Made by a program: the position numbers and the translations under genes
Notes under the pieces: generated by a model
The model's input: the letters and a program-made list of their open reading frames with translations, nothing else
Told to the model about the DNA's origin: nothing
Databases searched by the model: none
Part shown: positions 1 to 64,000 of the stretch, piece after piece
How positions within the stretch are numbered: position 1 is the stretch's first letter
Layout: the number at the start of each line of letters is the position of its first letter
Sequence record: MT135025.1
Length of the DNA: 64,000 nt
Strand: one strand, 5' to 3'

Positions 1-1
1 A

Positions 2-139
2 AAGCCTTTAGCTGAAGGCGAGACGAAGCCAGAGAAAACAGAAAAGCAAAAAGCAACATGCGGTTATTTCGATCTTGAAGCTAACGGCTGGCGCTCATTC
101 AAACGTGCAAATCTTCGCGAAGTAAAATCGTTTGTATAA
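2..139 (+). CDS. C-terminal part of WYL_2/DUF2693-like protein (partial, starts before window)
   Basis: Manual translation ...TCGYFDLEANGWRSFKRANLREVKSFV*; FD-x-E-x-x-GWRSF motif. Confidence 0.5.
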   Translation, partial: KPLAEGETKPEKTEKQKATCGYFDLEANGWRSFKRANLREVKSFV

Positions 140-332
140 CGACCCGTTTGCTGAACAATTGCGCGTCGGACAGTGGATTCTTCACAAGAAGACGGGTAAT
201 GTGTATATAGTAACGAGTAAAGGCAAACTCAAGTTCGACGGTAAATGGTATAATTCTGTCACTTACACGAGCGAACTAGGCGACGTATATACAAGAACAT
301 ACGACGACTTCCGCGGGTTTGAACTAGCATAA
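132..332 (+). CDS. hypothetical protein, DUF1653-like
   Basis: HKKTGNVY...VTY...YTRTYDDF pattern; TTG start overlaps upstream stop. Confidence 0.45.
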   Translation: MYNDPFAEQLRVGQWILHKKTGNVYIVTSKGKLKFDGKWYNSVTYTSELGDVYTRTYDDFRGFELA

Positions 333-437
333 GTCCGCACTGAGAGACGGTCGCAGTGCGCTGATAAAACAGCGATCAACAAATAGGAGTGATGGGCCCT
401 AACTCATCAATTCATCAACTTTCGTGAGATCTATATA

Positions 438-644
438 ATGGCTACAGATAAAGAATTACTCAATGACGTAAACAACTTCTGGATTGGTTGGGATCAACGC
501 GGTCCCGAGAGTCGAGATTACGATGTTGAGCACGGTAATATGCGCAAGAAATGTCGTGAGTTTGAAGAGCGTAAGAAAGCTACAGACGAACGCATTGCAG
601 CATTTGAAGAAACACGAAGCAAATACAAAAGACGAGAGAAATAA
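438..644 (+). CDS. hypothetical protein
   Basis: 68 aa ORF, stop overlaps gp31 start (TAATG). Confidence 0.65.
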   Translation: MATDKELLNDVNNFWIGWDQRGPESRDYDVEHGNMRKKCREFEERKKATDERIAAFEETRSKYKRREK

Positions 645-982
645 TGACACTTAAAGCATACGCAATGGGCGAACAAATCATCATCGACACAAAAGCTGTT
701 AAAGAAGGTGAAGAAATCAAATCCGAAGGCGGCATCGTTCTAGGACGTGCAACACAAGGTGAAGTTCCGCTACACGGTATCGTAATTTCTGTCGGTGAAG
801 ACGTTGACCAAAACGTCATCAAAGTCGGTGATAAAGTTCTATTACCACAAGGCAATATGAAAAACGTTCCAGATCCACGCATTATCGCAGGTATCATGAA
901 GCCAGATGATCAAGACCGCGCACTCTGGGTACACACTCACTACAAAAATATCGCGGCTGTGTATCGCGACGACGAGGAATAA
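644..982 (+). CDS. 31: co-chaperonin for major capsid protein folding (GroES-like gp31)
   Basis: KSEGGIVLG mobile loop, GIVISVG, VGDKVLLP; T4 gp31-like length (112 aa). Confidence 0.9.
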   Translation: MTLKAYAMGEQIIIDTKAVKEGEEIKSEGGIVLGRATQGEVPLHGIVISVGEDVDQNVIKVGDKVLLPQGNMKNVPDPRIIAGIMKPDDQDRALWVHTHYKNIAAVYRDDEE

Positions 983-983
983 G

Positions 984-1373
984 ATGAACGACAACTTACG
1001 AATGATTGAAGTTTCAGCAACTGGTTACTACAGCAACGCTACAGCGGCACATACTTGTTGGGTGACTGCTGAATTCGTTGAGAAGTACGAAGACGAAATC
1101 AGAAAGTTCGATTTCTACTTCAGCGACCTTGATGGTAAGCATTCTGAAACTCATGCTGACATTGAAATCTACTCCGACCAACGTGATATGGCATTGGCGT
1201 GGAGCGAATCTCAAGGTGAAGATTGGTCAATTACTGAAATCATGTTCGACCAAGATGTGTTTGAAGATGCTGATATTGAAGAAATGATCAGCTTGAACGA
1301 AGACATGAACAACACGATTGAAGTCAAGACACAAACAGTCATCACAATCGGTACTGAAACTATCGTTGTATAA
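984..1373 (+). CDS. hypothetical acidic protein
   Basis: ORF; ATG at 984 directly after gp31 stop. Confidence 0.7.
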   Translation: MNDNLRMIEVSATGYYSNATAAHTCWVTAEFVEKYEDEIRKFDFYFSDLDGKHSETHADIEIYSDQRDMALAWSESQGEDWSITEIMFDQDVFEDADIEEMISLNEDMNNTIEVKTQTVITIGTETIVV

Positions 1374-1402
1374 TTCAGCGAAAAGTGAAAGTATAGTTAC
1401 AC

Positions 1403-1428
1403 AAAAGGGAGCAATTAGCTCCCTTTTT
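1403..1428. terminator. bidirectional intrinsic terminator
   Basis: AAAAGGGAGC-AATTA-GCTCCCTTTTT between convergent genes. Confidence 0.75.
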
Positions 1429-1429
1429 G

Positions 1430-1939
1430 CTATTCATCATCTTCGGCGTAACCATACTTGTTGTTATCAAAGTCACAACGCGGGTTATGCAAGAAACTCT
1501 TTCTATAAATCTTCTCTAAATCACTCTTCTTAGCGTTGTCTGGGTACTTAATACCAAGACTGTCCAAATGTTCCTTTTGCTCTTGTAGTTTCAAACGACT
1601 GAAGATCTTCGTTTGGTCTTTCGGATGTTGTGGATGATAATCATTATCTGAGTAATCGGCTTCTAGGTAATCAACGAGATTACGCAACCACTGAACGTAA
1701 TTGATTCCACGACCCTTCAAACCAGAGCGAGTGAACTTGTGAATAACAACACCTTCGTAAGTGTTGCACGCACGACAAAGAACGCCACGGATATGCCCAG
1801 TATTATGGTCATGATCAGTATGCGGTGTGCTCTTCTCTTCACTCAGTTTCGTCCCACATAACACACAACGGTCAAGTTGGCTCATGATGAGTTCGTTGCG
1901 GCATTCGGTCAGTTCTGATTGTTTTAATTGCTTGCTCAT
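1430..1939 (-). CDS. 49: recombination endonuclease VII (Holliday junction resolvase)
   Basis: CxxC (CVLC), DHDH..TGHIRGVLCRACN, C-terminal YLEADYS..YHP..FSRL..Q..HL helical domain. Confidence 0.9.
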   Translation of the reverse strand: MSKQLKQSELTECRNELIMSQLDRCVLCGTKLSEEKSTPHTDHDHNTGHIRGVLCRACNTYEGVVIHKFTRSGLKGRGINYVQWLRNLVDYLEADYSDNDYHPQHPKDQTKIFSRLKLQEQKEHLDSLGIKYPDNAKKSDLEKIYRKSFLHNPRCDFDNNKYGYAEDDE

Positions 1940-1959
1940 GTATTTTTCTCAAAAAGTTA

Positions 1960-1988
1960 TTGACTATACTCTTGTTTATATGTACAAT
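1960..1988 (+). promoter_or_regulatory. sigma70-type early promoter
   Basis: TTGACT-17 bp-TACAAT preceded by A-tract. Confidence 0.7.
1973..1980 (-). promoter_or_regulatory. possible T4-type late promoter (TATAAACA) for endonuclease VII
   Basis: One mismatch to TATAAATA, ~35 nt upstream of the gene 49 start; same 11-mer at 12038-12048. Confidence 0.4.
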
Positions 1989-2018
1989 GAGAAGGCAAAT
2001 TCGTATAAGGAATATAAC

Positions 2019-2273
2019 ATGGCAGCAAGACTATTAAGACAACGACTTGAAACACTCGCGTTGTGTGAGTTTAGTCAAGTTGAAGTGCGATACTTCGAAA
2101 ACGGTAGCGAACGCTACAAAACACCCGAACTGACATTCGATGTAGATGCGAATTCAGCAATCATTGTAATGTCAGACTCAGCCGGTCGAGTTGAATACTC
2201 AGACACTGAGATTGAAAAACAAATCGCGAGTCTTGAAGAACTCGCACATCGTGAACGCTTTTTAGGAATTTAA
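2019..2273 (+). CDS. hypothetical protein
   Basis: ATG at 2019 with AAGGA SD downstream of promoter. Confidence 0.7.
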   Translation: MAARLLRQRLETLALCEFSQVEVRYFENGSERYKTPELTFDVDANSAIIVMSDSAGRVEYSDTEIEKQIASLEELAHRERFLGI

Positions 2274-2282
2274 GGTAAATTT

Positions 2283-3290
2283 ATGAGCTTTGTGAAATAC
2301 ACATCATTAGAAAACAGCTACCGTCAAGTATTCGTAGACAAATGCGACATGCTTGGCGTTCGCGAGTGGGTAGCACTTGAGAAGATTCACGGTGCTAACT
2401 TCAGTTTCATCGTCGAGTTCAAGCCGAATGAAGCACAAGACGGCGCAGAATTCACTGTAACGCCCGCTAAACGCACTTCTACTATCGGTGCTAACGTTAT
2501 GGGCGATTACGACTTCTACGGCTGTACGAGCGTTGTAGAAGCTCACACAGCGAAGATGGAAGCAATCTCAAACTGGCTGTGGGCGCGTGGGATCATCAAT
2601 GTAGGTGAAACAATCATCGTCTACGGTGAACTTGCAGGCAAAGGCGTTCAGAAAGAAGTGAACTACGGTGATAAAGACTTCTGGGCTTACGACATCTTGC
2701 TGCCTGAAACAGGCAAGTTTCTAGATTGGGATGTCGTGCTCGAAGCGTGTGAGTTTGCAAAAGTCAAGACGACTCACGAAATTGCTCGTGGCACACTCGA
2801 TGAACTACTTCGAATTGACCCCCTCTTCAGAAGCTTTCACACGCCCGCTGACGTTGACGGTGAAAATGTAGCAGAAGGGTTCGTTGTTAAGCAATTACGC
2901 AATGAGAAACGCTTACACAACGGTTCTCGTGCAATTCTGAAGGTCAAGAACGATAAGTTCAAAGAGAAAAAGAACAAAGCAGGTAAAACTCCGCGTGCTG
3001 CTGTTGTTCTTACTGAAGAGCAAGAGAAACTACACGCTGCGTTTAGCTGCTACTTAACGGAAAACCGTTTACGTAACGTGCTAAGTAAGCTTGAGACTGT
3101 GACACAAAAGCAGTTCGGGATGATCAGCGGTTTATTCATCAAAGACGCCAAAGATGAGTTTGAGCGTGACGAACTCAACGAAACGGCAATTGCTCGTGAT
3201 GATTGGGACGTGATCAAGCGTTCACTGACGAATATCGCCAATGAAATTTTACGCAAGAACTGGCTAGATATTCTAGACGGGAATTTCTAA
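2283..3290 (+). CDS. rnlB: RNA ligase 2 (Rnl2)
   Basis: FVKYTSLENSY N-terminus, motif I EKIHGANFS, VYGELAG, EGFVVK, ILKVKNDKFKE; 335 aa. Confidence 0.93.
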   Translation: MSFVKYTSLENSYRQVFVDKCDMLGVREWVALEKIHGANFSFIVEFKPNEAQDGAEFTVTPAKRTSTIGANVMGDYDFYGCTSVVEAHTAKMEAISNWLWARGIINVGETIIVYGELAGKGVQKEVNYGDKDFWAYDILLPETGKFLDWDVVLEACEFAKVKTTHEIARGTLDELLRIDPLFRSFHTPADVDGENVAEGFVVKQLRNEKRLHNGSRAILKVKNDKFKEKKNKAGKTPRAAVVLTEEQEKLHAAFSCYLTENRLRNVLSKLETVTQKQFGMISGLFIKDAKDEFERDELNETAIARDDWDVIKRSLTNIANEILRKNWLDILDGNF

Positions 3291-3292
3291 AC

Positions 3293-3487
3293 TTGAAAAA
3301 GCGTGCGTGGTTCTTTGTATTTTGCGGAATCGGTGCTATAAGCTACTTCGGTGGCTTATTCTTAGCGTCTCTGCTTATCTCGAAGTCAATCGAAGCATCT
3401 ATAATGTTCATCGGAATCGTGTTTCTAGCTCTCTTAAATACAATCAGAGCGGGCATCGAAGAAGATGAAAACAACAAAGCCCCTTAA
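3293..3487 (+). CDS. small membrane protein
   Basis: two hydrophobic segments; TTG start. Confidence 0.55.
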   Translation: MKKRAWFFVFCGIGAISYFGGLFLASLLISKSIEASIMFIGIVFLALLNTIRAGIEEDENNKAP

Positions 3488-3500
3488 TTGGGGCTTTTTT
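3476..3500 (+). terminator. intrinsic terminator
   Basis: AAAGCCCC-TTAATT-GGGGCTTTTTT; same hairpin at 31061 and 50511. Confidence 0.85.
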
Positions 3501-3514
3501 ATGGGTGAAAGAAA

Positions 3515-4063
3515 ATGGCATTTATGAAAAAAGAGAAAGACGCAAAAGACATTACCGAAGCAGATATGCAGTACGCAATTGCAGTACAAAGCGTATGGAT
3601 TCACAAACGCTACACCGCGATTATTCCAAACTGTTACACCAAATGGGATAATGAAGCTGATCTGTTTGCTATTCGTCCAAGTGGTCTATGTGATGAGATT
3701 GAAATCAAAGTATCCAAAGCTGATTTTCGAATTGATGAGCAAAAATCAGTAAAGGTCATCGACGAAAGTACACCAAATCTACGGTGGCATCGTTACGAAG
3801 ACGTTCCAAAACGCACAGCATTGCAAGATGGTAAAATGTCGAACTACTTCTGGTATGCATTCCCTAAAGGGCTTGTAGACCACGCTGAAGTCCCAGAATG
3901 GGCTGGTATAATCGAAGTGGATGGATTTCTGAACGCCAGAGAAGTAAGAATGCCAAAACGTCTGCATGGTGGCAAGATGACAATCGAAGAGCAACTAAAA
4001 CAAATCAAGAAACTCGGCTATCGCTTCTGGAATCTGGTTAAAAAGAACAAAAAGGAACAGTGA
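3515..4063 (+). CDS. MmcB-like / PD-(D/E)xK nuclease-fold protein
   Basis: EADLFAI...DEIEIKVSKADF..D..K and NYFWYAFP..V...EVPEWAGII motifs. Confidence 0.55.
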   Translation: MAFMKKEKDAKDITEADMQYAIAVQSVWIHKRYTAIIPNCYTKWDNEADLFAIRPSGLCDEIEIKVSKADFRIDEQKSVKVIDESTPNLRWHRYEDVPKRTALQDGKMSNYFWYAFPKGLVDHAEVPEWAGIIEVDGFLNAREVRMPKRLHGGKMTIEEQLKQIKKLGYRFWNLVKKNKKEQ

Positions 4064-4139
4064 GGCGGAAAAATTCCGCATCATCTTAGTAGAATTAGTA
4101 GTTTTAGTGAAGTTAGAGATATTAGTAGTATTAGGAGAT
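4061..4139. repeat. hairpin plus 6x9-bp TTAG array, copy 1
   Basis: GCGGAA-AAA-TTCCGC then TTAG at 4086,4095,4104,4113,4122,4131; first 56 bp identical to 53757-53812. Confidence 0.9.
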
Positions 4140-4161
4140 TGAAAATGACTTGAAAAAGTTG

Positions 4162-4190
4162 TTGACAGTCTCCTTTTTTGATCGTACTAT
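4162..4190 (+). promoter_or_regulatory. sigma70-type early promoter
   Basis: TTGACA-17 bp-TACTAT. Confidence 0.7.
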
Positions 4191-4215
4191 ACAGTCCTTG
4201 AAACAAATTATGTGA

Positions 4216-4752
4216 GTGAAGACTATGAGCTTGAGTGAACGTGAAGAAGAGCTAAAAGCATTAGCGATTGACCATGTGTGTGACGATGAAGTTGCTGTCA
4301 CCGTTTCATGCGCTGGTATGAGTAATTACTACACTGTTTGCCCGTCAGAGTTCAAAGACTTTTTGGACAACCATGAGGGAACATCTTATGTAGCATTTGA
4401 ATGGCACAACATCCCAGATGATTTACAAGATGAAGAACTAGACTTCGATGGTCTACTTGCTTGGTTCAATCTAGATGAACATGAGCGTGAAATCTGCGAA
4501 GCATTGTATGATAATAACGTTTGTATGTCATACGAAGATGCAGCCGAGAAAGTTGCTGACTGTTGGGTTTTTGAAGGCACGAGCGAAGACTATGCAAGAC
4601 ATGTAACGTCTGAATTAATGGGCATTCGCTTAGAAGATATGCCTGTCATTGTAAGCAGCAACATCAACTGGGGTGATGTATTCATCGACCTTGACGCAGA
4701 AGGTAGTATCTACGAAATTGGTCGCGACAAATACTTAACAGTACACGGTTAA
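4216..4752 (+). CDS. ArdA-like antirestriction (DNA mimic) protein
   Basis: Very acidic; ArdA-like C-terminal pattern E.E...AL.....ED....V....FEG.SEDYA......EDMP......INWGDV..DL...G.I; start may be ATG 4225. Confidence 0.6.
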   Translation: MKTMSLSEREEELKALAIDHVCDDEVAVTVSCAGMSNYYTVCPSEFKDFLDNHEGTSYVAFEWHNIPDDLQDEELDFDGLLAWFNLDEHEREICEALYDNNVCMSYEDAAEKVADCWVFEGTSEDYARHVTSELMGIRLEDMPVIVSSNINWGDVFIDLDAEGSIYEIGRDKYLTVHG

Positions 4753-4754
4753 AA

Positions 4755-5333
4755 ATGAGTAGCACAAAAGGTAACGTTAACAAAGACGATTACTACGCTA
4801 CGCCAGACTGGATTGTTGAAGAGTTTCTTGAAAATTTCGAGAGACGGATACACACAACTCATCATTTGAGTATGCCTGCTATGCATGTTCTTGACCCATC
4901 ATGTGGTGGTTGTTCTGAACACAAAGCAGCATATCCAGTAGCTTACAAGAAATTGTATCATGTCGATATTGACACAATGGATATTCGTGAAGACAGTCAC
5001 GCGCAAATTATCGCGAACTATCTCGAAACTGATGTTCAGAAGAATCATTACGACATGATCATGACGAACCCGCCGTTCAGCTTATCAGTTGATTTTGCTG
5101 AGAAAGCATTGAGTGAAATCAAGAATGGTGGTTATGTCGTCATGCTACAGCGTCTGAACTGGCTAGGTAGTATCAAAAGAAAGCCTTTCTGGGACACAAT
5201 GCCCCTGAGAGCAGTGATGGTTCACCATCGTCGACCATCATTCCATGGTACAAAAGGCACAGACTCGATTGAGTACGCGCACTTTGTATTTCAAAAAGGT
5301 TACGCAGGTAAAGCAGAGATTATAGTAATATGA
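4755..5333 (+). CDS. DNA adenine (amino) methyltransferase
   Basis: DDYYATP, motif I VLDPSCGG, motif IV MTNPPF, EYAHFVF. Confidence 0.8.
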   Translation: MSSTKGNVNKDDYYATPDWIVEEFLENFERRIHTTHHLSMPAMHVLDPSCGGCSEHKAAYPVAYKKLYHVDIDTMDIREDSHAQIIANYLETDVQKNHYDMIMTNPPFSLSVDFAEKALSEIKNGGYVVMLQRLNWLGSIKRKPFWDTMPLRAVMVHHRRPSFHGTKGTDSIEYAHFVFQKGYAGKAEIIVI

Positions 5334-5539
5334 TTACTTCAGTTGAAACTTATGAAGGTCTACTAGACACATTCGAAAAACCACAACCAATGAAAATTGT
5401 GACTGGTGAGATTCACTATTCATTATTTGGCATTCCGTTGCTTCGTCGCAAATGCGAACTATTGCTAGAGACTTACTTGGTTTCAACTGACTCTATGCTC
5501 GGTGATGTTTACATGTGGGACGTGGCAAAACGTTTATGA
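5330..5539 (+). CDS. hypothetical protein
   Basis: ORF coupled by ATGA overlap. Confidence 0.6.
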   Translation: MITSVETYEGLLDTFEKPQPMKIVTGEIHYSLFGIPLLRRKCELLLETYLVSTDSMLGDVYMWDVAKRL

Positions 5540-5559
5540 GAAAATTATTAAGGGGACTT

Positions 5560-5913
5560 ATGTCCAATTTCAAAGCAAATCTAAAAAGTCGCAGTACAAT
5601 TAAGATCAATGGTACTGAGTATCACGGTACAAGTGTGACGATCAAAAACGGCAAAGTCGTCGTTGACGGTCGTTTGCAAGGTGACATTGATGATCGCGTG
5701 GTGAACGTGTATATTGATGGTGACTGTACGCTTGTTCAGAACGAGAACGGCAATATTGCATGTCGTAACGTACAAGGTGACGTGTCAACGACTAATGGCG
5801 ATATTGAATGTGACGATGTTAACGGTTCAGTATCATCAACGAACGGCGACATTAAATGCTGTGATGTTGGCGGTAACGTAAGCACAACCAACGGGGATAT
5901 TATCCGAAAATGA
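5560..5913 (+). CDS. beta-solenoid repeat protein (DUF4097-like)
   Basis: Repeats GDVSTTNGDIEC / GSVSSTNGDIKC / GNVSTTNGDI; SD AAGGGG before ATG 5560. Confidence 0.65.
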   Translation: MSNFKANLKSRSTIKINGTEYHGTSVTIKNGKVVVDGRLQGDIDDRVVNVYIDGDCTLVQNENGNIACRNVQGDVSTTNGDIECDDVNGSVSSTNGDIKCCDVGGNVSTTNGDIIRK

Positions 5914-6182
5914 AAGATCAAACTCGAATCAAAGAAGTAATTGACGGCGCGATTGAGAAAATTGAATCACAATCGACACAAAGTTTCAGCGTGCAAGAAT
6001 TTACGCCATGTGATGTTGTCAATTACTTGCAGGAAATCGGCTACGAAGCTCATGATCTTGAGACAAACGGTTGGCAAGTTGACTTCTGGCAAGATTTCAG
6101 CAAAGACGGCTGCAAGACACTTACCTTTTCAGGTAGCTGGTACTTTGGTCAAGCTACATTGAGTGAGGCATACAATGACTAA
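5910..6182 (+). CDS. hypothetical protein
   Basis: ORF, ATGA overlap. Confidence 0.65.
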   Translation: MKDQTRIKEVIDGAIEKIESQSTQSFSVQEFTPCDVVNYLQEIGYEAHDLETNGWQVDFWQDFSKDGCKTLTFSGSWYFGQATLSEAYND

Positions 6183-6477
6183 GCAAACAGATTTCTTTGA
6201 TCGTGAAATCAAAGATGGTGACTTTGTTCTGCGTGCTAAGAACTCAGGTCGTACATACACCATGAGCGTGCTTCATGTTGTTGACTTGCCGGACGGTAAG
6301 CGCAAGTATCTTGAACTGAGTCGTTGGGGTGGTAGCGGTATCAGTCGAAATGCCAAATTGCCTTGCGGTAGTTCATCTACTATCGTTGAAGCGTCACTTG
6401 TTGAAAGCAAATACCCTGAAGCGTATCGCGCTGCATTACAAGAAGCTGAACTTCTTCGCATGCCAATCCCGCAATAA
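6175..6477 (+). CDS. hypothetical protein
   Basis: GAGG SD before ATG 6175; D..GREIK.GD.V-like start. Confidence 0.65.
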   Translation: MTKQTDFFDREIKDGDFVLRAKNSGRTYTMSVLHVVDLPDGKRKYLELSRWGGSGISRNAKLPCGSSSTIVEASLVESKYPEAYRAALQEAELLRMPIPQ

Positions 6478-6480
6478 TGC

Positions 6481-6508
6481 TTGACACGTGTTGTCAGTCG
6501 TGTATAAT
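6481..6508 (+). promoter_or_regulatory. sigma70-type promoter upstream of rIIA
   Basis: TTGACA-16 bp-TATAAT with TG extension. Confidence 0.7.
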
Positions 6509-6532
6509 TCTCTGTAAACATAGGAGAGCAAT

Positions 6533-6670
6533 ATGATTGACAACATGATAAAAGACATGAACGAGTCAGAAATTGATGTTAATGACATCGTTGATTGTCT
6601 AGTTAACCAGTACAACGTATCTCACGATGAAGCACTTGAAGCGATTCACGAGGTACTTAACGAAATGTGA
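6533..6670 (+). CDS. small acidic hypothetical protein (45 aa)
   Basis: Manual translation MIDNMIKDMNESEIDVNDIVDCLVNQYNVSHDEALEAIHEVLNEM; AGGAG SD. Confidence 0.6.
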   Translation: MIDNMIKDMNESEIDVNDIVDCLVNQYNVSHDEALEAIHEVLNEM

Positions 6671-6677
6671 GAAATAT

Positions 6678-8747
6678 ATGATTATCCATACCCCTGATAG
6701 CACAGTACAAACATCTGGCAAGATGCGCACTGCTGGATTTAATATGAAAGCAAGCGCAAAAGGCTTTCGTATTATCTCGACTACACTATACAAAGACCCA
6801 ATTCTAGCTATTGTACGCGAATTGACGTGTAATGGTTGGGATGCGCATCAAATGAACAAAAATCTCGATACTCCGATTCAAGTACACTTACCGAATCAGT
6901 TCGAGCCGTGGTTTAGTGTGAAAGACTTCGGTTGTGGCATGAGCGACGACGAGATCTTTGGCGTGTACACGACTGTGTTTGATTCAACGAAAGATGACTC
7001 AAACGACGTGATTGGTGCAATGGGTCTAGGTTCAAAAACGCCATTTAGCTACAACAACGGTCAATCGTTCACTGTTAAGTCAACGAAGAATGGTCTGAAA
7101 GCTGTTTACTCGGCGTATCTAGACAAAGGTGAACCTGCAATCACATGTATGTCAGAGCCTGCGCCGACTGATGAACCGGACGGTGTTGAAGTCATCGTGC
7201 CAGTGCGTAAAGAAGACTTCAGTCGCTTTAAAGAAGCTGCAAATCAAGTAATGCCGTACTTTAAAGCACCTGCTGTTGAGACGAACATCACGCTTTCTGA
7301 GCGTAAATTCACTCACATGGACGGTTATTTCACTGAAAATAAGAAGAATTCATGGCGTTCTGGTGATGTCTATGCAGTAATGGGCAACGTTTGTTATCCG
7401 TTGAGCGAAAGTCACATTAAAGACATTCAGCTTGTGCGGAATTACTTCAAGAACTCTGACCTATTCATTGAGTTTCCGATTGGTGAGCTAGATGTAAGTG
7501 CGTCTCGTGAAGAACTTCACTATGACGATTACACAATTGAAAACATCAACAAGCGTGTGAACTTAATCAACACGAAATTCCTCGATGAAGCACAGAAATG
7601 GGTCGATGACCAGAAATTCTCGCACATCGGTGATGCGTACCGCGCTTGTGACAATCGCTTCAATGATGTTGTAATGAAGAAGCTGACATTTAATGGCGTG
7701 TCTGTAATGACTTACTCGCAAAATATGCTGAAAGATTTTGCGATTCTAGGTAAAGTTGTTCAACTTCGCCCTGAATACAGCAACAAAGAAGGTGTTCAGC
7801 GTCGGACGAACTTTGCTCGTCCGTATGATCTTGTGAACCCTCGCAATGAATACGCGAAAAGTCCAATTCATATTATTGTCGATGATATGAAATCAGGTGG
7901 CGTTGCTATCGCGAAAGAATACGTTCGTGAAGAAGGTCAAGTGGTGTTTTATCATCACGATGATAAGCCGTCAACTACTGCTGCTCTTGCATTCTTCAAA
8001 GAACGTCTGCGCGATTGCGAATACAAAGTGTTGAAGACTTCTGAACTGAAAGCTAATTACACGCCACAGAAGAAGACTGTCAAGAAAAAGCCAGTCTCAC
8101 CGACTATTCGCTTGTATGAAATGCGAATCAACGAAGACGGCGTTCGTACAGTTCAAGCGTCTGACGTGAAGCGCGAAGTGCTGAAGAACGACGAACTGTA
8201 TTACGTGAGTTTGTTCCGTGATTACATCGAGAAAACTCCAGAGTGCGGTCACGGTCTAGATTACCATCGTTCTCTTGGAATGATCGAAGAGATTATGCGT
8301 ATCAAAGGTCTTGATGTTGTGTACATTGCACGTCGCCCAGAGTACGTACACATCAAAGACAACAAAAACGCTGTGAATATCTTCGATATTAAGTTTAACA
8401 AGCGTGAGTTGCGTAGTAAAATTGACTGGAAATCTTACACAGTTGATAGTAATCTGTACGGCTATCGCAGTTCGCTAGAGAACACGTGGGCTAATACTGC
8501 TGTTCGTGACCATTTCGGTTACTCACAGTCTCGTAATACGTGCTGTCAGACGATTGATCGTCTATGTGATAACTTCCCTGCTGTTCGTGAAATTCGCAAA
8601 GCAGAGCAAGAAAAGCACTTGGAAAAGTTACAAACTATCCAAACTGCTCCGAAATACAAGTTGCTGTTTGATTTGGTAAGTTCAAACACCAACACTGAAT
8701 CAACGCAAAAACTAATTAAACTCTTGAGAGGAAAACGCAATGGTTAA
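6678..8747 (+). CDS. rIIA: RIIA lysis-inhibition/membrane protector protein
   Basis: GHKL-like N-terminus (LYKDPILAIVRELTCNGWDAH, VKDFGCGM, IGAMGLGSKTPFSY); followed by rIIB; likely start ATG 6678. Confidence 0.92.
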   Translation: MIIHTPDSTVQTSGKMRTAGFNMKASAKGFRIISTTLYKDPILAIVRELTCNGWDAHQMNKNLDTPIQVHLPNQFEPWFSVKDFGCGMSDDEIFGVYTTVFDSTKDDSNDVIGAMGLGSKTPFSYNNGQSFTVKSTKNGLKAVYSAYLDKGEPAITCMSEPAPTDEPDGVEVIVPVRKEDFSRFKEAANQVMPYFKAPAVETNITLSERKFTHMDGYFTENKKNSWRSGDVYAVMGNVCYPLSESHIKDIQLVRNYFKNSDLFIEFPIGELDVSASREELHYDDYTIENINKRVNLINTKFLDEAQKWVDDQKFSHIGDAYRACDNRFNDVVMKKLTFNGVSVMTYSQNMLKDFAILGKVVQLRPEYSNKEGVQRRTNFARPYDLVNPRNEYAKSPIHIIVDDMKSGGVAIAKEYVREEGQVVFYHHDDKPSTTAALAFFKERLRDCEYKVLKTSELKANYTPQKKTVKKKPVSPTIRLYEMRINEDGVRTVQASDVKREVLKNDELYYVSLFRDYIEKTPECGHGLDYHRSLGMIEEIMRIKGLDVVYIARRPEYVHIKDNKNAVNIFDIKFNKRELRSKIDWKSYTVDSNLYGYRSSLENTWANTAVRDHFGYSQSRNTCCQTIDRLCDNFPAVREIRKAEQEKHLEKLQTIQTAPKYKLLFDLVSSNTNTESTQKLIKLLRGKRNG

Positions 8748-9777
8748 TTTGCCAATCGAAACAAAACAGTCAATCGTTAAAGCATCTGCAAACGGCATGA
8801 CACAGAAAGACAACGCGGCGAAGCATGGTACTTCGCCAACCACCCTGCGCCGTGTGCTTGCTGAACACCGTGAAGGCAAATTCAGCTTAAACACTGCGAA
8901 GCAAGTAGTTAAGCGCCCATCTAAAGTGAAATCACGTTCGGCTGACTTCAAAGCGAATCTAGACGAGTTGCTAGACGCTACGGGCACTAAAGAAGAGACA
9001 AAGACGAAAGCGCCTGAGTCTGAAAAGACTCTTGAACAGAAGCTAGACGAAGCGATTGAAGATTTCGCTTACGTGATTACGCCAGTTAACGTGTCATTCA
9101 CGTTCAAAGGTCAAGCGTATTCTGCTGACATCACAGCTCCGAACTACAGCAAAATTGTTGCTGCATTGCTGGACAACGATGGTGAGCTTGCAGTTTCATT
9201 GCTTGATGTTGCGAAAGGCATCGAAGAATTCATGCTTGGTAATGTAGTTGTTAAGGGTGGCGTGGTTAAGTACAAAGATCTTGACATAGACGGTGGTATG
9301 ACTGGTCGTATTCTTGAAGCAATGGAAGCAGGTGACAAGTCTCAAGTGACTAAGCTTGTTAAGTTCTTCGAAAATCTCATTGAGAACCCGTCACGTCGCG
9401 CTGTTGAAGAGCTTTACGGCTTCTTGGAAGCTGCTGACATCGAACTTACCGATGACGGTCACTTCCTAGCGTACAAAAAGATTCGCGACAACTACAAAGA
9501 CATTCACAGTAACACTATGTGCAACAAGCCGGGCACTCGTGTGTGGATGCTACGTCACCAAGTGAACGACGACAAAGATCAAACGTGTTCGGCTGGTCTT
9601 CATGTATGTTCGAAAGGCTACTTGCCACACTTTGGTGGTGCGGCGGGTAATCGCATTGTGCTTTGTAAAGTGAACCCGCGTGATGTTGTGTCTGTACCTA
9701 CTGACTACAACAACACCAAGCTTCGCTGTAGTGAATATCTGGTTCTGAAAGAGCTAGACAAAAATACTTTGAAATAA
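8740..9777 (+). CDS. rIIB: RIIB protein
   Basis: N-terminal HTH; NPS..AV.ELYGFL, TDDGHFLAYK, CSAGLHVC, KVNPRDVVSVP.DYN..KLRCSEY. Confidence 0.93.
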   Translation: MVNLPIETKQSIVKASANGMTQKDNAAKHGTSPTTLRRVLAEHREGKFSLNTAKQVVKRPSKVKSRSADFKANLDELLDATGTKEETKTKAPESEKTLEQKLDEAIEDFAYVITPVNVSFTFKGQAYSADITAPNYSKIVAALLDNDGELAVSLLDVAKGIEEFMLGNVVVKGGVVKYKDLDIDGGMTGRILEAMEAGDKSQVTKLVKFFENLIENPSRRAVEELYGFLEAADIELTDDGHFLAYKKIRDNYKDIHSNTMCNKPGTRVWMLRHQVNDDKDQTCSAGLHVCSKGYLPHFGGAAGNRIVLCKVNPRDVVSVPTDYNNTKLRCSEYLVLKELDKNTLK

Positions 9778-9783
9778 TGTAAA

Positions 9784-9819
9784 AAAGGGTTGACTACGGT
9801 CAACCCTTTCTTGTATTAT
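9784..9819 (+). promoter_or_regulatory. terminator/early-promoter cassette
   Basis: AAAGGGTTGAC-TACG-GTCAACCCTTT hairpin containing -35 TTGACT, TATTAT -10, then ATCGAAAC leader. Confidence 0.8.
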
Positions 9820-9856
9820 TCTCATATCGAAACGAAACACCGAAAGAGAGAATAAT

Positions 9857-10171
9857 ATGAAATCTGACCTACGCACCATTCAAACTCTAGTAGAACAAAA
9901 AGATGTAGCAATCGTTGTTAAAGAACAGTATCGAAATGCACTTGCATTCGCATACGGCTGCATGACTGGCGTTCAGCGTCAAGTATACCGAGACTACCAC
10001 ATGAGTGTGCTGGTTGAGAGATTTGACCTTGAATTTTGTGAAGCAAACGAAGTTGTCTTACCTTATGGTGAGTTGAAGTCTGCAATCAAATTCATCAAAG
10101 ATAGCTTGAGCGCGTCTGACTATGACGAACTGAAAGCACTATTTCAATTCAACATTAAACTGCCAGAGTAA
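9857..10171 (+). CDS. hypothetical early protein
   Basis: First ORF after cassette; GAGAG SD. Confidence 0.7.
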   Translation: MKSDLRTIQTLVEQKDVAIVVKEQYRNALAFAYGCMTGVQRQVYRDYHMSVLVERFDLEFCEANEVVLPYGELKSAIKFIKDSLSASDYDELKALFQFNIKLPE

Positions 10172-10176
10172 GAATC

Positions 10177-10863
10177 ATGAAAAGACTGAAGAAACACATC
10201 AAAAAGTATGACGAACACGGCGTAGTTCAGTATAATATGCTGATGATATTCGCTTTGATAGTCACAATATCAATGTCAATCGCACTTGTTGCGTCAAATA
10301 TTCTGTTTGCATTTGAGCTTTCAGCTAGTGACGCTAACATCAAAACACCTGGCGATGCGTTCTGGACGGTTTGGATGGCTATGAGCACAATTGGATTTGG
10401 TGATCATTATCCCGTAACGACTGGTGGTAGATTTGTTATTGGTTCTATGTTTGTCGTTGGTGCGTCGCTGATTGGTCTTAACATCGGTATCGCGAATGCG
10501 TGGATTACATCTAAGTTCGACAAAAGCATACAGAATCGTGTGTTGAAGAGTCAAAACGATGCTCTATTGCAGAAATTAGATCGTCTTGAGACACATCTAG
10601 GCATCGGTCAAGAGGTGTTGTTTTCGAAAGATGCTCATGGTATAGATACAATGATTGACCAGTATTTTGACAGCAACGACAAAGCAGAGAGATTTGTTAC
10701 ACTCGGTCAAGATGATAGCGGTCGATATGTCGTGGCAATAAATCAGCAAATCATCGAAACACAAAAGACATCATTGAAATGGCACACGTTCATTAAAGAA
10801 GATGATGCGACGAAATTCTACAAAGACACAAGTGAACTATTCCACACGGAGCTATTCATATGA
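10177..10863 (+). CDS. potassium channel (KcsA-like 2TM/1P)
   Basis: TM1, pore helix GDAFWTVWMAMS, selectivity filter TIGFGD, YPVT..GR, TM2. Confidence 0.85.
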   Translation: MKRLKKHIKKYDEHGVVQYNMLMIFALIVTISMSIALVASNILFAFELSASDANIKTPGDAFWTVWMAMSTIGFGDHYPVTTGGRFVIGSMFVVGASLIGLNIGIANAWITSKFDKSIQNRVLKSQNDALLQKLDRLETHLGIGQEVLFSKDAHGIDTMIDQYFDSNDKAERFVTLGQDDSGRYVVAINQQIIETQKTSLKWHTFIKEDDATKFYKDTSELFHTELFI

Positions 10864-11357
10864 TTCGTAATATCTTATTTGCTGCTCTTGCAGCTATGAC
10901 ACTCGCAGCATGTGATAACAATTCTGCGACATTAGACACAAATGCTTACTATGCTGAACAAGAACAGCTATTAGTTGAAGCACCGACGACTGAAATGTTT
11001 GATACACAACCACCTGTTGTTCAACCTGTACAACAACCTGTACAACAACCGGTGATTATTCAGCAAGACGACGGGTTTGATCTAGGTGACGCAGCGATTG
11101 GTTTTGTTGCTGCTGAATTGATAGATGAAGTTGGTGATGCTTTCGAATCGAAGCATAAGAAGACTTACGTCGCGCCAGTGAAACAGCCTGTAATTAAGAA
11201 AGTTACACCGTATCAAGCACCTAAAAAACCTGTAGTCGTTAAGCCAACTGTAGTCAAACCGAGCATAGTTGAGACGAAACCTGAGAAGAAAGAGGGTTTT
11301 TTCAAGAAAGCAGTCAAAAAGGTTAAAAAAGTTAAGCGTAGTAAACGCAGAAAATAA
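10860..11357 (+). CDS. putative lipoprotein with Pro/Lys-rich tail
   Basis: Signal peptide with lipobox LAA|C; PVVQPVQQPVQQP repeats; basic C-terminus. Confidence 0.65.
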   Translation: MIRNILFAALAAMTLAACDNNSATLDTNAYYAEQEQLLVEAPTTEMFDTQPPVVQPVQQPVQQPVIIQQDDGFDLGDAAIGFVAAELIDEVGDAFESKHKKTYVAPVKQPVIKKVTPYQAPKKPVVVKPTVVKPSIVETKPEKKEGFFKKAVKKVKKVKRSKRRK

Positions 11358-11382
11358 AAAAGGGAGCGAATGCTCCCTTTTT
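11356..11382. terminator. bidirectional intrinsic terminator
   Basis: AAAAAAGGGAGC-GAAT-GCTCCCTTTTT between convergent genes. Confidence 0.8.
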
Positions 11383-11383
11383 G

Positions 11384-11926
11384 CTATTTGTTTTTCGATA
11401 AAACATCGAGAATTCTAGCTAATTCAGATTCGATGTGCTCAAGCTCCATTAGATATTCATCTGATTGCTTGATGTCACTACGTAGAAGACCTTTTGAAGT
11501 CGCAATATCAACGTCGCTATCTAGACTACCGCGCAATTTGCGTACCAAGAACAACGCACGATTCAAATCACGAGTGAATACGTTCACTGTCTTGTCAGTG
11601 ATCTTTTCTTCTGGCATACTCTGATATTTGTTCAATTTTCTCATGGTTTTCTTCAGTTCTTTGAAGTCTTTACGCGCTTGACCGCCAGCGAATAACACGC
11701 CACCAATCAAACCATTAAGTCCCATTGAGATACCAGCCCATGCCGCTAATGGCAATGCGATAGAAAGCCCTGCTGTACCCGGTGCTGCTGCAATTGAAGC
11801 ACTTGCCATACCTACAAAGCCACCCACTGCTGCGCCGATTGCAGCACTATTCTTAGCCCATTGACCGATAGTTGCTTCTTTCAACTCATCTGAATTCTTG
11901 AATTCATCAAATGTCTTTAGTTCCAT
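11384..11926 (-). CDS. putative internal virion protein with Gly/Ala-rich hydrophobic segment
   Basis: MELKTFDEF..ELKEA resembles T4 capsid-targeting sequence; AAGGTG SD favours ATG 11926 over GTG 11935. Confidence 0.55.
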   Translation of the reverse strand: MELKTFDEFKNSDELKEATIGQWAKNSAAIGAAVGGFVGMASASIAAAPGTAGLSIALPLAAWAGISMGLNGLIGGVLFAGGQARKDFKELKKTMRKLNKYQSMPEEKITDKTVNVFTRDLNRALFLVRKLRGSLDSDVDIATSKGLLRSDIKQSDEYLMELEHIESELARILDVLSKNK

Positions 11927-11951
11927 TCTGTTCACCTTGATTCATGCTCAT

Positions 11952-12024
11952 AAAAAACGAGGGAGCGACTATAAGTGGAACCAATACTCGCAGTGACCAA
12001 TGCGATACATAGTCACTACCCTCG
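11952..12024 (-). ncRNA. candidate structured late leader / small RNA
   Basis: 15-bp interrupted closing stem, internal TCGCA/TGCGA hairpin, U6 tail; downstream of TATAAACA. Confidence 0.35.
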
Positions 12025-12110
12025 AAACTGAGAAAAATGTTTATATGTTATATTTAGTGTTAGCTAGACACTCGTATAGCAATTATCTCTAATAAAAGTA
12101 GAAAAAAATG

Positions 12111-12139
12111 TTGACTAAAGTGTAAAATATCCTTATCAT
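12111..12139 (+). promoter_or_regulatory. sigma70-type promoter
   Basis: TTGACT-17 bp-TATCAT. Confidence 0.65.
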
Positions 12140-12186
12140 AGTGCATATTCTAATGAAACGTACAAAAATACAACAAAGAGGTTAAC

Positions 12187-12603
12187 ATGACTCCAAAATC
12201 AATCATTCGTGCAGCAAATACTCGCGTGTCAGAGCTTCAAATCTTCAATGGCGAGAACAGTACAGTCGTAGTTGGTGCACCGGGCAGTGGCAAAAACGCT
12301 ATGCTGATGGGAATGCTCATGCAACGTGGTGTTGCTGACTGTACAATGATCGTTACAGAAATGCGTGCCGGTGACATGGCAGAGAAGCTAGGTGCTGGCT
12401 CGCTTGTCGTCAATGGCGGGGTTGAACTTGAATCTCTTGTTGGCGCAGTTGCATTTGCATGTACACAACCACGTACTGACATCTTCATCGAACATGTGTC
12501 ACCGATTCTCGGTCACAACATCGTTGAGATTCTAGAGTCAATCGCTAAGCCATTCAACAAGCGAATCTACGTCGGTATGCAAGCTTCGCGTGGTGGTCTA
12601 TGA
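12187..12603 (+). CDS. small P-loop-like protein
   Basis: VVVGAPGSGKN Walker-A-like motif; only 138 aa. Confidence 0.5.
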   Translation: MTPKSIIRAANTRVSELQIFNGENSTVVVGAPGSGKNAMLMGMLMQRGVADCTMIVTEMRAGDMAEKLGAGSLVVNGGVELESLVGAVAFACTQPRTDIFIEHVSPILGHNIVEILESIAKPFNKRIYVGMQASRGGL

Positions 12604-12875
12604 ACTTCTTTCAAATAAGCATGAATCTAGCGACTGATTCATCAATTAATCCAGACGAAGCATGGGCTGATAAGCAATTGATTATTGCTTCTAGTCACGA
12701 AATGGCTCGAAAACTTGCCGACGCACGCGAGAAAGGTCGTCATGGTTGGCATGACCCTAATGTGTGTTCTATCGACTATCTCTATGAGTTGCGCGATAAA
12801 GCACTTGAAGACAATGATCATGTCAGTGTGATGAACTACACTGCAATGATCGCTATGCGGGAGAGTGTACAATGA
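12600..12875 (+). CDS. conserved phage hypothetical protein
   Basis: MARKL..AREKGRHGW.D..C..L.....D.VSVMNYTAM pattern seen in many phages. Confidence 0.6.
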   Translation: MNFFQISMNLATDSSINPDEAWADKQLIIASSHEMARKLADAREKGRHGWHDPNVCSIDYLYELRDKALEDNDHVSVMNYTAMIAMRESVQ

Positions 12876-13912
12876 ACGTACTATTCACGAGTCTATTCGG
12901 CTCGAAACTATATGGCACAGACACGCCAGAGTCAGACACTGACTATAAAGCAGTCTATCTACCCGAGTTGCGCACGCTACTTCGTGGTGTTGCAATAAAG
13001 AACTCAGTGCATTCCACTGGCAAATCGTTCGAGAAGAACGGCGCAGACGATGAAGACTTCGAATACATCCCTGTTCAAGTGTTCATGCGTGACTTTCTCG
13101 GCGGTCAGTCATATGCAATCGAGTTAGCATTCAATGCACTACAGAACCCTGATGACTGTAAGCCAGAGTTCTACAACATGTGTAAAGAAATGACTCGCAA
13201 GTACTTGACATCAAACGTCAAAGCAATGACTGGCTATGCGCTTAACCAAGCACAGAAGTACGGCATCAAAGGTACTCGACTGAACAGCCTTATGCAATTT
13301 GCACGTGCTGTAGAGACGCACAACGTCGATCCTAAAGCGAAGTTGGGTTCAAGTCCTGAGTTGTGTAAGCAACTATGGGAACTGTGTGCAGAAGACGCTC
13401 ACGTGCGTTTTCAGTGGTATCATGGGCCCAAGACTAAAGACGCAAGCGACTTGAAAGACCCTGCGTTCAGTGTGCTTGAGAAAGTATTCGGTCTTGAGAT
13501 CACGTTTGAAGAAGCTGCCGGTCGTCTTGAGAAGATGATGAGCAAATACGGCGCTCGTGCATATCAAGCGCGTGCTGCAAGCGGCTCAGACTGGAAAGCA
13601 ATCTCTCATGCTATGCGCGTGATCGATCAAGCAATCGACATACTGACAGTTGGTAAGCTTGAGTTTCCGTTGAAGCACGCTGCGTTCTATCGTGACGTGA
13701 AACAAGGTAAATACAAGTGGGAATACGTGTCTGAAGTGCTGCAAGAGCGCCTTGAATTGCTCGAAAAAGCAAAAGATACAACGTCACTTCCACATCACAC
13801 GCCTGATTTGGTTGCGAGATTTTACACCTGGTACGATGATTACCTTGATGAGTTTTATTTCCCTTGTGAAATGACTGATGAAGAAGTCAAACAAATGCTA
13901 GGCGCGTACTAG
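12872..13912 (+). CDS. nrdC.11: nucleotidyltransferase, T4 NrdC.11-like (Pol beta superfamily)
   Basis: FGSKLYGTDTPESDTDYKAVY (GS..D.D), GYA..QAQKYGIKG.RL, DWKAISHAMR..Q. Confidence 0.8.
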   Translation: MNVLFTSLFGSKLYGTDTPESDTDYKAVYLPELRTLLRGVAIKNSVHSTGKSFEKNGADDEDFEYIPVQVFMRDFLGGQSYAIELAFNALQNPDDCKPEFYNMCKEMTRKYLTSNVKAMTGYALNQAQKYGIKGTRLNSLMQFARAVETHNVDPKAKLGSSPELCKQLWELCAEDAHVRFQWYHGPKTKDASDLKDPAFSVLEKVFGLEITFEEAAGRLEKMMSKYGARAYQARAASGSDWKAISHAMRVIDQAIDILTVGKLEFPLKHAAFYRDVKQGKYKWEYVSEVLQERLELLEKAKDTTSLPHHTPDLVARFYTWYDDYLDEFYFPCEMTDEEVKQMLGAY

Positions 13913-13913
13913 T

Positions 13914-13921
13914 TATAAATA
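13914..13921 (+). promoter_or_regulatory. T4-type late promoter
   Basis: Exact TATAAATA 25 nt before next ATG. Confidence 0.8.
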
Positions 13922-13946
13922 CGTTAAACAAACAAAGAGGTTTAAC

Positions 13947-14198
13947 ATGCAAGGTTTTAAAGATTATTTCAAGAAAGGTGAAGTCAAGCTGCAAGAAACT
14001 GAACAAGAGTTTCACGAGCGCGTTGTCAAGCATCGACAAGTAGATGACAAACGTTACCCAGATTTGTCTAAGTCTGGGCTAGAGGGTCCATACACTGATC
14101 TTAATGGTAAAGTGTATTACTATGACCCACGTGAAGGCATGTACTACGATCCCGACACTGACATTTACATTACTGCAAAAGATTTACGTTTACCGTAA
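13947..14198 (+). CDS. small late protein, possible internal head protein
   Basis: MQGFKDYF..KLQE start; GPY..NGKVYYYDPREGMYYDPDTDIY motif; GAGG SD. Confidence 0.65.
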   Translation: MQGFKDYFKKGEVKLQETEQEFHERVVKHRQVDDKRYPDLSKSGLEGPYTDLNGKVYYYDPREGMYYDPDTDIYITAKDLRLP

Positions 14199-14210
14199 CA
14201 CAACGAACAC

Positions 14211-14234
14211 AAAGCGCCTACGGGCGCTTTTTTT
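14211..14234 (+). terminator. intrinsic terminator
   Basis: AAAGCGCC-TACG-GGCGCTTTTTTT. Confidence 0.85.
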
Positions 14235-14255
14235 ATGCAAGGAAGGTTATTAACA

Positions 14256-14630
14256 ATGATGTCACCGAGAGTACTCGTTTGCGGCGGTCGCAAATTTAAT
14301 GATCGAAAACTTGTTTATGCTGCGCTCGACAAGCTATACAATAGCAATTATATCGGTCGAATGACTATTATCGAGGGCGGCGCATTAGGCGCGGATCGAC
14401 TTGCGCAAGATTGGGCGAATCAAGCGCATATCGACGTTGACTTAATAACATGCGAAGCTGAATGGGAAAAGTATGGCGATTCTGCGGGTTATCGACGCAA
14501 CAAAGACATGGCTGATCTCAAACCAGACATTTGTTTGGCATTTAAAGGTGGTCGTGGCACTCAGAACATGATAGACATCTGTCGAGAACGTTCAATCAAA
14601 GTGCATACAATCAATTGGAAATATAGATGA
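14256..14630 (+). CDS. SLOG-family (YspA/DUF2493-like) protein
   Basis: RVLVCGGRKFND, IIEGGALGADRLA..WA, AEWEKYG..AG..RN..M. Confidence 0.8.
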   Translation: MMSPRVLVCGGRKFNDRKLVYAALDKLYNSNYIGRMTIIEGGALGADRLAQDWANQAHIDVDLITCEAEWEKYGDSAGYRRNKDMADLKPDICLAFKGGRGTQNMIDICRERSIKVHTINWKYR

Positions 14631-14641
14631 GGAAAAGATAA

Positions 14642-15907
14642 GTGGGTTTAACTAATTGCCAACAAGGCGCTATGGATGCATTTCTTGAATCAGACGGTCA
14701 CATGACTATCTCTGGTCCCGCTGGCTCTGGTAAGACATTCTTGATGAAATCAATTCTCGAAGCTCTTGAGTCGAAAGGGAAGAATGTCACAATGGTGACA
14801 CCAACTCACCAAGCAAAGAACGTACTGCATAAAGCAACTGGTCAAGAAGTCTCGACTATTCACAGTTTGCTGAAGATTCACCCAGACACATACGAAGATC
14901 AAAAGCACTTCACACAATCAGGCGAGGTTGAAGGTCTAGACGAAATCGACGTGCTTGTTGTCGAAGAAGCAAGTATGGTTGATGAAGAGCTATTTCAAAT
15001 CACTGGTAGAACAATGCCGCGCAAGTGTCGCATTCTAGCAGTCGGTGACAAATATCAGCTTCAGCCAGTTAAGCACGAGCCTGGTGTTATCTCACCATTC
15101 TTCACTAAGTTCAGCACGTTTGAAATGAACGAAGTCGTGCGTCAAGCGAAAGACAATCCGTTGATTCAAGTCGCAACTGAAGTACGAAACGGTCAATGGC
15201 TACGCACTAACTGGTCGAAAGAACGTCGTCAAGGTGTGCTGCACGTGCCTAACGTGAACAAAATGCTAGACACATACTTGAGCAAAGTGAACAGCCCTGA
15301 AGATCTGCTTGACTATCGCATTCTCGCGTACACAAACGATTGTGTTGATACGTTCAACGGCATCATTCGTGAACACGTGTACAACACGTCAGAGCCATTC
15401 ATTCCCGGTGAATATCTCGTGACTCAAATGCCAGTAATGGTTTCAAACGGCAAATACCCTGTTTGTGTCATTGAAAATGGTGAAGTTGTTAAGATTCTAG
15501 ACGTTCGCCAGAAGACTATCGACGGAATGCTACCAAAAGTAGACAATGAAGCGTTTGATGTTGCTGTGCTGACTGTTGAGAAAGAAGATGGCAACGTATA
15601 TGAGTTCACAGTACTGTGGGATGACCTACAGAAAGAGCGTTTTGCTCGTTACTTGTCTGTTGCTGCTGGTACTTACAAGTCAATGCGTGGTAATACAAAG
15701 CGTTACTGGCGTGCTTTCTGGGGTTTGAAAGAGCAAATGATTGAAACTAAGTCGCTTGGTGCATCAACTGTTCACAAATCGCAGGGTACAACTGTCAAAG
15801 GTGTGTGCTTGTACACTCAAGACATGGGATACGCTGAGCCAGAGATTCTACAGCAATTGGTCTACGTTGGGTTGACTCGACCTACTGATTGGGCATTATA
15901 CAATTAA
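14642..15907 (+). CDS. dda: Dda DNA helicase (SF1B)
   Basis: GPAGSGKT, TPTHQAKNVL, STIHSLLKI, VEEASM, GDKYQLQPV, TVHKSQGTT, YVGLTRP. Confidence 0.93.
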   Translation: MGLTNCQQGAMDAFLESDGHMTISGPAGSGKTFLMKSILEALESKGKNVTMVTPTHQAKNVLHKATGQEVSTIHSLLKIHPDTYEDQKHFTQSGEVEGLDEIDVLVVEEASMVDEELFQITGRTMPRKCRILAVGDKYQLQPVKHEPGVISPFFTKFSTFEMNEVVRQAKDNPLIQVATEVRNGQWLRTNWSKERRQGVLHVPNVNKMLDTYLSKVNSPEDLLDYRILAYTNDCVDTFNGIIREHVYNTSEPFIPGEYLVTQMPVMVSNGKYPVCVIENGEVVKILDVRQKTIDGMLPKVDNEAFDVAVLTVEKEDGNVYEFTVLWDDLQKERFARYLSVAAGTYKSMRGNTKRYWRAFWGLKEQMIETKSLGASTVHKSQGTTVKGVCLYTQDMGYAEPEILQQLVYVGLTRPTDWALYN

Positions 15908-15920
15908 TTTCAAAAAGTAG

Positions 15921-15949
15921 TTGACAGAGCGTGTGAGTGGCTGTAATAT
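15921..15949 (+). promoter_or_regulatory. sigma70-type promoter
   Basis: TTGACA-17 bp-TAATAT. Confidence 0.65.
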
Positions 15950-15985
15950 GTCACTCAACGCCTAACAAAACAAGAGAACAAAATC

Positions 15986-16315
15986 ATGAAATTTAAACTA
16001 CCAACGTTTACACGACCTAACTGGCTCGACAACACAATCATTCTTGCTGAAGAAGCAAAATCACATCCGCGCATCACTGCTGCTGTTCTTGTTGCTGTAT
16101 TAGCAATGGGTTATGTGACTTACACTCGTGTACCTGCAATTGCATCATGTACGTGGACTGCTGTTATCGACCAATCAGTGCCATGGGACTTGTGGCGCCA
16201 TAACATGTGGAACAACAACTGTCAGTACTACAATGGCACACGTTGGATTGCGCTAGAAAAAGTCATGGACGTTGGTGCAGGTCACACTGAAGAGCTTGAG
16301 GATCTAGCACAATGA
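15986..16315 (+). CDS. hypothetical membrane-anchored protein
   Basis: one hydrophobic helix; GAG SD. Confidence 0.7.
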   Translation: MKFKLPTFTRPNWLDNTIILAEEAKSHPRITAAVLVAVLAMGYVTYTRVPAIASCTWTAVIDQSVPWDLWRHNMWNNNCQYYNGTRWIALEKVMDVGAGHTEELEDLAQ

Positions 16316-16491
16316 TCTTAGCAACGGCTGAAGAAGTGCAAGAATACTTAGACAAAGCGCGTGCATGGTTATGCACGCCGTCTGGTAGAATGTTCAATGA
16401 TTGTAAGTCTGTTGCTCGTACTGCATACGCTGAAGCACTAGCAAATGTAGACGGTAAAACTATCTACAATCTGAGACAAACAGAAAATTAA
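16312..16491 (+). CDS. hypothetical protein (59 aa)
   Basis: Manual translation MILATAEEVQEYLDKARAWLC...; ATGA overlap. Confidence 0.55.
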   Translation: MILATAEEVQEYLDKARAWLCTPSGRMFNDCKSVARTAYAEALANVDGKTIYNLRQTEN

Positions 16492-16558
16492 CAACATATT
16501 CATATTATATTAATGAATATTATATAACATTTCGATAAATACAAGTGAGTGAAATATA

Positions 16559-17320
16559 ATGAGTATTGCAACTACATCCGGTCATCGCTTTGGTATGCTT
16601 GTTGAATCAATTGCAACGGGCTTACGTGGTACTGTAATTGGTATCACACAATGTATCGCGGGGTGCGAACTGCTTGAAGTTCAGTCAAAAGACAACAAAG
16701 GCATCGCCCGAACACACGTTTTTAGCTCAAAACTGGTTGAAATTATCAATTCTGACCGTGTAGATGAGTACGAAGCTATCTTTGCTGAGACTAATACGAC
16801 TATGCCGATTCGTCTTGGTGATGAAGTAGAAGACACAGTTTCAGAAGCGAAAGGGATCGTAACTGAAATTCAATACTCAGTGAATGCAGCACCGAATGTG
16901 CTTTTGATCAAGCCATACTCAGAGCATGAGACGAATATTTATGCATCTGCGCGAGTCATTAGCTGTAAGAAAACGGGTCACTCGATTCACGATAAGATCA
17001 TCAACAATCGTTTAAAACGTGAGCGTGATGAGCTTAAAGTGGAACTGCTGCAAAAAGCTCGATGCATGGCAACTGGCGCGACTGGCTTAGTCACTGCCAT
17101 TTTCAATCAAGCTAGTGGAACAATCTCAGTTGGCATTCAGCCCGTGAGTAAAGAGGGACGACTACTCGATACTCATTATACTGACATTGAATTAGTCGAA
17201 ATCATCACTGAAGAAGCAAAGCAAATCGTTCAACCGAAAGAGACAAAGCTGAAGAAAAGTGGCTCACTGCGCTCTCATGAACTGTCTTCGCTGAAACGCA
17301 GTGGTATGCATACAGTGTAA
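16559..17320 (+). CDS. protein with three tandem SH3/KOW-like repeats
   Basis: Three ~65-aa units (G..V....TG..G.V..I.......V..Q......LVEII); GATAAATA upstream. Confidence 0.6.
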   Translation: MSIATTSGHRFGMLVESIATGLRGTVIGITQCIAGCELLEVQSKDNKGIARTHVFSSKLVEIINSDRVDEYEAIFAETNTTMPIRLGDEVEDTVSEAKGIVTEIQYSVNAAPNVLLIKPYSEHETNIYASARVISCKKTGHSIHDKIINNRLKRERDELKVELLQKARCMATGATGLVTAIFNQASGTISVGIQPVSKEGRLLDTHYTDIELVEIITEEAKQIVQPKETKLKKSGSLRSHELSSLKRSGMHTV

Positions 17321-17383
17321 GAAAACAAACTCGCGTTACATATGTTGCACGTGTGCAGGTAATTTAGCACAAGGAAGCACATT

Positions 17384-17851
17384 ATGAAAATCGCATTGTT
17401 ATTATTGACTGTGGCTTTACTGCCACAAATAGCGAACGCTCACGTTCATGACGATTGGATGACAGTTCACCGCGTGGATGTTCGCACTCATGAGCTAATA
17501 CATACAGCAAGTACGACCTCAACCAATCATCTTGCTGTTCTCACCATTGACTGTGATAAGTCAGTCACGTTATATGAAGCAAGAGACTATTTGATTGCCT
17601 CGAATCCGGATGACGTTTGGTATTCTATCGACGGAAATCCATATGTGCGAATCAAAAACGATCAGCTTAAACATCAAGCGTCTGTGACTACCTTTGTCGG
17701 TAGTATCAAGGCGATTGAGACACTTAAAACAGGAAATGAACTCGAATATGTTGTTAACAACAACGTTCGAGGAGTGAAATATTCGTATCACTTCAGTCTG
17801 AACGGGATGAATGATGCATACGAAGCATTAGGTGAATTATGTAAGTGGTAA
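17384..17851 (+). CDS. putative secreted/periplasmic protein
   Basis: Signal peptide ending ANA|H. Confidence 0.65.
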   Translation: MKIALLLLTVALLPQIANAHVHDDWMTVHRVDVRTHELIHTASTTSTNHLAVLTIDCDKSVTLYEARDYLIASNPDDVWYSIDGNPYVRIKNDQLKHQASVTTFVGSIKAIETLKTGNELEYVVNNNVRGVKYSYHFSLNGMNDAYEALGELCKW

Positions 17852-17855
17852 CACT

Positions 17856-18374
17856 ATGAAAATTATATTCTTGGATATTGACGGCGTTCTAAACAATGCT
17901 TTAGAAGCCGATGAGCACAAGGACGTGCTACTTAATGGTGAGTATCAAGGGATTTATTCTCCTCGATGCGTAGACCGCTTAAACGATCTCGTTGAAATGA
18001 CTGACGCACGCATTGTCCTTACCAGTGTGTGGCGTTGTGGTCTGTCAATTGATGAGATCAACACAGTGCTTCGAGCCATGGGAGTCAACGCTGAATGCAT
18101 TGGTAAAACAGATATACTCGATCACAAATACTCATGGGCGTTTCGTGGCAATGAGATTCTTAAATGGATTCATGACAACGAAGAGCTTATTGGTAAACGT
18201 AGATACGAGTATCGAAGCTATGTCATCTTAGATGATGACACTGATATGCTGTTATGGCAACGTCATAACTATGTAAACTGCGACCCTGAGATTGGCATGA
18301 CTGATCGCGTGGTCGCAAAAGCTGCTGCAATACTGAATAACGCACCTTGTACCGATACTGGTCAAGAGTTTTAA
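17856..18374 (+). CDS. HAD-superfamily protein (HAD_SAK_2-like)
   Basis: KIIFLDIDGVLN, IVLTSVWR, RGNEI..W, YVILDDD.DML..Q. Confidence 0.8.
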   Translation: MKIIFLDIDGVLNNALEADEHKDVLLNGEYQGIYSPRCVDRLNDLVEMTDARIVLTSVWRCGLSIDEINTVLRAMGVNAECIGKTDILDHKYSWAFRGNEILKWIHDNEELIGKRRYEYRSYVILDDDTDMLLWQRHNYVNCDPEIGMTDRVVAKAAAILNNAPCTDTGQEF

Positions 18375-18381
18375 AAAGTAG

Positions 18382-18410
18382 TTGACACGCACAATAAAAG
18401 ATGTAATAAT
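18382..18410 (+). promoter_or_regulatory. sigma70-type promoter for natV
   Basis: TTGACA-17 bp-AATAAT. Confidence 0.55.
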
Positions 18411-18448
18411 CTAATCTCAATCAACAATGACAAAATGGGGAGCCCAAC

Positions 18449-19474
18449 ATGTCACACGCAATCTTTATCGGACGTTTTCGTCCATTCCACAACGGTCATC
18501 TATCTGCAATCACTCAAGCATTCGACGCGCTTGACTTAGATAAGATGACTATCTTAATCGGTAGCTCTAACCGACATCGTTCAGTTAAAAACCCATTCGT
18601 GTTCGAAGAAGTACGCGATATGATGGGTGTTGCATTGCCTGATCACATTCGAAGCAAAGTTCGCTTTGTACCGCTTGGTGATTACGCGAAAGACGACGTT
18701 TGGCAGTCAAATGTTCGTTCTCGTGCAAGAGGCGCAACTCACATCGTTGGTTACGACAAAGACGAAAGCAGCTACTACCTCAAGTTATTCCCTGAGCTAA
18801 AGCTATTTCAACCTGAACCAGTGAAGATGTATAACAAAGTTATCTCTGCAACTGACTTCAGAGAACTGTACTTCAGTGAGATTCTACTGAATCACCCTGT
18901 AATGTCTGGTCTTATCCCTAAAGAAACGATGATGTTTCTTGATAACTGGAGCAAAACAGAGTTTTTCACTGAAATGAAAGCTGAATATGATAGCTCAGTG
19001 CGCGAAATCGAGAAGTTTAAAGACTATCCTTACCAAGGTCACTTGAATATCGCGTGTGCTGATAACGTTGTTACGTGTGCAGGTCATGTCCTTCTCGTTG
19101 AGCGTAAGTTCAACCCAGGCAAAGGCTGTTTAGCATTACCGGGCGGGCATAAGCATGAGAAAGAAACATTCTTAGATGCTGCGATTCGTGAACTGCAAGA
19201 AGAAACTAATATCAAAGTACCTGAAAAAGTACTGCGTGGCTCGCTTGTGGGTGAAAAGATGTTCGATAATCCAAATCGCTCTTACCCTCACACTCGCATC
19301 ACAATGGCATATCACTTGAAAGTGCAGCCAAACCCAGACAACACTTTCCCGAAAGTGAAACCTGCTGATGATGCTGTATCAGCGAAATGGTATTCACTGA
19401 GTGAAGTGCGCGACATGCAAGAACGTTTGTATGACGATCACTACCAAATCATTCAGTATTTCACTGGCATCTAA
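18449..19474 (+). CDS. natV: bifunctional NMN adenylyltransferase / Nudix ADP-ribose pyrophosphatase (NatV, NadM-Nudix type)
   Basis: FIGRFRPFHNGH (HxGH), ISATDFR, Nudix box GG..E..E...AAIRELQEET, HYQIIQYF; 341 aa. Confidence 0.93.
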   Translation: MSHAIFIGRFRPFHNGHLSAITQAFDALDLDKMTILIGSSNRHRSVKNPFVFEEVRDMMGVALPDHIRSKVRFVPLGDYAKDDVWQSNVRSRARGATHIVGYDKDESSYYLKLFPELKLFQPEPVKMYNKVISATDFRELYFSEILLNHPVMSGLIPKETMMFLDNWSKTEFFTEMKAEYDSSVREIEKFKDYPYQGHLNIACADNVVTCAGHVLLVERKFNPGKGCLALPGGHKHEKETFLDAAIRELQEETNIKVPEKVLRGSLVGEKMFDNPNRSYPHTRITMAYHLKVQPNPDNTFPKVKPADDAVSAKWYSLSEVRDMQERLYDDHYQIIQYFTGI

Positions 19475-19482
19475 TAACTAAC

Positions 19483-19502
19483 GGGGCAGTAATGCCCCTT
19501 TG
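19483..19502 (+). terminator. weak intrinsic terminator
   Basis: GGGGCA-GTAA-TGCCCC-TTTG. Confidence 0.55.
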
Positions 19503-19512
19503 AGGAAATATT

Positions 19513-19788
19513 ATGAACATCAATCTGCTTATTCGCAATGAAGTGAAGAACAACACGAGTCGTTATGCTACTGCATACGACATCATGGACGACATGCTTG
19601 AGAAGTTCCCTCAAGCGCGTGCCTCTGCTGCGAAAAACGATGGAACCATGAAGAACAGCACACTGCGACGTGAAATCGCTCGTGCTCTTGATAACTCAAG
19701 CAACTGGAAAGCAATCGGCAAGACCGAGACTGGTCGTAAACTATACGAACGCTTACCTAATGGCAATTCACTAGAGAACTTTGTATGA
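19513..19788 (+). CDS. hypothetical protein (possible winged helix)
   Basis: ORF with GAGG SD. Confidence 0.65.
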   Translation: MNINLLIRNEVKNNTSRYATAYDIMDDMLEKFPQARASAAKNDGTMKNSTLRREIARALDNSSNWKAIGKTETGRKLYERLPNGNSLENFV

Positions 19789-20411
19789 ACGCATATGACT
19801 TAGTAAGAAAAATGCAAAAGGTTGTTAACTCTTGCGAGACAATTGAACAACTACGTAATGCAAGAAAGTATCTCATGCGCTGTCAAGACTATGCACTAGA
19901 TGGTGGCAATGACAATTACATCACTACTATCATGGTAGAAGTTGATGACTTAGATGAACGCATCACCAATAAGATCGTTGAGTTGTCTGATACTCGTGGC
20001 ATGAACGCTATCGAAACTGGCATTATCAAAGTCGGCATTGATATTCATGGCGTAATTGATCAATCACCAGAGTTCTTCGCGCTGTTAAGCAAACTACCAG
20101 TTGAAGTGCATATCATCACTGGAATTAAAGAAGAGCTTGACACTGACGTGCCAGATGACTTAGAGTATGATCACTGGTTCTCTATTCATCAAGCATGTGA
20201 AGACGACGGCGTTGAAATCAAATACGACGAGAAAGGTCGCCCATGGGTTGATGATGAAATATGGAACAGCAAAAAAGCTGAATACTGTAAAGAGAATCAT
20301 ATCAACATCATGATTGATGACTCACCAACGTATGCTAGATCCTTCGAAGGTCTTGATACATTCTACTTGCAACTAACCAATACTGTTCGTGATGAATGGA
20401 GACGCAAATGA
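19785..20411 (+). CDS. hypothetical protein with C-terminal HAD-like domain
   Basis: KVGIDIHGVID ... MIDDSP motifs. Confidence 0.6.
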   Translation: MNAYDLVRKMQKVVNSCETIEQLRNARKYLMRCQDYALDGGNDNYITTIMVEVDDLDERITNKIVELSDTRGMNAIETGIIKVGIDIHGVIDQSPEFFALLSKLPVEVHIITGIKEELDTDVPDDLEYDHWFSIHQACEDDGVEIKYDEKGRPWVDDEIWNSKKAEYCKENHINIMIDDSPTYARSFEGLDTFYLQLTNTVRDEWRRK

Positions 20412-20593
20412 AATCATTCGGAATTATAGATCGAGAAGGTAGACATCTACTTGAACTCGATATTGACAATGAGATAAAAGTCATGGCAATCTTCTCTGAA
20501 ATTGAAGATGCTCATCGTGTGCTGTACAAATTTGGCTTTGATAAGCAAGGCTTTCGCATAATCGAACTAAAACCACTTGAGAAGAAAGTATGA
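20408..20593 (+). CDS. hypothetical protein
   Basis: ATGA-coupled ORF. Confidence 0.6.
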   Translation: MKSFGIIDREGRHLLELDIDNEIKVMAIFSEIEDAHRVLYKFGFDKQGFRIIELKPLEKKV

Positions 20594-20799
20594 ACGTAGC
20601 ACAAGTAATGTCACAACACGCATCAATCCAATATGCTTTGATTAGCTATCTTGATGCTCAATACGACGGCGAAGGTCATATCGAATATGCTGAATACTTC
20701 GAAGACATTCAAGCGTGGGAAGTTCAATACTACGATGGTGAATTCCTACACGAGCTAACCGTGACCGCACAAGCAATTGAGCAATGGATGAACAAATGA
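20590..20799 (+). CDS. hypothetical acidic protein
   Basis: ATGA-coupled ORF. Confidence 0.6.
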   Translation: MNVAQVMSQHASIQYALISYLDAQYDGEGHIEYAEYFEDIQAWEVQYYDGEFLHELTVTAQAIEQWMNK

Positions 20800-21002
20800 T
20801 CGACCAAACAATGTCCGACTACAGTCGCATCATGAATGCAATCGAAACGTATTTGGACTTACGTTCTTATCAATACACTGATGTCATTCAATATGATAAA
20901 GAACGTAAAGGCTTTGATGTCGCGATTGTTGAAGAAACAGAAAACGGATCCGAATACCTAGATGTATTCGTGCCAAACGAAAGGCTAGAAACATTCCTAT
21001 GA
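20796..21002 (+). CDS. hypothetical acidic protein
   Basis: ATGA-coupled ORF. Confidence 0.6.
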   Translation: MIDQTMSDYSRIMNAIETYLDLRSYQYTDVIQYDKERKGFDVAIVEETENGSEYLDVFVPNERLETFL

Positions 21003-21232
21003 ATATAAACGATGTAATGATCTCACACGAGCAAATCATGAAGTCATTGCATCGTGTCATAGAAAGTCGCACTGATAATCGCATTGTCGAAATCACTTAC
21101 GATAAAGACAAAATGTATTTCATTGTGACTCTAAGCTCATCCGATGCCGTTGCTGATGAAATATATCAATGGAACTGCGTAGTCACCAACGAAACAATAG
21201 TCAATCAAATGCACATGGAGAAGTTCAGATGA
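20999..21232 (+). CDS. hypothetical protein
   Basis: ATGA-coupled ORF. Confidence 0.6.
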   Translation: MNINDVMISHEQIMKSLHRVIESRTDNRIVEITYDKDKMYFIVTLSSSDAVADEIYQWNCVVTNETIVNQMHMEKFR

Positions 21233-21402
21233 AACTACCAGAATACTTGAGCCACGTTACTGTAAAAGAAAACGTAATCATAATCGACTCAGCGCGAGAT
21301 AAAGCATTGGTCGTCGATTATCTAACATCAATCAAAGCACGCTTCCATATAGTTCAAAAGACTATTAGCCGCTGCGAAATCCACGTGAAGAGAACATCAT
21401 GA
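21229..21402 (+). CDS. hypothetical protein
   Basis: ATGA-coupled ORF. Confidence 0.55.
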   Translation: MKLPEYLSHVTVKENVIIIDSARDKALVVDYLTSIKARFHIVQKTISRCEIHVKRTS

Positions 21403-21728
21403 AAGAACTACTGAACACACTATCTAAAACTGAAATCGAAATCGCTAAACAGTTCGGTCTCGACCATCTATGGCACGGACTAGTAGACTGCACTAATAGC
21501 GTATTCGCTGCCGATAACGAAGATCTACTAAAAGCACGTGAATTCCAATACGCTGATACAGAGAAAGCAATCACAGAAGGCGACTGCTATGGCATTGAAG
21601 TATACGGCACAAGCGTATGGCTATCAACTGATGCCAAATACGTTTTGACTGTAGCTGATGACGGCTGTGGCAATCGAGACTTCTATATCTTTGATGCGTC
21701 TAAACACTCAGATTGCGAAATGTACTAA
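21399..21728 (+). CDS. hypothetical protein
   Basis: ATGA-coupled ORF. Confidence 0.65.
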   Translation: MKELLNTLSKTEIEIAKQFGLDHLWHGLVDCTNSVFAADNEDLLKAREFQYADTEKAITEGDCYGIEVYGTSVWLSTDAKYVLTVADDGCGNRDFYIFDASKHSDCEMY

Positions 21729-21738
21729 AAAGTAATAA

Positions 21739-21774
21739 AAAGGGTTGACAGATGTCAGCCCTTTCGCGTATCAT
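21739..21774 (+). promoter_or_regulatory. terminator/early-promoter cassette
   Basis: AAAGGGTTGAC-AGAT-GTCAGCCCTTT with TTGACA...TATCAT. Confidence 0.75.
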
Positions 21775-21804
21775 ACACATATCAAATCAAGAAAGGAAAA
21801 CATT

Positions 21805-21996
21805 ATGTTCATCGTAACTATGCTAGGCGCAGTAATGTTCATCATTCTATTACTCGTGCTCGTAAACGAAATGCGCCCATTCATGACAGAAGAAAACAAA
21901 ACAATGTCATTGACGTTCGGCGTAGCTATCAGCTTAATCAATCTGTTCTTTATTACAAAGTACGCAAGTCTATTCCAATTACTACTGGAGAAATAA
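21805..21996 (+). CDS. small membrane protein
   Basis: two hydrophobic helices; AGGA SD. Confidence 0.65.
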   Translation: MFIVTMLGAVMFIILLLVLVNEMRPFMTEENKTMSLTFGVAISLINLFFITKYASLFQLLLEK

Positions 21997-21999
21997 ATC

Positions 22000-22155
22000 A
22001 TGTCACTAACCGCTATGCTTCTGATATTACTATGCTGTGCAATACTAACTGGCATTAGTGTATTCAGCTTCATCAACAAACCAGGAATTTTTAGCTTACT
22101 GTTCTCATTCGTATTCGGCACAGTATCTTATATCATGCTAATGGCTATCGTATGA
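22000..22155 (+). CDS. small membrane protein (51 aa)
   Basis: Manual translation MSLTAMLLILLCCAILTG...; GGAG SD. Confidence 0.6.
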   Translation: MSLTAMLLILLCCAILTGISVFSFINKPGIFSLLFSFVFGTVSYIMLMAIV

Positions 22156-22484
22156 GCGCAATGCTAATGATGCAAATCGGTGTATCTCTAATGATATTCG
22201 GCATCGCTCTACTCGTGCTCGGCAATATCACTATATGGTTTAAACGTAGAGAGAAAACTATGACACAAACAACTCAAACAATCCGCGCTGTCTGTATCGA
22301 CAATCAATCAACTCGTATAGACAAACCAGAACCGCCTACTGGCTTGACAGAAGGCAAAGAGTATGTCGTTCACATGTATAACGTAAACGAACATATCAAC
22401 AAACCACCTATGATTCGTATCACTAACGATCTAGGTCAACGCGCAAGCTATGTCGCTGCTCGATTCAATCTAATAGTAGGATAA
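22152..22484 (+). CDS. hypothetical protein (N-terminal TM; possible internal start at 22260)
   Basis: ORF; GAGAG SD before internal MTQTTQ. Confidence 0.55.
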   Translation: MSAMLMMQIGVSLMIFGIALLVLGNITIWFKRREKTMTQTTQTIRAVCIDNQSTRIDKPEPPTGLTEGKEYVVHMYNVNEHINKPPMIRITNDLGQRASYVAARFNLIVG

Positions 22485-22487
22485 AAC

Positions 22488-22655
22488 ATGTTCGCACTAT
22501 CACTCTTAATGCTTATTCTCGTTGTATATCTGTTTGTAACCGATAAAACAAAACGCACTATACCTTTCGTGGTACTGCTAATGGCAACTGCGTTTAACTC
22601 TATCATACACTATTACCTCATGGATATTCTCTCATTGAGCGTTAGTCTATCGTAA
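22488..22655 (+). CDS. small membrane protein (55 aa)
   Basis: Manual translation MFALSLLMLILVVYLF...; AGGA SD. Confidence 0.55.
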   Translation: MFALSLLMLILVVYLFVTDKTKRTIPFVVLLMATAFNSIIHYYLMDILSLSVSLS

Positions 22656-23198
22656 TAGCTTCTATCAGATAGTACCTAAAAACCGCTTAGAATGCGATTC
22701 AGAGCGTGTCAGAGCATGGTACAGATACAATGCTTTTTAATATATCGCACCATGCCTCGTTAAAATCATCTTGGTAAGGAAAACCGTGTAAAAAGCCAGT
22801 TGGTCAGATACGGTAAGTTACTGAAAAAACTTCGGAAATACACGATTTTAAGCAGTTGAAAGACTATGCTGCAACACGTGTGTAATATAGTGAAAAAATC
22901 GGTGAACCCTCATCGGCTCCTGTGTAGAAAAATGCAGTTGCGGATGGTACTCGCCTTATGAAAATCTAAATCGCTTCGCATCTTTCCGCTTGACAGCCAA
23001 TGCCATCCTGTGAGAGAATGAGAAGAGATTTGAACCGCCGACGGAGGTAATTGTGATTACATTGGCGTTATTTTATATGAGTCGCGACATGCAATACAGT
23101 GAGCGACCAAGTGACTTGTATCTCGGTACATGTATTTTAGACTTTGCATTAATCATTACGTTGTTCTGTGGTGTAATGATGTTCACGGGGAATTGGTA
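22656..23198. other. largest gene-poor gap in window; candidate replication origin
   Basis: No ORF with convincing SD; C>G on left flank, G>C on right flank. Confidence 0.4.
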
Positions 23199-23507
23199 AT
23201 GAGACGATTTAAACTTGGTAATCTCTTACGCGGTGGCTTTGCTGGTGATTTTGAGACGATAGAAGAAGCATGGGAGAAGCTTGGTTCACGCTTTCTACTG
23301 TCATTTCCGTGTGATGCATGGTCAAAAGAGCGTGGTGTTTACATCAATGAAGACGGCGGTCGGCATGTTTACATGTATGTAAAAGAAGAGAACAAGTATG
23401 GTCATCTTGATTGGGCTATGTGTAAAGGTGATGTGTTTTATATGAAAGACCGTGTGCCGGTTACTGCTGACGATTATGAATACTGTCGTGATGCTGAATT
23501 TTTCTAA
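23199..23507 (+). CDS. hypothetical protein
   Basis: ORF, ATG 23199. Confidence 0.6.
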   Translation: MRRFKLGNLLRGGFAGDFETIEEAWEKLGSRFLLSFPCDAWSKERGVYINEDGGRHVYMYVKEENKYGHLDWAMCKGDVFYMKDRVPVTADDYEYCRDAEFF

Positions 23508-23516
23508 GGGTTAAAG

Positions 23517-24122
23517 ATGAAAAGAGTTGAGTTACACAAGAAAGTGGTAGACAAGCAAGCTGTTCTTCCAGATCATTCTCATGTGCAAGTTGAGACGTAT
23601 TACCACACGTACAAGGGTTACATGAATTATCTAACTGATTTGCGTGGTGTAGATGGTGATCAGTATCTGCTTGTTACAGATGATGGTCGTTTTGTTCGAG
23701 TAGAAGAGAAGCATCTAAACGGTCAAGAGCAGAAACAGCGCAAGATCAGTGGTGGTTTAATTGATGTACGAGCGAGACTGGGGTTGAGTGGTAAAGATCC
23801 CGATTGGTATGACTGTATCTGGCGTAATGGTAAGATTGTTTACAAGTACCGCGAGACAGATTTCGTTACTGAAGAACACGAGCTAGTGGTTGGTGAGATA
23901 GTAGACATTTATGAGTCTAACGACTTTAATGGTGATTATCCGCATGATGCTACAGTGGTGTTATCTAGACCGAAGCAGATGGTGCTTGAGGCGTATGGTA
24001 AACTAGTAGTGTTTACAGTGCCGAAAGAGCCATGTGGTGATAGTTTAGTCTCTGACTGTGGTGATTATCGTATTGCTGGTAATTACGCAGGTAGTGAATA
24101 CAACGAAGAACTGCATTCGTAA
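23517..24122 (+). CDS. hypothetical protein
   Basis: 201 aa ORF, AAGGG SD. Confidence 0.7.
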   Translation: MKRVELHKKVVDKQAVLPDHSHVQVETYYHTYKGYMNYLTDLRGVDGDQYLLVTDDGRFVRVEEKHLNGQEQKQRKISGGLIDVRARLGLSGKDPDWYDCIWRNGKIVYKYRETDFVTEEHELVVGEIVDIYESNDFNGDYPHDATVVLSRPKQMVLEAYGKLVVFTVPKEPCGDSLVSDCGDYRIAGNYAGSEYNEELHS

Positions 24123-24129
24123 TTAAAGA

Positions 24130-24165
24130 AAAGGGTTGACGCTTGTCAGCCCTTTCTTGTATTAT
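24130..24165 (+). promoter_or_regulatory. terminator/early-promoter cassette
   Basis: AAAGGGTTGAC-GCTT-GTCAGCCCTTT, TATTAT, ATCGAAACGACATCGACTAAC leader. Confidence 0.8.
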
Positions 24166-24206
24166 CTCTATATCGAAACGACATCGACTAACAGAGAGAG
24201 AAAATT

Positions 24207-24563
24207 ATGTTTTCAGCTACTATTATTCTGAATCAACTAACTGCTTCAAACCATGGTCATTCACGTCTTGTTGCTATGACTGGTGCTAAGAATATCATGC
24301 AATCTGTAGAAAATCGTTTTGTTTCTTTCAAGTTGCCGAAAGCAGTACGTGGTATTAACTACGTGAAAATCACTCTGACTGACGCTGATTTGTATGATAT
24401 TGAGTTTGGTAAGCAATCTAGCAAAGCTTGTCCAGACATGAAAGCAATTGGTATTAAAGTGATGATGCCGCATTACGCTCAGAAGAAAGTCGTAAATGGT
24501 GTATACAACGACATGCTAAAAGAGATTTTCGAGCAAGAAACTGGTCTTTATTTGTCACTTTAA
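24207..24563 (+). CDS. conserved phage early hypothetical protein
   Basis: ILNQL....L.AMTGAK...SFKLP...N.VKITL..DLYD.EF pattern. Confidence 0.7.
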   Translation: MFSATIILNQLTASNHGHSRLVAMTGAKNIMQSVENRFVSFKLPKAVRGINYVKITLTDADLYDIEFGKQSSKACPDMKAIGIKVMMPHYAQKKVVNGVYNDMLKEIFEQETGLYLSL

Positions 24564-24567
24564 GCAA

Positions 24568-24603
24568 AAAGTGGTTGCATGGTGTAGCCACTTACTGTAT
24601 TAT
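24568..24603 (+). promoter_or_regulatory. terminator/early-promoter cassette
   Basis: AAGTGGTTGCA-TGG-TGTAGCCACTT, TTGCAT-17 bp-TATTAT. Confidence 0.75.
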
Positions 24604-24642
24604 CTCTATATCGAAACGAGAACGACTAACAGAGAGAACATT

Positions 24643-24924
24643 ATGTTTAACCAAGTAGAAAGCAAAATCTGTGAATTCAAGACACGCATCGAAGCTAACG
24701 AAGAGCCGACTATCGTATGGCCCGAGTTAGCAGAGTACATCGAAACTCTATTGAAATTCGCTGGTGTTACTATTGGTTGGGGTGATTTCAATGAAATGAT
24801 TATTGAACATATCTCTAGTTGGGAAGATGTATCGTGGGAATACACTGAAGCGCGTTACCAGCCAAACAACATTGAGCTTGTGAAGTCTATTCTATTGCCA
24901 TTTGCAGTGTTCAAAAACTACTAA
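24643..24924 (+). CDS. hypothetical early protein
   Basis: GAGAGAACATTATG start context. Confidence 0.7.
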   Translation: MFNQVESKICEFKTRIEANEEPTIVWPELAEYIETLLKFAGVTIGWGDFNEMIIEHISSWEDVSWEYTEARYQPNNIELVKSILLPFAVFKNY

Positions 24925-24948
24925 TTCGCCAAAAAAAGAGAGAAAATT

Positions 24949-25338
24949 ATGCAAAATAACAGCGAAATTCGCCGTGTAATCAGCGAAAAAGCACTTGAAT
25001 TACGTCAAAACACCGAGATTTTGAGTGATGACGACTCTTACACGTGTCATATTCTTGAAGATCACGTTGCTGACACGCTTGGCGAGCATTGTCGCTTAGA
25101 AAGTATGCTTCTCATTCATGATCTTGGTATTGCTTTTTGTAAGCATGTACGCGCTGAGCCAGAAGCGGTTTTCGGTCGTGAATTGAACCCGACTGTGATT
25201 GAATACATCGACGAGATACTTACACACAAGCTTACTGCATTCGTACATAGCATTTCGCGTGCATTTGGTGATGACGATGGTATTGAGTTTGCAGATGTGC
25301 GTAAAGCATGGTTAAAATTCTTGATTAATTCACTATAA
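24949..25338 (+). CDS. hypothetical protein, paralog of 25675-26088
   Basis: AFVHSISRAFG...RKAWLKFL. Confidence 0.7.
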   Translation: MQNNSEIRRVISEKALELRQNTEILSDDDSYTCHILEDHVADTLGEHCRLESMLLIHDLGIAFCKHVRAEPEAVFGRELNPTVIEYIDEILTHKLTAFVHSISRAFGDDDGIEFADVRKAWLKFLINSL

Positions 25339-25345
25339 AATGCAA

Positions 25346-25381
25346 AAAGTGGTTGCGTGCTGTAGCCACTTTCTGTATTAT
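25346..25381 (+). promoter_or_regulatory. terminator/early-promoter cassette
   Basis: AAAGTGGTTGC-GTGCT-GTAGCCACTTT, TTGCGT-17 bp-TATTAT. Confidence 0.75.
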
Positions 25382-25414
25382 CTCTATATCGAAACGAGAT
25401 ACAGAGAGAACATT

Positions 25415-25663
25415 ATGAACTTAATCACACGCAGCAAAATCAATCACGATTCACTTTGGCTTAAAATCATTGCTTCTGACAAGAGCGAAGTAAAGCTATT
25501 CATCGGTCGTACTGGTGTAAAAATCAGTCACAAAACGACTGCTGCTTCAGCTACTGTTATTCGTGAAGTTGCGAACAACGTAAACAAAATGTTCAATGAG
25601 CTATACAAGAGTGGTTTGCCTTACGGTCAAATCATTGAGAAAATCGAAGCCGCTTACAAATAA
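25415..25663 (+). CDS. hypothetical early protein
   Basis: GAGAGAACATTATG start context. Confidence 0.7.
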   Translation: MNLITRSKINHDSLWLKIIASDKSEVKLFIGRTGVKISHKTTAASATVIREVANNVNKMFNELYKSGLPYGQIIEKIEAAYK

Positions 25664-25674
25664 GGGATAAAAAT

Positions 25675-26088
25675 ATGTCTTACAATGTCGTGCCAGTTAT
25701 TAAGAAAACAGCTTTAGCCATGTCTGAAGACGATTCACTCTTACGTGACACGTTCGCGTATAGCTGCTGTGTCGTCTGTGATAAGGCAGCACTTGAAATC
25801 GACGATGAATTGCCAGAGAGTGATTATGCCGTAATCTGGACAACTTGCAATCGCTTTGTTGAAAAAGCAGGTGAAGCGTTCTTGCGTCGAGTAATTGCCG
25901 ATACCAAGTCTGTCCTTGGCTTTGATATACCGCAATTGGTTAAAAACGAGATTCTAGAAGATCTTGAATACGATATGGTTGGTGCTTTTGTTCATACACT
26001 AGCGCGTTCATACGGGCCGTTGAATGAAGAGCATTTTGTACTTGCTCGTAAAGCATGGCTGCAATTTTTATCAAAATATGAGGGTTAG
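25675..26088 (+). CDS. hypothetical protein, paralog of 24949-25338
   Basis: AFVHTLARSYG...RKAWLQFL. Confidence 0.7.
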   Translation: MSYNVVPVIKKTALAMSEDDSLLRDTFAYSCCVVCDKAALEIDDELPESDYAVIWTTCNRFVEKAGEAFLRRVIADTKSVLGFDIPQLVKNEILEDLEYDMVGAFVHTLARSYGPLNEEHFVLARKAWLQFLSKYEG

Positions 26089-26090
26089 AA

Positions 26091-26441
26091 ATGACTTTAG
26101 CTGAATTAGCAGTAGACCATCCGTATTACTGTGCTGACTGTAATTACTACAGTCGCGAAGCTGGTGCAACTTACGACACAATGAAAGAGTTTTTAGACGA
26201 GTTCGAAGACGCTGACGTTGACTACAACCTTGTTTTTCGTTGGGATGTAAAGCCGATTTTAGACGATGAACACGACAAGCCAACTGGTGAGTTTTACGCT
26301 GAAGTCTTTATCATGCAGCAACGCAAAGGTATTTTCGCGCCGTTTTACATTCGTTCTATTACGGAAGATGACGTGCCGCGTTTTGTCGAGTACTTGAAGC
26401 CGCATAAAGAACGTCTTGAGCAAATCTGGATGCCGCTATGA
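26091..26441 (+). CDS. conserved phage hypothetical protein
   Basis: DHPYYC...Y......F.EF.D.DVDYNLVFRWD pattern. Confidence 0.7.
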   Translation: MTLAELAVDHPYYCADCNYYSREAGATYDTMKEFLDEFEDADVDYNLVFRWDVKPILDDEHDKPTGEFYAEVFIMQQRKGIFAPFYIRSITEDDVPRFVEYLKPHKERLEQIWMPL

Positions 26442-26686
26442 TTCTGAATATCTTAATGTGGTACTTCGGGATTGCACTTGTGTACTTTCTTTACTGTGAA
26501 GCACACGACTGGATTTTGTACTTCAAGAACGGTCGTCGTGCAGACAACAAGTTCCCGATTACACACTCTGGCACTCATACGCTTTATTTGTTTATGGGTT
26601 TATTATGGTTCCCTTTGATGTTACTTTTGTTAAAGTGTGAACTTGAACTGCGTTTTAAAATGGTGAAACTATGGCTGAAGAAGTAA
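26438..26686 (+). CDS. small membrane protein
   Basis: two hydrophobic segments; ATGA overlap. Confidence 0.6.
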   Translation: MILNILMWYFGIALVYFLYCEAHDWILYFKNGRRADNKFPITHSGTHTLYLFMGLLWFPLMLLLLKCELELRFKMVKLWLKK

Positions 26687-26982
26687 AAGACTATGACCGC
26701 GCTGTTGTCGTGATCAACTATAAGAGTGGTAGAGCCGTTGCGTTTTGGGTTTATTCCTTTACGCATGAAGAAACGATGCGTGGCGCGTCTGTTGAGTGGC
26801 ATTCAGCGACCAATCCGCTTGATGAAAAAGAGAGTAATGAACTTCGTGAGCGTTTAGCACGTCAGAACATTGCATTGTTAGAAGACCCAGTTCGACTCGC
26901 TACCGACGTTTCAGACATTGAAAGTATCTGGGTAGCAGAGCGTTATCTAGGTCAAGATGGGGAAATTCCAGAAGATGAGTGA
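26671..26982 (+). CDS. hypothetical protein
   Basis: ORF in tiling series. Confidence 0.6.
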   Translation: MAEEVKDYDRAVVVINYKSGRAVAFWVYSFTHEETMRGASVEWHSATNPLDEKESNELRERLARQNIALLEDPVRLATDVSDIESIWVAERYLGQDGEIPEDE

Positions 26983-27205
26983 TTTAATTGCAGGTATTGT
27001 CGGCGTGTTCGTCGTCCTTTTCATGGCAATTGTCGGTCTAGTGTGGTCGATTATTGAGTTTATCATTGGTGTGCTTGTGCTACTAGGGGCAGTAGTAGTG
27101 GGTATTATCGCGACTGTAATAGGCGCTGCAATTGCAACGATTGCATGGCCATTTGTAGAAGCGCGAAAAGCTTACAAAGAACACCGTCGCAAGAAGAATG
27201 ATTAA
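26975..27205 (+). CDS. small membrane protein
   Basis: long hydrophobic stretch followed by basic tail. Confidence 0.6.
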   Translation: MSDLIAGIVGVFVVLFMAIVGLVWSIIEFIIGVLVLLGAVVVGIIATVIGAAIATIAWPFVEARKAYKEHRRKKND

Positions 27206-27518
27206 TCTAAGATCATTGATTGCCAGAGTCAAACAAGAACGTGATGGTCCCGTAATGGATGAATGTCGCTGTACTGTATGTCATAAAGACTTTGCAGTTG
27301 CAGATTGTATTCATGATTACGGGCATCATGACGGGTGGGAAATGCCGCCTTATACTGAAATTCAATGTCCCGAATGTGAATGTGGCGGTTGTATTGAAGA
27401 TTTCTGGTCGAGCGATAAAGCCGTTCTTGAATATGGTGAATATCTTCAAGAGCACGAATCGAGTCGATTTGAAGAATACAAGTCGTATTTCCCAGATGTG
27501 TATGGAGAGACAAAATGA
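27198..27518 (+). CDS. Zn-finger-like hypothetical protein
   Basis: CRCTVC ... CPECECGGC. Confidence 0.6.
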   Translation: MINLRSLIARVKQERDGPVMDECRCTVCHKDFAVADCIHDYGHHDGWEMPPYTEIQCPECECGGCIEDFWSSDKAVLEYGEYLQEHESSRFEEYKSYFPDVYGETK

Positions 27519-27949
27519 TTTACCGTTTCTGGAAAACACCCGATAATATCTGTCTCATTGAAATGACAGACGACCATGCCAACGAAGGCACACGAGCTTA
27601 CATGACCGATATGCATGATCTATACAATGAAAATCATGGTCGTTATATGCTTCTTGGTAACGTTCATTCTTGGGGTACGATTGACTTCACCACTTACGAT
27701 ATCCGTGAGTTACGTTGTCTCGGTTCGATTGAAACTGAAGAACTGACGCTTTCGGCACAAGATAAATCAGTCTTGTCTCGGACGGTTGGTAAAGAAGGGT
27801 TCGATTACGCCATGTTGCATTACAGCGATTACCAGTCTGTAGAGTATAATGTCGTCGAGTCAAGAGAGTTTCACGCGCTGAGAAACAACTTGATTAACGC
27901 ACGAACTGAACTCGAAACGTGGTTACAGCTACAAGGGATAGTAGAATGA
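27515..27949 (+). CDS. hypothetical protein
   Basis: ATGA-coupled ORF. Confidence 0.65.
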   Translation: MIYRFWKTPDNICLIEMTDDHANEGTRAYMTDMHDLYNENHGRYMLLGNVHSWGTIDFTTYDIRELRCLGSIETEELTLSAQDKSVLSRTVGKEGFDYAMLHYSDYQSVEYNVVESREFHALRNNLINARTELETWLQLQGIVE

Positions 27950-28131
27950 ACTTAGGTGATGTTGTTAAAGTCACTGCTGCGCCAGCTAGTCGTTATCACA
28001 ACATCGACGGTCAGCCAGTGACTATAATTGCAATTACTGAACATGACAACAAGCCGTTGTACGTGTTCTTTCATGGCGGTCAGAACGGCACTGGTTATGG
28101 TGCAATGCAAGAACACGGGTTTAAACGATGA
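27946..28131 (+). CDS. hypothetical protein (KOW/SH3-like)
   Basis: MNLGDVVKV start; ATGA overlap. Confidence 0.55.
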   Translation: MNLGDVVKVTAAPASRYHNIDGQPVTIIAITEHDNKPLYVFFHGGQNGTGYGAMQEHGFKR

Positions 28132-28283
28132 ACAAAATGTACGCCGTCCGTTCTTCTCTATACGGGTTGTTATGGAAAGTCGTTATCTTCGCGGACAACT
28201 ACGACCGCAGAACTGTTTCATATCATTTCACTTACAACGGGGCTTATGAGCTTTGTCGTAAGCTAAACGAGGAAAGGCAATGA
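28128..28283 (+). CDS. hypothetical protein (51 aa)
   Basis: Manual translation; ATGA overlaps at both ends. Confidence 0.55.
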   Translation: MNKMYAVRSSLYGLLWKVVIFADNYDRRTVSYHFTYNGAYELCRKLNEERQ

Positions 28284-28747
28284 TACAGGTACAACATGTT
28301 TCACTAGATATTGACCAATGGCTTGAATATTCTTTGCAGAAATTCGAAGATGCCAAGACGCAATATCTCAAAGCCGTTGCTACAGCGAATGCATTCTCAT
28401 GGAAGAAAGAAGAGCCAGTTCTGGTGAAAACGTTCTTCATGGAATACGGTGGTGAAAGTGATCCCCGTTATCTGCTTGAGTTCTGGTCTGAAGTCAATGC
28501 ATATATTGACGAGCACACGAGCGACGACTGGCAGTTTTGTTGTATTGAAGAAAACGAGTATGACGCCAACGATGACCCGTATGAAGATTATGAAATGCTA
28601 TCGACTTCTATTGCAGTATATGCAACGGTCAAAGGCGATGATTACACGCAGTCTGAAGAGTATCGAGCGTTGAAAGATGACGTTGATCTCTGTCTAGAGC
28701 ATCTATTAGAATGCAAGGAAAATTTCAAACGGGAGTTTAACAAATGA
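28280..28747 (+). CDS. hypothetical acidic protein
   Basis: ATGA-coupled ORF. Confidence 0.65.
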   Translation: MIQVQHVSLDIDQWLEYSLQKFEDAKTQYLKAVATANAFSWKKEEPVLVKTFFMEYGGESDPRYLLEFWSEVNAYIDEHTSDDWQFCCIEENEYDANDDPYEDYEMLSTSIAVYATVKGDDYTQSEEYRALKDDVDLCLEHLLECKENFKREFNK

Positions 28748-29070
28748 GCCAAATGGAATACAATAAAGGCGTATTGCATCCAACTAGCAAGTCGATTGAA
28801 GAACTAGCTGAAGAGCTTGTGACAGATTTACCAAGCTATTACGATTCTAAAGTCGAATATCTCTTGGATAATCACGTCGATTATGGGCTAGTTTTGGTTT
28901 GTGACAAGCCTTACACTGTCACTTTTGAAGCCGAACGCGAAGACCTATATCATCTTGCACGTGCTGACGTTCAAGAAAACGGTGATATTCATTTCGAGAC
29001 GTATCACTATAACGGTGGTGCTCATTGGACTGAAGTAGTAGAAGATGCATTACGTGAGGTTAAGCAATGA
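28744..29070 (+). CDS. hypothetical protein
   Basis: HYNGGAHW.E motif; ATGA overlap. Confidence 0.65.
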   Translation: MSQMEYNKGVLHPTSKSIEELAEELVTDLPSYYDSKVEYLLDNHVDYGLVLVCDKPYTVTFEAEREDLYHLARADVQENGDIHFETYHYNGGAHWTEVVEDALREVKQ

Positions 29071-29240
29071 TCATTCTTGAGTTCATTTTTACTCTATTAG
29101 CCGCATACGCAGGGAACTACATCGGTCGCTATATCTCGGTGAATAATGGCACATACACTAAGCCGAATCCGTTTGCGTTTGAAAATCTCAATCACGAAGT
29201 CAATTGGGTATTGGCGATTGTACTAATGGTGATTATCTAA
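29067..29240 (+). CDS. small membrane protein (57 aa)
   Basis: Manual translation; stop overlaps tk start. Confidence 0.5.
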   Translation: MIILEFIFTLLAAYAGNYIGRYISVNNGTYTKPNPFAFENLNHEVNWVLAIVLMVII

Positions 29241-29824
29241 TGGCAAAACTTTACTACAATTATTCCGCTATGAACGCGGGTAAATCTGCACAGTTGTTAC
29301 AAGCTGCTCATAACTACGAACAGACTGGTTCTACTGTGTGGTATTTTAACTACTATCAAGACGACCGTTTTGGTGGTGTTGGGAAGATCTCTAGCCGTAT
29401 TGGCTTAGAGCATGACGCTGTGCTATACAGTGAAGAGTTCGATTTCATTGACTATGCTTTATTTGAGCGAGTTCCAGCCGCGATTTTCGTCGATGAATGT
29501 CAGTTCCTTACTGAGAAACAAGTACTTCAGCTTGCTACGCTGGTGGATCAGTACAACATACCAGTGCTTTGTTACGGTATACGTAACGATTACATGGGTA
29601 ATTTGTTTGCGGGTTCTGCTGCGTTGATGTGTCATGCCGATGAGATTCGAGAAATCAAAGCTATGTGCTCAGTCGAGGGTTGTCATAAGAAAGCAACTCA
29701 TATCGGGTTGTACATCGGCGGTGAGCGTGTAACACAAGGTGAACAGACATATATTGGTGATACTGATTACCGTAGTATGTGTCGTAAGCATTTTCTAAGG
29801 GATGCAAATGGACAGAGTACTTGA
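29240..29824 (+). CDS. tk: thymidine kinase
   Basis: MAKLYYNYSAMNAGKS, VDECQFLT, PVLCYGIRND, EIKAMC...C, YRSMCRKHF. Confidence 0.95.
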   Translation: MAKLYYNYSAMNAGKSAQLLQAAHNYEQTGSTVWYFNYYQDDRFGGVGKISSRIGLEHDAVLYSEEFDFIDYALFERVPAAIFVDECQFLTEKQVLQLATLVDQYNIPVLCYGIRNDYMGNLFAGSAALMCHADEIREIKAMCSVEGCHKKATHIGLYIGGERVTQGEQTYIGDTDYRSMCRKHFLRDANGQST

Positions 29825-30110
29825 ATTGGAGTCGCAGATTGCGGCTCTTCAACGGGAATTACAAGACGAGCGTAACCGATGTCGTCATACTCGCGTTACA
29901 TATGAGTTCAAGTCGAATACGGGTAATTATGATCCGCATTCAGATTGCTACTGGAATGAAGTGCAGTGTATTGACTGCGGTTCTCGTATGCACTTCGACT
30001 CAGATGATGACAATGATAATTATCGCCTTGCTGGTGTAATCGGCTCTGAAGGTAAAGTTGAGAAACACGATTACGAAACATATTTGAAAGTGAAAAAGGA
30101 ACTAGAATGA
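29802..30110 (+). CDS. hypothetical protein (Zn-ribbon-like)
   Basis: CRH...CIDCG. Confidence 0.6.
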   Translation: MQMDRVLELESQIAALQRELQDERNRCRHTRVTYEFKSNTGNYDPHSDCYWNEVQCIDCGSRMHFDSDDDNDNYRLAGVIGSEGKVEKHDYETYLKVKKELE

Positions 30111-30457
30111 AGTACGTACGTTATACTGAATTCAATGACCACGAAGGTGAGACATGGCATCGTTTTATCCCGATGACAGATCCGTGTTTAGACAAGTTTC
30201 TAGATGTCATGAAGCTAGTTGAAGATGACCCCGAAGAAGCGTATTCGATTGAAGTCGATGCCAACGGAAAGCTTGTCCAATACGATGAGTCATACGTAAA
30301 AGTGCTAGTGGACGAAGCAGCCATGTATATGAGCGGTTACATGAACATGTATGCCGTATGTAATATTAACGAAAAGCTATTCGAATGGGTTGCCGATGTC
30401 GATAATGACGTTGAAGCCGTTTGCGAAATGCTATACAAAATGGGGTGGGCGAAATGA
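30107..30457 (+). CDS. hypothetical acidic protein
   Basis: E.NDHEGETW..FIP motif; ATGA overlap. Confidence 0.65.
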   Translation: MKYVRYTEFNDHEGETWHRFIPMTDPCLDKFLDVMKLVEDDPEEAYSIEVDANGKLVQYDESYVKVLVDEAAMYMSGYMNMYAVCNINEKLFEWVADVDNDVEAVCEMLYKMGWAK

Positions 30458-30777
30458 GCCAAGCACTATATGACGCAGTAAAAGCGTACAACGACGAACA
30501 TGGTTATTCAAACGAGCCAGATTCGATGTACGAGACGTTTGTAGAATGCCTAAGCAAACGCATTGTACAAGAAGAAACCGAATCTGAGCATCGTTGGTAT
30601 GATGTTCGTTCTGTGGTACATGCTGTTGACATCGACGGCGTAGAGCGTTACTTCGCTACGTTTGATTATCATATTACTGGTGATAACTGTGCCAGTGACA
30701 TGGATTTAGACATGCCGACGCTTGATGATGTAACAGAAGTTCATCCGCATCAAGTAACCATGACTGTTTACAAGTAA
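30454..30777 (+). CDS. hypothetical acidic protein
   Basis: ATGA-coupled ORF. Confidence 0.65.
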   Translation: MSQALYDAVKAYNDEHGYSNEPDSMYETFVECLSKRIVQEETESEHRWYDVRSVVHAVDIDGVERYFATFDYHITGDNCASDMDLDMPTLDDVTEVHPHQVTMTVYK

Positions 30778-31070
30778 TGGACATCGGTACATTAACTGCG
30801 TTATGTGAGCGGGCAGCGTTGTTGTCTGTTCACTTACCAGTTGAGAAGCGTGACCGTTGTCTATCTATGATTGATGTGCTTCTAGCGAATTCACATTGGC
30901 CCGATCTAAAGATTGGTGGATGGTTAGAGCACATTATCACAGTGTGCATTGAAAACGGTATAACGACTATCGACGCAGAGCGTGAATTCAGTCGTCCGAT
31001 AAAACATGCGTATTACAGAAGTATAGGTCTTGAACCGCCAGTTACTATTGACTTATCCAGAGCCCCTTAA
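30777..31070 (+). CDS. hypothetical protein
   Basis: TAATG-coupled ORF. Confidence 0.65.
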   Translation: MDIGTLTALCERAALLSVHLPVEKRDRCLSMIDVLLANSHWPDLKIGGWLEHIITVCIENGITTIDAEREFSRPIKHAYYRSIGLEPPVTIDLSRAP

Positions 31071-31083
31071 TTGGGGCTTTTTT
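31061..31083 (+). terminator. intrinsic terminator
   Basis: AGCCCC-TTAATT-GGGGCTTTTTT. Confidence 0.85.
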
Positions 31084-31124
31084 AGGTCTGAAGAAAAAAG
31101 TTTAAGTTTTTTTGCAAAAAGTGG

Positions 31125-31153
31125 TTGCATGGCGAATGGTAATCTCCTATTAT
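31125..31153 (+). promoter_or_regulatory. early promoter
   Basis: TTGCAT-17 bp-TATTAT, ATCGAAAC leader. Confidence 0.75.
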
Positions 31154-31208
31154 AGCTACATCGAAACGAGATACACAATCTTAAACGACTTAACTAAGAG
31201 AGAACATT

Positions 31209-31808
31209 ATGCCAAGCAATCTAAACAACATCAAAATCAAAGACATTCGCGAATTCGGTATCAGCACTATTTCATACAAAGATTTCACTATCTTTGCTAC
31301 TGAAGAAGCTGACGAGATTGTTCTACGCGCTGCTGTAGAATACGATGAGAACTCAGACGCTCACGTATCAGTTACTGAAGTGTGTGGTGACACTCTGAAA
31401 GAAGCGAAAGCTTACCTACAAGCTGAATTGAACGACGTTGAGCACACTGCTGGTCAGATTGCTGAAATGGCGATTGCACTTGACTTCACTGGTCAATACG
31501 ACGTTCTAGTTGAGAAATTCAACGCGCCAAAAGCGAAGCCAGTAGCAGTAGTCTCTCCTGTAGCTAAAGTATCTGCTCCAGTAGAAGAGACTAAGCCAGC
31601 GCCTAAGAAAACTAACGCACGCGGTGCTGCTGCACGTGAGCTAGTCGCTGAGAAAGCAACTGAAGTTACAGGTCTGACTGACATCACTTTCGAGCAGCGT
31701 GGCAAATACAAAGACTGGTACATCATGGGTACTGACGCTGAAGGCGAAGCATTTGAGCAACGTCTAGACGTATTCAAGAAGAAACTAGTAGTAATGGGAG
31801 CATTGTAA
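31209..31808 (+). CDS. hypothetical early protein with Pro/Ala/Lys linker
   Basis: GAGAGAACATTATG start context. Confidence 0.75.
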   Translation: MPSNLNNIKIKDIREFGISTISYKDFTIFATEEADEIVLRAAVEYDENSDAHVSVTEVCGDTLKEAKAYLQAELNDVEHTAGQIAEMAIALDFTGQYDVLVEKFNAPKAKPVAVVSPVAKVSAPVEETKPAPKKTNARGAAARELVAEKATEVTGLTDITFEQRGKYKDWYIMGTDAEGEAFEQRLDVFKKKLVVMGAL

Positions 31809-31978
31809 TGGTTAATCAAGTACGACGCATCAACGGTGATGATTACATTGTCAAGTCTCACCGTGACAACAAGTGTGAAGTACAAAAGCTTTCACATTCT
31901 GAATTAGTTCTTGACACGTACGACGAAAAAGAGCTAGAATCTTTCGAACTTATTACAACACTATCTGATACTTTTTAA
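31808..31978 (+). CDS. hypothetical protein (56 aa)
   Basis: Manual translation; TAATG coupling. Confidence 0.55.
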   Translation: MVNQVRRINGDDYIVKSHRDNKCEVQKLSHSELVLDTYDEKELESFELITTLSDTF

Positions 31979-31987
31979 GGACATATT

Positions 31988-32569
31988 ATGAACATCAAAG
32001 CAGGTCAAATCGTAGTTTCAACGGCAACATCACACAAGTCAGTTGGCAAGAATGGCGAGTACGGATTGGTTATGCACGCCAACAACACTCTAGCAATCGT
32101 ATATTGGCCAAACGCAGGTCGTTGTGTCAAACAGTTTTTCAAAAATGCGACTATCTCACGAGTAGACTTCCCTGATAGTTACCGTGTAGATATTAATTCA
32201 GACGAAGCCAGAGCTGCGTACGTGAAATACAAAGCAGACATTGCAGACAAAGTAAAGGCAAAGAAAGCAAACAGCGCGCCTACTGTGAAACTCGGCACGG
32301 CTGATAATGTTCTTGATGTAGTGAATACAGAAATGGGTGCGGTATCTGCTATCATGAGTGATGTACAATACAGCCCGCTTCAAGAAGCTGTAATCATGAA
32401 CAATCTAATGAAGCTAGTTGAACGCTGCCGAGTGAAGTTCGGGATGAAAGAACTAATGCTAATGGGTGACGGTGTTGACAAAGCTGAAGAAACAATGCAA
32501 TCTATCAATGACATTCGCGCCAAAGTGGAAACTCTAGGTGCATCATTGGAAGACTTACTAAAACTTTAA
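31988..32569 (+). CDS. hypothetical protein
   Basis: AAGGA SD; 193 aa. Confidence 0.75.
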   Translation: MNIKAGQIVVSTATSHKSVGKNGEYGLVMHANNTLAIVYWPNAGRCVKQFFKNATISRVDFPDSYRVDINSDEARAAYVKYKADIADKVKAKKANSAPTVKLGTADNVLDVVNTEMGAVSAIMSDVQYSPLQEAVIMNNLMKLVERCRVKFGMKELMLMGDGVDKAEETMQSINDIRAKVETLGASLEDLLKL

Positions 32570-32616
32570 TACAACTTTAAGCATTACATACATTTAACAA
32601 TTGAGAGAATTACATT

Positions 32617-33174
32617 ATGAATAAATCAGTACAACTAGCAATCTCATTCGCTGGCACACACATGGTAACTGCCTACGAGCTTGCTCAGAACTTCTATGAC
32701 GAAAGCAAGAGCAAGACATATATTGACTCAGTGCGTCGTCGATGTGCTAAAGAGCTTGAAGAAGGCGTGAAGGCGGGATTACTAACTCGTGTTAAAGGTA
32801 AGAAGTATGCGGGTTCAACTAAGTTTGCGCATCGTTACACATGTCGTAAGTACGCTGATAAGATTGGTCTAAAGAACGTACCTTACCGTGACGGTCGTAA
32901 CGCTCCACCACGTACTGGTATTATTGCACTGATTGAAAAATGCGTTGCTGAAATGATTGTTGACAAAACGTACCGTCACAAGAAGTTCACTTCAAACGAA
33001 GTTGGTATCGCGACTGTTATTCAATACATTCGAGAAGGCAAAACACCTACTGCACGCAAGATCTTGAGCAGCCACGCGAACACATATGAAAAGAACGTGA
33101 AGTACGTTGTTCGCAACCACCGTGGTGTCCTTGATGACAAAGGGCTTAACTTACGCGACTTGGTGAAAGCATAA
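32617..33174 (+). CDS. basic hypothetical protein (possible DNA-binding)
   Basis: Lys/Arg-rich; helix pattern suggestive of winged helix. Confidence 0.65.
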   Translation: MNKSVQLAISFAGTHMVTAYELAQNFYDESKSKTYIDSVRRRCAKELEEGVKAGLLTRVKGKKYAGSTKFAHRYTCRKYADKIGLKNVPYRDGRNAPPRTGIIALIEKCVAEMIVDKTYRHKKFTSNEVGIATVIQYIREGKTPTARKILSSHANTYEKNVKYVVRNHRGVLDDKGLNLRDLVKA

Positions 33175-33548
33175 TGCAACCAATAGACGTAAGAGATAGA
33201 TTGCCGTCGCAAGACGGCACTTATCTTTGTATCAGATACGGGATGCCGTATAAGCCAGAACCGATTGAGTTCTTTATTGATTGCGACGATACAGCAACTT
33301 GGTCAGATGAGATTCTTTGCAGAGAAGGTGGCGGTGGTGTTAAGCCTTACAATCAATTGTCTAACGCAGAGAAATACTGGCGCACCAATTACGGTAAAGT
33401 GATTTACTGGTTTGAAATCCCTGAGAATCACATGAGCAGTAACGATTTCAAAGACTACATGATTGCAGACCTGAGCAGTCGCGGTATTGATCCAGATGAA
33501 ATAACTGGCGATTGGGAACGAATCGAACACGGAGAAACACATGCATAA
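33174..33548 (+). CDS. hypothetical protein
   Basis: DRLP..DG.YL start typical of phage DUF551-like proteins. Confidence 0.6.
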   Translation: MQPIDVRDRLPSQDGTYLCIRYGMPYKPEPIEFFIDCDDTATWSDEILCREGGGGVKPYNQLSNAEKYWRTNYGKVIYWFEIPENHMSSNDFKDYMIADLSSRGIDPDEITGDWERIEHGETHA

Positions 33549-34134
33549 AATGACAGTACACGTATGCGACTACTGCGACTTCCAAAGCATTCTAGAGCGC
33601 GAAGTCGCAGCACACGAGAAAGTTTGCTCTGCGGTTAAAACGTTCAACGACGTTAAAGCGATTCAGCAAGCGCAAGCACATGCTTATCTTGATACGATTC
33701 GATTGCGTGCATGTTCGTTCAAGCACTTGTTTGAAATCATTCAAGACGAGGAAGACATGATCATCGAAGCGGTTCAGGTGTTGCACTTCTACGGCGAAGA
33801 GCGTAAAACACCGCGTATGATGAACTTCAAATGGAAATACTGTCATTTCTGTCACGAGCACGAGCAGTTTCGAGAACAGCGCAAGACACACAGCGCGCCA
33901 GTTGGTGAGAAAACTTGCCCGATGTGGTCAGAAAACAAAGACGACATCAAGAGCGGTCTTGCTTGTGCTATTGAATGCACATGGGAACATCAAGGTAGTC
34001 GTAAATCAGTAGATCGCTATCGTAAATACCTTGGTTATATTCCGGGTGTGAATACTGGCTCAGGTGGTGGTGTTGATAAAGTTCATTACTATCTGACACT
34101 GTGGAAAGATGATTTCCCATTAATTCAAAAATAA
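33541..34134 (+). CDS. hypothetical Cys/His-containing protein
   Basis: CDYC...HEKVC; NTGSGGG. Confidence 0.65.
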   Translation: MHKMTVHVCDYCDFQSILEREVAAHEKVCSAVKTFNDVKAIQQAQAHAYLDTIRLRACSFKHLFEIIQDEEDMIIEAVQVLHFYGEERKTPRMMNFKWKYCHFCHEHEQFREQRKTHSAPVGEKTCPMWSENKDDIKSGLACAIECTWEHQGSRKSVDRYRKYLGYIPGVNTGSGGGVDKVHYYLTLWKDDFPLIQK

Positions 34135-34139
34135 CCAAA

Positions 34140-34174
34140 AAAGGGTTGCTTCGGCAGCCCTTTTTGCGTATTAT
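34140..34174 (+). promoter_or_regulatory. terminator/early-promoter cassette
   Basis: AAAGGGTTGC-TTCG-GCAGCCCTTT, TTGCTT-17 bp-TATTAT. Confidence 0.8.
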
Positions 34175-34203
34175 AGCTCTATCGAAACGAAAGAGAGAAC
34201 ATT

Positions 34204-34446
34204 ATGACTTCAGTAATCAACGAAAAATTCATGACAGTGATTCACAAAGCACAAGACGCAGTTGTTGCTGAAAATGCTTCTTTCGATTACGTAGCATCTA
34301 ACGCTGAGATCGCAACTGACATTTGGCACAATCACATGACTCCGTTCGAGCGTCTAGAGTTTGTTCAGTTGTTCACTAACGAGTCTCTAGTGATTGAACG
34401 CCGTTACGACCTTGCGCTTTGGTTAATTGAAAATTCTTTGAAATAA
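34204..34446 (+). CDS. hypothetical early protein
   Basis: GAGAGAACATTATG start context. Confidence 0.7.
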   Translation: MTSVINEKFMTVIHKAQDAVVAENASFDYVASNAEIATDIWHNHMTPFERLEFVQLFTNESLVIERRYDLALWLIENSLK

Positions 34447-34449
34447 TGC

Positions 34450-34478
34450 TTGACGAGTTTCACCAAAAAGCCGATAAT
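34450..34478 (+). promoter_or_regulatory. early promoter
   Basis: TTGACG-17 bp-GATAAT, AGCTACATCAAAACG leader. Confidence 0.65.
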
Positions 34479-34504
34479 AGCTACATCAAAACGAGGAGAA
34501 CATT

Positions 34505-34795
34505 ATGAACTACACAACTGAAACAATCAAAGCATGTCTTGAACTAGTTGCAACTTTGAAATCAGACAAGATTACAAAAGGCAACGTAGAGAAGCTACGC
34601 GCTGCATATCGTGCTCAATCTGACCAAGAAGTGTCTATTGCTATGTCTTCTATCTGTTCGATTGCAGAGCGTCATTTAGACCGCAAAGCAGCGAATCGTC
34701 CTGCAATGAGCAAGTGTGCTGAGTCTTACTTGAACTTTGATTGGCGTACAATCCCGGGTTGTGTTGGTTTTTCACGTGAAGTACTAGAGGTATAA
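34505..34795 (+). CDS. hypothetical early protein
   Basis: GGAGAACATTATG start context. Confidence 0.7.
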   Translation: MNYTTETIKACLELVATLKSDKITKGNVEKLRAAYRAQSDQEVSIAMSSICSIAERHLDRKAANRPAMSKCAESYLNFDWRTIPGCVGFSREVLEV

Positions 34796-34840
34796 CATGA
34801 GCAAGATCGACGAAGCGTTTTTCTGCATTTTATTTTACCT

Positions 34841-35173
34841 ATGCGTGTTTGTATACAAAACACGTTGGTTTCTAATTGGTATGGGGGTAGCATGGTTAGT
34901 CTTTTAAAAGCAGTTAACAGTGAGTTCACAGACAAGACGGGTTATGTTTTGCCTGTTGAAATCGCAGAGAAAGTATCACGCGAGTGTGAGCAAGAATATT
35001 GGAATACGTTTTACACTCATGATTGCACGTCGTTAGACACTGCTGACCGCGATGTTGTATTCGATATGATTGCCGCAGAACTTGGCTTTGAAGACGGATG
35101 GCCAATGTACGGTTCGTCTGAAGAGTACACAAACAAATTTTGGCAAGCAATTCAAAAACTGGAGAAAGCATGA
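34841..35173 (+). CDS. hypothetical protein (start uncertain)
   Basis: ORF ends with ATGA overlap to next gene. Confidence 0.55.
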   Translation: MRVCIQNTLVSNWYGGSMVSLLKAVNSEFTDKTGYVLPVEIAEKVSRECEQEYWNTFYTHDCTSLDTADRDVVFDMIAAELGFEDGWPMYGSSEEYTNKFWQAIQKLEKA

Positions 35174-35457
35174 AATTTTTAGCTAAAGTGAAAGAGTGGC
35201 TGTTCCCTACTATCACGCCACCATCAATTGGTGATAAATTTCGCCAAACCGAGAAAGATTGGGTTGACACTGAACGCGAAGCGACTATAATCGAAGTCAC
35301 CAACGTATCGAAAGACGGGAAATACGTGAAATACGAGTTCACGCAAATTGAAGGTAAGCCTGTTGTGCAGTCGCTTTCACTCAGTAGCTACTCATCAACG
35401 AGCACGTATGAAATCCCGACACAACACCTTTACAGATTATTTGAGAAAGTAGAATGA
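35170..35457 (+). CDS. hypothetical protein, member of local 3-gene family
   Basis: IGDKF...TIIEVTNVSKDGKYVKY. Confidence 0.65.
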   Translation: MKFLAKVKEWLFPTITPPSIGDKFRQTEKDWVDTEREATIIEVTNVSKDGKYVKYEFTQIEGKPVVQSLSLSSYSSTSTYEIPTQHLYRLFEKVE

Positions 35458-35870
35458 CACGAATCAATTGTATGCCGGTTGAAACGCTCTCTGACAAGCA
35501 TTTGCTTGCAGAGTACAAAGAGATAACCAGACCGTTTAACAAGGTTGAGAAGCGCATACAAGCGCATACAATGGGTAATGTGACTATTCCTAGTCATTAC
35601 GTACTTGGTACAGGTCACGAAACGTTCTTTTTTGATAAGTTGCATTATCTTTACGTTCGTTATCGTGACCTTTGTGAAGAGTTATTACATCGTGGCGTGA
35701 ATATCAACGTTGATCAGTTCGATGAGATTTGTGAATGGATTGAACGAACGTTCGTTGACACGCCATATTGGAACTATTGGACACCGCGACCAGAAGACAT
35801 GTATTTGAACATGGCGCGATTAGTAAAGCGTAGCAATTTCGACGCTGCAAAAGAAGAAGCACTAAACTGA
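35454..35870 (+). CDS. denV: pyrimidine dimer DNA glycosylase / endonuclease V
   Basis: MTRIN......LSDKHLLAEYKEITR, YVLGTGHETFFFDKL.YL..RY..L..ELL.RG; 138 aa. Confidence 0.92.
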   Translation: MTRINCMPVETLSDKHLLAEYKEITRPFNKVEKRIQAHTMGNVTIPSHYVLGTGHETFFFDKLHYLYVRYRDLCEELLHRGVNINVDQFDEICEWIERTFVDTPYWNYWTPRPEDMYLNMARLVKRSNFDAAKEEALN

Positions 35871-35880
35871 GGAAATTATT

Positions 35881-36312
35881 ATGGCACTAGCACCCGACCC
35901 TAGAGAAGAGCTACCTGAACGTTTTGACTTCAAGATGCCAGAAGAGCCTAAGACTCGCAAGACGAACTGCAAAGTAACTGAAGAGAAAGACAAGAACATC
36001 TTCAAGATCATCATGTTCTGGTTCTTCTTTGCGATATTTGGTATTGCAGTTGCAGCGTTCTTTGGGGTTTTCAGCAAGATAGAAATTGGGGATCGTTATT
36101 ACCTTCTGCAAGACGTGGGATGGGAACGCTCTCAAAGCGTATTGTTCGGCATTGAAATCACAGACGTGAATTACTCAGCCGAGCGAGTGCGTTACAAGTA
36201 CATCAACTTAGATGCAATAGAAGAGAAAGAAATGGCGTTTAGTGCATTGAAACGCTCATACGTACCCGCTGACAGTGTTGAAATCAATCAAACTATGGAG
36301 AAAACAAAATGA
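35881..36312 (+). CDS. membrane-anchored protein, member of local 3-gene family
   Basis: TM helix then IGDRY...IEITDV....VRYKY. Confidence 0.65.
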   Translation: MALAPDPREELPERFDFKMPEEPKTRKTNCKVTEEKDKNIFKIIMFWFFFAIFGIAVAAFFGVFSKIEIGDRYYLLQDVGWERSQSVLFGIEITDVNYSAERVRYKYINLDAIEEKEMAFSALKRSYVPADSVEINQTMEKTK

Positions 36313-36662
36313 CAGCGACAAAATTCGTAGGTTCAATCGTAGCTGTATGGCTTGGTATTATATTTCTCGTAGCCATGAACATCACTGGGTATTCGTTATT
36401 CAAACCAGACATTAAAGTTGGTGACGTATACCAGTCTGTCAAAGAAGCAGAATTCGCCAGTGACTCAGACGAAGTAACGATCATCGAAATCACTGAAATC
36501 AGCAAAGACGGTGATGACGTTCGTTACATTTACAAAATGATAGACAACAAGCCGTATGAAGACGACGATCCATATCAATGGAAAATGAAAAAGCGTTACA
36601 TTTACCGTTACTACGAGAAACTTGATTATGAAAGCAACGCAAAAACAGATCGAACTATGTAA
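36309..36662 (+). CDS. membrane-anchored protein, member of local 3-gene family
   Basis: TM helix then VGDVY...TIIEITEISKDGDDVRY. Confidence 0.65.
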   Translation: MTATKFVGSIVAVWLGIIFLVAMNITGYSLFKPDIKVGDVYQSVKEAEFASDSDEVTIIEITEISKDGDDVRYIYKMIDNKPYEDDDPYQWKMKKRYIYRYYEKLDYESNAKTDRTM

Positions 36663-36852
36663 CTTACTCATTGACAACGGTGCGCCGTTTGAACTAAAAC
36701 ACCCACACGAAGATTCAATTGAAGCTGCTGATCAGTTCATCAAAGCGAATCGTCATTATCTACAGCGTGGTATCGTCAAACACGAGAACTATTATCACAA
36801 AGTAGTTGAGAACGGTTTAATGCCTGAAGACATCGGTGTGTGGAATATGTAA
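36628..36852 (+). CDS. hypothetical protein
   Basis: ORF in series. Confidence 0.55.
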   Translation: MKATQKQIELCNLLIDNGAPFELKHPHEDSIEAADQFIKANRHYLQRGIVKHENYYHKVVENGLMPEDIGVWNM

Positions 36853-36859
36853 AAAGTGG

Positions 36860-36887
36860 TTGCAAAGCCGAATCAGATGCGTATAAT
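36860..36887 (+). promoter_or_regulatory. early promoter
   Basis: AAAAAGTGG-TTGCAA-16 bp-TATAAT. Confidence 0.6.
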
Positions 36888-37126
36888 GAACTCATCAACT
36901 GAAGAGAGAAACATTATGAGCTTTAAAACACGAGTACAAATCTGGCGCGTATCACGAGTCATTGTGATGTTCACTTATAATCTTTCGGTCGCTATCTCGC
37001 GTAGCTTCTAACACACGAGGGATGGTATGCAGTTCACGCTATCCCTAAACGACTTATCACCGATGGGATTCGATGAGTTCAACAAAGCCGTCGATAAAGT
37101 CAGGGAAGAATCAGAGGAAGAAAATT

Positions 37127-37351
37127 ATGAAAGTAGTATACGAAAATGCGACAAAGCACGAGAAAGGTCTGCTTGTTTACTTGCATTTCAATGACGAGAC
37201 TGAATACCGTGTTGGTAAGAACGGTGCTGTTCAGAGTGGTAAGTCGTTTCACGGCAAAGTAAAGCGCGGTGAAAAGGTCTACGCAAACGAACATGTTGTC
37301 TGTCACAAAAGCAACACGCTTGAAGAAGCGAACAAGCGAGTATTCAAATGA
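37127..37351 (+). CDS. hypothetical protein
   Basis: GAGG SD before ATG 37127. Confidence 0.6.
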   Translation: MKVVYENATKHEKGLLVYLHFNDETEYRVGKNGAVQSGKSFHGKVKRGEKVYANEHVVCHKSNTLEEANKRVFK

Positions 37352-37731
37352 ACGATAACGAACTAAAAGGCTTACCAACTGACATCGACTTGCTAGAAAC
37401 AGCAATCATGTGCCTAAAGAACAAGCCTTATGATCAGCGACGTTTAGAGCATTTAGCAAATGTCATGTCTCGCGTTCAACCTCAAGTACTCAAGCGAAAA
37501 GCTGAACTTGATTGCTGGGCAGTTAAGCCATTCACGCGAATGGACATGAACAAACTCAAGATTGTACCAACGAACGGCGTATTTTATCAAGATCAGTTGA
37601 TTCACACGTACGATCTAGACGAGCAAGCATTACACATGCTTGATTATTTCAAAGAGAACGACATCAAATCATACGGTGAGTTTCTTGACCATCTTAGCGA
37701 ATTGGAGAATAAAGTATGCACGCAGGTGTAA
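37348..37731 (+). CDS. hypothetical protein
   Basis: ATGA-coupled ORF. Confidence 0.65.
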   Translation: MNDNELKGLPTDIDLLETAIMCLKNKPYDQRRLEHLANVMSRVQPQVLKRKAELDCWAVKPFTRMDMNKLKIVPTNGVFYQDQLIHTYDLDEQALHMLDYFKENDIKSYGEFLDHLSELENKVCTQV

Positions 37732-38696
37732 TTGGCAAGTTCAACAACTATCATCAAGGTCATTTCAAATTGATCAAGTTCGCGCTATCGCTTGCAGACA
37801 AAGTAACTGTTTTGCTTTGCACTGAAGACAGCGATCCGATTCCAGTTGAAACACGCATGAAATGGATGCACCAAGATTTCGGTAATCGTATTCGCATTAG
37901 TGTAATCTGCCCGAGTGATGAAAATCTCTCGAACAAATCAGAGTCTGATCGCGAAGTATCAAAGCAGTGGGCTGCTTTTATCGACGAGCGTTACCCTGAA
38001 ATTGATGCATTCGTTGGTTCTGAGCAATACATCAATTACTGTGCTGAGTACGGTAACTTTGACGGAATCATTTACGATGAAGCGCGAGAAATCACACCTT
38101 GCTCAAGCACTTCGGTTCGCGAGAACGATTCTCACGAGTTCTACAGCCCGAGCGCACAACAAGACCGAGTACGTCGAATTGCATTCATCGGTCCCGAGTC
38201 TTGTGGTAAGTCATGGAACGCAGCATCAATCGCAGCCGCTAACGGTTATGAACTCGTACTCGAAGCAGCACGCGACATCATGAGCGACAATCACTACACT
38301 GAACACGATATTCTTGAGTTCGCGATTGCACAAACTGCACGAATCGAAGCAACCGGTAAAGAAAGTGACACTGTAATCGTTGATTCTTCAGCTATTACGT
38401 CGGCAGTTTACAGTCAGTTTCAATTCAATCAATCATCGGTTCTTCTGAATGCATTAGCTGCTTTTGAAAACATTGATGCTTATGTACTCTTCCGACCAAA
38501 CTGTGAGTTTGTTCAAGATGGTACACGCACACAGACGCAAGAAGACCGCGAACGCTGGTTTGAACTTGCAAAGTCTATGCTTCTTCGATTGAACAAGCCA
38601 TTCTTGATTGTTCAGAAAGGCAATGATTGGGAAGAACGTTTACACGAAACGGCAAGTCATGTTTCACTACTGAGAGATAAAGTAAAATGGGTATAA
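37716..38696 (+). CDS. nadR: NadR-like NMN adenylyltransferase / nicotinamide riboside kinase
   Basis: GKFNNYHQGH (HxGH-like), IPVETRMKW, SSTSVR, P-loop GPESCGKS, FVQDGTR; 326 aa. Confidence 0.88.
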   Translation: MHAGVIGKFNNYHQGHFKLIKFALSLADKVTVLLCTEDSDPIPVETRMKWMHQDFGNRIRISVICPSDENLSNKSESDREVSKQWAAFIDERYPEIDAFVGSEQYINYCAEYGNFDGIIYDEAREITPCSSTSVRENDSHEFYSPSAQQDRVRRIAFIGPESCGKSWNAASIAAANGYELVLEAARDIMSDNHYTEHDILEFAIAQTARIEATGKESDTVIVDSSAITSAVYSQFQFNQSSVLLNALAAFENIDAYVLFRPNCEFVQDGTRTQTQEDRERWFELAKSMLLRLNKPFLIVQKGNDWEERLHETASHVSLLRDKVKWV

Positions 38697-39025
38697 TCTG
38701 GATTTCAAATATTGCGATTGTCGTCGCGACGTTACTTGTGACATTCATCATCAAGTGTGTGTTCATGGTCGACATTGGATGGGAACGTTACTTAGACAAA
38801 CTGCAACGCTTTAAGTACCGTCATTTGTTCACTCGTGAAGTTCATGAATATTTCGAAGACCACAAACACGACGATATGCCATTCTGGTGTTTTTCGTTCA
38901 TCATTCTTGATATAGTCTGTTTGGGAGTATTGTGGTTAATCGCACACTTTGCGCCAGTTGTTGCAGTGGTTGTATTACTGCTTGCTCTAATTCGAATCAT
39001 TGTGATTAAGGTGAAAAAATGTTAG
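38687..39025 (+). CDS. membrane protein, paralog of 39019-39363
   Basis: FKYRHLF...DD...F.ILD flanked by TM segments. Confidence 0.65.
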   Translation: MGIIWISNIAIVVATLLVTFIIKCVFMVDIGWERYLDKLQRFKYRHLFTREVHEYFEDHKHDDMPFWCFSFIILDIVCLGVLWLIAHFAPVVAVVVLLLALIRIIVIKVKKC

Positions 39026-39363
39026 TCAAGACGATTTCTTCAATCCTTCTACTGGCGTGGTTAATCAACTTAGCTATACCAGTAGTTCTATCACTCGGCG
39101 GGTCATTGATCAACTTCATGTTCCGCAGTGACATCCCGTTTGTTAAATGGGCTGAATCATACCAAGAGTTCAAATATGGATGGCTATTTGGGCCATACAT
39201 GGAAGGCGACGATCACGCAATTGCGTTTTTCATGCTTGATTTGATTGTAGGATTCATAGTAACATTAATCAGCTTGTGGCTGATTGAGCAAAGCATCGTC
39301 GTGTGGCTGATTATCGCCATGCCATTCATTGTCCGATTCATTACAGGGTTGATTAAAAAATGA
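39019..39363 (+). CDS. membrane protein, paralog of 38687-39025
   Basis: FKYGWLF...DDHAIAFFMLD flanked by TM segments. Confidence 0.65.
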   Translation: MLVKTISSILLLAWLINLAIPVVLSLGGSLINFMFRSDIPFVKWAESYQEFKYGWLFGPYMEGDDHAIAFFMLDLIVGFIVTLISLWLIEQSIVVWLIIAMPFIVRFITGLIKK

Positions 39364-39626
39364 GTTTAGCAAATTACACCGAGAACGCTCTTCGCGAAGA
39401 ACTACAACGTCGCGAAGCTGAACGCGAACTACTTGGTAGCATTCAAGTAGTACTTGACAAGACACCGGTTCAAGAAGTTGAAACACGACTAGTCAATTTG
39501 GCTAAATCATACCTCGAAGATGAATTGCAAGATCGAGAAATCGACACGCAATATGCATATGAAGAGATTATGATGCTCGTATACGGTAAAGACGTGTTTG
39601 ATAAACTGAATCGTCTTCGTCGCTAA
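39360..39626 (+). CDS. hypothetical protein
   Basis: ATGA-coupled ORF. Confidence 0.65.
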   Translation: MSLANYTENALREELQRREAERELLGSIQVVLDKTPVQEVETRLVNLAKSYLEDELQDREIDTQYAYEEIMMLVYGKDVFDKLNRLRR

Positions 39627-39650
39627 CAATTACTTTGAGAGAAATATATC

Positions 39651-40316
39651 ATGTTTGATTTACTGTTTAACATTAACCACACTGTGTTTTCAATTGGTGA
39701 TTATGCAGTGTCTGGTCTAGAACTCTGGGCAACTCTTACTGGTTTGATTTGTGTCATCATGGCACGAATGAATATGAAGCACAACTTCACAGTCGGCATT
39801 GTGAACTGTATCGGGTTCGCAATTCTGTTCTTCCAGATTCAGTTGTATAGTGACGTGCTCTTGCAGGGGTTCTTCATTGCAATGTCGATCTTCGGCTTCT
39901 ATCAATGGAACAAGCAAGGCACAGATGAAGTCAAAATCCGTTACTTGAAGATGCGTAAATTCGCAGGTTCGATTATAGCGACGTTGATCGGTACTGCGGC
40001 ACTCGCGTACTTCATCGACCCGATTATGAACTTCAGTGGTTCACTGCTTGTTACCGATTACGTACACGCCCCTGCTGAACTCGCTGTGCAAGATGCATTC
40101 ACGACTGTAGCAAGTATCATGGCATTTATGCTCATGATTCAGCGTAAAGTCGAAGCATGGTGGTACTGGGTTGCAGTAAACGTAGTGTGCATTGTGAACT
40201 ACAGCACGCAGGGCGTAATTGTAGTTGCTGCTGAATACTGCATTTTTCTAGCAAACGCGCTTTATGCAATCGTAATCTGGCATAAAGAAGGCATGAAAAA
40301 CGAGGCACAAGCATGA
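39651..40316 (+). CDS. pnuC: nicotinamide riboside transporter PnuC
   Basis: Multi-TM; ELWATLTGLICV, QLYSDVLLQ, DAFTTVASI..ML...RKVEAWWYW..VN; 221 aa. Confidence 0.92.
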   Translation: MFDLLFNINHTVFSIGDYAVSGLELWATLTGLICVIMARMNMKHNFTVGIVNCIGFAILFFQIQLYSDVLLQGFFIAMSIFGFYQWNKQGTDEVKIRYLKMRKFAGSIIATLIGTAALAYFIDPIMNFSGSLLVTDYVHAPAELAVQDAFTTVASIMAFMLMIQRKVEAWWYWVAVNVVCIVNYSTQGVIVVAAEYCIFLANALYAIVIWHKEGMKNEAQA

Positions 40317-40561
40317 GTACATGGGACGAAGTGAAAGACGCTGTAAACGGCGTCTTCAAAACAACTGGTGAATTCACAAAACGATTCCCAGATACTGACG
40401 TTGTAGCAGTTGTCTTTGATAACGCACTACCGCAAGCACTAGACAAAGCGTTGCAGCTTGCATTCATTCACAATCTCGACCGTAACAGCGTTGATTGTCA
40501 AGTCATGTTAAACGGTTACGAGCAACTAAAAACAAAAGGTTGGATTGGCGATGGTTGTTAA
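40313..40561 (+). CDS. hypothetical protein
   Basis: ATGA-coupled ORF. Confidence 0.6.
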   Translation: MSTWDEVKDAVNGVFKTTGEFTKRFPDTDVVAVVFDNALPQALDKALQLAFIHNLDRNSVDCQVMLNGYEQLKTKGWIGDGC

Positions 40562-40838
40562 AGGGTTACCTGTTTATCTAGTCGGCGCACCGTGCATCAT
40601 GATTGATGCGCAAACCAAAGCACCGCTCAACGGCACTGAAGGTGATGTCGAAAAGCAAGTATTGGAAATGCGAAGCTTCTTGAGCAAGCCAAACTGGTGG
40701 CTTGAGAAAGTACTTGAAGAACTCGCTGACGGTGCGATTCAAGAAGGCGCAACTGCCCTGTACTTGTATGACGTTGATCATCACGCAGAAATCCCGGGTA
40801 CTGGTATCATTTACAGAATTCGCGGGGCGTGGGCATGA
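40545..40838 (+). CDS. hypothetical protein
   Basis: ORF in series. Confidence 0.6.
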   Translation: MAMVVKGLPVYLVGAPCIMIDAQTKAPLNGTEGDVEKQVLEMRSFLSKPNWWLEKVLEELADGAIQEGATALYLYDVDHHAEIPGTGIIYRIRGAWA

Positions 40839-41332
40839 CATATCGAAAGTTCAACTTACGTGAGAACTTCGAACACTGTACTGAAGAGCAAATGACTGAT
40901 TTACATTTCGTCTTTGATAAAGTCGAACCTTATTGGCGAGATTGCAAAATGCTAACCGAAGAGCAACGTTTTCGTTTAGCTCAGTGTCATGCAATGGCGG
41001 TTGTTCGAACGTTGAATAACGCGATTATCGACGGCAAGCGTAATCGTATTATGAATCGACTACGACAAGAAGAAGCGGATCGACTATACAATGGCGATCA
41101 ATCAAAGCTATATTTGTACTACCCGCACCACTTAGTTGACGAAGAGTACCCGCTTCGCGCTGAATGGTGGGTTAGCTATTGTGAACAAGATATTGAAAAT
41201 ATCGAAATCGCGCTTCAGAAAAGTCGATATAGTGAAGGGCGCTTTATGAGCCGTGACCGTTATCACCTTGAAACGATGATGGAAGTTTTTGATGTAGTAC
41301 GTGAAAAACTTGAAAGAAGATACTTGATGTAG
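40835..41332 (+). CDS. hypothetical protein
   Basis: ATGA-coupled ORF. Confidence 0.65.
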   Translation: MTYRKFNLRENFEHCTEEQMTDLHFVFDKVEPYWRDCKMLTEEQRFRLAQCHAMAVVRTLNNAIIDGKRNRIMNRLRQEEADRLYNGDQSKLYLYYPHHLVDEEYPLRAEWWVSYCEQDIENIEIALQKSRYSEGRFMSRDRYHLETMMEVFDVVREKLERRYLM

Positions 41333-41371
41333 CGATTTGATTCGTGTATACTCTTAAAAAAGGAGTATCAC

Positions 41372-41566
41372 ATGAACCAAGTACCAGATTTAATCTTCCA
41401 TCTAATGAACGACAATGAAATTATTACAATGTGTTTCATTGTCGCTCTGACATTAATCATAATGCACGCGATTACGTTTAAACAATGCGCTGTGTTATTC
41501 GTTTCATCATTTATTCACGGCATCATGACATTCATTGCCTTGTTCTATACGCCTATGGGAGGCTAA
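41372..41566 (+). CDS. small membrane protein
   Basis: AGGAG SD; two hydrophobic segments. Confidence 0.6.
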   Translation: MNQVPDLIFHLMNDNEIITMCFIVALTLIIMHAITFKQCAVLFVSSFIHGIMTFIALFYTPMGG

Positions 41567-41567
41567 T

Positions 41568-41837
41568 ATGAGCGCACCTAGTACAGCACACTTCTTTACT
41601 GTTCACGAAAACGGTGAACGTGAACACTTAGGTCATATTTTCTGCAACTGTGGTTGGTTCTTTCACGAAGAACATTTCTTAGCAGATATTGCAGACGACA
41701 TCGAACGAAGTGAGATTCTAAACGGCACAATGAAGAAAGGCGTCGAATGGGATTACGTAATTGCATACGGCATGGCATGGTCGAAAGAAACTGTCATGAG
41801 TCATCTACCAGAACTAGCACCAAGACGTGGTGAATAA
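41568..41837 (+). CDS. hypothetical protein
   Basis: GGAGG SD before ATG 41568. Confidence 0.65.
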   Translation: MSAPSTAHFFTVHENGEREHLGHIFCNCGWFFHEEHFLADIADDIERSEILNGTMKKGVEWDYVIAYGMAWSKETVMSHLPELAPRRGE

Positions 41838-42052
41838 TGCTAGATGCAATTCATTACACGATCATCAAGTCACCAATCTTGTTCACTGTAATAGAAGCGT
41901 TTCTTCTTCTATTCACAGCGGGAGCAATTGAGTGGATACCCGAAACAGACGAATCAGAAATTGGAATAGCTGTATGTTTGTTTTTGATCTTTATGTCACT
42001 AATGGTATTCATTGCATACATGTGGTTTTTCTACGAACCATCGTATTTCTAA
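41837..42052 (+). CDS. small membrane protein
   Basis: two hydrophobic segments; TAATG coupling. Confidence 0.6.
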   Translation: MLDAIHYTIIKSPILFTVIEAFLLLFTAGAIEWIPETDESEIGIAVCLFLIFMSLMVFIAYMWFFYEPSYF

Positions 42053-42073
42053 GACGCTTCGGCGTCTTTTTTT
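42051..42073 (+). terminator. intrinsic terminator
   Basis: AAGACGC-TTCG-GCGTCTTTTTTT. Confidence 0.85.
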
Positions 42074-42103
42074 CGGTTTGAAGAAAATAATTGCAAAAAA
42101 CGG

Positions 42104-42132
42104 TTGCATGAAACAACGAATAGACCTAATAT
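42104..42132 (+). promoter_or_regulatory. early promoter
   Basis: TTGCAT-17 bp-TAATAT, AGCTACATCGAAACG leader. Confidence 0.75.
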
Positions 42133-42166
42133 AGCTACATCGAAACGAGATAAGAAAGAGAACATT

Positions 42167-42529
42167 ATGAAAACTCATCTACGCGACAACGCAGTAACAA
42201 GCACAACTCACATCGAACTTGAAATCACAACTGAAGTACTTGGTTGGTTCAATAATGAATTCAATCAAGCTGACGGTTGGGTGATTGTTGCTCTTGATGA
42301 ATTCGAAAAAGGTTTTCTTGAGAATGCATCAATCGATCATTCAAAAGTGTATCGCGTTATGAATGATGACCGTACAAGCTTATGTCGCATCAACGTTGAA
42401 AAAGAAACATATGCGTTTCTTGACAACGCTGAACTAATGGAAACTGGCATGTATAAGTTCGAGCGCCCAGCGAAATACCGCTCACTTTACATTGACAGCA
42501 AAAACGAACTATTCAATCAAGGGAAATAA
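42167..42529 (+). CDS. hypothetical early protein
   Basis: GAGAACATTATG start context. Confidence 0.7.
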   Translation: MKTHLRDNAVTSTTHIELEITTEVLGWFNNEFNQADGWVIVALDEFEKGFLENASIDHSKVYRVMNDDRTSLCRINVEKETYAFLDNAELMETGMYKFERPAKYRSLYIDSKNELFNQGK

Positions 42530-42530
42530 T

Positions 42531-42761
42531 ATGTTGAAACTAACTGTATTTGATGTTGAACAAGTTGTTCAAGTCGGTATGCCAATTCGTGTGCAAAACA
42601 TTCGCACTGAACGAGTTTTCACAACTCACGTCGGGTTGATTCGCGGCACATGCGTTGCAGTATTCGAAGATGATGCCATTTATGTATTCTCTTCAGATAG
42701 TCGCAAAGACGATACTGAAATGTATCAACTAGCAGACAACGCAACACTTACTTTTCACTAA
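42531..42761 (+). CDS. hypothetical protein
   Basis: AAGGGA SD. Confidence 0.6.
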   Translation: MLKLTVFDVEQVVQVGMPIRVQNIRTERVFTTHVGLIRGTCVAVFEDDAIYVFSSDSRKDDTEMYQLADNATLTFH

Positions 42762-42772
42762 GAGGACACATC

Positions 42773-43012
42773 ATGTTTGGTATTTTTGATAGCGTAGTAG
42801 ACAGCGTATCGCGCACAGTAGATGATTTCATCGACGATCCAGTTGGTCAGACTGTGTATCATGCAACTTCACCTATTCGTGACGCTGCTGAGATTATCGA
42901 CGGTCTAACTGAAGGCGAGATCAGAGGCATGGCTGTAGCTCGGCTAGGCGCAGATGTAGCGGCTGGCATGGCAATTTCTGAAATCATCGAAGTACTTGAG
43001 TTAGGAGAATAA
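42773..43012 (+). CDS. conserved phage hypothetical protein
   Basis: MFGIFD...D.PVG..V..AT.P..D..E..DGL.EGE pattern. Confidence 0.65.
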   Translation: MFGIFDSVVDSVSRTVDDFIDDPVGQTVYHATSPIRDAAEIIDGLTEGEIRGMAVARLGADVAAGMAISEIIEVLELGE

Positions 43013-43013
43013 T

Positions 43014-43280
43014 ATGAAACAAAGTATCTGGCTACCGCACGTTTCGTTAACTTACTTTCATGCATTCTTAGTATTGGTTAACTTGTGGACTGCTTCGACA
43101 ATCTACGAATACGCTGTTCCAATGCTAATCGGTCTAATCCCTGGCATAGGTATCGGCATGAGCGTCACCCTTGTAGTATATCAATGGGAAAAGAACTCAG
43201 AAACGTTTGTTGCAGACGTTAAAAAGCCAATTCAATTACTTCTTACCAAGATTCGCGGTAAGATTGGTAAGCAATCATGA
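43014..43280 (+). CDS. small membrane protein
   Basis: two hydrophobic segments; GGAG SD. Confidence 0.6.
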   Translation: MKQSIWLPHVSLTYFHAFLVLVNLWTASTIYEYAVPMLIGLIPGIGIGMSVTLVVYQWEKNSETFVADVKKPIQLLLTKIRGKIGKQS

Positions 43281-43430
43281 AAGCAGTATTCACACTATCT
43301 CGAATAGTAGCAATCTATGCAGCGGGTGTAATGACGCCTGCTCTATACGCAAGCAATCCGTGGACAGTTATCGCACCAGCTATGGTAGTTATCGGATTTG
43401 GAATTTCACTAATCTCGGATGTAGTATCAA

Positions 43431-44168
43431 ATGAAAAAAGCTAAAATCACAGCACAAGTCGGTATGATGTCTCTTTGTGGTGTATCAGGTTCATTTCCAT
43501 TCTCACACGGTAATTACTGTAGCAACACACAAGGCTATTACTTTGTCAATCTATGGGCAGAGAATCTTAAACATCTAGTAGCTAACGATTACTTGCCTGA
43601 CGGGCAAATCGAAGTGCTACTGTTTAGAGACAATAAGCGCCAGAACTACGTTTATGCCTATGTTATTGACGAGCGTGTGCCGAAAGAAGCACTCCACGCG
43701 CCATACTTCTGTGGTATTGCGACCTCAGTTGAGATCATGCGCTACCATCATCAAACACCAGACGATAAATGTCTATGCTATTCTGAAGACTACAGATTGC
43801 TTAGTATGCGTTCGCAAGACATGAAAGGTCGTTCAGTACGTCATTGCCCTGAGTGTGACACTCGCTACACGATTCAGCTACCAAGGCGCAACGATGTCTT
43901 TCGTGTTCAGACGTTCTCCGAGGATGGTTGGCACAAGTGGAATCTGTTCTATCACAAAGACGGTGTTTTCTACACAATTCCCGAAAACGAGCCGGTGCCT
44001 GCCGAAGACATCATCAAGGTCGACGCGAAACCTGTCAATAACTTCGGTACTGGCGAAGAACAGCAAGCGGCAATCTCGCTTGAAGAGTTCAACTTCAGCG
44101 GCGTTGTTGAGAAAGCTGTCCCGAAAATCGAGAATGGTCAGACTCGATATGAAGTTGTACAAAAATAG
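43431..44168 (+). CDS. hypothetical protein with CxxC
   Basis: 245 aa ORF; CPECD. Confidence 0.7.
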   Translation: MKKAKITAQVGMMSLCGVSGSFPFSHGNYCSNTQGYYFVNLWAENLKHLVANDYLPDGQIEVLLFRDNKRQNYVYAYVIDERVPKEALHAPYFCGIATSVEIMRYHHQTPDDKCLCYSEDYRLLSMRSQDMKGRSVRHCPECDTRYTIQLPRRNDVFRVQTFSEDGWHKWNLFYHKDGVFYTIPENEPVPAEDIIKVDAKPVNNFGTGEEQQAAISLEEFNFSGVVEKAVPKIENGQTRYEVVQK

Positions 44169-44242
44169 TACAAAAAATCGGCGTTCCTGCGGAGCTGAGT
44201 GTCTGGCGACACTGTATCAGCTCCTTGGGTATTGAGGTACTT

Positions 44243-44560
44243 ATGGTATTCACTGAAGAGCAGCTTGATCAAATCGAGCACAACTACTCGCATATTGATA
44301 CTGTCAATCTTGCAGATAGAAAGGGCGTGCCACAAGCGAAGTATGTCATAGAGATACGACAAGGCACGTATACTAAATTCAAAACATCTTGGTTAAGTCA
44401 AGATTCATGCGAAGAACTAGATATTGACCCAGAGCTAGTCGGCTACTGGATTCTATCTCACGAAATCGACCCTTATTGGTACTCAGTTCAAGAATGTTTG
44501 AAAGAGTATGAATGGGAACGAGCGCACGAAGTAACAGTCACAACATGGGAAGCAATTTAA
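44243..44560 (+). CDS. hypothetical protein
   Basis: GAGG SD before ATG 44243. Confidence 0.6.
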   Translation: MVFTEEQLDQIEHNYSHIDTVNLADRKGVPQAKYVIEIRQGTYTKFKTSWLSQDSCEELDIDPELVGYWILSHEIDPYWYSVQECLKEYEWERAHEVTVTTWEAI

Positions 44561-44934
44561 TGAGCACAAATTCAAGCATTAGCATTACACAAGAAAACGG
44601 TCATGTTCGTTCAATCTACTGTCATTGGGATGGTGGTATGTGGACGGGTGGCGTAGCTGAAACCCTGATTGAGAACTATCGCACCGAAGCTGAAGTCAAT
44701 GCACTGATCGACCAAGGTGGATGTAGCTCACTTGGCGGTACAATCGAAGATAGCGTTTTCTACGCACGTGACCGCGGTGAAGAACTCGAAATCTACATCG
44801 ACAACATCCCCGAGCAAGAATACAACTACATGTTTAAAGACGGAAAATGGTTTGTATGTTGTCCGGAAACGAATTGGGAAGATGTCGTTCTAACAAATGA
44901 ACTTCGTGTTGAACTTGAAAACTATGAAGAGTAG
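44560..44934 (+). CDS. conserved phage hypothetical protein
   Basis: ST.S.I....G.V.SIYCHWDG family pattern. Confidence 0.7.
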   Translation: MSTNSSISITQENGHVRSIYCHWDGGMWTGGVAETLIENYRTEAEVNALIDQGGCSSLGGTIEDSVFYARDRGEELEIYIDNIPEQEYNYMFKDGKWFVCCPETNWEDVVLTNELRVELENYEE

Positions 44935-44936
44935 CC

Positions 44937-45299
44937 ATGCCAGAATACAAACCCGCTGAAACAATCAAAGACTCTGCCGGTCATGAATATCAGATCGGCG
45001 CGTATTATAAAGTTCGTTGCACTGACAATGGCCCATTCGGTTACGGTGAAACTAAAATCGTCCCGATGACAGCAAATTTCGATTTTGCATATCACACAGT
45101 CGAAGAAGTTCACGGTGTGTTTGGTACAATTCGCAAGCCACCACCGAAACTAATCGAAGGTAGGGCATATATGTTCTACATGTGCGATTCTAACGAGCGT
45201 AGCGTGGGTATATGGGGCGGAATAGACAAAGGCTTTGTATGCGGTCCCGTTAATCTTAAAATGTCTCAAATCGACGCACAGACGCTCTCAGAGGTATAG
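44937..45299 (+). CDS. hypothetical protein
   Basis: ORF in series. Confidence 0.6.
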   Translation: MPEYKPAETIKDSAGHEYQIGAYYKVRCTDNGPFGYGETKIVPMTANFDFAYHTVEEVHGVFGTIRKPPPKLIEGRAYMFYMCDSNERSVGIWGGIDKGFVCGPVNLKMSQIDAQTLSEV

Positions 45300-45479
45300 A
45301 TGAAATGTGAAATCTGCGGACACCCTGACGGGTACAGTGACGGTGTAGGTATGATTCTGTGCAATGACTGCTACAGTTTAGCACGTCGACCATTGATTGG
45401 TTACACTGAAGAAAGTCAGCCAGTTATCGTGCCACCGTCACTTGTAGACAAAATCAAAAAACTTTTCGAAAAGGGTTGA
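45300..45479 (+). CDS. small Zn-finger-like protein (59 aa)
   Basis: Manual translation MKCEICGH...LCNDC...; GAGG SD. Confidence 0.55.
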   Translation: MKCEICGHPDGYSDGVGMILCNDCYSLARRPLIGYTEESQPVIVPPSLVDKIKKLFEKG

Positions 45480-45505
45480 CTACGGTCAACCCTTTCTTGT
45501 ATTAT
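45470..45505 (+). promoter_or_regulatory. terminator/early-promoter cassette
   Basis: AAAGGGTTGAC-TACG-GTCAACCCTTTCTTGTATTAT, same as 9784-9819. Confidence 0.8.
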
Positions 45506-45540
45506 AGCTTCATCGAAACAAAACACGAAAAGAGAACATT

Positions 45541-45831
45541 ATGATTACACTATCTACTAACAAAGAACAACTAGCTATCTTCTGCGTACTTGATTCAGCA
45601 CTAAGTGCTCCAATCATGAACTTCGTTGAGACGAAGACAGTTCTAGACATGACTGTGTATCATCTTGTATTATCTCGCGAAGATGTTCTCGCACTAGCAA
45701 AAGCAGTTGAAGCAAGTGACTTTGATCACGAAGATGAGTTCGGTCTTATCTTTAACGAAACAATGTCAGAACTGCTTTTTGAAATCTACGAAGAAAACGA
45801 CACAGAATCTGTTCACGGTATCGCACTATAA
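45541..45831 (+). CDS. hypothetical early protein
   Basis: GAGAACATTATG start context. Confidence 0.7.
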   Translation: MITLSTNKEQLAIFCVLDSALSAPIMNFVETKTVLDMTVYHLVLSREDVLALAKAVEASDFDHEDEFGLIFNETMSELLFEIYEENDTESVHGIAL

Positions 45832-45841
45832 GGAGCGCATT

Positions 45842-46294
45842 ATGATTTACCCATTATCACCTGTACTTTGGTCTTTTCAAGATGTTGAACGCGAAACTGG
45901 TCTTCGCATTTGGGAAGAAATGATCCCGAACGTAGAAGGTACTGGCATTCGTCTGTTTGCTGCGAAGTACAATCAATTTGTATTCGACGCTGTTCACCCT
46001 AGTGTACCGCTGTGCGACCACTTTAACGTACTGCCGCCTCTTGATGCGACAATCAACTTTCATAACAATAGCTATACGATTGTTATCATCACTGAAGATT
46101 CATTCGATGTGCTTTTCTCAGAGCGTGCAAGCGAACGTACAATTGCAGACGTTGAACGTATCATTAACGATGTCGCCGAGAGTTGGAACGAACATCGCCT
46201 TTGTACTCACGAGCAGCGTTATACAATCGAGTGGTGCAGTGCTATTCAAGACTACATCATTAATACAGTCACGTTTGATCGCAAGTGGGGATAA
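45842..46294 (+). CDS. hypothetical protein
   Basis: AAGGAG SD before ATG 45842. Confidence 0.7.
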   Translation: MIYPLSPVLWSFQDVERETGLRIWEEMIPNVEGTGIRLFAAKYNQFVFDAVHPSVPLCDHFNVLPPLDATINFHNNSYTIVIITEDSFDVLFSERASERTIADVERIINDVAESWNEHRLCTHEQRYTIEWCSAIQDYIINTVTFDRKWG

Positions 46295-46296
46295 TC

Positions 46297-46563
46297 ATGG
46301 AATATATGTCTTTCATTGCATTTGTTGGTTTTGTTGCATATGCAATATACATTCTTGTGAGAAAAGAACCTTGCAAGCACGACTGGATTACTATCAAAGA
46401 CGATACGACAAAATCTCGCGGTGAAATATACGGTGAAATGACTGGAAAAGTTCCCTCGCCGCGCAACTCGTATCACATGGAAGAGCTTACAAAGCGCAAA
46501 CGTATCATAATTTTAAGCTGCTGCAAGTGCGGTAAGCTAGACAAAACAGTGGAGAATATCTAA
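46297..46563 (+). CDS. membrane-anchored Zn-ribbon-like protein
   Basis: TM then CKHDW...CCKCGKL. Confidence 0.6.
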   Translation: MEYMSFIAFVGFVAYAIYILVRKEPCKHDWITIKDDTTKSRGEIYGEMTGKVPSPRNSYHMEELTKRKRIIILSCCKCGKLDKTVENI

Positions 46564-46841
46564 TGCAGTACACACTTGATTTACTCAATGAAAAGCTTGA
46601 ATCCCTCAAGTCAGAACAATTTGGTTGGGTTGTTGCATTACCTAAAAAAGAAGGTGATGACATTGCAACTGTTCAGAAAATCATTACTGACATTGCAGTT
46701 CAGATTACATCAATCGAGCACGATATTAAACTCATCGAAGCATCACGAGGTCTAAATGCAAGAGTAGTTAAGCAAATCGTCGATGAACATTACCGCGAAC
46801 ACTACAAACTTGACGAAAACGACAACTTTATCGGAGATTAA
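46563..46841 (+). CDS. hypothetical protein
   Basis: TAATG-coupled ORF. Confidence 0.6.
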   Translation: MQYTLDLLNEKLESLKSEQFGWVVALPKKEGDDIATVQKIITDIAVQITSIEHDIKLIEASRGLNARVVKQIVDEHYREHYKLDENDNFIGD

Positions 46842-46842
46842 C

Positions 46843-47667
46843 ATGGAAATTGAAATCGAGCGCAAATGGCTAGTTACTGCTGAACAGTATCGTGAATTCG
46901 TAAACTGGATGCATTATCGCGATAACGGCGCCACTTCAATGAACATCTTTCAGCGTTATTTCAAGAAAGATGAGATCTCATTCGTCGATGGCTCGTTTTA
47001 CATCAACAGTCGAGTGAAGGAAGGTCGCGGTTATTTGATTAAAGCACCGAAAGACTGTCCTGATCTAACTGGCGTGAATCTACGCAAGCTAGGTGCGCGT
47101 ATGCGACTAACCACGTCTGAAAACTTCATTGACAAGCTTGAATTCACAATCAAGATTCCACACGGTGACGGCATTGCCAAGCGTGAAATCAATATCCCAC
47201 TTGAATCTGGTTATGCAGACTTGATCACAGATTCGATTGAGAAAGATGACAAGCTAAATCGCAATACAACCGAAGTCGTCCCGACGGGATTGATTAAAAA
47301 GGTTCGGTGGTCAGGTGAAGTTGACGACGTACATTACGATGCTGACCGTTTCACGAATCGACCTTTTTACATAATCGAAGCTGAATTCAAAGATGAAGCT
47401 GAAGCTGAAGCATTCGTCTCACCTTTTGAGTTCATTCGCGAGGTGACGGAAGACAAGCGATTCAGCAACAAGCGAATGGCATGGAATCACGATGCCGCCG
47501 ACGGGTTGGCTAGTAATATTCGTCTTTATGTCGAGAAGCTTGAGAAAGAAGCGAATGCATTGCGAAGTGATACGCTAGTATCAATGCGTGAAAGCGTAAC
47601 GAACGAAATCATGGCAGAACGTTACGAGAAAATTGCTCGTGACTTAAAACACATTGTAGGTGCGTAA
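46843..47667 (+). CDS. CYTH (triphosphate tunnel metalloenzyme)-like protein
   Basis: ExExK motif EIEIERKWLV, R.R, TIK, REINI, KVR, D.F....IIEAEF, EVTEDKRFSN..MA. Confidence 0.75.
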   Translation: MEIEIERKWLVTAEQYREFVNWMHYRDNGATSMNIFQRYFKKDEISFVDGSFYINSRVKEGRGYLIKAPKDCPDLTGVNLRKLGARMRLTTSENFIDKLEFTIKIPHGDGIAKREINIPLESGYADLITDSIEKDDKLNRNTTEVVPTGLIKKVRWSGEVDDVHYDADRFTNRPFYIIEAEFKDEAEAEAFVSPFEFIREVTEDKRFSNKRMAWNHDAADGLASNIRLYVEKLEKEANALRSDTLVSMRESVTNEIMAERYEKIARDLKHIVGA

Positions 47668-48149
47668 TGAAAGTAATTGCAATTCACATTAACAACTTAA
47701 CAACTGGTATGATGTGCGGGTCGCCACTCGCACAAGGTTCTTTCAATCTAATCGTTGATCGTCTACCTAGCGAAGCAGTGTATGAACGACACGGGAGATT
47801 TCTGTTCAGCAACACAGACGGTGTTTGGCGTCACTTTACAATCGGCGAACAAGGCGGTTTTGCAGGTCGTACGTTCAAACTACGCATGAAGGGTGGTACT
47901 GTATTCAAGAACAAAGGTTATCATTATGAAGAATTCAAAGGTAATCTGTGGGATACTGCTGCTGGATTGCAAAAGTGTATGGAACTTGCTGGCGGTCCCT
48001 TGATGAGCGTTTCATTGCGTAGTTGTCGAGACAATGGCTGTTTCATTGGTGGATATTACTTCAGTCAAGAAGAAGTTCTTTTGAAGTTCAGTCACTTGAT
48101 TCGTTTTGCACCTTCGACTCAAAACAGCGCGATTACATTCGGTGAGTAA
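47667..48149 (+). CDS. hypothetical protein
   Basis: TAATG-coupled ORF. Confidence 0.65.
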   Translation: MKVIAIHINNLTTGMMCGSPLAQGSFNLIVDRLPSEAVYERHGRFLFSNTDGVWRHFTIGEQGGFAGRTFKLRMKGGTVFKNKGYHYEEFKGNLWDTAAGLQKCMELAGGPLMSVSLRSCRDNGCFIGGYYFSQEEVLLKFSHLIRFAPSTQNSAITFGE

Positions 48150-48151
48150 AA

Positions 48152-48784
48152 ATGAAGATCAATAAATTTCAAGTAGACGGCAAGCCATTCTTGATGATTG
48201 ATGACTTTCTACCTAGTGAAGTTGTTGATGAAATCGAGGACACGTTAAAATCAATCAACGATTGGGATCACGCCGACAACATCTTTGACTTCAATACGAT
48301 TGTCAAAGACAAAACCGCGATACTGCAAGGTGACCAATATCGCTTGCGAACTGGTGTGTTAGCTGAACTTGCCGAATCGACGCTCGACCGAATTCTTGAA
48401 ATACTCGAAACTGAATTCGGATGCAAGTACGATAAAGACGTTCTTCGTAAAATCAACGAATGGGAATATGCGTTTCGTTTCAATACATCGTATTATGAAA
48501 AAGTAAACGATGAAATGCTGTTTCATTATGACAGCAAAGGCGTAACATTCATGTATATGCCATGCGACCAGCATGACGACGGTACGTATTTCTTCGCTGA
48601 CGGTGATCGTGACAAGCACGTATACACTCTGAAGCATAAGCGCGGGTCAGTTGCGATATTCAATGCAAGTGATATTATGCATTGCAGCGCGAAGCCGTCA
48701 CCGCTTGATGACTACCGATACACTATGGTATGGCAGTTTGTATTCCCGTCTCATCTTAAACCAATTAGAGAAGTAATCGCATGA
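48152..48784 (+). CDS. 2OG-Fe(II) dioxygenase-like protein (paralog 1)
   Basis: HYD...GTYF...KRGSVAIFNASDIMHCS...RYTMV (HxD...H...R). Confidence 0.7.
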   Translation: MKINKFQVDGKPFLMIDDFLPSEVVDEIEDTLKSINDWDHADNIFDFNTIVKDKTAILQGDQYRLRTGVLAELAESTLDRILEILETEFGCKYDKDVLRKINEWEYAFRFNTSYYEKVNDEMLFHYDSKGVTFMYMPCDQHDDGTYFFADGDRDKHVYTLKHKRGSVAIFNASDIMHCSAKPSPLDDYRYTMVWQFVFPSHLKPIREVIA

Positions 48785-49395
48785 AATACGAAAAATTTCA
48801 AATCGACGGGTGCGCGTTTGTATTGATTGAAGATCTATTGCCAGAAGAGTTGGTTGAAAAACTTGATAAAGCAATGAAGAAAGAACTTGCATGGCAACAC
48901 GACGACAACATTTTTAAGTTTTGCCATTACGTTAAAGATCGTTCAGCAACTCTTCAAGGTGATATGTTTGAACTTGCCGATGATCCAGAGTTGACTGAAC
49001 TTTCAGATCAGCTACTACAACACGTTTTGGATTTCATCAAAGCTGAGTTCAATCACGAGTTCACGATTGAAGAACTAAAGCCGATATTTTCTCGCGAACG
49101 AATTCACCGATACAAACCGCATTACTACGACAATGCAAAAGGTAACTTGCTGTATCATAAAGATGCGTGGATGACTATTTTCTACATGCCAGATGCGTAT
49201 GCAGATGAAGGCACTCATTTTTATGCAAATGAAGACCCAGAACAGCTTGTTTACACGCTGAAGCACAAACGTGGTATGATTGCGTTATTCAACGGTGACA
49301 TTCTACACGCACCAGCTAAGATGTCAGAAACAGACACAAATAGAATTGTGTTGACTATGCAATATCATACTCATATTCAAGACATAATCTCATAG
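48781..49395 (+). CDS. 2OG-Fe(II) dioxygenase-like protein (paralog 2)
   Basis: HKD...GTHF...KRGMIALFNGDILHAP...RIVLT. Confidence 0.7.
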   Translation: MKYEKFQIDGCAFVLIEDLLPEELVEKLDKAMKKELAWQHDDNIFKFCHYVKDRSATLQGDMFELADDPELTELSDQLLQHVLDFIKAEFNHEFTIEELKPIFSRERIHRYKPHYYDNAKGNLLYHKDAWMTIFYMPDAYADEGTHFYANEDPEQLVYTLKHKRGMIALFNGDILHAPAKMSETDTNRIVLTMQYHTHIQDIIS

Positions 49396-49402
49396 GTGAA
49401 AC

Positions 49403-49930
49403 ATGGACAGTCACAGAGCAGAAATCATCCGTTTGAAACGACGTGTGTCTAAGCTAGAAGAATTGGTGAAAACTCTCATGAATCGTGACGTTACACCCCG
49501 TAACGTTTTCGATGAAGAAGACGAGCACATTTCATTACATCCCGTTGATGACACATTCGATATGTTTCGAATCAAGCGTGAGCTATTGCAAGCAATGTCT
49601 CAACAATCTGTGCGTTATCTCGACATTACGTTCGAGAATTATCCTGACGTAGCACGACACAAAGTGTATCAGAATCATCTAATGCAAGATGTCGGTATGT
49701 CAGATGCCGACCGCAAGAAACTTGCAAAGACTCGTTACATGATTGCCGATGAAATGTCAGTGGGTGATGAGTTCGAATGTCCCGGATGTGGTGAGAAAGT
49801 CATTAAGAAATCTTACCAGCATCGTTTCTGTGGTGTGAAGAAACAAGGTCAGAGCAATTGCAAAGACTTTATAAACAATTGGTTTAACCCAAAGCGTTTA
49901 GAACGCACACTTGAATGGCTTGAGAAATGA
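49403..49930 (+). CDS. hypothetical protein with C-terminal Zn finger
   Basis: CPGCG...K.SYQHRFC......CKD..NN. Confidence 0.65.
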   Translation: MDSHRAEIIRLKRRVSKLEELVKTLMNRDVTPRNVFDEEDEHISLHPVDDTFDMFRIKRELLQAMSQQSVRYLDITFENYPDVARHKVYQNHLMQDVGMSDADRKKLAKTRYMIADEMSVGDEFECPGCGEKVIKKSYQHRFCGVKKQGQSNCKDFINNWFNPKRLERTLEWLEK

Positions 49931-50175
49931 AGACAAGAATAGTAAGATTCGAAGACGGTACGGGAAAATCACTGTATCGCATACAGTTCAAGAATTGGTA
50001 TTGGCCATTCTGGACATTTTACAAACGAATGAATGATGCAGGAAGTGAAGGCATTGTTGAGTGCGAGACTATTGAAGATGCAATTAAATGTCTTCAATGC
50101 GACGCTCAACGAGAACTTCACCGTCATCGTGAGTTCAAAGAAGTTGTGGGAAGTTATGATGATCAAATCTGTTAA
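49927..50175 (+). CDS. hypothetical protein
   Basis: ATGA-coupled ORF. Confidence 0.6.
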   Translation: MKTRIVRFEDGTGKSLYRIQFKNWYWPFWTFYKRMNDAGSEGIVECETIEDAIKCLQCDAQRELHRHREFKEVVGSYDDQIC

Positions 50176-50509
50176 AGCTTTATTCAGCAAACGCAAATGG
50201 AATGTGGTAGGTCGTTCTGAAAATCTCGATTTATGGACAGTGACTACTCGCAGACCACAAGTGAAATGTCGATTACTATTGAAAGAAGATCAGTACGGGA
50301 ATCGTGATTATGAACTTGACATGCTCGACGACTCTCCTGTTAATTACAATAGTTCAATTCGCTATTGCATGATTGACCAAATCATCCCGCGTGAATACAT
50401 TCACAAGTTCTTGAAAGGTTGGTCAGTAGACAAAATCAACCGCATTTACGGGAAGACTGTCTTTACCATTGAGAAAACGCCATACGAGTCTTTCAAAGAC
50501 TGGCGTTAA
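50156..50509 (+). CDS. hypothetical protein
   Basis: ORF ending just before terminator. Confidence 0.6.
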   Translation: MMIKSVKALFSKRKWNVVGRSENLDLWTVTTRRPQVKCRLLLKEDQYGNRDYELDMLDDSPVNYNSSIRYCMIDQIIPREYIHKFLKGWSVDKINRIYGKTVFTIEKTPYESFKDWR

Positions 50510-50510
50510 T

Positions 50511-50536
50511 AAAAGCCCCTTAATTGGGGCTTTTTT
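50511..50536 (+). terminator. intrinsic terminator
   Basis: AAAAGCCCC-TTAATT-GGGGCTTTTTT. Confidence 0.85.
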
Positions 50537-50565
50537 AGGTTTGATGAAAATAATTGAAAAAGTTA

Positions 50566-50594
50566 TTGACGAGTGTTTAGAATTTGCCTAATAT
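50566..50594 (+). promoter_or_regulatory. early promoter
   Basis: TTGACG-17 bp-TAATAT, ATCGAAACG leader. Confidence 0.75.
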
Positions 50595-50629
50595 GTGTCT
50601 ATCGAAACGAAACAACGAAAGAGAAAATT

Positions 50630-50959
50630 ATGACTACAATCACATTTACGAGCGACACTCACTTCGGTCACGCTTCTGTATCATCAAATGATTTAGTGAC
50701 TAAGCTGTTCAAAGAGATTCTTCGCAAGAATAACATTAGTTATCGCAAATTGTACCGCGAGAAACGCACGTCAGCGCATCGTAGCAACATTGACGGTAAG
50801 AGCGTACGATTCGTCGGAGTTCGTCATACAATCGCTGAGAAGACGATAGAGAAGGTTCTACGCGAGTTTAACGCTATCATGCCAGATACTTACGTGGCTG
50901 AGTACAACAAGCCATGGTCTCGTTATGCATGTGCATCATTTCAAATTTTTAAGAAGTAG
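50630..50959 (+). CDS. hypothetical early protein
   Basis: GAGA SD; N-terminus FTSDTHFGH resembles metallophosphoesterase start but remainder does not. Confidence 0.6.
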   Translation: MTTITFTSDTHFGHASVSSNDLVTKLFKEILRKNNISYRKLYREKRTSAHRSNIDGKSVRFVGVRHTIAEKTIEKVLREFNAIMPDTYVAEYNKPWSRYACASFQIFKK

Positions 50960-50962
50960 ATT

Positions 50963-51310
50963 ATGATTAAAAAAGACGTTAGTCGCCTCACGGTAGGCGA
51001 CATCAATTACGACACCGATTGGACGAGTACCATCATCTTAGATGAAGGCGTCTACAAACTTTCAGGTGTTCAAAAAGACGGTGAGAAACTGCCTGACTTT
51101 GAGCACGAAGAACTTGAACACGTGATCGCGGTTGTTAATCAATCAATCGCTGATAGAACAAGCGGATCATTCATGCGACAGTTCAATCGCCACATTGTCA
51201 TTGAATCGACAAACAGCTTGCTGCATGTTCGCTTAGGTTACGGTTCGTATGATAGTAAATCACCAATGCATTACTTGCACGAGATTAAAATCGAGGTTAA
51301 AAATGACTAA
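50963..51310 (+). CDS. hypothetical protein
   Basis: ORF in series. Confidence 0.6.
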   Translation: MIKKDVSRLTVGDINYDTDWTSTIILDEGVYKLSGVQKDGEKLPDFEHEELEHVIAVVNQSIADRTSGSFMRQFNRHIVIESTNSLLHVRLGYGSYDSKSPMHYLHEIKIEVKND

Positions 51311-51737
51311 AGGTTGGTCAGATTACGAGCTTGAAGGTCGCTCAAAACAAGAACCTGTTCGACACAAGATGCAAGATTCAGTCGATGAAATGTGTCGTAT
51401 TATGCGAGACGAGCATGATCGTTTCAGCGTCTCAACTCACACGGTTGATTTCGACAATGGGATTGAGTTATGGCGCACCGATATGACTTGCATTTGGACT
51501 GGTAGAACTACTCAAAAGGTATTCACATGGGAACAAGCAAAACAGCTACGTGATGCATATGACGACGGTATGCAGACTAAGAAGACTAAAGCACAAGAAG
51601 AAATCGAACGCAAATTCTTGCGCAAAAAACAACGTCCCAAAGAGCCAGTAGCTGAGAAAAACAGTGATCGTGGCATTGGCGTTGAAATGGTTGGTATTAA
51701 GAAGTCAGATAAACGCTGGTGGGAGTTTTGGAAATGA
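51303..51737 (+). CDS. hypothetical protein
   Basis: GAGG SD; KRWWEFWK C-terminus. Confidence 0.65.
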   Translation: MTKGWSDYELEGRSKQEPVRHKMQDSVDEMCRIMRDEHDRFSVSTHTVDFDNGIELWRTDMTCIWTGRTTQKVFTWEQAKQLRDAYDDGMQTKKTKAQEEIERKFLRKKQRPKEPVAEKNSDRGIGVEMVGIKKSDKRWWEFWK

Positions 51738-52198
51738 AATCACAAGAAGAATTTGCACGTCAAGCAATGCGCGTAAGAGCAGCAGTTGGCTTGTTTGATA
51801 CAGACATTAGCTTCCAAGAAGCATTAAACGATGATTTGTCCCATCGTGGTCAGCGTGTCATGTCAGCGTTACCAGACAACATTCAGTTCATGTGGCAGAA
51901 ACGCGACGAAATGAACGAAAAGATTTTAGCTGAAATCAGTTGCATCGAAAAGCGCATTGACAAAACGCTATGCGAAATCAACGATCCGTTACATGCAATC
52001 GGAAAATACGTAGCGAAGAAATCAGGCAAGCCATTTAAAGGCGGCGAAGATATTGTCAAAGTAACGGGTATTACAAGACACCCTCACGTCGATGGGTATG
52101 CGTTTACTTACAACTACTCAGAAGAAGACGGTAAATTGGCACAATCATACATTCACACAGCTATGGTAATTATCAACTATTCTAGTTTGAAATTATGA
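51734..52198 (+). CDS. hypothetical protein
   Basis: GK.V.KKSGKPFK.G motif. Confidence 0.65.
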   Translation: MKSQEEFARQAMRVRAAVGLFDTDISFQEALNDDLSHRGQRVMSALPDNIQFMWQKRDEMNEKILAEISCIEKRIDKTLCEINDPLHAIGKYVAKKSGKPFKGGEDIVKVTGITRHPHVDGYAFTYNYSEEDGKLAQSYIHTAMVIINYSSLKL

Positions 52199-52665
52199 TC
52201 ATTTATGAAAACGGAATCCCCGTCAAGACTCACGAACATCAACCAGAGAGTAAAACAATGTTAGAAAAAGTAAACGAATTTGTAAAAGCAAAACCACTTG
52301 TATCACTTGCACTTGCCGTTGCAATCGGTGTAATTGGTACTAAAGTGATTCAATCTGATCCACTTGCTGAAAAACCGCTATTGAAATACCGCGTCGTGTA
52401 CGAATACAACAAAGATTACGGTCGTGATTGTGGTGATTTAGGCGACGGTTACTACTGGTACACGCAAGAACTCAACGAAGGCATCATCTTCGATAACTGG
52501 AAGCCAAGTGGTTGGTGTGCAGAAACCGAATCGGGTGCTCGTGAGTTGGCAGAAAGCGCGATTAAAAAGCGCATCGAAACTGAAAACTCTAAAGCGCGTG
52601 TATATCAAGCATGGGCAACTAAGGAAGACTCGGTACGTTTCGAGCCTCTAAAGGTGACTGAATGA
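52195..52665 (+). CDS. membrane-anchored hypothetical protein
   Basis: one TM; ATGA overlap. Confidence 0.6.
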   Translation: MIIYENGIPVKTHEHQPESKTMLEKVNEFVKAKPLVSLALAVAIGVIGTKVIQSDPLAEKPLLKYRVVYEYNKDYGRDCGDLGDGYYWYTQELNEGIIFDNWKPSGWCAETESGARELAESAIKKRIETENSKARVYQAWATKEDSVRFEPLKVTE

Positions 52666-52991
52666 TCTCACTAGGTACATTGATTGCACTGTTCGCAGTG
52701 CATTTCATTGCAGATTTCTTCGTACAAACTGAACATCAAGCAATGAACAAGAGCAAAGACATCTGGCCATTAGCTAGACACTGCCTAACATACGCACTGT
52801 GCTTCTTGCCATTTGGTATCCTGTTCGCAATCGTAACTGGTATACTGCACATGATTGTCGATTACATGACTTCAAGGATGACAAGCTCACTTTGGGCGAA
52901 AGGTGAAACTCGTAAGTTCTTCCAAGTCATCGGGTTCGATCAGTTCTTACATGCAGTTAGTTTAGTAACGATGTACGTAATTTTGAATTAA
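52662..52991 (+). CDS. DUF3307-like membrane protein
   Basis: HFIADFFVQT..QA.NKS, H.IVDY, IGFDQFLH. Confidence 0.75.
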   Translation: MISLGTLIALFAVHFIADFFVQTEHQAMNKSKDIWPLARHCLTYALCFLPFGILFAIVTGILHMIVDYMTSRMTSSLWAKGETRKFFQVIGFDQFLHAVSLVTMYVILN

Positions 52992-52998
52992 TTAAAGA

Positions 52999-53034
52999 AA
53001 AGTGGTTGCTCTATGCAGCCACTTTCTGTATTAT
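52999..53034 (+). promoter_or_regulatory. terminator/early-promoter cassette
   Basis: AAAGTGGTTGC-TCTAT-GCAGCCACTTT, TTGCTC-17 bp-TATTAT. Confidence 0.75.
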
Positions 53035-53073
53035 AGCTACATCAAGTGACGAGTTAAACAAAAAGAGAACATT

Positions 53074-53322
53074 ATGAAAATCAATCTTCGCAAACTTCTA
53101 ATGTGGTGGGACGAAAACGAACAAGTTGCTGCCGAGTTCACGAACTTCGTGCTTGAGTATGCAATGAAAGCTGGTAGTGACAACTTCATTTCAGATTATG
53201 CAACTTATCTTCGTGATTCTGGCAAGTACACTGTGCCAAATCTAGCCGACTTAGAATCTCTTCTTCGTCATGCGGGATTGAAATCTGAGTTTGATGGTCG
53301 CCACACTCGAATCGTTCTATAA
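53074..53322 (+). CDS. hypothetical early protein
   Basis: GAGAACATTATG start context. Confidence 0.7.
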   Translation: MKINLRKLLMWWDENEQVAAEFTNFVLEYAMKAGSDNFISDYATYLRDSGKYTVPNLADLESLLRHAGLKSEFDGRHTRIVL

Positions 53323-53331
53323 GAGGTCAAT

Positions 53332-53751
53332 ATGTTAAAGAAAATATGGCAAGCATTATTTCCAGACCCTGAATGGAAAGTAGCAGCATACACAGCTCAG
53401 AAGTCGTTCGATGTATCTAGCTCTTGGTGTAATAAAGGGGTTATTAAGTGTCGTGCAGTTATTCTAGTAGACAAGCATGACCGCCGACAAGTTAGAGTAG
53501 TATTCGATGAGTACGATTATGGTCGAGAAATATCAGCGTACAATGAGAACTTAATTCGAAAAATCTTATCGAGTAATAGTCTGGCATTGATTCGAGGCTC
53601 GATGAGTACTAGAAAGTTGAATAGCTATGATGGATTTGATCTGTGCGAACACCACGAAGCATTCTACGATTGGGAAACATTCAAGAATAACTTCATTTAT
53701 GGTGAAGTTGATTTATGTGGGAACTTAATTGAGAAAAGAGAAGCGGAATAG
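53332..53751 (+). CDS. hypothetical protein
   Basis: GAGG SD. Confidence 0.65.
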   Translation: MLKKIWQALFPDPEWKVAAYTAQKSFDVSSSWCNKGVIKCRAVILVDKHDRRQVRVVFDEYDYGREISAYNENLIRKILSSNSLALIRGSMSTRKLNSYDGFDLCEHHEAFYDWETFKNNFIYGEVDLCGNLIEKREAE

Positions 53752-53756
53752 CCAAC

Positions 53757-53835
53757 TGAGGCGGAAAAATTCCGCATCATCTTAGTAGAATTAGTAGTTT
53801 TAGTGAAGTTAGTAATATTAGGAGTATTAGAATGA
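53757..53835. repeat. hairpin plus 6x9-bp TTAG array, copy 2
   Basis: TTAG at 53782,53791,53800,53809,53818,53827; 56 bp identical to 4061-4116. Confidence 0.9.
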
Positions 53836-54527
53836 AGAAGCTCGTACTTGTAGCTGCCGCGGCTGTAGCTCTTGCCGGATGTGGTGATGTGCCACGTCTG
53901 GAAACTAAGACAGACAAGAAATTCACCACTGTTAATGCAGTCGTGAACAAAAAAGAGCGTGAAATGATTAACTACTGGATGGCAGATGCTGACGGTAGTA
54001 ACTATCTTTACAACAAGCTTTGGACTGCTCTTGCTACTCGTAACAAATACGGTTCTAATGCTGTGCGTCGTTCAGATGATGAAGTTCCGTTCTGTGATGT
54101 CATTGTAGCCCTTGCTAAATCTGAAGAAGATATTCGAAGCACGTACGAGCGCACATTTAATAATCAGTGGCGAACTCAATACGGAATTAGTCTTAATCAG
54201 CAATGTGGCTATACTCCACCAGAAACACTCGAAGAGCAAGCAGAGCGCGTTGAGAAACTTGAAATGCAAGCTGATTTGAAAAAGCGTGAGCAACAAGCAC
54301 AGAGTATTGAAACGCTTGATGACGTTGCCGACGCGACGACTGAGCTACTTGATCCGCATGAGTACGACTATCTGATCGAATCGGCACGCGAGTGTAATCG
54401 AGCCAAAACCAAATTGCTTGAACTAACGCAAGCAGGCAAACCTTTGACACAAGCTGACGGCTCAGATGCACGTAAGCTAATTATCGAATGCAAAATGCAT
54501 AAACTTGAAGTTGAATTGAATAAGTGA
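53832..54527 (+). CDS. putative lipoprotein
   Basis: MKKLVLVAAAAVALAG|C lipobox; AGGAG SD lies inside the TTAG array. Confidence 0.7.
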   Translation: MKKLVLVAAAAVALAGCGDVPRLETKTDKKFTTVNAVVNKKEREMINYWMADADGSNYLYNKLWTALATRNKYGSNAVRRSDDEVPFCDVIVALAKSEEDIRSTYERTFNNQWRTQYGISLNQQCGYTPPETLEEQAERVEKLEMQADLKKREQQAQSIETLDDVADATTELLDPHEYDYLIESARECNRAKTKLLELTQAGKPLTQADGSDARKLIIECKMHKLEVELNK

Positions 54528-54534
54528 GAAAAAC

Positions 54535-55317
54535 ATGTTGAGAACAAATATTGCGATTGAAGAACTGAAAATCCGAATGCATCCGTTCGATCAAGTTGCG
54601 AACGCAAACAACGACGATAGCTCAGTTCGCGACTGGCGGCAAATCCCTGAAGTTGCTAATGACAATATCTTGAAGAACTCGGTTCTACCGTCGTGGGTAA
54701 TTCGAGAGTTTCACTGGCGTGATATTTCATTCAATCAACCATCAATGGGTGATCTGCCCGTTGAGTACAAAACAGAAGCAGGTGAAATCGGTAAATGTCA
54801 ATCGCATTATCTCGGTGAACTTGATGATTGCAAGTTCTGGCGCCCTGATATTGTATCTTTGAATGCTCAATTCATTGATTCAAAAGACGTTGATAAAGCA
54901 CTTGCAGAATTGCAAGCCGTTGATGTGTTTGACGCTTCACAAGGATTCGCTGACGGTCGACCTGACCCGGTTAGTCACAATGAACACGGTATCACCGATG
55001 ATGAGCTTGAAGCTGCAATCGTCGAAGCTGAAATGGCAGCGGCTGTGGATGCTTTAAAAGTTGAGTCGCAATCGTTGTTCGATCCAGATCATGTTTATTA
55101 CATGAATGAAAAGTATTATATTATCGGTGACGACCCGTTTGACGAAAATTACTGCTATGCGTTGAATGCTGCAAAATACCCACAGCGTATTGCAAAATCC
55201 CAACTCGTAACCGATGAGCAATACAAAGAAGCTGAAGTTTTGAAGAATCAGTTCCCGCAGATGTGGACTGCTCAAGATTACGCAAAGCTTGCTAAGTTCA
55301 TTCGCAGCAAAAAGTAG
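54535..55317 (+). CDS. hypothetical acidic protein
   Basis: 260 aa ORF. Confidence 0.7.
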   Translation: MLRTNIAIEELKIRMHPFDQVANANNDDSSVRDWRQIPEVANDNILKNSVLPSWVIREFHWRDISFNQPSMGDLPVEYKTEAGEIGKCQSHYLGELDDCKFWRPDIVSLNAQFIDSKDVDKALAELQAVDVFDASQGFADGRPDPVSHNEHGITDDELEAAIVEAEMAAAVDALKVESQSLFDPDHVYYMNEKYYIIGDDPFDENYCYALNAAKYPQRIAKSQLVTDEQYKEAEVLKNQFPQMWTAQDYAKLAKFIRSKK

Positions 55318-55346
55318 TTTCCGATGCGGGTTGTTACGACATCCCG

Positions 55347-55354
55347 CATAAATA
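55347..55354 (+). promoter_or_regulatory. T4-type late promoter (CATAAATA) overlapping a hairpin
   Basis: One mismatch to TATAAATA; stem ATGCGGG/CCCGCAT at 55324-55349. Confidence 0.55.
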
Positions 55355-55386
55355 GTTCTATATGGACTAACAAGGAAATTACGACA

Positions 55387-55917
55387 ATGCCAACTCCTAC
55401 AACAGGTGCGATTTCAATCGGTACCGTTCGTGATTATTTCAGTAGAACCGGCGCTGCTTCATTGTCTCAGTACTACAGAGGCGGCGGTATTGTTCCTGAT
55501 ATTACTGAAAATGCTCACGTACCAACTTCAGGCGCAATTAGCTTGAATGACTTGCGCGGTGTATATCGCTTGTCAACGTATACGACATCATTTACGACAA
55601 CATACAACACCACTGTATCAACATCGAATACGACTTCGCGTAGTACGTCAAGAAGTACAACTAGAAGTACTGCATACAGTACAACTCGTTCGACTTCATA
55701 TACCACGACATACAACACGTCTGTTACTACGTCAGTAACGAAAGGTTCGTATACAACGACATACGCAACATCACGTGCCACGACTCGTTCAACTGCTTAT
55801 GACACAACACGTTCAACCGCTTATACGTCTACATGGACGACATCGTGGACAACGACATACAACACAACGTATTCAACATCAAACACAACCTCGCGAAGCA
55901 CGCAAGTTGCAGTTTAA
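55387..55917 (+). CDS. Ser/Thr tetrapeptide-repeat protein with N-terminal virion-type module
   Basis: AAGGA SD; N-term GAIS...SLSQYYRGGG.VP...VPTSGAISLNDLRG; C-terminal 114 aa with 72 Ser/Thr by manual count. Confidence 0.8.
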   Translation: MPTPTTGAISIGTVRDYFSRTGAASLSQYYRGGGIVPDITENAHVPTSGAISLNDLRGVYRLSTYTTSFTTTYNTTVSTSNTTSRSTSRSTTRSTAYSTTRSTSYTTTYNTSVTTSVTKGSYTTTYATSRATTRSTAYDTTRSTAYTSTWTTSWTTTYNTTYSTSNTTSRSTQVAV

Positions 55918-55929
55918 CAGGGTTAAATT

Positions 55930-56148
55930 ATGAGCTACAATGAAGAACACGAGAGCCGAATCAACGAGCTTGAGAACAAGGTTTCAAAGCTTGAGTTGAT
56001 AATTGAAAATCTGGTTGAGTCAATGACTTCGAACAGCGAAGCTATTATCGAACATATTGCATCACTTGAGACCGAGAGAGATTCGATTCTTGCATCATAT
56101 GATGACAAACTTAATGAGATCGTGACCAAATATGAACCCAAGCAATAG
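55930..56148 (+). CDS. small coiled-coil protein
   Basis: heptad pattern RINELENKVSKLELIIENL. Confidence 0.65.
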   Translation: MSYNEEHESRINELENKVSKLELIIENLVESMTSNSEAIIEHIASLETERDSILASYDDKLNEIVTKYEPKQ

Positions 56149-56986
56149 AGAAATGACTGGGTTCAATAACATTTCTCGCATCGGTAAGTTGAAATTACAA
56201 GCCGATGCAGACAACGTCCGTGCCATGTGTATGGACGTTGTTCGTTTATTGAACTCCAAAAATATACCATCTAACTTCGACATCAATCATAATGACGGTG
56301 GTAACATCGGCGTGCATGAATGGGTGTCACAAATCCGCTTCATTCACTTGAAATACATGAACGTTAATTTCCAAACGAAGATTTTCAAGCATGCCTATCA
56401 TAACACTGAAAACGTCGTTGACTATTTTGACACGTTCAAACATTCTGACAAATATCATCTATCAGCGAAGCCTAGATTTTTAGAATATGAAAACGTCGTA
56501 TTTCTATGTGGATCGAATGTACTTGAATTGGCAATTGACTTTGACAAGATTGATACGCTGGTCGAACAATATCCCGATTTAGTGATCAAACCTCACCCGA
56601 TTACGACGCTGTATTACATTAATATGCTTAAAACTCGATATGGATCGAAGCGCGTGCTTTCTCAGAAGATCAGCGGTGTTGATGTTCTTAAATCTGCTAA
56701 ACGTGTTTGGCTGCCTTCAACGTCTGAGTTCTGGTTTAGTGCCTTGAACTACGACAAAGAAATCGGGTTTATCTCTAAAGATGGTTTCTGTGGAACGTAC
56801 ACGTCAATCATCAACGCAGTATGGGAATTGCATGAAGAAACCGGTGAGCCATTGAAAGATATTGTGAATAAAATTATATCGTCACCTTACTCAGGTCTGT
56901 ATGGTAGTATGGCAGACTTTGAAGAGCATCACGAGAAATACTGTAATGTGATTCTGGAACTAGGGGGTAATTTCGATAATGTATGA
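56132..56986 (+). CDS. putative GT-B-like transferase (KpsC/KpsS-type C-terminal motif)
   Basis: LVIKPHP, SGVDVLKSAKRV...STSE.WF.AL..DKEI pattern; family call tentative. Confidence 0.4.
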   Translation: MNPSNREMTGFNNISRIGKLKLQADADNVRAMCMDVVRLLNSKNIPSNFDINHNDGGNIGVHEWVSQIRFIHLKYMNVNFQTKIFKHAYHNTENVVDYFDTFKHSDKYHLSAKPRFLEYENVVFLCGSNVLELAIDFDKIDTLVEQYPDLVIKPHPITTLYYINMLKTRYGSKRVLSQKISGVDVLKSAKRVWLPSTSEFWFSALNYDKEIGFISKDGFCGTYTSIINAVWELHEETGEPLKDIVNKIISSPYSGLYGSMADFEEHHEKYCNVILELGGNFDNV

Positions 56987-57611
56987 TTATGTAATTCACA
57001 CTTCGATTAGTGACAAAAGTCAGTTAAACCAACTAGCAATGTTTGTCGGGTCTTTCATCGAGACACACAAAAAAGGTCGCGTGGTCTGCGTGACGGATCT
57101 TGAACTTGATTTCACGATGCCTCGACTGACATTTGAGAAAAAACTGCCAGACGAGTACGTTTTCATTTCAGTTGACAATCTATTTTTGCAAAAAACATAC
57201 GGCGTTGTTAGCTACATTGACAGTGGTACTTGGCGATGTACTTGGCAAAAGAATGATCATGATGATTTCGTTATTAAAAAGCATGGTGAAAGAAGCGGAT
57301 TGATTCACCCTGATATTGCAATTGCAAATTACAATGTTTCCAGACATGGCGATCTCGACATGTATTACAACGCGCTTCGTTACATTGAGAACGCCATCAC
57401 GATCAACTGCAAAGACTTTGCTCCTGCTGCTGAGAATAAAATCAACAGCTTTTACACGCTTGTATTTCCATGGGAGATTTATTTTCACGTTATGATCACT
57501 TACCAAGAGTATATTGATTCTGAATACGTTGAGCGAGTTCGCGCTAACTGTCATAAGTTCGCACACTCGGTTTATTACAGAAAATCAGGGTTGTTGCGTG
57601 ATGGGTTATGA
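56979..57611 (+). CDS. hypothetical protein, possibly GT-A-like
   Basis: VVCVTD ... FISVDNLF resembles a degenerate DxD region; weak. Confidence 0.3.
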   Translation: MYDYVIHTSISDKSQLNQLAMFVGSFIETHKKGRVVCVTDLELDFTMPRLTFEKKLPDEYVFISVDNLFLQKTYGVVSYIDSGTWRCTWQKNDHDDFVIKKHGERSGLIHPDIAIANYNVSRHGDLDMYYNALRYIENAITINCKDFAPAAENKINSFYTLVFPWEIYFHVMITYQEYIDSEYVERVRANCHKFAHSVYYRKSGLLRDGL

Positions 57612-58284
57612 TGAGATAATTTTAGTATCTGGTCTTGATAGTTTAGTTCTATATGAATTTCTTGAACGAAAGCCACACCCTGTTTACTTTAAATGGGGTT
57701 TTGCTATCGACGAACTTGAAATGGCTTCTTTGCCTGAAGAAACAACGATCATAGAAATGCCAGATATTTTGCATTTGAGGCATGATCCGCATGAGTTCAA
57801 GACGCCAAGAAATCCCGATTTGATTGGTCGGAATACGTTGATGTTTAACTCAGTTTTTCATGCATTCAGACCGAACGTAATTTATCGCGGGATGTTGAAA
57901 GGTGATGATTTCTATTACGACGCATCGCCTACGCATTCAGATGAAATCGCAGCTATGTGGTCGAAAATGCTGAATAAAGAGTGTCGAATTGAACAACCGT
58001 TTAAAGACAAAACGAAACGTGACATAATGCAAATGGCAGTCGAATACGGTATTGATGCGAATTCATTGCAGCATTGTTACAATCGAGAACACAACTGCGG
58101 TCGATGTAGCAAGTGTGTGGATGCACATGTTAATTCTATGTACACCGACAACCCAGACATCATGTGGCTGAGACGAATAGTTAATGACTCAGGTATGACA
58201 TCAATGGCTAATCACATGTTTGGTGTTGATACAGTTGACAGAATAAAGGAATTTCTAGATGAATTTGATCGAACAGACCGCTGA
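57601..58284 (+). CDS. QueC-like PP-loop ATPase with Zn site
   Basis: LVSGLDS PP-loop, PFKDKTKRDIMQMA, HCYN...CGRCSKC. Confidence 0.7.
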   Translation: MGYDEIILVSGLDSLVLYEFLERKPHPVYFKWGFAIDELEMASLPEETTIIEMPDILHLRHDPHEFKTPRNPDLIGRNTLMFNSVFHAFRPNVIYRGMLKGDDFYYDASPTHSDEIAAMWSKMLNKECRIEQPFKDKTKRDIMQMAVEYGIDANSLQHCYNREHNCGRCSKCVDAHVNSMYTDNPDIMWLRRIVNDSGMTSMANHMFGVDTVDRIKEFLDEFDRTDR

Positions 58285-59152
58285 TAAATTTGAGCATAGT
58301 TACCGAGAAGACGTTCAAGGCGTACAGTGGTATTTCGGTAGTCGAACGCATGATTTTTATCTGTATGGAATAGACTCTCTTATTGATAAAGTCAAAGACT
58401 GTGATTTTATTGAAATCAAGCATGTTCAAGAGGGTACGCTGGTTAAACGAGGCGAAGCTGCGGTCACGGTTACGATTACAGATCATAGTCGTATCGCATA
58501 TGGGAACATGATTGAAACATTGTTGTACAATGAGTTGTGGTATTCGAGCACGGTCGGTACGATTTTACACCGTTGTCTTGATGTGTTGCATGAAAACGGC
58601 TATGACGCTCGTTCAGCATACCCTCAAATCGGACGGGCGAGTTCAACGCCAGAACAGTCAGCTAAAGCAAGGGATGTGTTCGCACGTATATTTTATCAAT
58701 CGTCGAATGAGAAAATACCCGTTGCGATGCACAGTGATATTTTAATCAACGGTGAGGAATATTGCATGGAACATTATAACGGCATCATGATTGATACTTT
58801 CGATAAGCAAGCTTGCATTGACTTGATCAACAAGAAAGACTTTCGAGGGACTGTGATGGTTGACTCTCAGCCAATAATTGAAACAATTGAGAAAGTTCTA
58901 GCTGAAACAAAATGCTTTGTTGCACAAGCTGAAAGTGTTACACTCGATGAGTGGATAGAGATAGTGCGACATTTTAAAGGTAATAAGCGAATTTTCTACG
59001 GGATTGGTAGCTTTGCATTTAGCAATATATCACGAGACACATTTGGTTTGATTTACAAAGTGTGTGCAGTTAAGAAAAACGACAACTGGATCGGAGTTTC
59101 AAAGATGACGACAGGTAAACAAACATCGGCTGGTTATAAGGTTATAGGTTAG
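58259..59152 (+). CDS. divergent nicotinate/nicotinamide phosphoribosyltransferase-fold protein
   Basis: ADKF, EGTLV..GE..V.V, ETLL.N..WY.STVGT, MHS, IDTFD, VDS, YGIGS, IYKVCAV, SK.T.GK.T.AG. Confidence 0.6.
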   Translation: MNLIEQTADKFEHSYREDVQGVQWYFGSRTHDFYLYGIDSLIDKVKDCDFIEIKHVQEGTLVKRGEAAVTVTITDHSRIAYGNMIETLLYNELWYSSTVGTILHRCLDVLHENGYDARSAYPQIGRASSTPEQSAKARDVFARIFYQSSNEKIPVAMHSDILINGEEYCMEHYNGIMIDTFDKQACIDLINKKDFRGTVMVDSQPIIETIEKVLAETKCFVAQAESVTLDEWIEIVRHFKGNKRIFYGIGSFAFSNISRDTFGLIYKVCAVKKNDNWIGVSKMTTGKQTSAGYKVIG

Positions 59153-59154
59153 TT

Positions 59155-60144
59155 ATGAATTATTGTATAGCGCCGTTTACATCGCCGTCTATTACGCCAG
59201 ACGGTTTTAAAATTTGCAGCATGCCAGGTCAGAAAGTATACCCTGATATTTCATTCTGGAATAGTGATGAAGTGATCAAAATTCGCGAACAGATTATCGC
59301 TGGTGAAATTCCTGAATCGTGCAAGGCATGTCGTAGTATGCGTGACGGGTTGATTGTGTCAAAAGAAAAACCAACTGATACTCATGTTGACTTGAATTTC
59401 AAAGCTCTTTACATTGCGCGGTCGAACAAGTGTGAATATGCTTGTGAAATGTGCAGTTCATCAATCTCACATAGCTATGACAAGAAATACAATGACGGTA
59501 AGTTGGGGATTATTGAGAATGACTTTGATGTTATTCCGTATCTGCACGAAACACAAGCCGTTGCTATTTCGGGCGGGAACCCTGTCATTGACAAAAAGGT
59601 TGCAGAGATTCTTGAGAATCTAGACCCTGACGTGGTCGAACATTTCATCATTACATCAAACGGGACAGTCTTTCCAGACAGATTCTTGAATGCAATTAAG
59701 CGATTGAAATGTGACGCGACTTTGATATTCTCTATGGACGGACCGAAAGAGTTTAATGAAGTGGTTCGATCTGGTGCGAAGCAAGAGAGAATCTATCGCA
59801 CCATTAATCGAGTTCTTGACGAGATTGAAGATTACCCAAACTTGCATGTGGCAATTGAGTATACTTTCACGAATAAGTCAATTCATCACTACGTTGATTT
59901 GTATGATGAAATGCTCTTCGAGATCAACCCGAAGCATTTGAAAAACAACTCAGTTAAAGTGATTGCGAATATGTGTACATACCCGCATCACCTTAGCGTT
60001 ACAACTGTTCCCAAATCCGTCATTGATGACATATTGTTCAATCAGTTGCCGTATTTGAGACAGCAACCCAGCCCATTGTCAAATCAATTCAAACTTGGCT
60101 ATGATAAGTTTTTGACTCAGTATCACAACAGCGTGATTATGTGA
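59155..60144 (+). CDS. radical SAM protein with N-terminal Cys-rich (twitch-like) domain
   Basis: CxxxCxxC = CEYACEMC; GGNP, ITSNGT, FSMDG; N-term YCIAPF...C...WNS...IR..I..GE.P.SCKAC. Confidence 0.85.
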   Translation: MNYCIAPFTSPSITPDGFKICSMPGQKVYPDISFWNSDEVIKIREQIIAGEIPESCKACRSMRDGLIVSKEKPTDTHVDLNFKALYIARSNKCEYACEMCSSSISHSYDKKYNDGKLGIIENDFDVIPYLHETQAVAISGGNPVIDKKVAEILENLDPDVVEHFIITSNGTVFPDRFLNAIKRLKCDATLIFSMDGPKEFNEVVRSGAKQERIYRTINRVLDEIEDYPNLHVAIEYTFTNKSIHHYVDLYDEMLFEINPKHLKNNSVKVIANMCTYPHHLSVTTVPKSVIDDILFNQLPYLRQQPSPLSNQFKLGYDKFLTQYHNSVIM

Positions 60145-61261
60145 TCAGATCATACGCTTTGATATGTGAGTAAAACTCTGGACACGCAGACGATAAATTA
60201 GTTTTCGTCTTCGTGTCTATTCTTTTGTTAAGAACAAAGAATTCAGGGTTGAATTTACAAACACTGTGTTCCAGAGTAAGACATTCAGCAACGTGCTTGA
60301 ATGGTCTAGCCAAATCCTCACGCCCATCTTTTAAATACGCTTCTTCTTTCACTTTGAATCTTGATAATAGCTGGTCTCGAAATGCAACTGGAATGTTGTA
60401 AATTGAGTATGGATTATCAGGCTCACCGACGACATGTACAGACAAACGTACACGTTTACCATCATAAAGCGAATCAAAATCTGAAACCAATGTTTCAAGA
60501 TGTTCAAGAGTCACGTTTGACACGGTCGCAGTGATAACTACATCAAAGTGTTGCTTGATGACTTCAATGTTTGATTTGACTTTCTTGATGTCTGCAAACA
60601 ATCGAATATAATCTTGGTATTCTCGTAGACCGTCGATTGATACGAACACCGTTGATGCATTAGCTTCTTTAAGCGATTTGATGAGATCTGAGCCATCGGC
60701 TAACACTAGTGATGAGCCATTCGTGAAAATATTCACTGCGCCTTTAATGTCGCCTACGTTGCGAAGAACTTCAGGAGCATTTGACGAGCGGGTAATTTCA
60801 CCGCCTAGAATTGTCAATGACGAAAGTCCTTTGCTGATTGTGTTGATTGTCGTACTCAAATCATTGAATCGAGTACTTGAATCTTCTTCATTGAACAATC
60901 TAGCCTTCAAGTCTGATAATTTGCTGTAGCAGTAACGACAAGCTTGATTACATTCATTACTAGGGAATACTTGTAGCCAGCGAACTGAATCAGCGGGCAT
61001 AATAGGTGAAACTTCAGAATCGTGTTCTGTTAGACGCTGTGGGTCATTATCAGTAATGCACATTTGACATGCCTTTGACAGCTTGCTCATGTCGTGGTTT
61101 AGCATTGCTTCACGATAAGCGACAAGCTTTTCATCATTCCAAGCGTCTGCTAGTGTTTTTTCATCAGTAAACCATTCATAATCAGCCGAACAGCAAAACG
61201 TAATTTGATTGTTTGCTCGTGTGATGAACTGCTTGAACGGCATATAACATAGTGGTTTCAT
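60137..61261 (-). CDS. radical SAM protein with N-terminal Cys-rich (twitch-like) domain
   Basis: CxxxCxxC = CNQACRYC; LGGE, FTNGS, VSIDG...YIR; N-term LCYMPF...CC...AWN...YR..ML....CQMC. Confidence 0.85.
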   Translation of the reverse strand: MKPLCYMPFKQFITRANNQITFCCSADYEWFTDEKTLADAWNDEKLVAYREAMLNHDMSKLSKACQMCITDNDPQRLTEHDSEVSPIMPADSVRWLQVFPSNECNQACRYCYSKLSDLKARLFNEEDSSTRFNDLSTTINTISKGLSSLTILGGEITRSSNAPEVLRNVGDIKGAVNIFTNGSSLVLADGSDLIKSLKEANASTVFVSIDGLREYQDYIRLFADIKKVKSNIEVIKQHFDVVITATVSNVTLEHLETLVSDFDSLYDGKRVRLSVHVVGEPDNPYSIYNIPVAFRDQLLSRFKVKEEAYLKDGREDLARPFKHVAECLTLEHSVCKFNPEFFVLNKRIDTKTKTNLSSACPEFYSHIKAYDLIT

Positions 61262-61271
61262 GTTTCTGTCC

Positions 61272-61844
61272 TTAGTTAAAAATGCTACTTGTATATATAG
61301 CAGTCTTCAGGGCATTGAAATGATCGTCAACTCTATTCACGTGTATGCATTCAATGTCAAATCTTTCTTGGATTTCTCGGATGTTGTCTAGCGAGTCGTC
61401 GATGAAGTATTTCACCTCATGCAGTTCACACAGCTTCTCGACATACTTTGCCTTCGAGTCGAAGTACTCAATCGAAATCACCTCACTTATCATCCCTGGG
61501 AATAACGCATTTAGATTATACACGCGATTTGACCATGAAGTTCTACTCATGCTGAACTTGGTTAGTGCAATGATGTTATATCGGTCTGAGAGTTCGCGTA
61601 ACGCATCGTAAGCGTCTTCATATGCGGGTATGTACTTTGCACACTCATGTTCATTGTATGCGCCTATAAGCTTTCCTAGTTGCATGTCACTCACGTTAAT
61701 AAATAAAGAGCGTGCATCGGTATCAGTATTTGAACCGTTGATATTCAAATTATCAAGCATGCCTAATTGCATCATGAAGAATGGCAAGTTGGCTTTCCAG
61801 TTAAGCAAAACCCCGTCTACATCTATGATGATCGTCTTTTTCAT
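61272..61844 (-). CDS. HAD-like protein, T4 gp30.2-like
   Basis: KTIIIDVDGVLLNW, IALTK, R..NL..LFP, FIDD..DNI. Confidence 0.7.
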   Translation of the reverse strand: MKKTIIIDVDGVLLNWKANLPFFMMQLGMLDNLNINGSNTDTDARSLFINVSDMQLGKLIGAYNEHECAKYIPAYEDAYDALRELSDRYNIIALTKFSMSRTSWSNRVYNLNALFPGMISEVISIEYFDSKAKYVEKLCELHEVKYFIDDSLDNIREIQERFDIECIHVNRVDDHFNALKTAIYTSSIFN

Positions 61845-61879
61845 TACTACCTCGAAAAAAATTAAAATTTTTCGAAAAA

Positions 61880-61914
61880 AAGTATTGACACTTAGTTTCG
61901 TTCATGTAATACTT
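61880..61914. promoter_or_regulatory. quasi-palindromic (divergent) sigma70-type promoter
   Basis: AAGTATTGACA-N14-TGTAATACTT; TTGACA-17 bp-AATACT on +, TTACAT-17 bp-AATACT on -. Confidence 0.5.
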
Positions 61915-61977
61915 ATCTCAACTTAACGAAACAAGTTAAACGAACAAGACAACATTTAATCAAAAAAGGAAATACAC

Positions 61978-62214
61978 ATGAAAAACTTCAAATCAATCGC
62001 AACTGCACTTCTTCTAACTATGACTTTCTCTGCTGGTGCTTTCGCACACGGCTCAGGCGGTACGCTAGGTGGTAACCTTGGCATCGAAATGTGCAAAATC
62101 GGAGCAATCAACTGCGGCTTCCCTAAACAAGAAGTTAAAGTTGAAAAAGAAGCACCAAAAGCTGAAAAGGCTGAGGTGAAAGAAGTTAAGCTGGCAACTG
62201 ATCTGACAGCTTAA
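61978..62214 (+). CDS. small secreted protein
   Basis: signal peptide ending AFA|H; AAGGA SD. Confidence 0.7.
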   Translation: MKNFKSIATALLLTMTFSAGAFAHGSGGTLGGNLGIEMCKIGAINCGFPKQEVKVEKEAPKAEKAEVKEVKLATDLTA

Positions 62215-62217
62215 TTG

Positions 62218-62244
62218 AAATGTGCAGATTCGTCTGCACATTTT
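62218..62244 (+). terminator. intrinsic terminator
   Basis: AAATGTGCAGA-TTCG-TCTGCACATTTT. Confidence 0.75.
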
Positions 62245-62313
62245 GTTTAATAACGACTCATCGAGACATATACTAAAGTCTCACACAATCAAGCATAAAA
62301 TGGGAGCCATACA

Positions 62314-63807
62314 ATGCTAAATCTTAATCAAAATATCGCAATCGCAACTGACAGTTACAAAGTTTCACACTGGTCTCAATTCCCTCGTGGTCTAGAGTAC
62401 AGCCAATATTACGTCGAAAGCCGGGGTGGTAAGTTCGACAAAATTATGGTCGACGGTATGGCATACATGTGTCGTATTCTCGAAAAAGGTGTTTCGATGA
62501 ACGATGTCAAGCGTGCGAAACGTCTGTTCAAAAAGCACTTCGGTTCTGAAGTCTTCAATGACAAGGGTTGGGACATCATCGTTAACGAACTGAAAGGCAA
62601 ACTGCCTATTAAGATTCGTGCGGTCAAAGAAGGTACTGTAGTACCAGTTAAACACCCTATCTTGACGATTGAGAACACTGATCCACGTTTTGGTTGGCTG
62701 CCTGGCTATCTTGAAACGTTCATCTTGCGTGCTCTTTGGTACCCGACGACTGTAGCAACGATCTCGTTCGAGGTGAAGAAAATCATTCGCCAATTCATGA
62801 AGAAAACGGTTGATGATGAACGCATTGCAGAACAAGAGCCATTCAAACTTCACGACTTTGGTTCTCGTGGTGTATCAAGTGGCGAATCTGCGGCTATCGG
62901 TGGCTCTGCTCACTTGAAAAACTTCTTGGGTACTGACACTGTAGAAGCACTTGTTGCAGTTGAAGAACTTTACGCTGAAGATGTTGAAGACTTCATTGCA
63001 GGATTCTCAATCCCTGCACGTGAACACTCAACAACTACAATCTACAAAGAAGCTGGTGAAGACCAAGCATTCTTGAACTCTATTGAGCAATGGGGTGCTG
63101 CATTATACGCTTGTGTAATGGACAGCTACGACTACGAAGCAGCAATGAATCGTGTCTCGACTGGTCGCTTCAAAGAGCTAATCATCAGCAAAGGCGGTAC
63201 GTTTGTTGCTCGTCCTGACTCTGGTGTGCCTGTAGATGTAGTAATGAAAGGTCTTGAGATTCTTGGTAAAAACGTTGGTTATACAATCAACAGCAAGGGT
63301 TACAAAGTATTGCACCCTAGCTACCGTATCATTCAAGGTGACGGCGTGAACATCGAAGAAATTCGTCGAATCTTGTCTTACATGGAAAGTAAAGGCTGGT
63401 CGGCAGAAAATATTGCATTCGGCATGGGTGGTGGGTTGCTTCAACAACTTGACCGTGATACTCAACGCTTTGCAATGAAAATGTCAGCGGCAATCATCAA
63501 CGGCGAATACGTTAGCGTGTTCAAAATGCCGAAGACTGATCCGACAAAAGCATCAAAAGCAGGTTTCTTGGATTTGATTGCAGTTGATGCAGACAATCCG
63601 AACCCAGCGGCTCGCGGTTACGTGACGTTCTCTTCTGAAGATTACGACAATCGCGTACACTCGAAAAGCGTGATGCAGACAATCTTCGAAGACGGTGTAA
63701 CAGTTGCCGACTTCTCACTAGAAGAAGCGCGTAAACTGTCTGACGTACAAGCTGATTTCCTGAACGAAGGTGAATGGAAAATCGCGAAAAAGATTCAAAC
63801 TGCGTAA
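62314..63807 (+). CDS. nadV: nicotinamide phosphoribosyltransferase (NadV/Nampt)
   Basis: ATDSYKVSHW.QFP, LHDFGSRGVSS, FSIPAREHST, VARPDSG, IIQGDG, NIAFGMGGGLLQ..DRDT..FAMK; 497 aa. Confidence 0.95.
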   Translation: MLNLNQNIAIATDSYKVSHWSQFPRGLEYSQYYVESRGGKFDKIMVDGMAYMCRILEKGVSMNDVKRAKRLFKKHFGSEVFNDKGWDIIVNELKGKLPIKIRAVKEGTVVPVKHPILTIENTDPRFGWLPGYLETFILRALWYPTTVATISFEVKKIIRQFMKKTVDDERIAEQEPFKLHDFGSRGVSSGESAAIGGSAHLKNFLGTDTVEALVAVEELYAEDVEDFIAGFSIPAREHSTTTIYKEAGEDQAFLNSIEQWGAALYACVMDSYDYEAAMNRVSTGRFKELIISKGGTFVARPDSGVPVDVVMKGLEILGKNVGYTINSKGYKVLHPSYRIIQGDGVNIEEIRRILSYMESKGWSAENIAFGMGGGLLQQLDRDTQRFAMKMSAAIINGEYVSVFKMPKTDPTKASKAGFLDLIAVDADNPNPAARGYVTFSSEDYDNRVHSKSVMQTIFEDGVTVADFSLEEARKLSDVQADFLNEGEWKIAKKIQTA

Positions 63808-63839
63808 AACGTGACATTGTTCACTAAAAATCGTAAATT

Positions 63840-63873
63840 TAGGGTTGCTTCGGCAGCCCTTTTTTCGTATTAT
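63840..63873 (+). promoter_or_regulatory. terminator/early-promoter cassette
   Basis: AGGGTTGC-TTCG-GCAGCCCTTTTTT, TTGCTT-17 bp-TATTAT, ATCGAAACGACATCGACTAAC leader. Confidence 0.8.
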
Positions 63874-63914
63874 AGCTACATCGAAACGACATCGACTAAC
63901 AAAGAGAGAATATT

Positions 63915-64000
63915 ATGCAACTAACTACTAACATGACTAAATCGCAAAAAACTAAAGTTGTTGAAGGTTTCAACTTCGAGCGTGAAACAGGTCAAAGTCA
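63915..64000 (+). CDS. hypothetical early protein (partial, runs off window)
   Basis: GAGAG SD; MQLTTNMTKSQKTKVVEGFNFERETGQSQ... Confidence 0.6.
   Translation, partial: MQLTTNMTKSQKTKVVEGFNFERETGQS

What the first reader, a model, noticed from the sequence alone, without database searches (positions are those of the whole stretch)
4061..4139. Duplicated hairpin + six perfectly phased 9-bp TTAG units (also at 53757-53835)
Seen: TGAGGCGGAA-AAA-TTCCGC-ATCATC followed by six TTAG cores at an exact 9-bp period. The element occurs twice, ~49.7 kb apart, and the first 56 bp are identical. The later units diverge (TTAGAGATA/TTAGTAGTA/TTAGGAGAT vs TTAGTAATA/TTAGGAGTA/TTAGAATGA) but keep the phase, which implies selection on spacing. 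It is intergenic in both places, almost C-free on the top strand, and reads as a run of stop codons in one frame. Inference: an iteron-like protein-loading array (origin/helicase loading, as with T4 oriE iterons), a packaging or nucleoid-organising site, or a repeated ncRNA/sponge.
Basis: partly seen in the sequence, partly recalled or inferred. Interest (0 to 1): 0.65.

Follow-up and report, generated by a model that had tools for sequence, protein, structure and literature searches.

The report
Six-copy hairpin plus TTAG-array phage element
The two look-alike stretches are two of six copies of a strongly conserved non-coding DNA signal found in every KVP40-like Vibrio phage and copied by parasite-like islands of Vibrio chromosomes; it is most likely a place where the phage opens its DNA to start replication, which nobody has described or tested.

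Summary
The window is Vibrio phage V07, a KVP40-like T4 relative. Both stretches hold a 9-bp hairpin, the spacer ATC, and six TTAG units at an exact 9-bp period.

They are two of six copies. All six phage genomes I examined carry the element in the same six gaps between genes, always on the coding strand. It usually lies between a terminator and an early promoter. One copy sits in front of uvsY.

The element is about 95% conserved where the flanking genes are about 76% identical. The hairpin keeps pairing through a two-pair compensatory change. The arrays are the least stable duplex within 500 bp on either side.

A family of Vibrio chromosomal islands shares only this element with the phage. 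These islands carry T4-type late promoters, and some carry a gp45-like clamp. Nine of eleven islands have the array. The two without it are the two that carry their own VapE-like helicase/primase pair.

Best reading (about 0.4): a sequence-defined replication-start or helicase-loading site. Rivals are a packaging signal, a transcription or RNA element, and a repeat kept by gene conversion. No experimental data exist, and the RNA runs I tried held no phage reads. Earlier agents of this scan found the same element on other pieces of this genome.

The parts
4062..4082 (+). Hairpin of copy 1: 9-bp stem with one mismatch and an AAA loop.
   Evidence: Sequence. Predicted as the only stable structure of the top strand. 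Across 37 copies 90% of cells pair and two pairs show a compensatory change.
4083..4139 (+). Invariant ATC spacer plus six 9-bp TTAG units of copy 1. The stretch is free of C and predicted to be unstructured.
   Evidence: The orthologous array in KVP40 is the local minimum of duplex stability.
4162..4190 (+). Sigma-70-type early promoter (TTGACA, 17 nt, TACTAT) just downstream of copy 1, firing away from it towards ORF 4216-4752.
   Evidence: Conserved in nt-1, VH7D and KVP40.
3515..4063 (+). Upstream ORF (182 aa, unknown function). Its stop codon overlaps the start of copy 1.
53737..53746 (+). Degenerate form of the upstream AGCGAAGCG mini-hairpin motif. It lies inside the last codons of ORF 53332-53751.
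   Evidence: KVP40 has the intact motif at this locus.
53758..53778 (+). Hairpin of copy 2.
53779..53835 (+). ATC spacer plus six 9-bp TTAG units of copy 2. The last two units supply the Shine-Dalgarno sequence and the ATG of the lipoprotein gene.
   Evidence: No promoter on the + strand lies between the array and the ORF.
53832..54527 (+). Downstream lipoprotein-like ORF (signal peptide with a lipobox cysteine). It must be transcribed through copy 2.

Best explanation
The element is a cis-acting DNA signal of KVP40-like phages. Its most likely job is to mark and open the places where phage DNA replication starts, acting as an origin or primosome-loading module.

Proposed mechanism:
- The C-free, TA-rich TTAG array is the easiest DNA to melt in its neighbourhood.
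- The early promoter next to it fires away from it. The negative supercoiling left behind RNA polymerase helps the array to open.
- On the freed top strand the main hairpin folds at the 5' edge, together with the small GCGAAGC-type hairpin in the copies that have it. This leaves about 54 nt of unstructured single strand.
- The phage helicase and primase, and then the clamp and polymerase, are loaded on that strand. The fork moves in the direction of local transcription.
- The phased, position-specific units probably position a protein oligomer that has not been identified.

Shown: the anatomy, six syntenic copies, strong conservation, hairpin covariation, low duplex stability, co-orientation with genes, and capture by satellite-like islands.

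Inferred: the opening of the DNA, the loading of proteins, and replication itself.
For: 1. Six copies sit in the same six gaps in KVP40, nt-1, VH7D, D480, 1.081.O and K566, spaced 26-54 kb apart. By comparison, T4 uses at least five dispersed origins, mostly in regions of late genes (PMC3016281).

2. One copy lies directly in front of the uvsY promoter, which is the place of T4 oriF. Three copies lie at the junction between a late gene cluster and an early promoter.

3. The element is 95.9% identical between V07 and the D480 group, where the flanking DNA is about 76% identical.

4. The arrays are 3-4 SD less stable than the genome mean. Each is the minimum within 500 bp on either side. They rank 5, 6, 8, 12 and 17 among the distinct least stable loci of KVP40.

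5. The structure is specific to one strand. There is a compensatory GG/CC to CC/GG change, a G-T wobble in 20 of 37 copies that pairs only on the top strand, and a more stable fold on the top strand than on the bottom. The loops of the upstream mini-hairpin vary as GAA, GCA, GTCA and GTTA. From my own knowledge, this is the pattern of stable DNA hairpins closed by a G-A pair. The true RNA terminators nearby use GAAA or UUCG loops instead.

6. Vibrio islands share nothing with the phage except this element. They carry T4-type late promoters, and three carry a gp45-like clamp.

7. Nine of eleven islands have the array. The two without it are exactly the two with a VapE-like helicase/primase plus AAA pair. 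This fits the idea that the array supplies access to the phage's helicase and primase.
Against: - There are no replication data of any kind.
- In the T4 oriF model the unwinding element lies downstream of the priming promoter. Here the array lies upstream of it.
- T4 origins share no motif, so a sequence-defined origin would be a departure from T4.
- No initiator was found, and no DnaA box lies within 300 bp of any copy.
- The islands have their own iterons and a putative Rep, and the array is 400-700 bp away from them.
- In three islands the main hairpin has decayed while the array is intact.
- The anti-correlation with VapE rests on 2 of 11 islands, and shared descent was not controlled.
- A 9-bp period is not typical of iterons.
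Confidence: 0.4

Rival explanations
1. It is a packaging signal. The phased repeats wrap around the small-terminase ring or otherwise recruit the terminase, so packaging series start at six places. Islands that have no terminase genes copy the signal so that they are packaged too.
For: From general knowledge, satellites without packaging genes typically carry the helper's pac or cos site. The islands encode no capsid or terminase proteins. A period shorter than the helical repeat suits DNA wrapped around a ring. A hypervariable gene sits next to gene 16.
Against: There are six copies in both orientations and none lies next to gene 16; the nearest is 5.7 kb away. The small terminase is 163/163 identical over the 163 residues that lie within the records in D480 and K566, although all their arrays differ. 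T4-type packaging is known to need no specific site (my own knowledge). The islands without the array still carry the same late promoters. The variable neighbour of gene 16 looks like a virion beta-sandwich protein.
Confidence: 0.15
2. It acts in transcription or as RNA. It could be an upstream activating or insulating region for the adjacent early promoters, a loading point for the sliding clamp that activates late promoters, or a leader RNA that binds a protein at its UAG repeats.
For: It is always co-oriented with the downstream gene, in six of six phage loci and in all nine islands that carry it. A promoter follows the array in five of six loci. At the lipoprotein locus the element must be transcribed, and it supplies the ribosome binding site. 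In the islands it lies between divergent late promoters.
Against: The distance from the array to the promoter varies by 2 to 25 bp between loci, so there is no fixed helical register. Terminators upstream and promoters downstream leave four copies in a gap with little transcription. The hairpin is not a terminator. There is no Rfam match. The loops of the mini-hairpin are of the DNA type rather than the RNA type.
Confidence: 0.2
3. It has no sequence-specific job in the phage. It is a repeat kept uniform by frequent gene conversion in a highly recombinogenic genome. The islands carry it only as a short patch of homology that draws the phage's recombination-dependent replication and packaging onto them.
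For: There is concerted change: all copies in K566 share the same altered central units, and the two hairpin variants switch between loci in different phages. From my own knowledge, plasmids with any T4 homology are replicated and packaged by T4. A six-copy sequence conserved across the genus is the best possible hook.
Against: The number and positions of copies are fixed across genomes whose genes differ by a quarter of their bases. The element is far better conserved than the coding flanks. The units keep position-specific sequences, and the hairpin shows compensatory change. These are signs of purifying selection, not drift.
Confidence: 0.1

Closest known systems
T4 replication origins oriF (uvsY) and oriG (gene 34)
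   Same: There are several dispersed origins per genome. They lie in or next to late gene regions and depend on a nearby early or middle promoter and an easily unwound stretch. One KVP40 copy sits at the uvsY promoter.
   Different: T4 origins share no sequence motif (PMC3016281), and their unwinding element lies downstream of the promoter. Here one conserved module recurs six times and lies upstream of the promoter.
T4 oriE iterons, and the iteron origins of plasmids and phage lambda
   Same: A cluster of evenly spaced short direct repeats in a non-coding stretch, conserved at the same place in relatives.
   Different: T4 oriE repeats are 12 nt long, occur at one locus and have no known role. 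Typical iterons are 17-22 bp long and bind a known Rep protein. Here the period is 9 bp, the units are position-specific, a hairpin flanks them, and no binding protein is known.
[quoted passage not shown]
   Same: TAG trinucleotides lie in one 3-nt register next to a GC-rich element, on a stretch that melts easily. This would suit a protein filament that binds 3 nt per subunit.
   Different: No DnaA box lies within 300 bp, and every third trinucleotide departs from the motif. The resemblance is only an analogy.
Single-strand initiation signals of small phages (G4 or phiX174 type), which include the d(GCGAAGC) mini-hairpin
   Same: Stable hairpins on one strand beside an unstructured stretch. 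The GCGAAGC motif itself is present.
   Different: Those signals work on single-stranded genomes with host primase or PriA. Here the genome is a 245-kb duplex and no activity has been tested.
Helper sites and machinery used by phage satellites (P4 cos; the PLE origin and RepA, which use ICP1's replisome; PICMI)
   Same: Chromosomal islands that depend on a lytic helper carry a helper-derived cis site and are switched on by helper transcription.
   Different: This island family is not PLE or PICMI. Here the helper would be a T4-type phage. The islands use T4-type late promoters and a gp45-like clamp, and they integrate with a large serine recombinase, in the islands where the junction is seen at the M32 carboxypeptidase gene.
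PeSL promoter-early stem-loop cassettes of T4-like phages (PMC4122927)
   Same: Composite intergenic cassettes of a terminator-like stem-loop and an early promoter, repeated in the genome. Many lie in this window (family D1).
   Different: PeSLs have no TTAG array and a different stem consensus. They are numerous and lie in variable regions. This element has exactly six fixed places.

Membership tests
T4 oriF/oriG-type R-loop origin | A DNA unwinding element lies immediately downstream of the priming promoter. | tested here: not met
   The array is the least stable DNA locally. However, it lies upstream of the adjacent promoter, which fires away from it.
T4 oriF/oriG-type R-loop origin | The site supports replication of a plasmid, or early DNA synthesis, after infection. 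| not testable with these tools
   No DNA time-course data are available.
Iteron-type origin | Tandem direct repeats at a fixed period in a non-coding region. | tested here: met
   There are 5-7 units at exactly 9 bp in 37 copies.
Iteron-type origin | A cognate initiator protein whose specificity matches the repeats. | tested here: inconclusive
   The comparison of D480 with K566 gave no protein that co-varies with the changed arrays.
Bacterial DnaA-box plus DnaA-trio unwinding module | A DnaA box lies within about 16 bp of the trios. | tested here: not met
   No box with at most 1 mismatch was found within 300 bp of 24 of the 25 copies scanned in four genomes; the one match lies 221 bp from its copy.
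Bacterial DnaA-box plus DnaA-trio unwinding module | At least three consecutive trinucleotides of the NAN type, best as 3'-GAT-5'. | tested here: met
   Read directly from the sequence: the first five trinucleotides are TAG TAG AAT TAG TAG, and TAG fills 9 of 17 positions in one register. The motif definition comes from PMC8287927.
pac site of a headful phage | A site recognised by the small terminase, usually single and near the terminase genes. | tested here: not met
   There are six copies and none is at gene 16. The small terminase is unchanged where the arrays changed. End mapping was not possible.
Intrinsic terminator | A GC-rich hairpin followed directly by a run of T. | tested here: not met
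   The hairpin is followed by ATCATC. The scan does not call it a terminator, whereas it does call true terminators upstream.
Known RNA families (Rfam 15) | A match to a covariance model at or near the gathering score. | tested here: not met
   Only two chance-level matches appeared, elsewhere in one locus.
PeSL cassette | A stem-loop of the A3-4G3/C3T3-4 type fused to an early promoter and a Shine-Dalgarno sequence. | tested here: not met
   The stem sequence is different and the TTAG array is not part of a PeSL. True PeSLs are family D1; the definition comes.
Mobile miniature repeat (REP- or MITE-like) | Copy number and positions vary between related genomes. | tested here: not met
   The same six loci are occupied in all six genomes. 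The only extra is a tandem duplicate in 1.081.O.

The most novel reading that the evidence does not exclude
KVP40-like phages, unlike T4, use a dedicated and sequence-defined origin module in six copies. It would be opened as a single strand and read by an unidentified phage initiator or helicase loader. A widespread family of Vibrio islands is switched on by T4-type late transcription and sometimes carries its own gp45-like clamp. These islands would have stolen the module to have the helper's replisome copy them. If so, this is the first defined replicator sequence in the T4 group and a new kind of satellite of T4-type phages.
Probability: 0.3. Interest if true: 0.85.

Novelty: new variant of a known kind. 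Interest (0 to 1): 0.7.

Why it matters
How T4-type phages choose their replication origins is still poorly understood. T4's origins share no motif, and the oriE repeats have no assigned role. A conserved six-copy module of about 100 bp gives a defined DNA substrate for pull-downs, plasmid replication assays and deletion tests in a phage group used for Vibrio biocontrol.

The finding also exposes a family of Vibrio defence-carrying islands that seem to depend on T4-type helpers. These islands bear on horizontal transfer of defence systems by virulent phages. Whatever the element does, the fact that both the phage and its parasites keep it marks it as a control point of infection.

Tried and rejected
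- **Expression.** The run search listed no RNA run that holds the phage. Four RNA runs that share the best holder's species label gave zero reads on window 51500-57000. This is no test of expression.
- **Rfam.** Nothing relevant.
- **Coding reading.** The open frame through the array, a Leu-Val-x repeat, was rejected. TTAG is invariant with no synonymous variation, several copies have no start codon, and the compensatory hairpin change alters the residues.
- **IMG/VR pattern scan.** It found only KVP40 and VH7D plus unrelated 9-bp tandem or coding repeats. The tempting hit L073 lies inside an ORF.
- **Species-representative genome scan.** It gave 31 unrelated matches, none with the hairpin and none in a Vibrio genome. 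Plasmids gave none.
- **Search for a trans factor.** I compared D480 and K566, which are 97-98% identical yet differ in all arrays. About 80 divergent patches turned up but no convincing partner. The small terminase is identical over the 163 residues compared. The variable 182-aa neighbour has no family and looks structural.
- **Host DnaA involvement.** No DnaA boxes were found.
- **PICMI satellites.** Their characterised helper is a 48-kb phage, and the paper does not mention this element.
- **Papers.** The KVP40 genome paper and the T4 genome review are not held, so I cannot exclude a passing mention there. Searches of the held library found no description.

Full report
**1. What is there**

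The window is Vibrio phage V07, matched at 100%, and is about 98% identical to KVP40, a T4 relative of the genus Schizotequatrovirus.

- a hairpin with a 9-bp stem carrying one mismatch and an AAA loop;
- the spacer ATC;
- six 9-bp units that each start with TTAG.

The first 56 bases are identical in the two copies. The arrays hold no C. Neither the hairpin pattern nor the phased TTAG pattern occurs elsewhere in the window or in any shuffle.

**2. It is a six-copy family**

KVP40 holds six copies, at 35.9, 79.2, 129.7, 184.0, 210.0 and 238.2 kb. Nearly all of the 51 KVP40-like records hold five to seven places, and the records with fewer are partial assemblies.

I located every copy in nt-1, VH7D, D480, 1.081.O and K566. 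The six loci are the same everywhere:
- downstream of the rnlB cluster (window copy 1);
- in front of a lipoprotein gene (window copy 2);
- between gene 12 and wac;
- between gene 35 and uvsY;
- between gene 3 and gene 1;
- in front of nrdH.

1.081.O has an extra tandem duplicate at the gene 3/gene 1 locus. The element always lies on the coding strand of its neighbours.

It is much better conserved than the genes around it. Identity between V07 and the D480 group is 95.9% for the element, against about 76% for the flanks.

**3. Anatomy (alignment A1, 37 copies)**

From 5' to 3' the element consists of:
- often an intrinsic terminator;
- the motif AGCGAAGCG, whose loop varies as GAA, GCA, GTCA or GTTA while its GC stem stays;
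- about 12 nt of spacer;
- the main hairpin;
- an invariant block that runs from the last bases of the stem through the ATC spacer into the first unit;
- five to seven units.

The first three units have position-specific sequences, so more than the TTAG core is conserved.

In four loci a sigma-70-type promoter (TTTAnn, 17 nt, TATAAT-like) follows at once. At the rnlB locus a promoter follows after about 25 bp. At the lipoprotein locus there is none, and the array supplies the ribosome binding site.

The hairpin pairs in 90% of cells. Two pairs have a GG/CC to CC/GG compensatory change in three copies. This amounts to one or two events, so the support is real but thin. Twenty copies have a G-T wobble that can pair only on the top strand. 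The top strand also folds 1-2 kcal/mol better than the bottom strand, and the array is predicted to be open.

Within one genome both stem versions coexist. What is kept is therefore complementarity rather than a protein's half-site.

**4. Concerted change**

D480 and K566 are 97-98% identical genome-wide. Even so, every K566 copy carries the same altered central units: two TTAG cores have become TTCG within a duplicated unit. The locus-specific differences at the edges of the element stay as in D480. 1.081.O has its own version in all its copies. The two hairpin variants also swap between loci in different phages.

The copies therefore exchange sequence. Whether a partner protein changed with them I could not show. 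The small terminase is identical over the 163 residues that lie within the records, and no replication protein stands out. The variable 182-aa protein between genes 15 and 16 has no family and looks like a virion protein.

**5. Physical property**

With nearest-neighbour energies, the arrays are 3-4 SD less stable than the mean 54-bp window of KVP40. Each is the minimum within 500 bp on either side. Five of the six rank among the 17 least stable distinct loci of the 245-kb genome.

**6. Islands**

Earlier notes of this scan said the element also occurs in Vibrio islands, and I tested this.

A metagenome scan gave two phage contigs and three contigs that share only the element with the phage. 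One of these is a chromosomal island. A protein next to the element (u345) has 84 homologue clusters in Vibrio and Photobacterium. I fetched eleven island loci.

*Conserved island features*
- Ten of the eleven loci show a large serine recombinase; the eleventh is cut off before that end. All eleven show an HTH protein and a resolvase-like protein.
- In most islands where the junction is visible, one end lies at the M32 carboxypeptidase gene.
- There is a 1.0-1.5 kb non-coding region in front of u345.
- In all five islands scanned in full, the T4 late-promoter octamer TATAAATA stands in front of u345 and in front of the small-gene operon; in three of them it also stands in front of the divergent gene pair. 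It stands in front of u345 in all eleven.

*Variable cargo*
- Cargo includes Thoeris and restriction systems.
- Three islands encode a gp45-like clamp. The one tested is 54-58% identical to the phages' gp45 over about 110 residues.

*The putative Rep*
- The N-terminal half of u345 changes together with the short repeats upstream of it, while its C-terminal 120 residues stay 57-87% identical.
- It is therefore probably an iteron-binding initiator or regulator. This is an inference.

*The TTAG array in the islands*
- Nine of eleven islands carry the array, co-oriented with u345.
- In at least two islands it looks like an insertion between duplicated island sequence.
- In three islands the main hairpin has decayed but the array is intact.
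- Two islands, from V. cyclitrophicus and Photobacterium, have an upstream part like the copies of phage D480, whose group was isolated on V. crassostreae. The other seven have a longer version.
- The two islands without the array are the only two with a VapE-like helicase/primase plus AAA pair. For 2 of 11 this gives a Fisher probability of 1/55. The sample is small and lineage was not controlled.

**7. Reading**

The conservation, the fixed places, the covariation and the capture by elements that live off the phage show that this is a functional cis-acting site. I put that at about 0.85.

*Replication start or helicase loading (about 0.4).* The points in favour:
- there are several dispersed sites, as in T4;
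- one sits at uvsY;
- the DNA there melts very easily;
- the structure is strand-specific, with hairpin loops of the DNA type;
- an unstructured C-free strand follows;
- orientation matches transcription;
- the islands appear to need the array only when they lack their own helicase/primase.

The weak points:
- the promoter fires away from the array, so the T4 oriF R-loop scheme does not fit as such;
- I therefore propose opening by the negative supercoiling behind the polymerase, which is an inference;
- there is no initiator and no DnaA box;
- the TAG trinucleotides in one register only resemble DnaA-trios;
- the 9-bp period is unexplained.

*Packaging signal (0.15).* It is weakened by the six copies in both orientations and by the unchanged small terminase.

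*Transcription or RNA role (0.2).* It is weakened by the terminator-promoter sandwich and by the variable distance to the promoter. It stays possible at the lipoprotein locus, where the element is in the mRNA.

*Repeat without function, used by islands as a homology hook (0.1).* It does not explain the purifying selection in the phage. The hook idea may still hold for the islands.

**8. Novelty**

I found no description in the papers I could search or read. The KVP40 genome paper itself is not held. Other agents of this scan reported the same element from other pieces of this genome.

- the concerted change in K566;
- the stability ranking;
- the late promoters of the islands, the Rep-like u345 and the link between array absence and VapE;
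- the test showing an unchanged terminase;
- the negative DnaA-box test.

Noticed in passing
window 9780-9837, 24126-24183, 24564-24621, 25342-25399, 31114-31171, 34135-34192, 42093-42150, 45466-45523, 50555-50612, 52995-53052, 63834-63891: Eleven copies of a 58-nt cassette (stem-loop, TTG-type -35 box, TATTAT -10 box, conserved leader ATCGAAACGA), often followed by a conserved Shine-Dalgarno sequence and ATG. These match the published PeSL promoter-early stem-loop cassettes of the nt-1/KVP40 pair (PMC4122927).
   Followed up: partly
window 3478-3500, 31061-31083, 50514-50536: Three near-identical copies of an intrinsic terminator (GCCCC, loop TTAATT, GGGGC, then a T run). Two of them lie just upstream of PeSL cassettes.
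   Followed up: no
window 55324-55917: An ORF of 197 aa made largely of Ser/Thr/Tyr-rich repeats (TTYNTT-like). The underlying DNA repeats are families D10 and D11. D480 has only distant homologues (25-55% identity) of the KVP40 genes just downstream, and K566 and 1.081.O lack most of them.
   Followed up: no
L168 (whole locus), L169-L172, L174-L179: A family of roughly 15-kb Vibrionaceae islands. Where the junction is seen they sit at the M32 carboxypeptidase gene, and they carry a large serine recombinase. They have T4-type late promoters, a Rep-like protein whose N-terminal half co-varies with upstream iterons, variable defence cargo (Thoeris, restriction systems, GmrSD), and either a gp45-like clamp, unknown pairs, or a VapE-like helicase pair. 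They look like undescribed satellites of T4-type vibriophages.
   Followed up: partly
L018 1296-1624 (phage 1.081.O, gene 3/gene 1 locus): The element is duplicated in tandem, about 164 bp apart, together with its upstream GCGAAGCG motif. This is the only departure from six copies that I saw.
   Followed up: no
KVP40 215075-215623 (L117:15075-15623); D480 252528-253076: A 182-aa protein of unknown function (phrog_13135) lies between gene 15 and gene 16. It is only 67.6% identical between D480 and K566, although their genomes are 97-98% identical. The C-terminal part of gp15 next to it is also divergent. This is probably an exchanged virion surface module.
   Followed up: partly
record MT135025.1 (source of the window): The V07 record is 349 kb long, whereas all relatives are 239-255 kb. 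It may be a concatenated or misjoined assembly. Repeats such as this element could cause that.
   Followed up: no
window 3515-4063 and 4755-5333: Copy 1 lies between an ORF with a possible PD-(D/E)XK-like motif (D...EIEIK) and, one gene further on, an N6-adenine DNA methyltransferase (NPPF motif). The nuclease guess comes from reading the sequence only.
   Followed up: no

Follow-up and report, generated by a model that had tools for sequence, protein, structure and literature searches.

A Thr-repeat fibre-like protein and a glycosyltransferase-like partner in a possibly composite gene cluster of Vibrio phage V07

Inspection of a locus of Vibrio phage V07 revealed a plausible modified fibre, in which a small Thr-repeat protein (A) is encoded ahead of a short helical protein (B) and a protein of GT-B fold (C). 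The link between these three genes is the one that is well supported. We tentatively favor a composite locus, in which the fibre module A-B-C is joined by a vibriophage-only layer (D to I) that would elaborate a group on the fibre or on its glycan.

Layout of the locus

The window (the whole stretch of 64,000 nucleotides that was analysed, from record MT135025.1) belongs to V07 and is 98% identical to phage KVP40 over this locus, the counterpart of which consists of KVP40 genes 0254 to 0262. An earlier note had described here a late-type promoter, a tightly coupled gene run and a RiPP-like system modifying a Ser/Thr-rich virion protein. Its observations were confirmed in part: the places of the ORFs, the promoter and the Ser/Thr figure stood, and a second glycosyltransferase and the exclusion of the NAD pathway did not. 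The genes are genuine and closely spaced, with gaps of 12 and 2 nt and overlaps of 8 to 26 nt on the + strand, and the 3' ends of G and H converge with an 8-nt overlap. Since unrelated genes also follow one another head to tail in the dense genomes of T4-like phages, adjacency and overlap are weak evidence here. NAD-salvage genes lie on the flanks of the A-to-I block: a NadV gene lies 470 nt past I, and NadR-like and PnuC genes are present within the same window.

Table 1. Features of the V07 locus (positions in the window)
Feature	Positions	Strand	Basis or remark
GC-rich hairpin, 7-bp stems	55324-55349	+	read directly; overlaps CATAAATA, upstream of A
Late-promoter-like CATAAATA	55347-55354	+	~32 nt 5' of the ATG of A; whole element 55324..55354
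A, 176-aa fibre-like protein	55387..55917	+	N-domain and Ser/Thr array
B, 72-aa acidic helical (coiled-coil-like) protein	55930..56148	+	composition and weak matches
C, 284-aa GT-B-fold glycosyltransferase-like protein	56132..56986	+	AlphaFold2, Foldseek, weak GT52
D, 210-aa orphan, kept in vibriophage clusters alone	56979..57611	+	32-70% identity across lineages
E, 228-aa divergent QueC-family PP-loop ATPase, Zn-binding Cys4 motif	57598..58284	+	closest to Cap9
F, 297-aa minimal Namat/NAMPT-like phosphoribosyltransferase	58259..59152	+	profile and hhalign
G, 329-aa radical SAM enzyme, N-terminal four-Cys (twitch-type) domain	59155..60144	+	NF033640, 119 bits
H, 374-aa radical SAM enzyme of the family of G, converging on G	60137..61261	-	NF033640, 127 bits
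I, 190-aa HAD-like (T4 30.2-like) protein	61272..61844	-	co-oriented with H, upstream of H

The promoter-like motif CATAAATA occurs just twice in 128 kb (both strands of the window) and is conserved in KVP40 and QD01. The TAAATA core alone is found at this site in D484 and F86, and no counterpart is present upstream in D479.

The fibre-like module and its recurrence in other phages

Protein A consists of an anchor-type N-terminal domain (residues 1 to 62) followed by ~28 tetrapeptide repeats (residues 63 to 176) arranged around a central Lys-Gly, each repeat comprising Thr, Thr or Ser, and two variable positions often occupied by Arg, Tyr, Trp or Asn. The Ser plus Thr content of the C-terminal 114 residues, put at ~63% in the earlier note, was measured at 63.2%. 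The array is strictly four-residue, with a lag-4 autocorrelation of 0.484 that was reached in 0 of 10,000 shuffles, and A is the sole ORF of this type of composition within the 64 kb. Its N-domain is shared by small proteins encoded beside the tail-fibre genes of Stenotrophomonas and Xanthomonas phages, is present in one Ralstonia phage protein and begins a 1,032-aa Thr-rich protein of locus L016. Neither a leader nor a recognition domain was seen in A. Thus, the proposed RiPP-like layout does not fit this 176-aa protein with a conserved N-terminal domain.

The GT-B fold of C was identified with an AlphaFold2 model based on 25 sequences (pLDDT, 79; pTM, 0.80). Foldseek comparison with the PDB returned almost exclusively GT-B enzymes, including SdgB, LpxB, KpsC, WbbB and KrkA, with probabilities of 0.95 to 0.99, E values of 2e-3 or weaker (nothing better than 1e-3) and low TM-scores (0.27 to 0.41). 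Pfam family GT52 matched weakly over the His-Pro region (E value of 5e-4, below the cut-off), and one member of the C family gave a weak match to a polysialyltransferase. The family comprises 380 representative clusters in 1.84 billion, and its viral matches include giant-virus glycosyltransferases and a capsule-synthesis protein. The invariant features of C were Lys-x-His-Pro, a Glu and Gly-x-Asn, and the residues Lys107, Lys153, His155 and Glu199 were invariant among 25 diverse sequences. From the modelled fold and the GT52 match, C appears to be glycosyltransferase-like and the sole such ORF of the cluster. The earlier note had counted D as another; this part of the claim is unsupported since D has no detectable relatives, with zero matches in Pfam, NCBIfam, PADLOC and the PDB. 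The one PHROG to which it belongs is confined to vibriophages and has no assigned function, and D bears no relationship to the genes following C in other phages. B is acidic and helical, and the coiled coil that had been claimed for it is suggested by composition and weak matches alone.

The same gene order, a Thr-rich protein followed by a short helical protein and then a homologue of C, is seen again in L016, L019, L020 and L021, where the Thr-rich proteins are larger (947 to 1,425 aa; 33 to 39% Thr) and the intervening B-like proteins are 48 to 76 aa long, acidic and Glu/Leu-rich, their likeness to coiled coils being judged by eye. In other phages the triad is located within or next to the tail-fibre genes, namely those of marine T4-like contigs and Caulobacter phages. 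A B-like protein also precedes the C homologue of L015, and a shorter Thr/Ser/Tyr-rich protein precedes it in Cr30, Lullwater and L013. The module adjoins tail-fibre or neck genes in Cr30, Lullwater, L013 and L016. This setting fits a virion-displayed fibre for A. In every example outside vibriophages the triad comes without D to I, and no QueC-like, phosphoribosyltransferase-like or radical SAM gene accompanies it, indicating that D to I are not needed for such fibres. The interpretation offered in the earlier note is supported in part, through the sugar-transferase-like link, the A/B/C order recurring near tail-fibre genes and the shared phage records of A, C, E and F.

Dedicated GT-B transferases encoded beside surface-displayed, hydroxyl-rich, short-period repeat proteins are known from SdgA/SdgB (Ser-Asp-repeat adhesins, Staphylococcus) and GtfA/B (serine-rich repeat adhesins), and SdgB was the best Foldseek match of C by E value. 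Unlike SdgA/SdgB, the V07 proteins are phage encoded, the Thr-rich repeat unit has four residues instead of two and the activity is predicted. C is set apart from GT4 enzymes by the lack of a sequence-level match and by its Lys-x-His-Pro motif. It also resembles the GT-B enzymes of the β-Kdo and sialic acid types (KpsC, WbbB, KrkA; GT52), WbbB giving the top TM-score and the top probability (0.41 and 0.99), but all its scores are below family cut-offs, C is shorter, and the KVP40-type cluster, unlike those systems, has no CMP-sugar synthetase. In D484 and F86, a weak NTP-transferase-like gene is all that was seen in this respect.

The vibriophage-only genes

Each of A, C, E and F was found in 35 Vibrio phage records, and the records listed are the same phages. 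No other vibriophage has them, and nt-1 lacks all four. In D479, the block is rearranged and located at another site, near an NMNAT-Nudix gene; A to F, G and I are still contiguous, with I directly after F. E and F were searched for beyond these vibriophages and not found, so that no independent case repeats their linkage to A.

E belongs to the QueC family, with the PP-loop and the four Zn cysteines expected of it, and is by sequence a second, spare QueC paralogue. It scored 28.7 against TIGR00364 (cut-off, 150.3) and is only 21% identical to the canonical QueC of KVP40 (KVP40.0124; 173 bits against the 150-bit cut-off), which is encoded within the dpdA2 cluster. The sole solved structure matched with an E value better than 0.01 was Cap9 (9nto_B; 2.4e-5), compared to 0.044 for canonical QueC (2pg3). 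Cap9, from type IV CBASS, is a protein-deazaguanylating ligase; like QatC, it is a member of the QueC family that couples 7-carboxy-7-deazaguanine to an amine of a protein. An Arg, a Tyr and an Asp/Glu of E align with the residues by which Cap9 holds the deazaguanine (described in preprint 10.1101/2025.04.06.647259), and KVP40 encodes enzymes making 7-carboxy-7-deazaguanine. Unlike Cap9 and QatC, E is phage encoded, shows low identity, was matched by the QueC model alone and has no TGT-like Cap10, CD-NTase, QatA, QatB or QatD partner. An acceptor amine did not emerge from the cluster proteins, among which a conserved N-terminal Gly of the Cap9/QatC kind was not found.

The divergent phosphoribosyltransferase proposed for F was upheld, F being a short NAMPT-family protein with a Pfam match above the cut-off. 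The family profile placed Namat of NARP1 (9w5x; E value of 6.7e-10) as the nearest solved relative, and hhalign aligned F to the NadV of the window with 96% probability over NadV residues 84 to 419. Invariant His158 aligned to a His of NadV, and several ribose-phosphate motifs are kept. In contrast to Namat, NAMPT and NadV (~490 aa), F is missing the N-terminal segment that provides Asp13' and Tyr15' to the nicotinamide pocket of the partner site, no counterpart of these residues being detected; the region around the nicotinamide-binding Asp did not align, and the Adps partner of Namat is absent here. F is strongly conserved (48 to 76% identity, many invariant residues). Since the nearest solved relative of F is Namat and I resembles T4 30.2, the claim that no cluster gene fits the NAD pathway was too strong.

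The pair of radical SAM genes was found as described, both products carrying CxxxCxxC (Cys93, Cys97 and Cys100 in G; Cys104, Cys108 and Cys111 in H) and four extra N-terminal Cys (positions 4, 21, 56 and 59 in G; 5, 23/24, 65 and 68 in H). Both score below the NF033640 cut-off of 170 bits. The counterpart of H is only 25% identical in F86 and is a shorter ORF in the D484 group; near the D479 cluster, a close counterpart was not found, and D479 has another radical SAM gene there.

Explanations for the locus

In the composite arrangement that we tentatively favor, A-B-C would be an old phage module. A would be a small fibre or whisker protein, its ~60-aa N-domain probably acting as a virion anchor, B would be its short helical partner and C would most likely O-glycosylate the hydroxyl-rich array, by analogy with SdgB on Ser-Asp repeats. 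The second layer (D to I), an addition in KVP40-like vibriophages only, would most likely make or extend an unusual chemical group attached to this fibre or to its glycan; we infer the roles of these genes in the cluster from linkage alone. E may activate a heteroaromatic carboxylate with ATP and, like Cap9, couple it to an amine, 7-carboxy-7-deazaguanine being a candidate substrate, F may attach a phosphoribosyl-type group to some base that is not nicotinamide, G and H may perform C-H chemistry, and I may remove a phosphate. What the sequences show are the identities of the genes, the fold of C, the repeats, the synteny and the co-occurrence; each catalytic step, the acceptor and the presence of A in the virion are inferred.

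A realistic alternative, to which we give appreciable weight, is that two unrelated units adjoin: a fibre module (A-B-C, perhaps with D) and a small-molecule pathway (E to I) that makes or recycles 7-deazapurines or pyridine nucleotides and whose role could lie in counter-defence, in restoring NAD+ or in the modification of DNA or tRNA. E, F, G and H could act just as well in such a pathway as on A. F could, for example, make a mononucleotide from a carboxylated base, which E would amidate and I dephosphorylate. An entry in Supplementary Data 1 of PMC6884629 gives E as the QueC of the KVP40 DNA modification pathway, but a canonical QueC is already encoded in the dpdA2 cluster and nt-1 DNA is modified without E. 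Namat is an NAD+-rebuilding enzyme, pyridine carboxylates are substrates of the PP-loop relatives LarE and NAD+ synthase, NAD-related genes lie nearby in both V07 and D479, and the triad elsewhere occurs without E to I; nevertheless, no counterpart of Asp13' and Tyr15' was found in F and the region of its nicotinamide-binding Asp did not align, A, C, E and F are all present or all absent, the block stays together in D479, and no known NAD or queuosine pathway has two twitch-type radical SAM enzymes.

It is improbable that C is a non-enzyme with a Rossmann-like fold, acting as a fibre assembly factor or minor structural protein for an unmodified, Thr-rich, β-structured fibre. Its homologues do occupy the usual position of tail-fibre assembly genes, with a tail assembly chaperone as the neighbour in L013, and its Foldseek and GT52 scores are modest. 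However, the four invariant residues are polar and typical of a catalytic or nucleotide-binding site, the PDB matches are nearly all GT-B sugar-nucleotide enzymes (transferases and UDP-sugar 2-epimerases), and glycosyltransferases and a capsule-synthesis protein figure among the viral matches. More doubtful still is a strict RiPP-like maturation, in which G and H would cross-link or epimerise residues of the A repeats, the way paired radical SAM maturases treat repeat peptides, for instance in the His-Xaa-Ser system. Many of the families other than NF033640 that G and H weakly match are SPASM/twitch peptide maturases (PapB, WgkB, CbpB, HxsB/C and SkfB), but these are far below cut-offs and cover the common radical SAM core only. 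The repeat is regular and places aromatic residues or Arg at set positions, and radical SAM-matured repeat proteins are a known layout (PMC13128918); against this, no radical SAM gene lies within 8 to 9 kb of the Thr-repeat protein in other phages, H is poorly conserved or replaced among vibriophages, and A shows no leader.

In mycobacteriophages, phage glycosyltransferases act on capsid and tail proteins. This observation is echoed in PMC11256854. V07 resembles these phages in the presumed decoration of a virion protein by a transferase of the phage itself. It differs from them in host group, in the protein families involved and in its target, which would be a dedicated repeat fibre, and glycosylation in V07 is putative. 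The pairing of a fibre-like protein with its own sugar-transferase-like enzyme is common to many phages, and the nucleobase- and ribose-handling enzymes beside it, which may decorate the fibre, were found in these vibriophages alone.

Layout and conservation of the block

Positions 55324 to 61900 of the window match Vibrio phage V07 at 100% identity and, at 98.2%, positions 131224 to 137800 of phage KVP40 (KVP40.0254 to KVP40.0262), where all products are annotated as hypothetical except for generic radical SAM and QueC-like labels. The nine ORFs, designated A to I, include the tightly coupled gene run described in the earlier note, with plus-strand neighbors 12 or 2 nt apart or overlapping by 8 to 26 nt. 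The 3' ends of G and H overlap by 8 nt.

Positions and proposed nature of the nine ORFs of the block
ORF	Position	Strand	Product
A	55387-55917	+	Thr-repeat fiber-like protein
B	55930-56148	+	Short helical protein
C	56132-56986	+	GT-B-like protein
D	56979-57611	+	Orphan
E	57598-58284	+	QueC family
F	58259-59152	+	Namat/NAMPT-like
G	59155-60144	+	Radical SAM
H	60137-61261	-	Radical SAM
I	61272-61844	-	HAD-like (T4 30.2-like)

The motif proposed as a late-type promoter upstream of A is present, CATAAATA (55347 to 55354, plus strand), and points weakly to late expression. It lies partly within a hairpin with a 7-bp stem and occurs twice in the window (both strands). It is kept in Vibrio phage QD01, is reduced to TAAATA in D484 and F86, and has no similar counterpart in D479. 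Scans for sigma-70 promoters and terminators returned hits at chance level. KVP40.0254 and KVP40.0256 both seem to carry an incorrect annotated start. In KVP40.0254, it is an ATG at 55324, inside the hairpin, which adds positions 55324 to 55386, whereas the start of A at 55387 is preceded by a ribosome-binding site and agrees with all homologues. The annotation of KVP40.0256 omits the first 31 codons (56132 to 56224), and its N-terminal Gly-Phe-Asn block is invariant in all five vibriophage homologues.

Ser and Thr account for 63.2% of the last 114 residues of A, as estimated earlier (~63%). Set out in fours, this C terminus comprises ~28 tetrapeptides in which positions 1 and 2 are mostly Thr and the other two are Arg, Tyr, Trp, Asn, Val, Ser, or Thr. 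The lag-4 autocorrelation of the non-Ser/Thr positions was 0.484, a value reached by none of 10,000 shuffles (maximum, 0.36), and period 4 was also detected in the A homologues of QD01, D484, F86, and D479 (autocorrelation, 0.41 to 0.55). A and its homologues have a central Lys-Gly turn in common, flanked by two Cys in D484, F86, and D479. In the records of these three phages, the unannotated A homologues (L004, 6757 to 7290; L005, from 6690; and L006, 6787 to 7299, respectively) are overlaid by short spurious ORFs called across the repeat. Small phage proteins, among them ones from Stenotrophomonas, Xanthomonas, and Ralstonia phages, have N termini that match residues 1 to 60 of A. The genes for proteins with this N-terminal domain lie directly downstream of tail fiber genes in DLP_6 and RTH11, and the C termini of these proteins are unrelated to that of A.

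Colinear copies of A to G, with 32 to 55% protein identity, occur in three other lineages (the D484/6E35 group, F86, and D479); for comparison, NadV is ~85% identical in D484 and F86. Searches by tblastn with the N-terminal domain of A and with C, E, and F returned 35 Vibrio phage records each, the listed records being the same phages; none of the four was found in related phages such as nt-1. In D479, the block occupies another neighborhood, near an NMNAT-Nudix gene, and its genes are still contiguous, with G moved upstream of A, I placed directly after F, and a different radical SAM gene in place of H. H is the least stable member, with 25% identity in F86 and a shorter ORF in the D484 group. 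D484 and F86 contain extra genes within the block, one weakly NTP-transferase-like and another a paralogue of two tandem genes of the window (48152 to 48784 and 48781 to 49395; phrog_274). This paralogue had been taken by eye for a 2OG-Fe(II) oxygenase, an assignment rejected for want of a Pfam match; one of the tandem genes weakly matched a 2OG-Fe(II) oxygenase PHROG (1e-5). Homologues of the tandem pair are located between E and F in D484 and F86 and right after I in D479.

Two features concern the records themselves. In phi-pp2 alone among the listed records, the match to F (JN849462.1, 133480 to 134371) falls into two pieces, with 93.9% identity; this may reflect either a single interruption of the gene or an error in the sequencing. 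The assemblies of V07 (349 kb), V05 (157 kb), TCU-VP04-AIR2 (159 kb), and TCU_VP02_YC (69 kb) are probably mis-joined or partial (KVP40, ~245 kb).

A fiber-associated triad and the C protein family

Distant relatives of C are found in Caulobacter phages. The gene order is tail fiber, a 215-aa protein rich in Thr, Ser, Tyr, Arg, and Trp, and the C homologue in Lullwater, and fiber protein, a 116-aa Thr/Tyr-rich protein, the C homologue, and neck protein in Cr30. Profile searches afforded 24 more relatives, whose contigs repeat the arrangement. In contig L013, a fiber gene is followed by genes for a 137-aa Thr/Tyr-rich protein, the C homologue, a tail assembly chaperone, and gp13/14/15. Contig L016 encodes a 1,032-aa protein with an A-type N-terminal domain, 34% Thr, and repeats like those of A; a 75-aa acidic helical protein, the C homologue, and gp13/14/15 come next. 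Three further contigs (L019, L020, and L021) encode a protein with 33 to 39% Thr (1,425 aa in L019, 947 aa in L021, and cut by the contig end in L020), a helical protein of 48 to 58 aa, and the C homologue. L015 has the short helical protein and the C homologue; no Thr-rich neighbor was found there. A full HMMER scan of 1.84 billion clusters identified 380 representatives of the C family, and the triad formed by A, B, and C corresponds to no Pfam family. On the basis of these recurring contexts and representatives, the triad is a widespread, unnamed module located in or beside fiber genes. The A-B-C link has support from independent replicates, found in distant phages, and this layer is best read as a fiber with a dedicated transferase. 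The proposed co-occurrence of the tailoring genes with a Ser/Thr-repeat protein holds there for C homologues; no QueC-like, NAMPT-like (phosphoribosyltransferase-like), or radical SAM gene was found within the flanks read at non-vibriophage C loci. The vibriophages alone add D to I to the triad.

L016, a metagenomic T4-like contig, also encodes an 887-aa multidomain GT1/GT2 protein (10659 to 13322) flanking the Thr-repeat module and a sulfotransferase (16061 to 16687) between neck and terminase genes; both genes hint at elaborate virion glycan chemistry.

Two ORFs, C and D, had been proposed to be glycosyltransferase-like, and this held for C only. A usable AlphaFold2 model of C was obtained only from an alignment of 25 sequences (pLDDT, 79; pTM, 0.80), as an alignment of 3 sequences gave a pLDDT of 38. 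Among the best 50 Foldseek matches in the PDB, almost all were GT-B sugar-nucleotide enzymes, including SdgB, LpxB, KpsC, WbbB, KrkA, WaaC, and UDP-GlcNAc 2-epimerases (probability up to 0.99; best E value, 2.2e-3; TM-scores of ≤0.41). A library of viral structures returned giant-virus glycosyltransferases and one capsule-synthesis protein. Sequence and profile searches of the PDB gave no match, and the GT52 model (PF07922) scored 19.7 bits, below its cutoff of 26.1, in one of five C members. A single-sequence search of a set of 5.8 billion proteins returned KVP40-like copies only, as did the same search with E. The model leads us to read C as a GT-B-type transferase, and a nonenzymatic C is unlikely. 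Lys107, Tyr108, Gly127, Asn129, Lys153, His155, Pro156, Glu199, and Gly255 are invariant in the family; C is possibly of the CMP-ulosonic-acid type, of which we take the His-Pro motif to be a mark. D showed no similarity to any glycosyltransferase and had no significant match in Pfam, NCBIfam, PADLOC, annotated PHROGs, or, with a five-sequence profile, the PDB; comparison by hhalign with the genes following C in L016 and L019 revealed no relation.

The vibriophage-specific enzymes

E belongs to the QueC family, as proposed, with a PP-loop and four invariant Cys. Canonical QueC has an SGGxDS PP-loop, a C(x)8CxxCxxC zinc motif, and the substrate motifs YxQxHxxE, VPxRN, and YPDC (PMC13329287). 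E contains slight variants of the first two (S-G-L/I-D-S and C-x6-C-x2-C-x2-C), keeps the Arg of VPxRN and the Tyr and acidic residue of YPDC, and has a different invariant block in place of YxQxHxxE. PF06508 matched the C-terminal half only. The canonical QueC model TIGR00364 (cutoff, 150.3 bits) scored E at 28.7 bits and KVP40.0124, which is 21% identical to E and adjoins QueD, FolE, DpdA2, and a QueF-like gene, at 173.2 bits. These scores and the neighborhood of KVP40.0124 make E a divergent, spare paralogue. The supplementary table of a previous study lists E (NP_899504) as the KVP40 QueC (PMC6884629); this role is ruled out for E (KVP40.0258) because it is held by KVP40.0124. Just upstream of the window, KVP40 (69.6 to 75.0 kb; L022, 17645 to 23006) carries a complete 7-deazaguanine DNA modification cluster comprising QueD, FolE, DpdA2, QueF-like, canonical QueC (KVP40.0124), and GATase-like genes.

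The only PDB match of E with an E value better than 0.01 was Cap9 (9nto_B; 2.4e-5 with the single sequence and 4.4e-5 with the profile, over nearly the full length), in comparison to 0.044 for canonical QueC (2pg3). Cap9 links 7-carboxy-7-deazaguanine to a protein N terminus, and its residues R86, Y115, and D117 hold the base (10.1101/2025.04.06.647259). The Arg, Tyr, and Asp/Glu of E align with these three residues, and KVP40, 98% identical to the window, encodes the enzymes making the Cap9 substrate. Unlike the acceptors of Cap9 and QatC, which have an N-terminal Gly, the cluster proteins do not start with Gly. PADLOC, Pfam, and NCBIfam detected none of the Cap9/QatC partners (CD-NTase, TGT-like Cap10, and QatA/B/D) in the block, the only PADLOC hits there being to a QueC model and, weakly, to radical SAM cores of the viperin type. 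Searches of IMG/VR (E and F profile) and of JGI metagenomes (E and F profiles) recovered nothing beyond KVP40 itself and an unrelated QueC-like fragment (L018).

F, described in the earlier note as a divergent phosphoribosyltransferase, is indeed a member of the NAMPT family (PF04095; 28.5 bits for a cutoff of 20.8). Its family profile matched Namat (9w5x/9w5w; E value, 6.7e-10) better than bacterial and human NAMPTs (5e-8 to ~1e-4). The nicotinamide pocket of Namat comprises Phe189, Arg192, Asp215, and Arg306 together with Asp13' and Tyr15' of the partner subunit (PMC12774641). F lacks the first 60 to 80 residues, which in Namat give Asp13' and Tyr15' to the partner's pocket; because residue 49 of F aligns with residue 107 of Namat, positions 13 and 15 have no counterpart. 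By hhalign, F matched the NadV of the window (96.4% probability over NadV residues 84 to 419), and most of the NadV stretch from the Phe/Arg motif to the His, including the surroundings of the nicotinamide-binding Asp, falls opposite gaps in F. F accordingly contains an incomplete nicotinamide pocket. Its invariant His158 aligns with a His of NadV that is presumably the catalytic His of the family. F also keeps several motifs of the ribose-phosphate site and is conserved at 48 to 76% identity. F is probably active, on an acceptor other than nicotinamide. A NARP1-type role for F with Adps was ruled out, as the block contains no PRPP-synthetase-like gene.

G and H are radical SAM enzymes, encoded as proposed by convergent genes. 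By far the best model for both was NF033640, an N-terminal twitch radical SAM family (119 and 127 bits, below the cutoff of 170), and each has four N-terminal Cys before CxxxCxxC. Literature searches found no description of NF033640 or of Thr-rich fibers in phages. Outside the window, KVP40.0272 to KVP40.0274 (L010, 4445 to 6767) include a third N-terminal-twitch radical SAM gene (135 bits), next to a gene for which the KVP40 record notes a PF00534 (glycosyltransferase group 1) match, a possible second sugar plus radical SAM pair in this genome.

One system or two

We tentatively read A to I as one fiber modification system, at somewhat less than an even chance. For D to I, this reading is one of linkage, in a single phage group whose genomes pack genes tightly whatever their function. 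Two unrelated units, a fiber module and a small-molecule pathway, are nearly as likely because of the Namat-like F and the NAD-themed neighbors of the block (NadV, NadR-like, PnuC, and a CYTH protein). The window appears to contain two NAD+ routes. Genes for a NadR-like NMN adenylyltransferase/kinase (37716 to 38696) and a PnuC-like transporter (39651 to 40316), 1 kb apart, make up the same pair as NARP3, a pathway by which phages restore NAD+ (described in 2026; PMC13464706); NadV is encoded at 62314 to 63807. A 294-aa CYTH (triphosphate tunnel) protein, unannotated in KVP40, is encoded among the NAD-related genes (46783 to 47667).

Strict RiPP-type cross-linking would give the two radical SAM enzymes a substrate in A, and we consider it improbable. 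RiPP systems combine a short leader-bearing precursor with a maturase recognition element. The RiPP-like layout proposed earlier did not withstand analysis: A has 176 aa and its relatives up to 1,425 aa, the conserved N-terminal domain of A is common to fiber locus proteins, and Pfam and NCBIfam searches of G and H revealed no recognition domain. A distinctly unlikely reading is that KVP40-like phages covalently attach a nucleobase-derived group to a virion fiber. In this scheme, 7-carboxy-7-deazaguanine would be coupled by a phage-encoded, Cap9-like ligase to an amine of the Thr-repeat fiber or of its glycan; ribosylation of the joined base by a Namat-like enzyme and further tailoring by the radical SAM enzymes would follow. 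If true, virion hypermodification would gain a new class, with the first virus-encoded conjugation of a nucleobase to a protein.

Whichever reading is right, E and F each likely have a new substrate. The vibriophage extension brings together, in one conserved block, a spare paralogue of QueC and a pared-down relative of Namat and NAMPT; enzymes related to these two were shown only recently to conjugate nucleobases to proteins and to rebuild NAD+, respectively. Besides the two doubtful starts, the annotation is corrected in that KVP40.0258 is not the canonical QueC of the phage and in that the D484, F86, and D479 records examined leave the A homologues unannotated. The triad is an uncharacterized module, located in or beside tail fiber genes in most of the contexts examined. 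If the fiber is glycosylated, the triad would give aquatic phages a widespread means of coating a structure that faces the receptor.

Follow-up and report, generated by a model that had tools for sequence, protein, structure and literature searches.

The window analysed here, a stretch of 64,000 nt from sequence record MT135025.1, contains a gene for a 176-aa protein, preceded by a structured leader and followed by genes for a short coiled-coil protein and an enzyme-like protein (Table 1). A 4-kb segment queried from the window showed 100% identity to Vibrio phage V07 and 95.5-97.5% identity to KVP40, phi-pp2, and other Schizotequatrovirus phages. The open reading frame at 55387-55917 and its translation match those of a preliminary description of this DNA exactly. 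The KVP40 ortholog, KVP40.0254, is annotated as a hypothetical protein, and phrog_30374, to which the V07 protein is assigned with E 3.5e-98, is of unknown function. In several records the protein is named "cell wall mannoprotein", a label that RAST assigned automatically because of the Ser/Thr content; an identity with yeast Tir or cell wall mannoproteins was rejected, as the label comes from automatic annotation and no homology lies above threshold. A Pfam search of the 176-aa protein returned no family at E<=0.01, the relatives likewise gave no match to Pfam GP38, and neither a signal peptide nor a membrane segment was found in the 176-aa sequence. A literature search covering the motif, KVP40 virion proteomics and transcriptomics, and Schizotequatrovirus cryo-EM found nothing relevant.

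The true start is most likely ATG 55387, with a Shine-Dalgarno sequence (AAGGAAA) 8 nt upstream. The start used by RefSeq for KVP40, ATG 55324, yields a protein of 197 aa, has no ribosome-binding site, would take in elements of the leader, and is less likely. In KVP40-type phages, the upstream genes encode a lipoprotein and an uncharacterised 260-aa protein, and the gene block has an early-type orientation; in KVP40-like genomes, the surroundings consist of unknown and metabolic genes, with the tail-fibre genes not adjacent.

Table 1. Features of the locus, with positions counted from the first nucleotide of the window.
Feature	Position	Strand	Remarks
Leader RNA structure	55314..55382	+	9-bp outer helix, 55314-55322 with 55374-55382, covering the Shine-Dalgarno sequence
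T4-type late-promoter-like box	55347..55354	+	7/8 match, C at -13; predicted start near 55360
Shine-Dalgarno sequence AAGGAAA	55372..55378	+	8 nt 5' of ATG 55387
Coding sequence, 176 aa + stop	55387..55917	+	KVP40.0254 ortholog in Vibrio phage V07; phrog_30374 member
N-terminal module, residues 1-62	55387..55572	+	two SGAIS-type motifs around SLSxYYRGGxxVP, YRL end
Arm 1, residues 63-118	55573..55740	+	14 tetrads, bulky residue at position 3
Turn K119-G120	55741..55746	+	AlphaFold2 strands break at 119-120
Arm 2, residues 121-176	55747..55914	+	14 tetrads, bulky residue at position 4; antiparallel to arm 1, i + j = 239
72-aa coiled-coil protein	55930..56148	+	homolog of the partner's N-terminal extension in fused loci (L010, L011, L025, L027)
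284-aa partner (p284), enzyme-like	56132..56986	+	overlaps the 72-aa open reading frame; nine homologs compared

Tetrad periodicity of the C-terminal arms

The preliminary description had divided the region beyond the N-terminal module into tetrads on both sides of a KGS turn, and this parse was confirmed. Position 3 of arm 1 is occupied by a residue other than Ser or Thr in all tetrads (14/14), and past K119-G120 a one-residue change of phase puts the bulky residue at position 4 instead of position 3. Ser and Thr make up 48% of the protein, and residues 63-176 include 48 Thr, 24 Ser, 11 Tyr, and 8 Arg, with one Gly. When the sequence was reduced to Ser/Thr versus other residues, the period-4 power was 2.70, compared with 1.98 for the best of 10,000 shuffles, and period 4 was the sole significant period in the V07 protein. 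The best 48-aa window reached a period-4 power of 3.08, which none of 300 whole-protein shuffles matched.

Tandem Repeats Finder detected two short arrays only in the DNA of the gene, of 1.9 copies each, and the Ser/Thr codons are mixed. Since there is no long DNA repeat, the period resides in the protein and not in the DNA, as had been proposed. The arms of V07 share 84.5-88.6% DNA identity with those of close relatives; the corresponding values are 96-99.5% for the upstream flank together with the module and 95-98% for the downstream flank. Over the 114 arm codons, V07 and its close relatives differ by 21-32 synonymous versus 8-12 non-synonymous changes, and over the 62 module codons by 1-5 synonymous and 0-1 non-synonymous changes. 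Judged by these comparisons, the sequence of the arms evolves fast, yet its pattern stays. A whole-protein search of 5.8 billion proteins gave 3 matches, all through the N-terminal module, and a search with the arms alone gave no match at E<=0.01.

Proposed pairing of the arms and relatives with tip inserts

The orthologs compared were those of V07 (176 aa), QD01 together with VS2 (168 aa), 6E35.1a (177 aa), and D479 (170 aa), the last of which is left out of the annotation of its record. Their N-terminal modules are 49-92% identical to that of V07, and their arms are too diverged for reliable alignment. The turn is KG, replaced at the tip by GCGKGVCG in 6E35.1a and by CWSSGKSGSC in D479. When the arms were paired in the register centred on the turn, Arg or Lys stood opposite Tyr, Trp, or Phe in 8 pairs in V07, 9 in QD01, 12 in 6E35.1a, and 13 in D479, and none of the four orthologs had a single aromatic-aromatic or cation-cation pair. 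When the aromatic and the cationic residues of arm 2 were permuted, the P values were 0.0021 (V07), 0.0018 (QD01), 0.0004 (6E35.1a), and 0.0010 (D479), the four orthologs being mutually related and thus not independent tests. Registers off by 4, 8, or 12 residues produced 2-8 like-like pairs with the concordance of bulky and small residues unchanged; as this concordance is equal for all registers 4 apart, the cation-aromatic test alone discriminates between them.

In all four orthologs, the C-terminal residue lies opposite the last residue of the motif that ends the module (YRLS, MRLT, or YRQT; S63 in V07), so the arms stay equal although the total length varies. The hairpin put forward in the preliminary description implied symmetric arms in homologs as well, and both the periodicity and equal arms are kept in these four diverged orthologs. 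The global alignment of V07 with QD01 contains exactly two gaps of 4 residues each, one per arm. V113 of V07, which faces Y126, is Arg in all other close KVP40-type phages. Cys pairs were considered as register markers and rejected: they are off-register in 6E35.1a (sum 239 vs 240) and D479 (229 vs 231), and are read as closing the tip loop.

Structure prediction, which had been suggested as a check, agreed with the hairpin in part. Single-sequence AlphaFold2 placed strands at 98-118 and 121-137, flanking residues 119-120, although confidence was low (mean pLDDT 50, arms ~50-69). With a 42-sequence alignment, the N-terminal module was resolved and the arms were lost (pLDDT <50), owing to noise from unrelated C-terminal domains; this alignment did not include the six ortholog sequences, none of which was found in the protein collection by exact look-up.

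Some relatives carry a globular domain where the V07 protein has its turn. The 210-aa protein encoded at L028:4016-4648 is devoid of the N-terminal module and consists of an arm, a globular insert of ~70 aa, and a second arm; in the best register, 11 of its pairs are complementary and 1 is like-like, with residue 9 opposite the C-terminus. P0121 combines the N-terminal module, an arm, an insert of ~70 aa homologous to that of L028, and a second arm, and locus L027 encodes a 692-aa protein whose C-terminal half is a long period-4 Ser/Thr region. The period-4 power exceeded that of 300/300 shuffles in V07, L028, L027, and gp043 of Caulobacter phage DCM. Cr30 gp254 has no significant period 4, though a partner gene follows it. 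Arms that serve as a stalk able to bear a head at its tip would explain the architectures found in L028, P0121, and L027.

Based on the equal arms, the register-specific cation-aromatic pairing, and the insert found at the tip in relatives, the arms are best read as an antiparallel two-stranded beta-ribbon stalk. The long hairpin with a Ser/Thr face, proposed earlier, thus gains support from the arm lengths, the Arg-aromatic register, the paired indels, the tip inserts, and the AlphaFold2 strands, the last at low confidence. In such a model, residues 63-176 would fold back at K119-G120 into one long ribbon with ~56 residues per arm. One face would carry an Arg/Lys-Tyr/Trp/Phe pair at every second cross-strand position, forming a cation-aromatic ladder that alternates with Thr/Ser pairs, and the other face would be almost purely Ser/Thr. 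The tip would bear a globular head in the relatives described above and a bare turn or a Cys-closed loop in the KVP40 type. With the ~3.4 Å per residue of standard beta-strand geometry, 56 residues would span roughly 19 nm if fully extended, and an isolated two-stranded ribbon of this length probably needs oligomerisation or a binding surface for stability.

The N-terminal module

The N-terminal module noticed in the preliminary description, in which two GAIS motifs enclose YYRGG..VP, is indeed present and is conserved in other proteins. A HMMER search with this part alone (residues 1-63), also recommended there, against 1.84 billion representative proteins detected the module in at least 930 protein clusters at E<=1e-3, including 12 at E<=1e-10; most clusters are metagenome-only. 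The match nearly always covers residues 1-60 of proteins 150-660 aa long, and the C-terminal domains joined to the module elsewhere include Gly_rich_2, Calx-beta, PKD, and beta-propeller domains. Among the best 150 module matches, tetrad arms occur in P0006, partly in P0121, and in no others.

With the 42-sequence alignment, AlphaFold2 modelled residues 1-60 with pLDDT 90-97, and this fold matched 58-67 residues of BFVD entries with rmsd 1.7-2.7 Å and probability 1.0. The matches are N-terminal and involve one protein named "phage tail protein", two named "Receptor-recognising protein Gp38 domain-containing", one with a glycine-rich domain, and the protein that occupies the same slot in VH7D. 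Sequence and fold searches of the PDB with the module gave no match, and the S16 gp38 structure was not returned.

Module genes are located directly 3' of tail-fibre genes in Ralstonia phage YL1, Xanthomonas phage RTH11, and loci L024 and L025, and in L013 the module is found within a 766-aa protein adjoining a 1158-aa fibre. Overall, six phage contexts unrelated to one another have module or tetrad proteins within blocks of structural or fibre genes. We infer that residues 1-62 form a compact, widely shared module of the attachment type, a role drawn from gene context because the module has no match in the PDB. The suggestion that it serves as a virion anchor is in keeping with where the module occurs and with the tail-fibre genes that neighbour it in other phages.

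The coiled-coil and partner genes

Homologs of both open reading frames that follow the V07 gene are found 3' of the tetrad gene in QD01/VS2, 6E35.1a, D479, L027, and L028, and in L025 and L011 the coiled coil and p284 are fused into one protein. A p284 homolog lies directly after a tetrad or Thr-rich protein in KVP40, L011, L025, L027, and L028, and also in Caulobacter phages DCM and Cr30. The T7-like phage DCM has the order tail fibre, Thr-rich period-4 protein, partner, and pinholin, and Cr30 the order fibre-like protein, Thr/Tyr-rich protein, partner, and neck protein. In the cultured-phage collection, p284 occurs in 35 Vibrio and 9 Caulobacter phage records, and according to the match tables the 35 Vibrio records are apparently the same 35 that contain the module protein. 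Module proteins with other C-terminal domains have no partner gene beside them, which indicates that it is the stalk, rather than the module, that the partner accompanies.

Nine p284 homologs, which share 20-73% identity, have thirteen invariant residues (G18, D50, K107, Y108, G127, N129, K153, H155, P156, T158, E199, S251, and G255), among them an invariant K-x-H-P motif (K-x-H-P-x-T). One of six homologs matched the GT52 family around K-x-H-P with E 5.4e-4 and 19.7 bits, under the 26.1-bit cut-off, and the p284 profile gave one weak match in the PDB, to KpsC (6mgb, E 0.45), around the same motif. A word-indexed search with p284 returned close orthologs only. In L027, a GT8 glycosyltransferase gene (E 4e-17) adjoins the partner gene. 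The reading of L028:5524-6351 as a sulfotransferase was rejected, as it had no Pfam support.

The coiled coil and p284 would thus constitute a dedicated partner, encoded just 3' of such stalks wherever they occur, that most likely O-glycosylates the Ser/Thr face or, alternatively, acts as a stalk assembly factor. Glycosylation of this face is plausible, gaining indirect support from the conserved enzyme-like neighbour and from the GT8 gene in one locus. The alternative, in which the stalk is as proposed and p284, with the coiled coil, acts as a chaperone in its folding or assembly, resembling fibre-assembly proteins and performing no modification, is rather doubtful. It would account for the constant position of the partner directly 3' of the stalk gene, for the N-terminal coiled coil, whether fused or a separate 72-aa protein, for the tail-fibre blocks of several phages that hold tail assembly chaperones as well as the partner, and for p284 scores under every curated enzyme-family threshold. 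However, the thirteen invariant residues, retained even among homologs of 20-37% identity, are mostly polar and, with K-x-H-P-x-T among them, resemble an active site, and the two matches at K-x-H-P, albeit weak, concordantly point to CMP-sugar transferase families. Because of these invariant residues, the sub-threshold GT52 and KpsC signals, and the GT8 gene adjoining the partner in L027, modification of the Ser/Thr face is modestly favoured over a chaperone function.

Leader RNA and predicted timing of expression

The 69-nt leader folds with -28.6 kcal/mol (z -5.0), none of 200 shuffles being as stable, and its outer helix persists in longer sequence context. The late-promoter-like box is located between the two strands of this helix, and the predicted start lies 3' of the inhibitory 5' strand; the structure of the transcript predicted from ~55360 is no better than chance (z 0.19). 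The 7-mer of the late box occurs 5 times in the window versus 10.7 expected. Among the relatives, the QD01 leader has the same architecture (z -6.5), the 6E35.1a leader forms a different hairpin that also covers the Shine-Dalgarno sequence (z -3.4), the VH7D slot has a perfect late box without RNA structure, and neither a late box nor an RNA structure was found in the D479 slot.

In T4, late promoters have an 8-base consensus, in which position -13 shows little conservation among T4-like phages, KVP40 included (PMC1524935), its weakness being documented elsewhere as well (PMC2988020). In the T4 genes e, soc, 49, and I-TevI, a leader helix sequesters the ribosome-binding site, which restricts translation to the late phase (PMC3014915). 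In the V07 leader, the predicted helix over the Shine-Dalgarno sequence and the late-promoter-like box between its strands resemble this arrangement, though the resemblance is in silico and the V07 box has C at -13. The analogy points to late-only translation of the stalk gene: in read-through transcripts the helix would hide the Shine-Dalgarno sequence, whereas a late transcript starting at ~55360 would lack the inhibitory strand.

This leader also bears on whether the protein is a virion component. A non-virion protein with a role within the infected cell or at its surface (such as superinfection exclusion, envelope binding, or lysis timing), the module then serving some other interaction, would suit the genomic position in the KVP40 type, where the gene is distant from the fibre genes, has a lipoprotein gene and genes of unknown function as neighbours, and belongs to a block of early-type orientation. 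We regard this as unlikely, as the leader appears to be of late-type design, module and tetrad proteins belong to structural or fibre blocks in the six phage contexts mentioned above, and the sequence contains no signal peptide or membrane segment.

Discussion

On balance, our analyses narrowly favour a late, fibre-associated stalk protein that is modified or assembled by its partner. The V07 protein would be small and modular, produced late in infection, and seated on a virion fibre through residues 1-62. More tentative, and in our opinion possible rather than probable, is that it represents a previously undescribed architecture, in which a ~19 nm ribbon with an Arg-Tyr/Trp ladder and an all-hydroxyl face projects a tip or head from the fibres of unrelated phages (Schizo-T4 Vibrio phages, T7-like Caulobacter phages, and uncultured marine phages), always accompanied by a new family of K-x-H-P and coiled-coil enzymes that would add a sugar from the host nucleotide-sugar pool to the Ser/Thr face.

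The Ser/Thr region could also be a disordered, mucin-like spacer with no defined fold, the "mannoprotein" label reflecting its composition. The high Ser/Thr content, the low AlphaFold2 confidence in the arms, a weak compositional match to a serine-rich protein family, and the quick divergence of the arms among close relatives are all features that such a spacer would show. What makes this reading quite improbable is the strict period 4, combined with equal arms in every ortholog, complementarity in one register only, indels paired between the arms of V07 and QD01, and arm codon differences that are mostly synonymous; moreover, the RAST label rests on composition, and the NCBIfam match reaches 16 bits against a 650-bit cut-off.

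The preliminary description had also considered a polytheonamide-type precursor with the module as its leader peptide. Located 1.7-5.3 kb downstream are indeed two radical SAM genes of the twitch-domain type, one QueC-like gene of the PP-loop type, and one phosphoribosyltransferase-like gene. Four lineages of Vibrio phages have this set together with the stalk gene, and the VH7D lineage, whose protein carries another C-terminal domain, lacks it. Nevertheless, a multi-site RiPP-like precursor for the radical SAM enzymes is very improbable, given that the tetrad proteins of L025, L027, L028, DCM, and Cr30, outside the Vibrio phages, have no radical SAM neighbour, that the supposed leader is a confidently folded domain on >900 proteins with large adhesion-type C-terminal domains, that no leader family (nitrile-hydratase-like or Nif11-like) was matched in Pfam or NCBIfam, and that the arms appear to be under structural constraint.

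Comparison with known systems

Among known phage proteins, the fibre-associated stalk proposed here may be compared with the gp38 adhesins, which combine N-terminal attachment with a variable C-terminal domain and whose gene can be displaced in the genome (PMC3157838). The likeness to gp38 of the T2, T6, and S16-type phages (Straboviridae) is architectural only: both proteins are small, with an attachment N-terminus and a variable, low-complexity, periodic C-terminus. The gp38 protein is bound to the tip of the fibre, and its gene follows the distal tail-fibre gene, a place also held by genes of V07 protein relatives but not by the gene in KVP40-type phages, and the BFVD proteins that share the V07 module carry Gp38-domain or glycine-rich C-termini. 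In gp38, glycine-rich motifs build the conserved core of the C-terminal specificity domain, a glycine-rich sandwich; the hairpin proposed for the V07 protein would consist of Ser/Thr tetrads and contain only one Gly, and with no sequence match to Pfam GP38 it is not a member of that family.

The Thr-rich ice-binding beta-solenoids of insects and bacteria likewise combine a flat Thr/Ser hydroxyl face with a short period. However, they are built of 12-19-residue coils with a T-x-T array, whereas the V07 arms have period 4 and would form a two-stranded hairpin, show no homology to them, and occur in phages of Vibrio and Caulobacter hosts. An ice-binding face, one of the functions suggested in the preliminary description, thus finds no backing, as period 4 was the only period and no family was matched.

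Dedicated transferase-like genes lie beside the genes for the Gram-positive serine-rich repeat glycoproteins and for the glycosylated virion proteins of mycobacteriophages, both of which have a Ser/Thr-rich segment at the surface. V07 likewise combines a Ser/Thr-rich segment with neighbour genes that may be transferase-like. The serine-rich repeat proteins are not homologous to it (16.2 bits in NCBIfam versus a cut-off of 650), and the V07 protein has none of their secretion and anchoring signals. Their repeats are disordered, whereas the V07 arms are strictly periodic, with glycosylation only predicted.

The sole PDB shapes returned by Foldseek for the single-sequence model were the pore hairpins of gasdermin, MACPF, and CDC proteins, with a best E of 0.009, which is not significant. 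In the membrane-spanning pore hairpins, every hydrophobic residue is followed by a polar one, whereas the V07 arms have no hydrophobic face.

If the ribbon holds, a tetrad period combined with complementary Arg and aromatic residues would provide a simple rule for a rigid two-stranded stalk, useful both for protein design and for reading the Ser/Thr-rich "low-complexity" open reading frames of phages that are now mislabelled or skipped. It would also give a name and a likely role to the N-terminal module of at least 930 protein clusters. The pair formed by the stalk and its partner would serve as a marker for fibre accessory proteins in uncultured phages, and may lead to a new protein-glycosylation system.

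Gene neighborhood of the tetrad gene

The partner gene (the 284-aa protein gene located 3′ of the tetrad gene) and nadV flank a conserved gene block (56979-61844), whose members include two twitch-domain radical SAM proteins and a QueC-like PP-loop protein. Four Vibrio phage lineages carry this block together with the tetrad gene; it is distinct from the canonical queuosine-type gene set of KVP40-type phages, which is separate and encoded elsewhere in the genome.

Proteins encoded in the conserved block between the partner gene and nadV (56979-61844); individual coordinates and strands are given where assigned
Feature	Coordinates	Strand
210-aa unknown protein		
QueC-like PP-loop protein	57598-58284	
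297-aa NAPRTase-like protein		
Twitch-domain radical SAM protein, first of two	59155-60144	+
Twitch-domain radical SAM protein, second of two	60137-61261	-
HAD-like 30.2 homolog		

The VH7D lineage does not carry the block. In this lineage (Vibrio phage VH7D, L004:7332-8433), two genes stand in place of the whole stretch that begins with the tetrad gene and ends with gene 30.2. The first has a perfect late-promoter box at its 5′ side; its product, of 177 aa, combines three SGxIS(L/M)xD repeats with a different C-terminal domain. The product of the second, of 167 aa, carries a signal peptide and looks like an outer-membrane beta-barrel. Upstream of the tetrad gene, 53832-54527 encodes a 231-aa protein with a lipoprotein signal (lipobox LAGC), the N-terminus of which weakly resembles Cor-type superinfection exclusion proteins.

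Arrangement of the partner gene

In the window, the coiled-coil ORF (55930-56148) and the 284-aa ORF (56132-56986) overlap by 17 nt, and in two other loci with partner homologs (L011 and L025) the two parts form one fused protein. Pairs of a Thr-rich protein and a partner were also identified in Caulobacter phages, immediately 3′ of the tail-fibre gene in the T7-like phage DCM (L029:4033-5546) and immediately 5′ of the neck genes in the T4-like phage Cr30 (L030:2394-4660). At a further locus, a 275-aa ORF (L028:5524-6351) lies 3′ of the partner homolog; by eye it resembled a sulfotransferase, a tentative assignment left aside because Pfam gave no match.

Public records

Several public records label the tetrad gene as 'cell wall mannoprotein'. 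The annotated gene start in the KVP40 RefSeq record (L001:8324-8917) is most likely 63 nt too early, and in the D479 record (L009:3001-3513) the 170-aa gene is unannotated, with two small minus-strand ORFs called across the same stretch. The V07 record itself (MT135025.1) is 349 kb long, compared to ~245 kb in close relatives, and the assembly may contain duplicated or concatenated sequence.

Nucleotide divergence of the arms

The two Ser/Thr arms (55573-55914) are a local hot spot of nucleotide divergence between V07 and its close relatives, with identity of 84.5-88.6% in the arms vs. 98-99.5% upstream. Among 100-nt bins, the lowest is 55700-55799, where pairwise identity falls to a minimum of 67%. 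Most of the differences in the arms are synonymous. Possible causes of the hot spot are recombination involving diverged alleles, exchange among the tetrads, or a mutation rate that is locally elevated.
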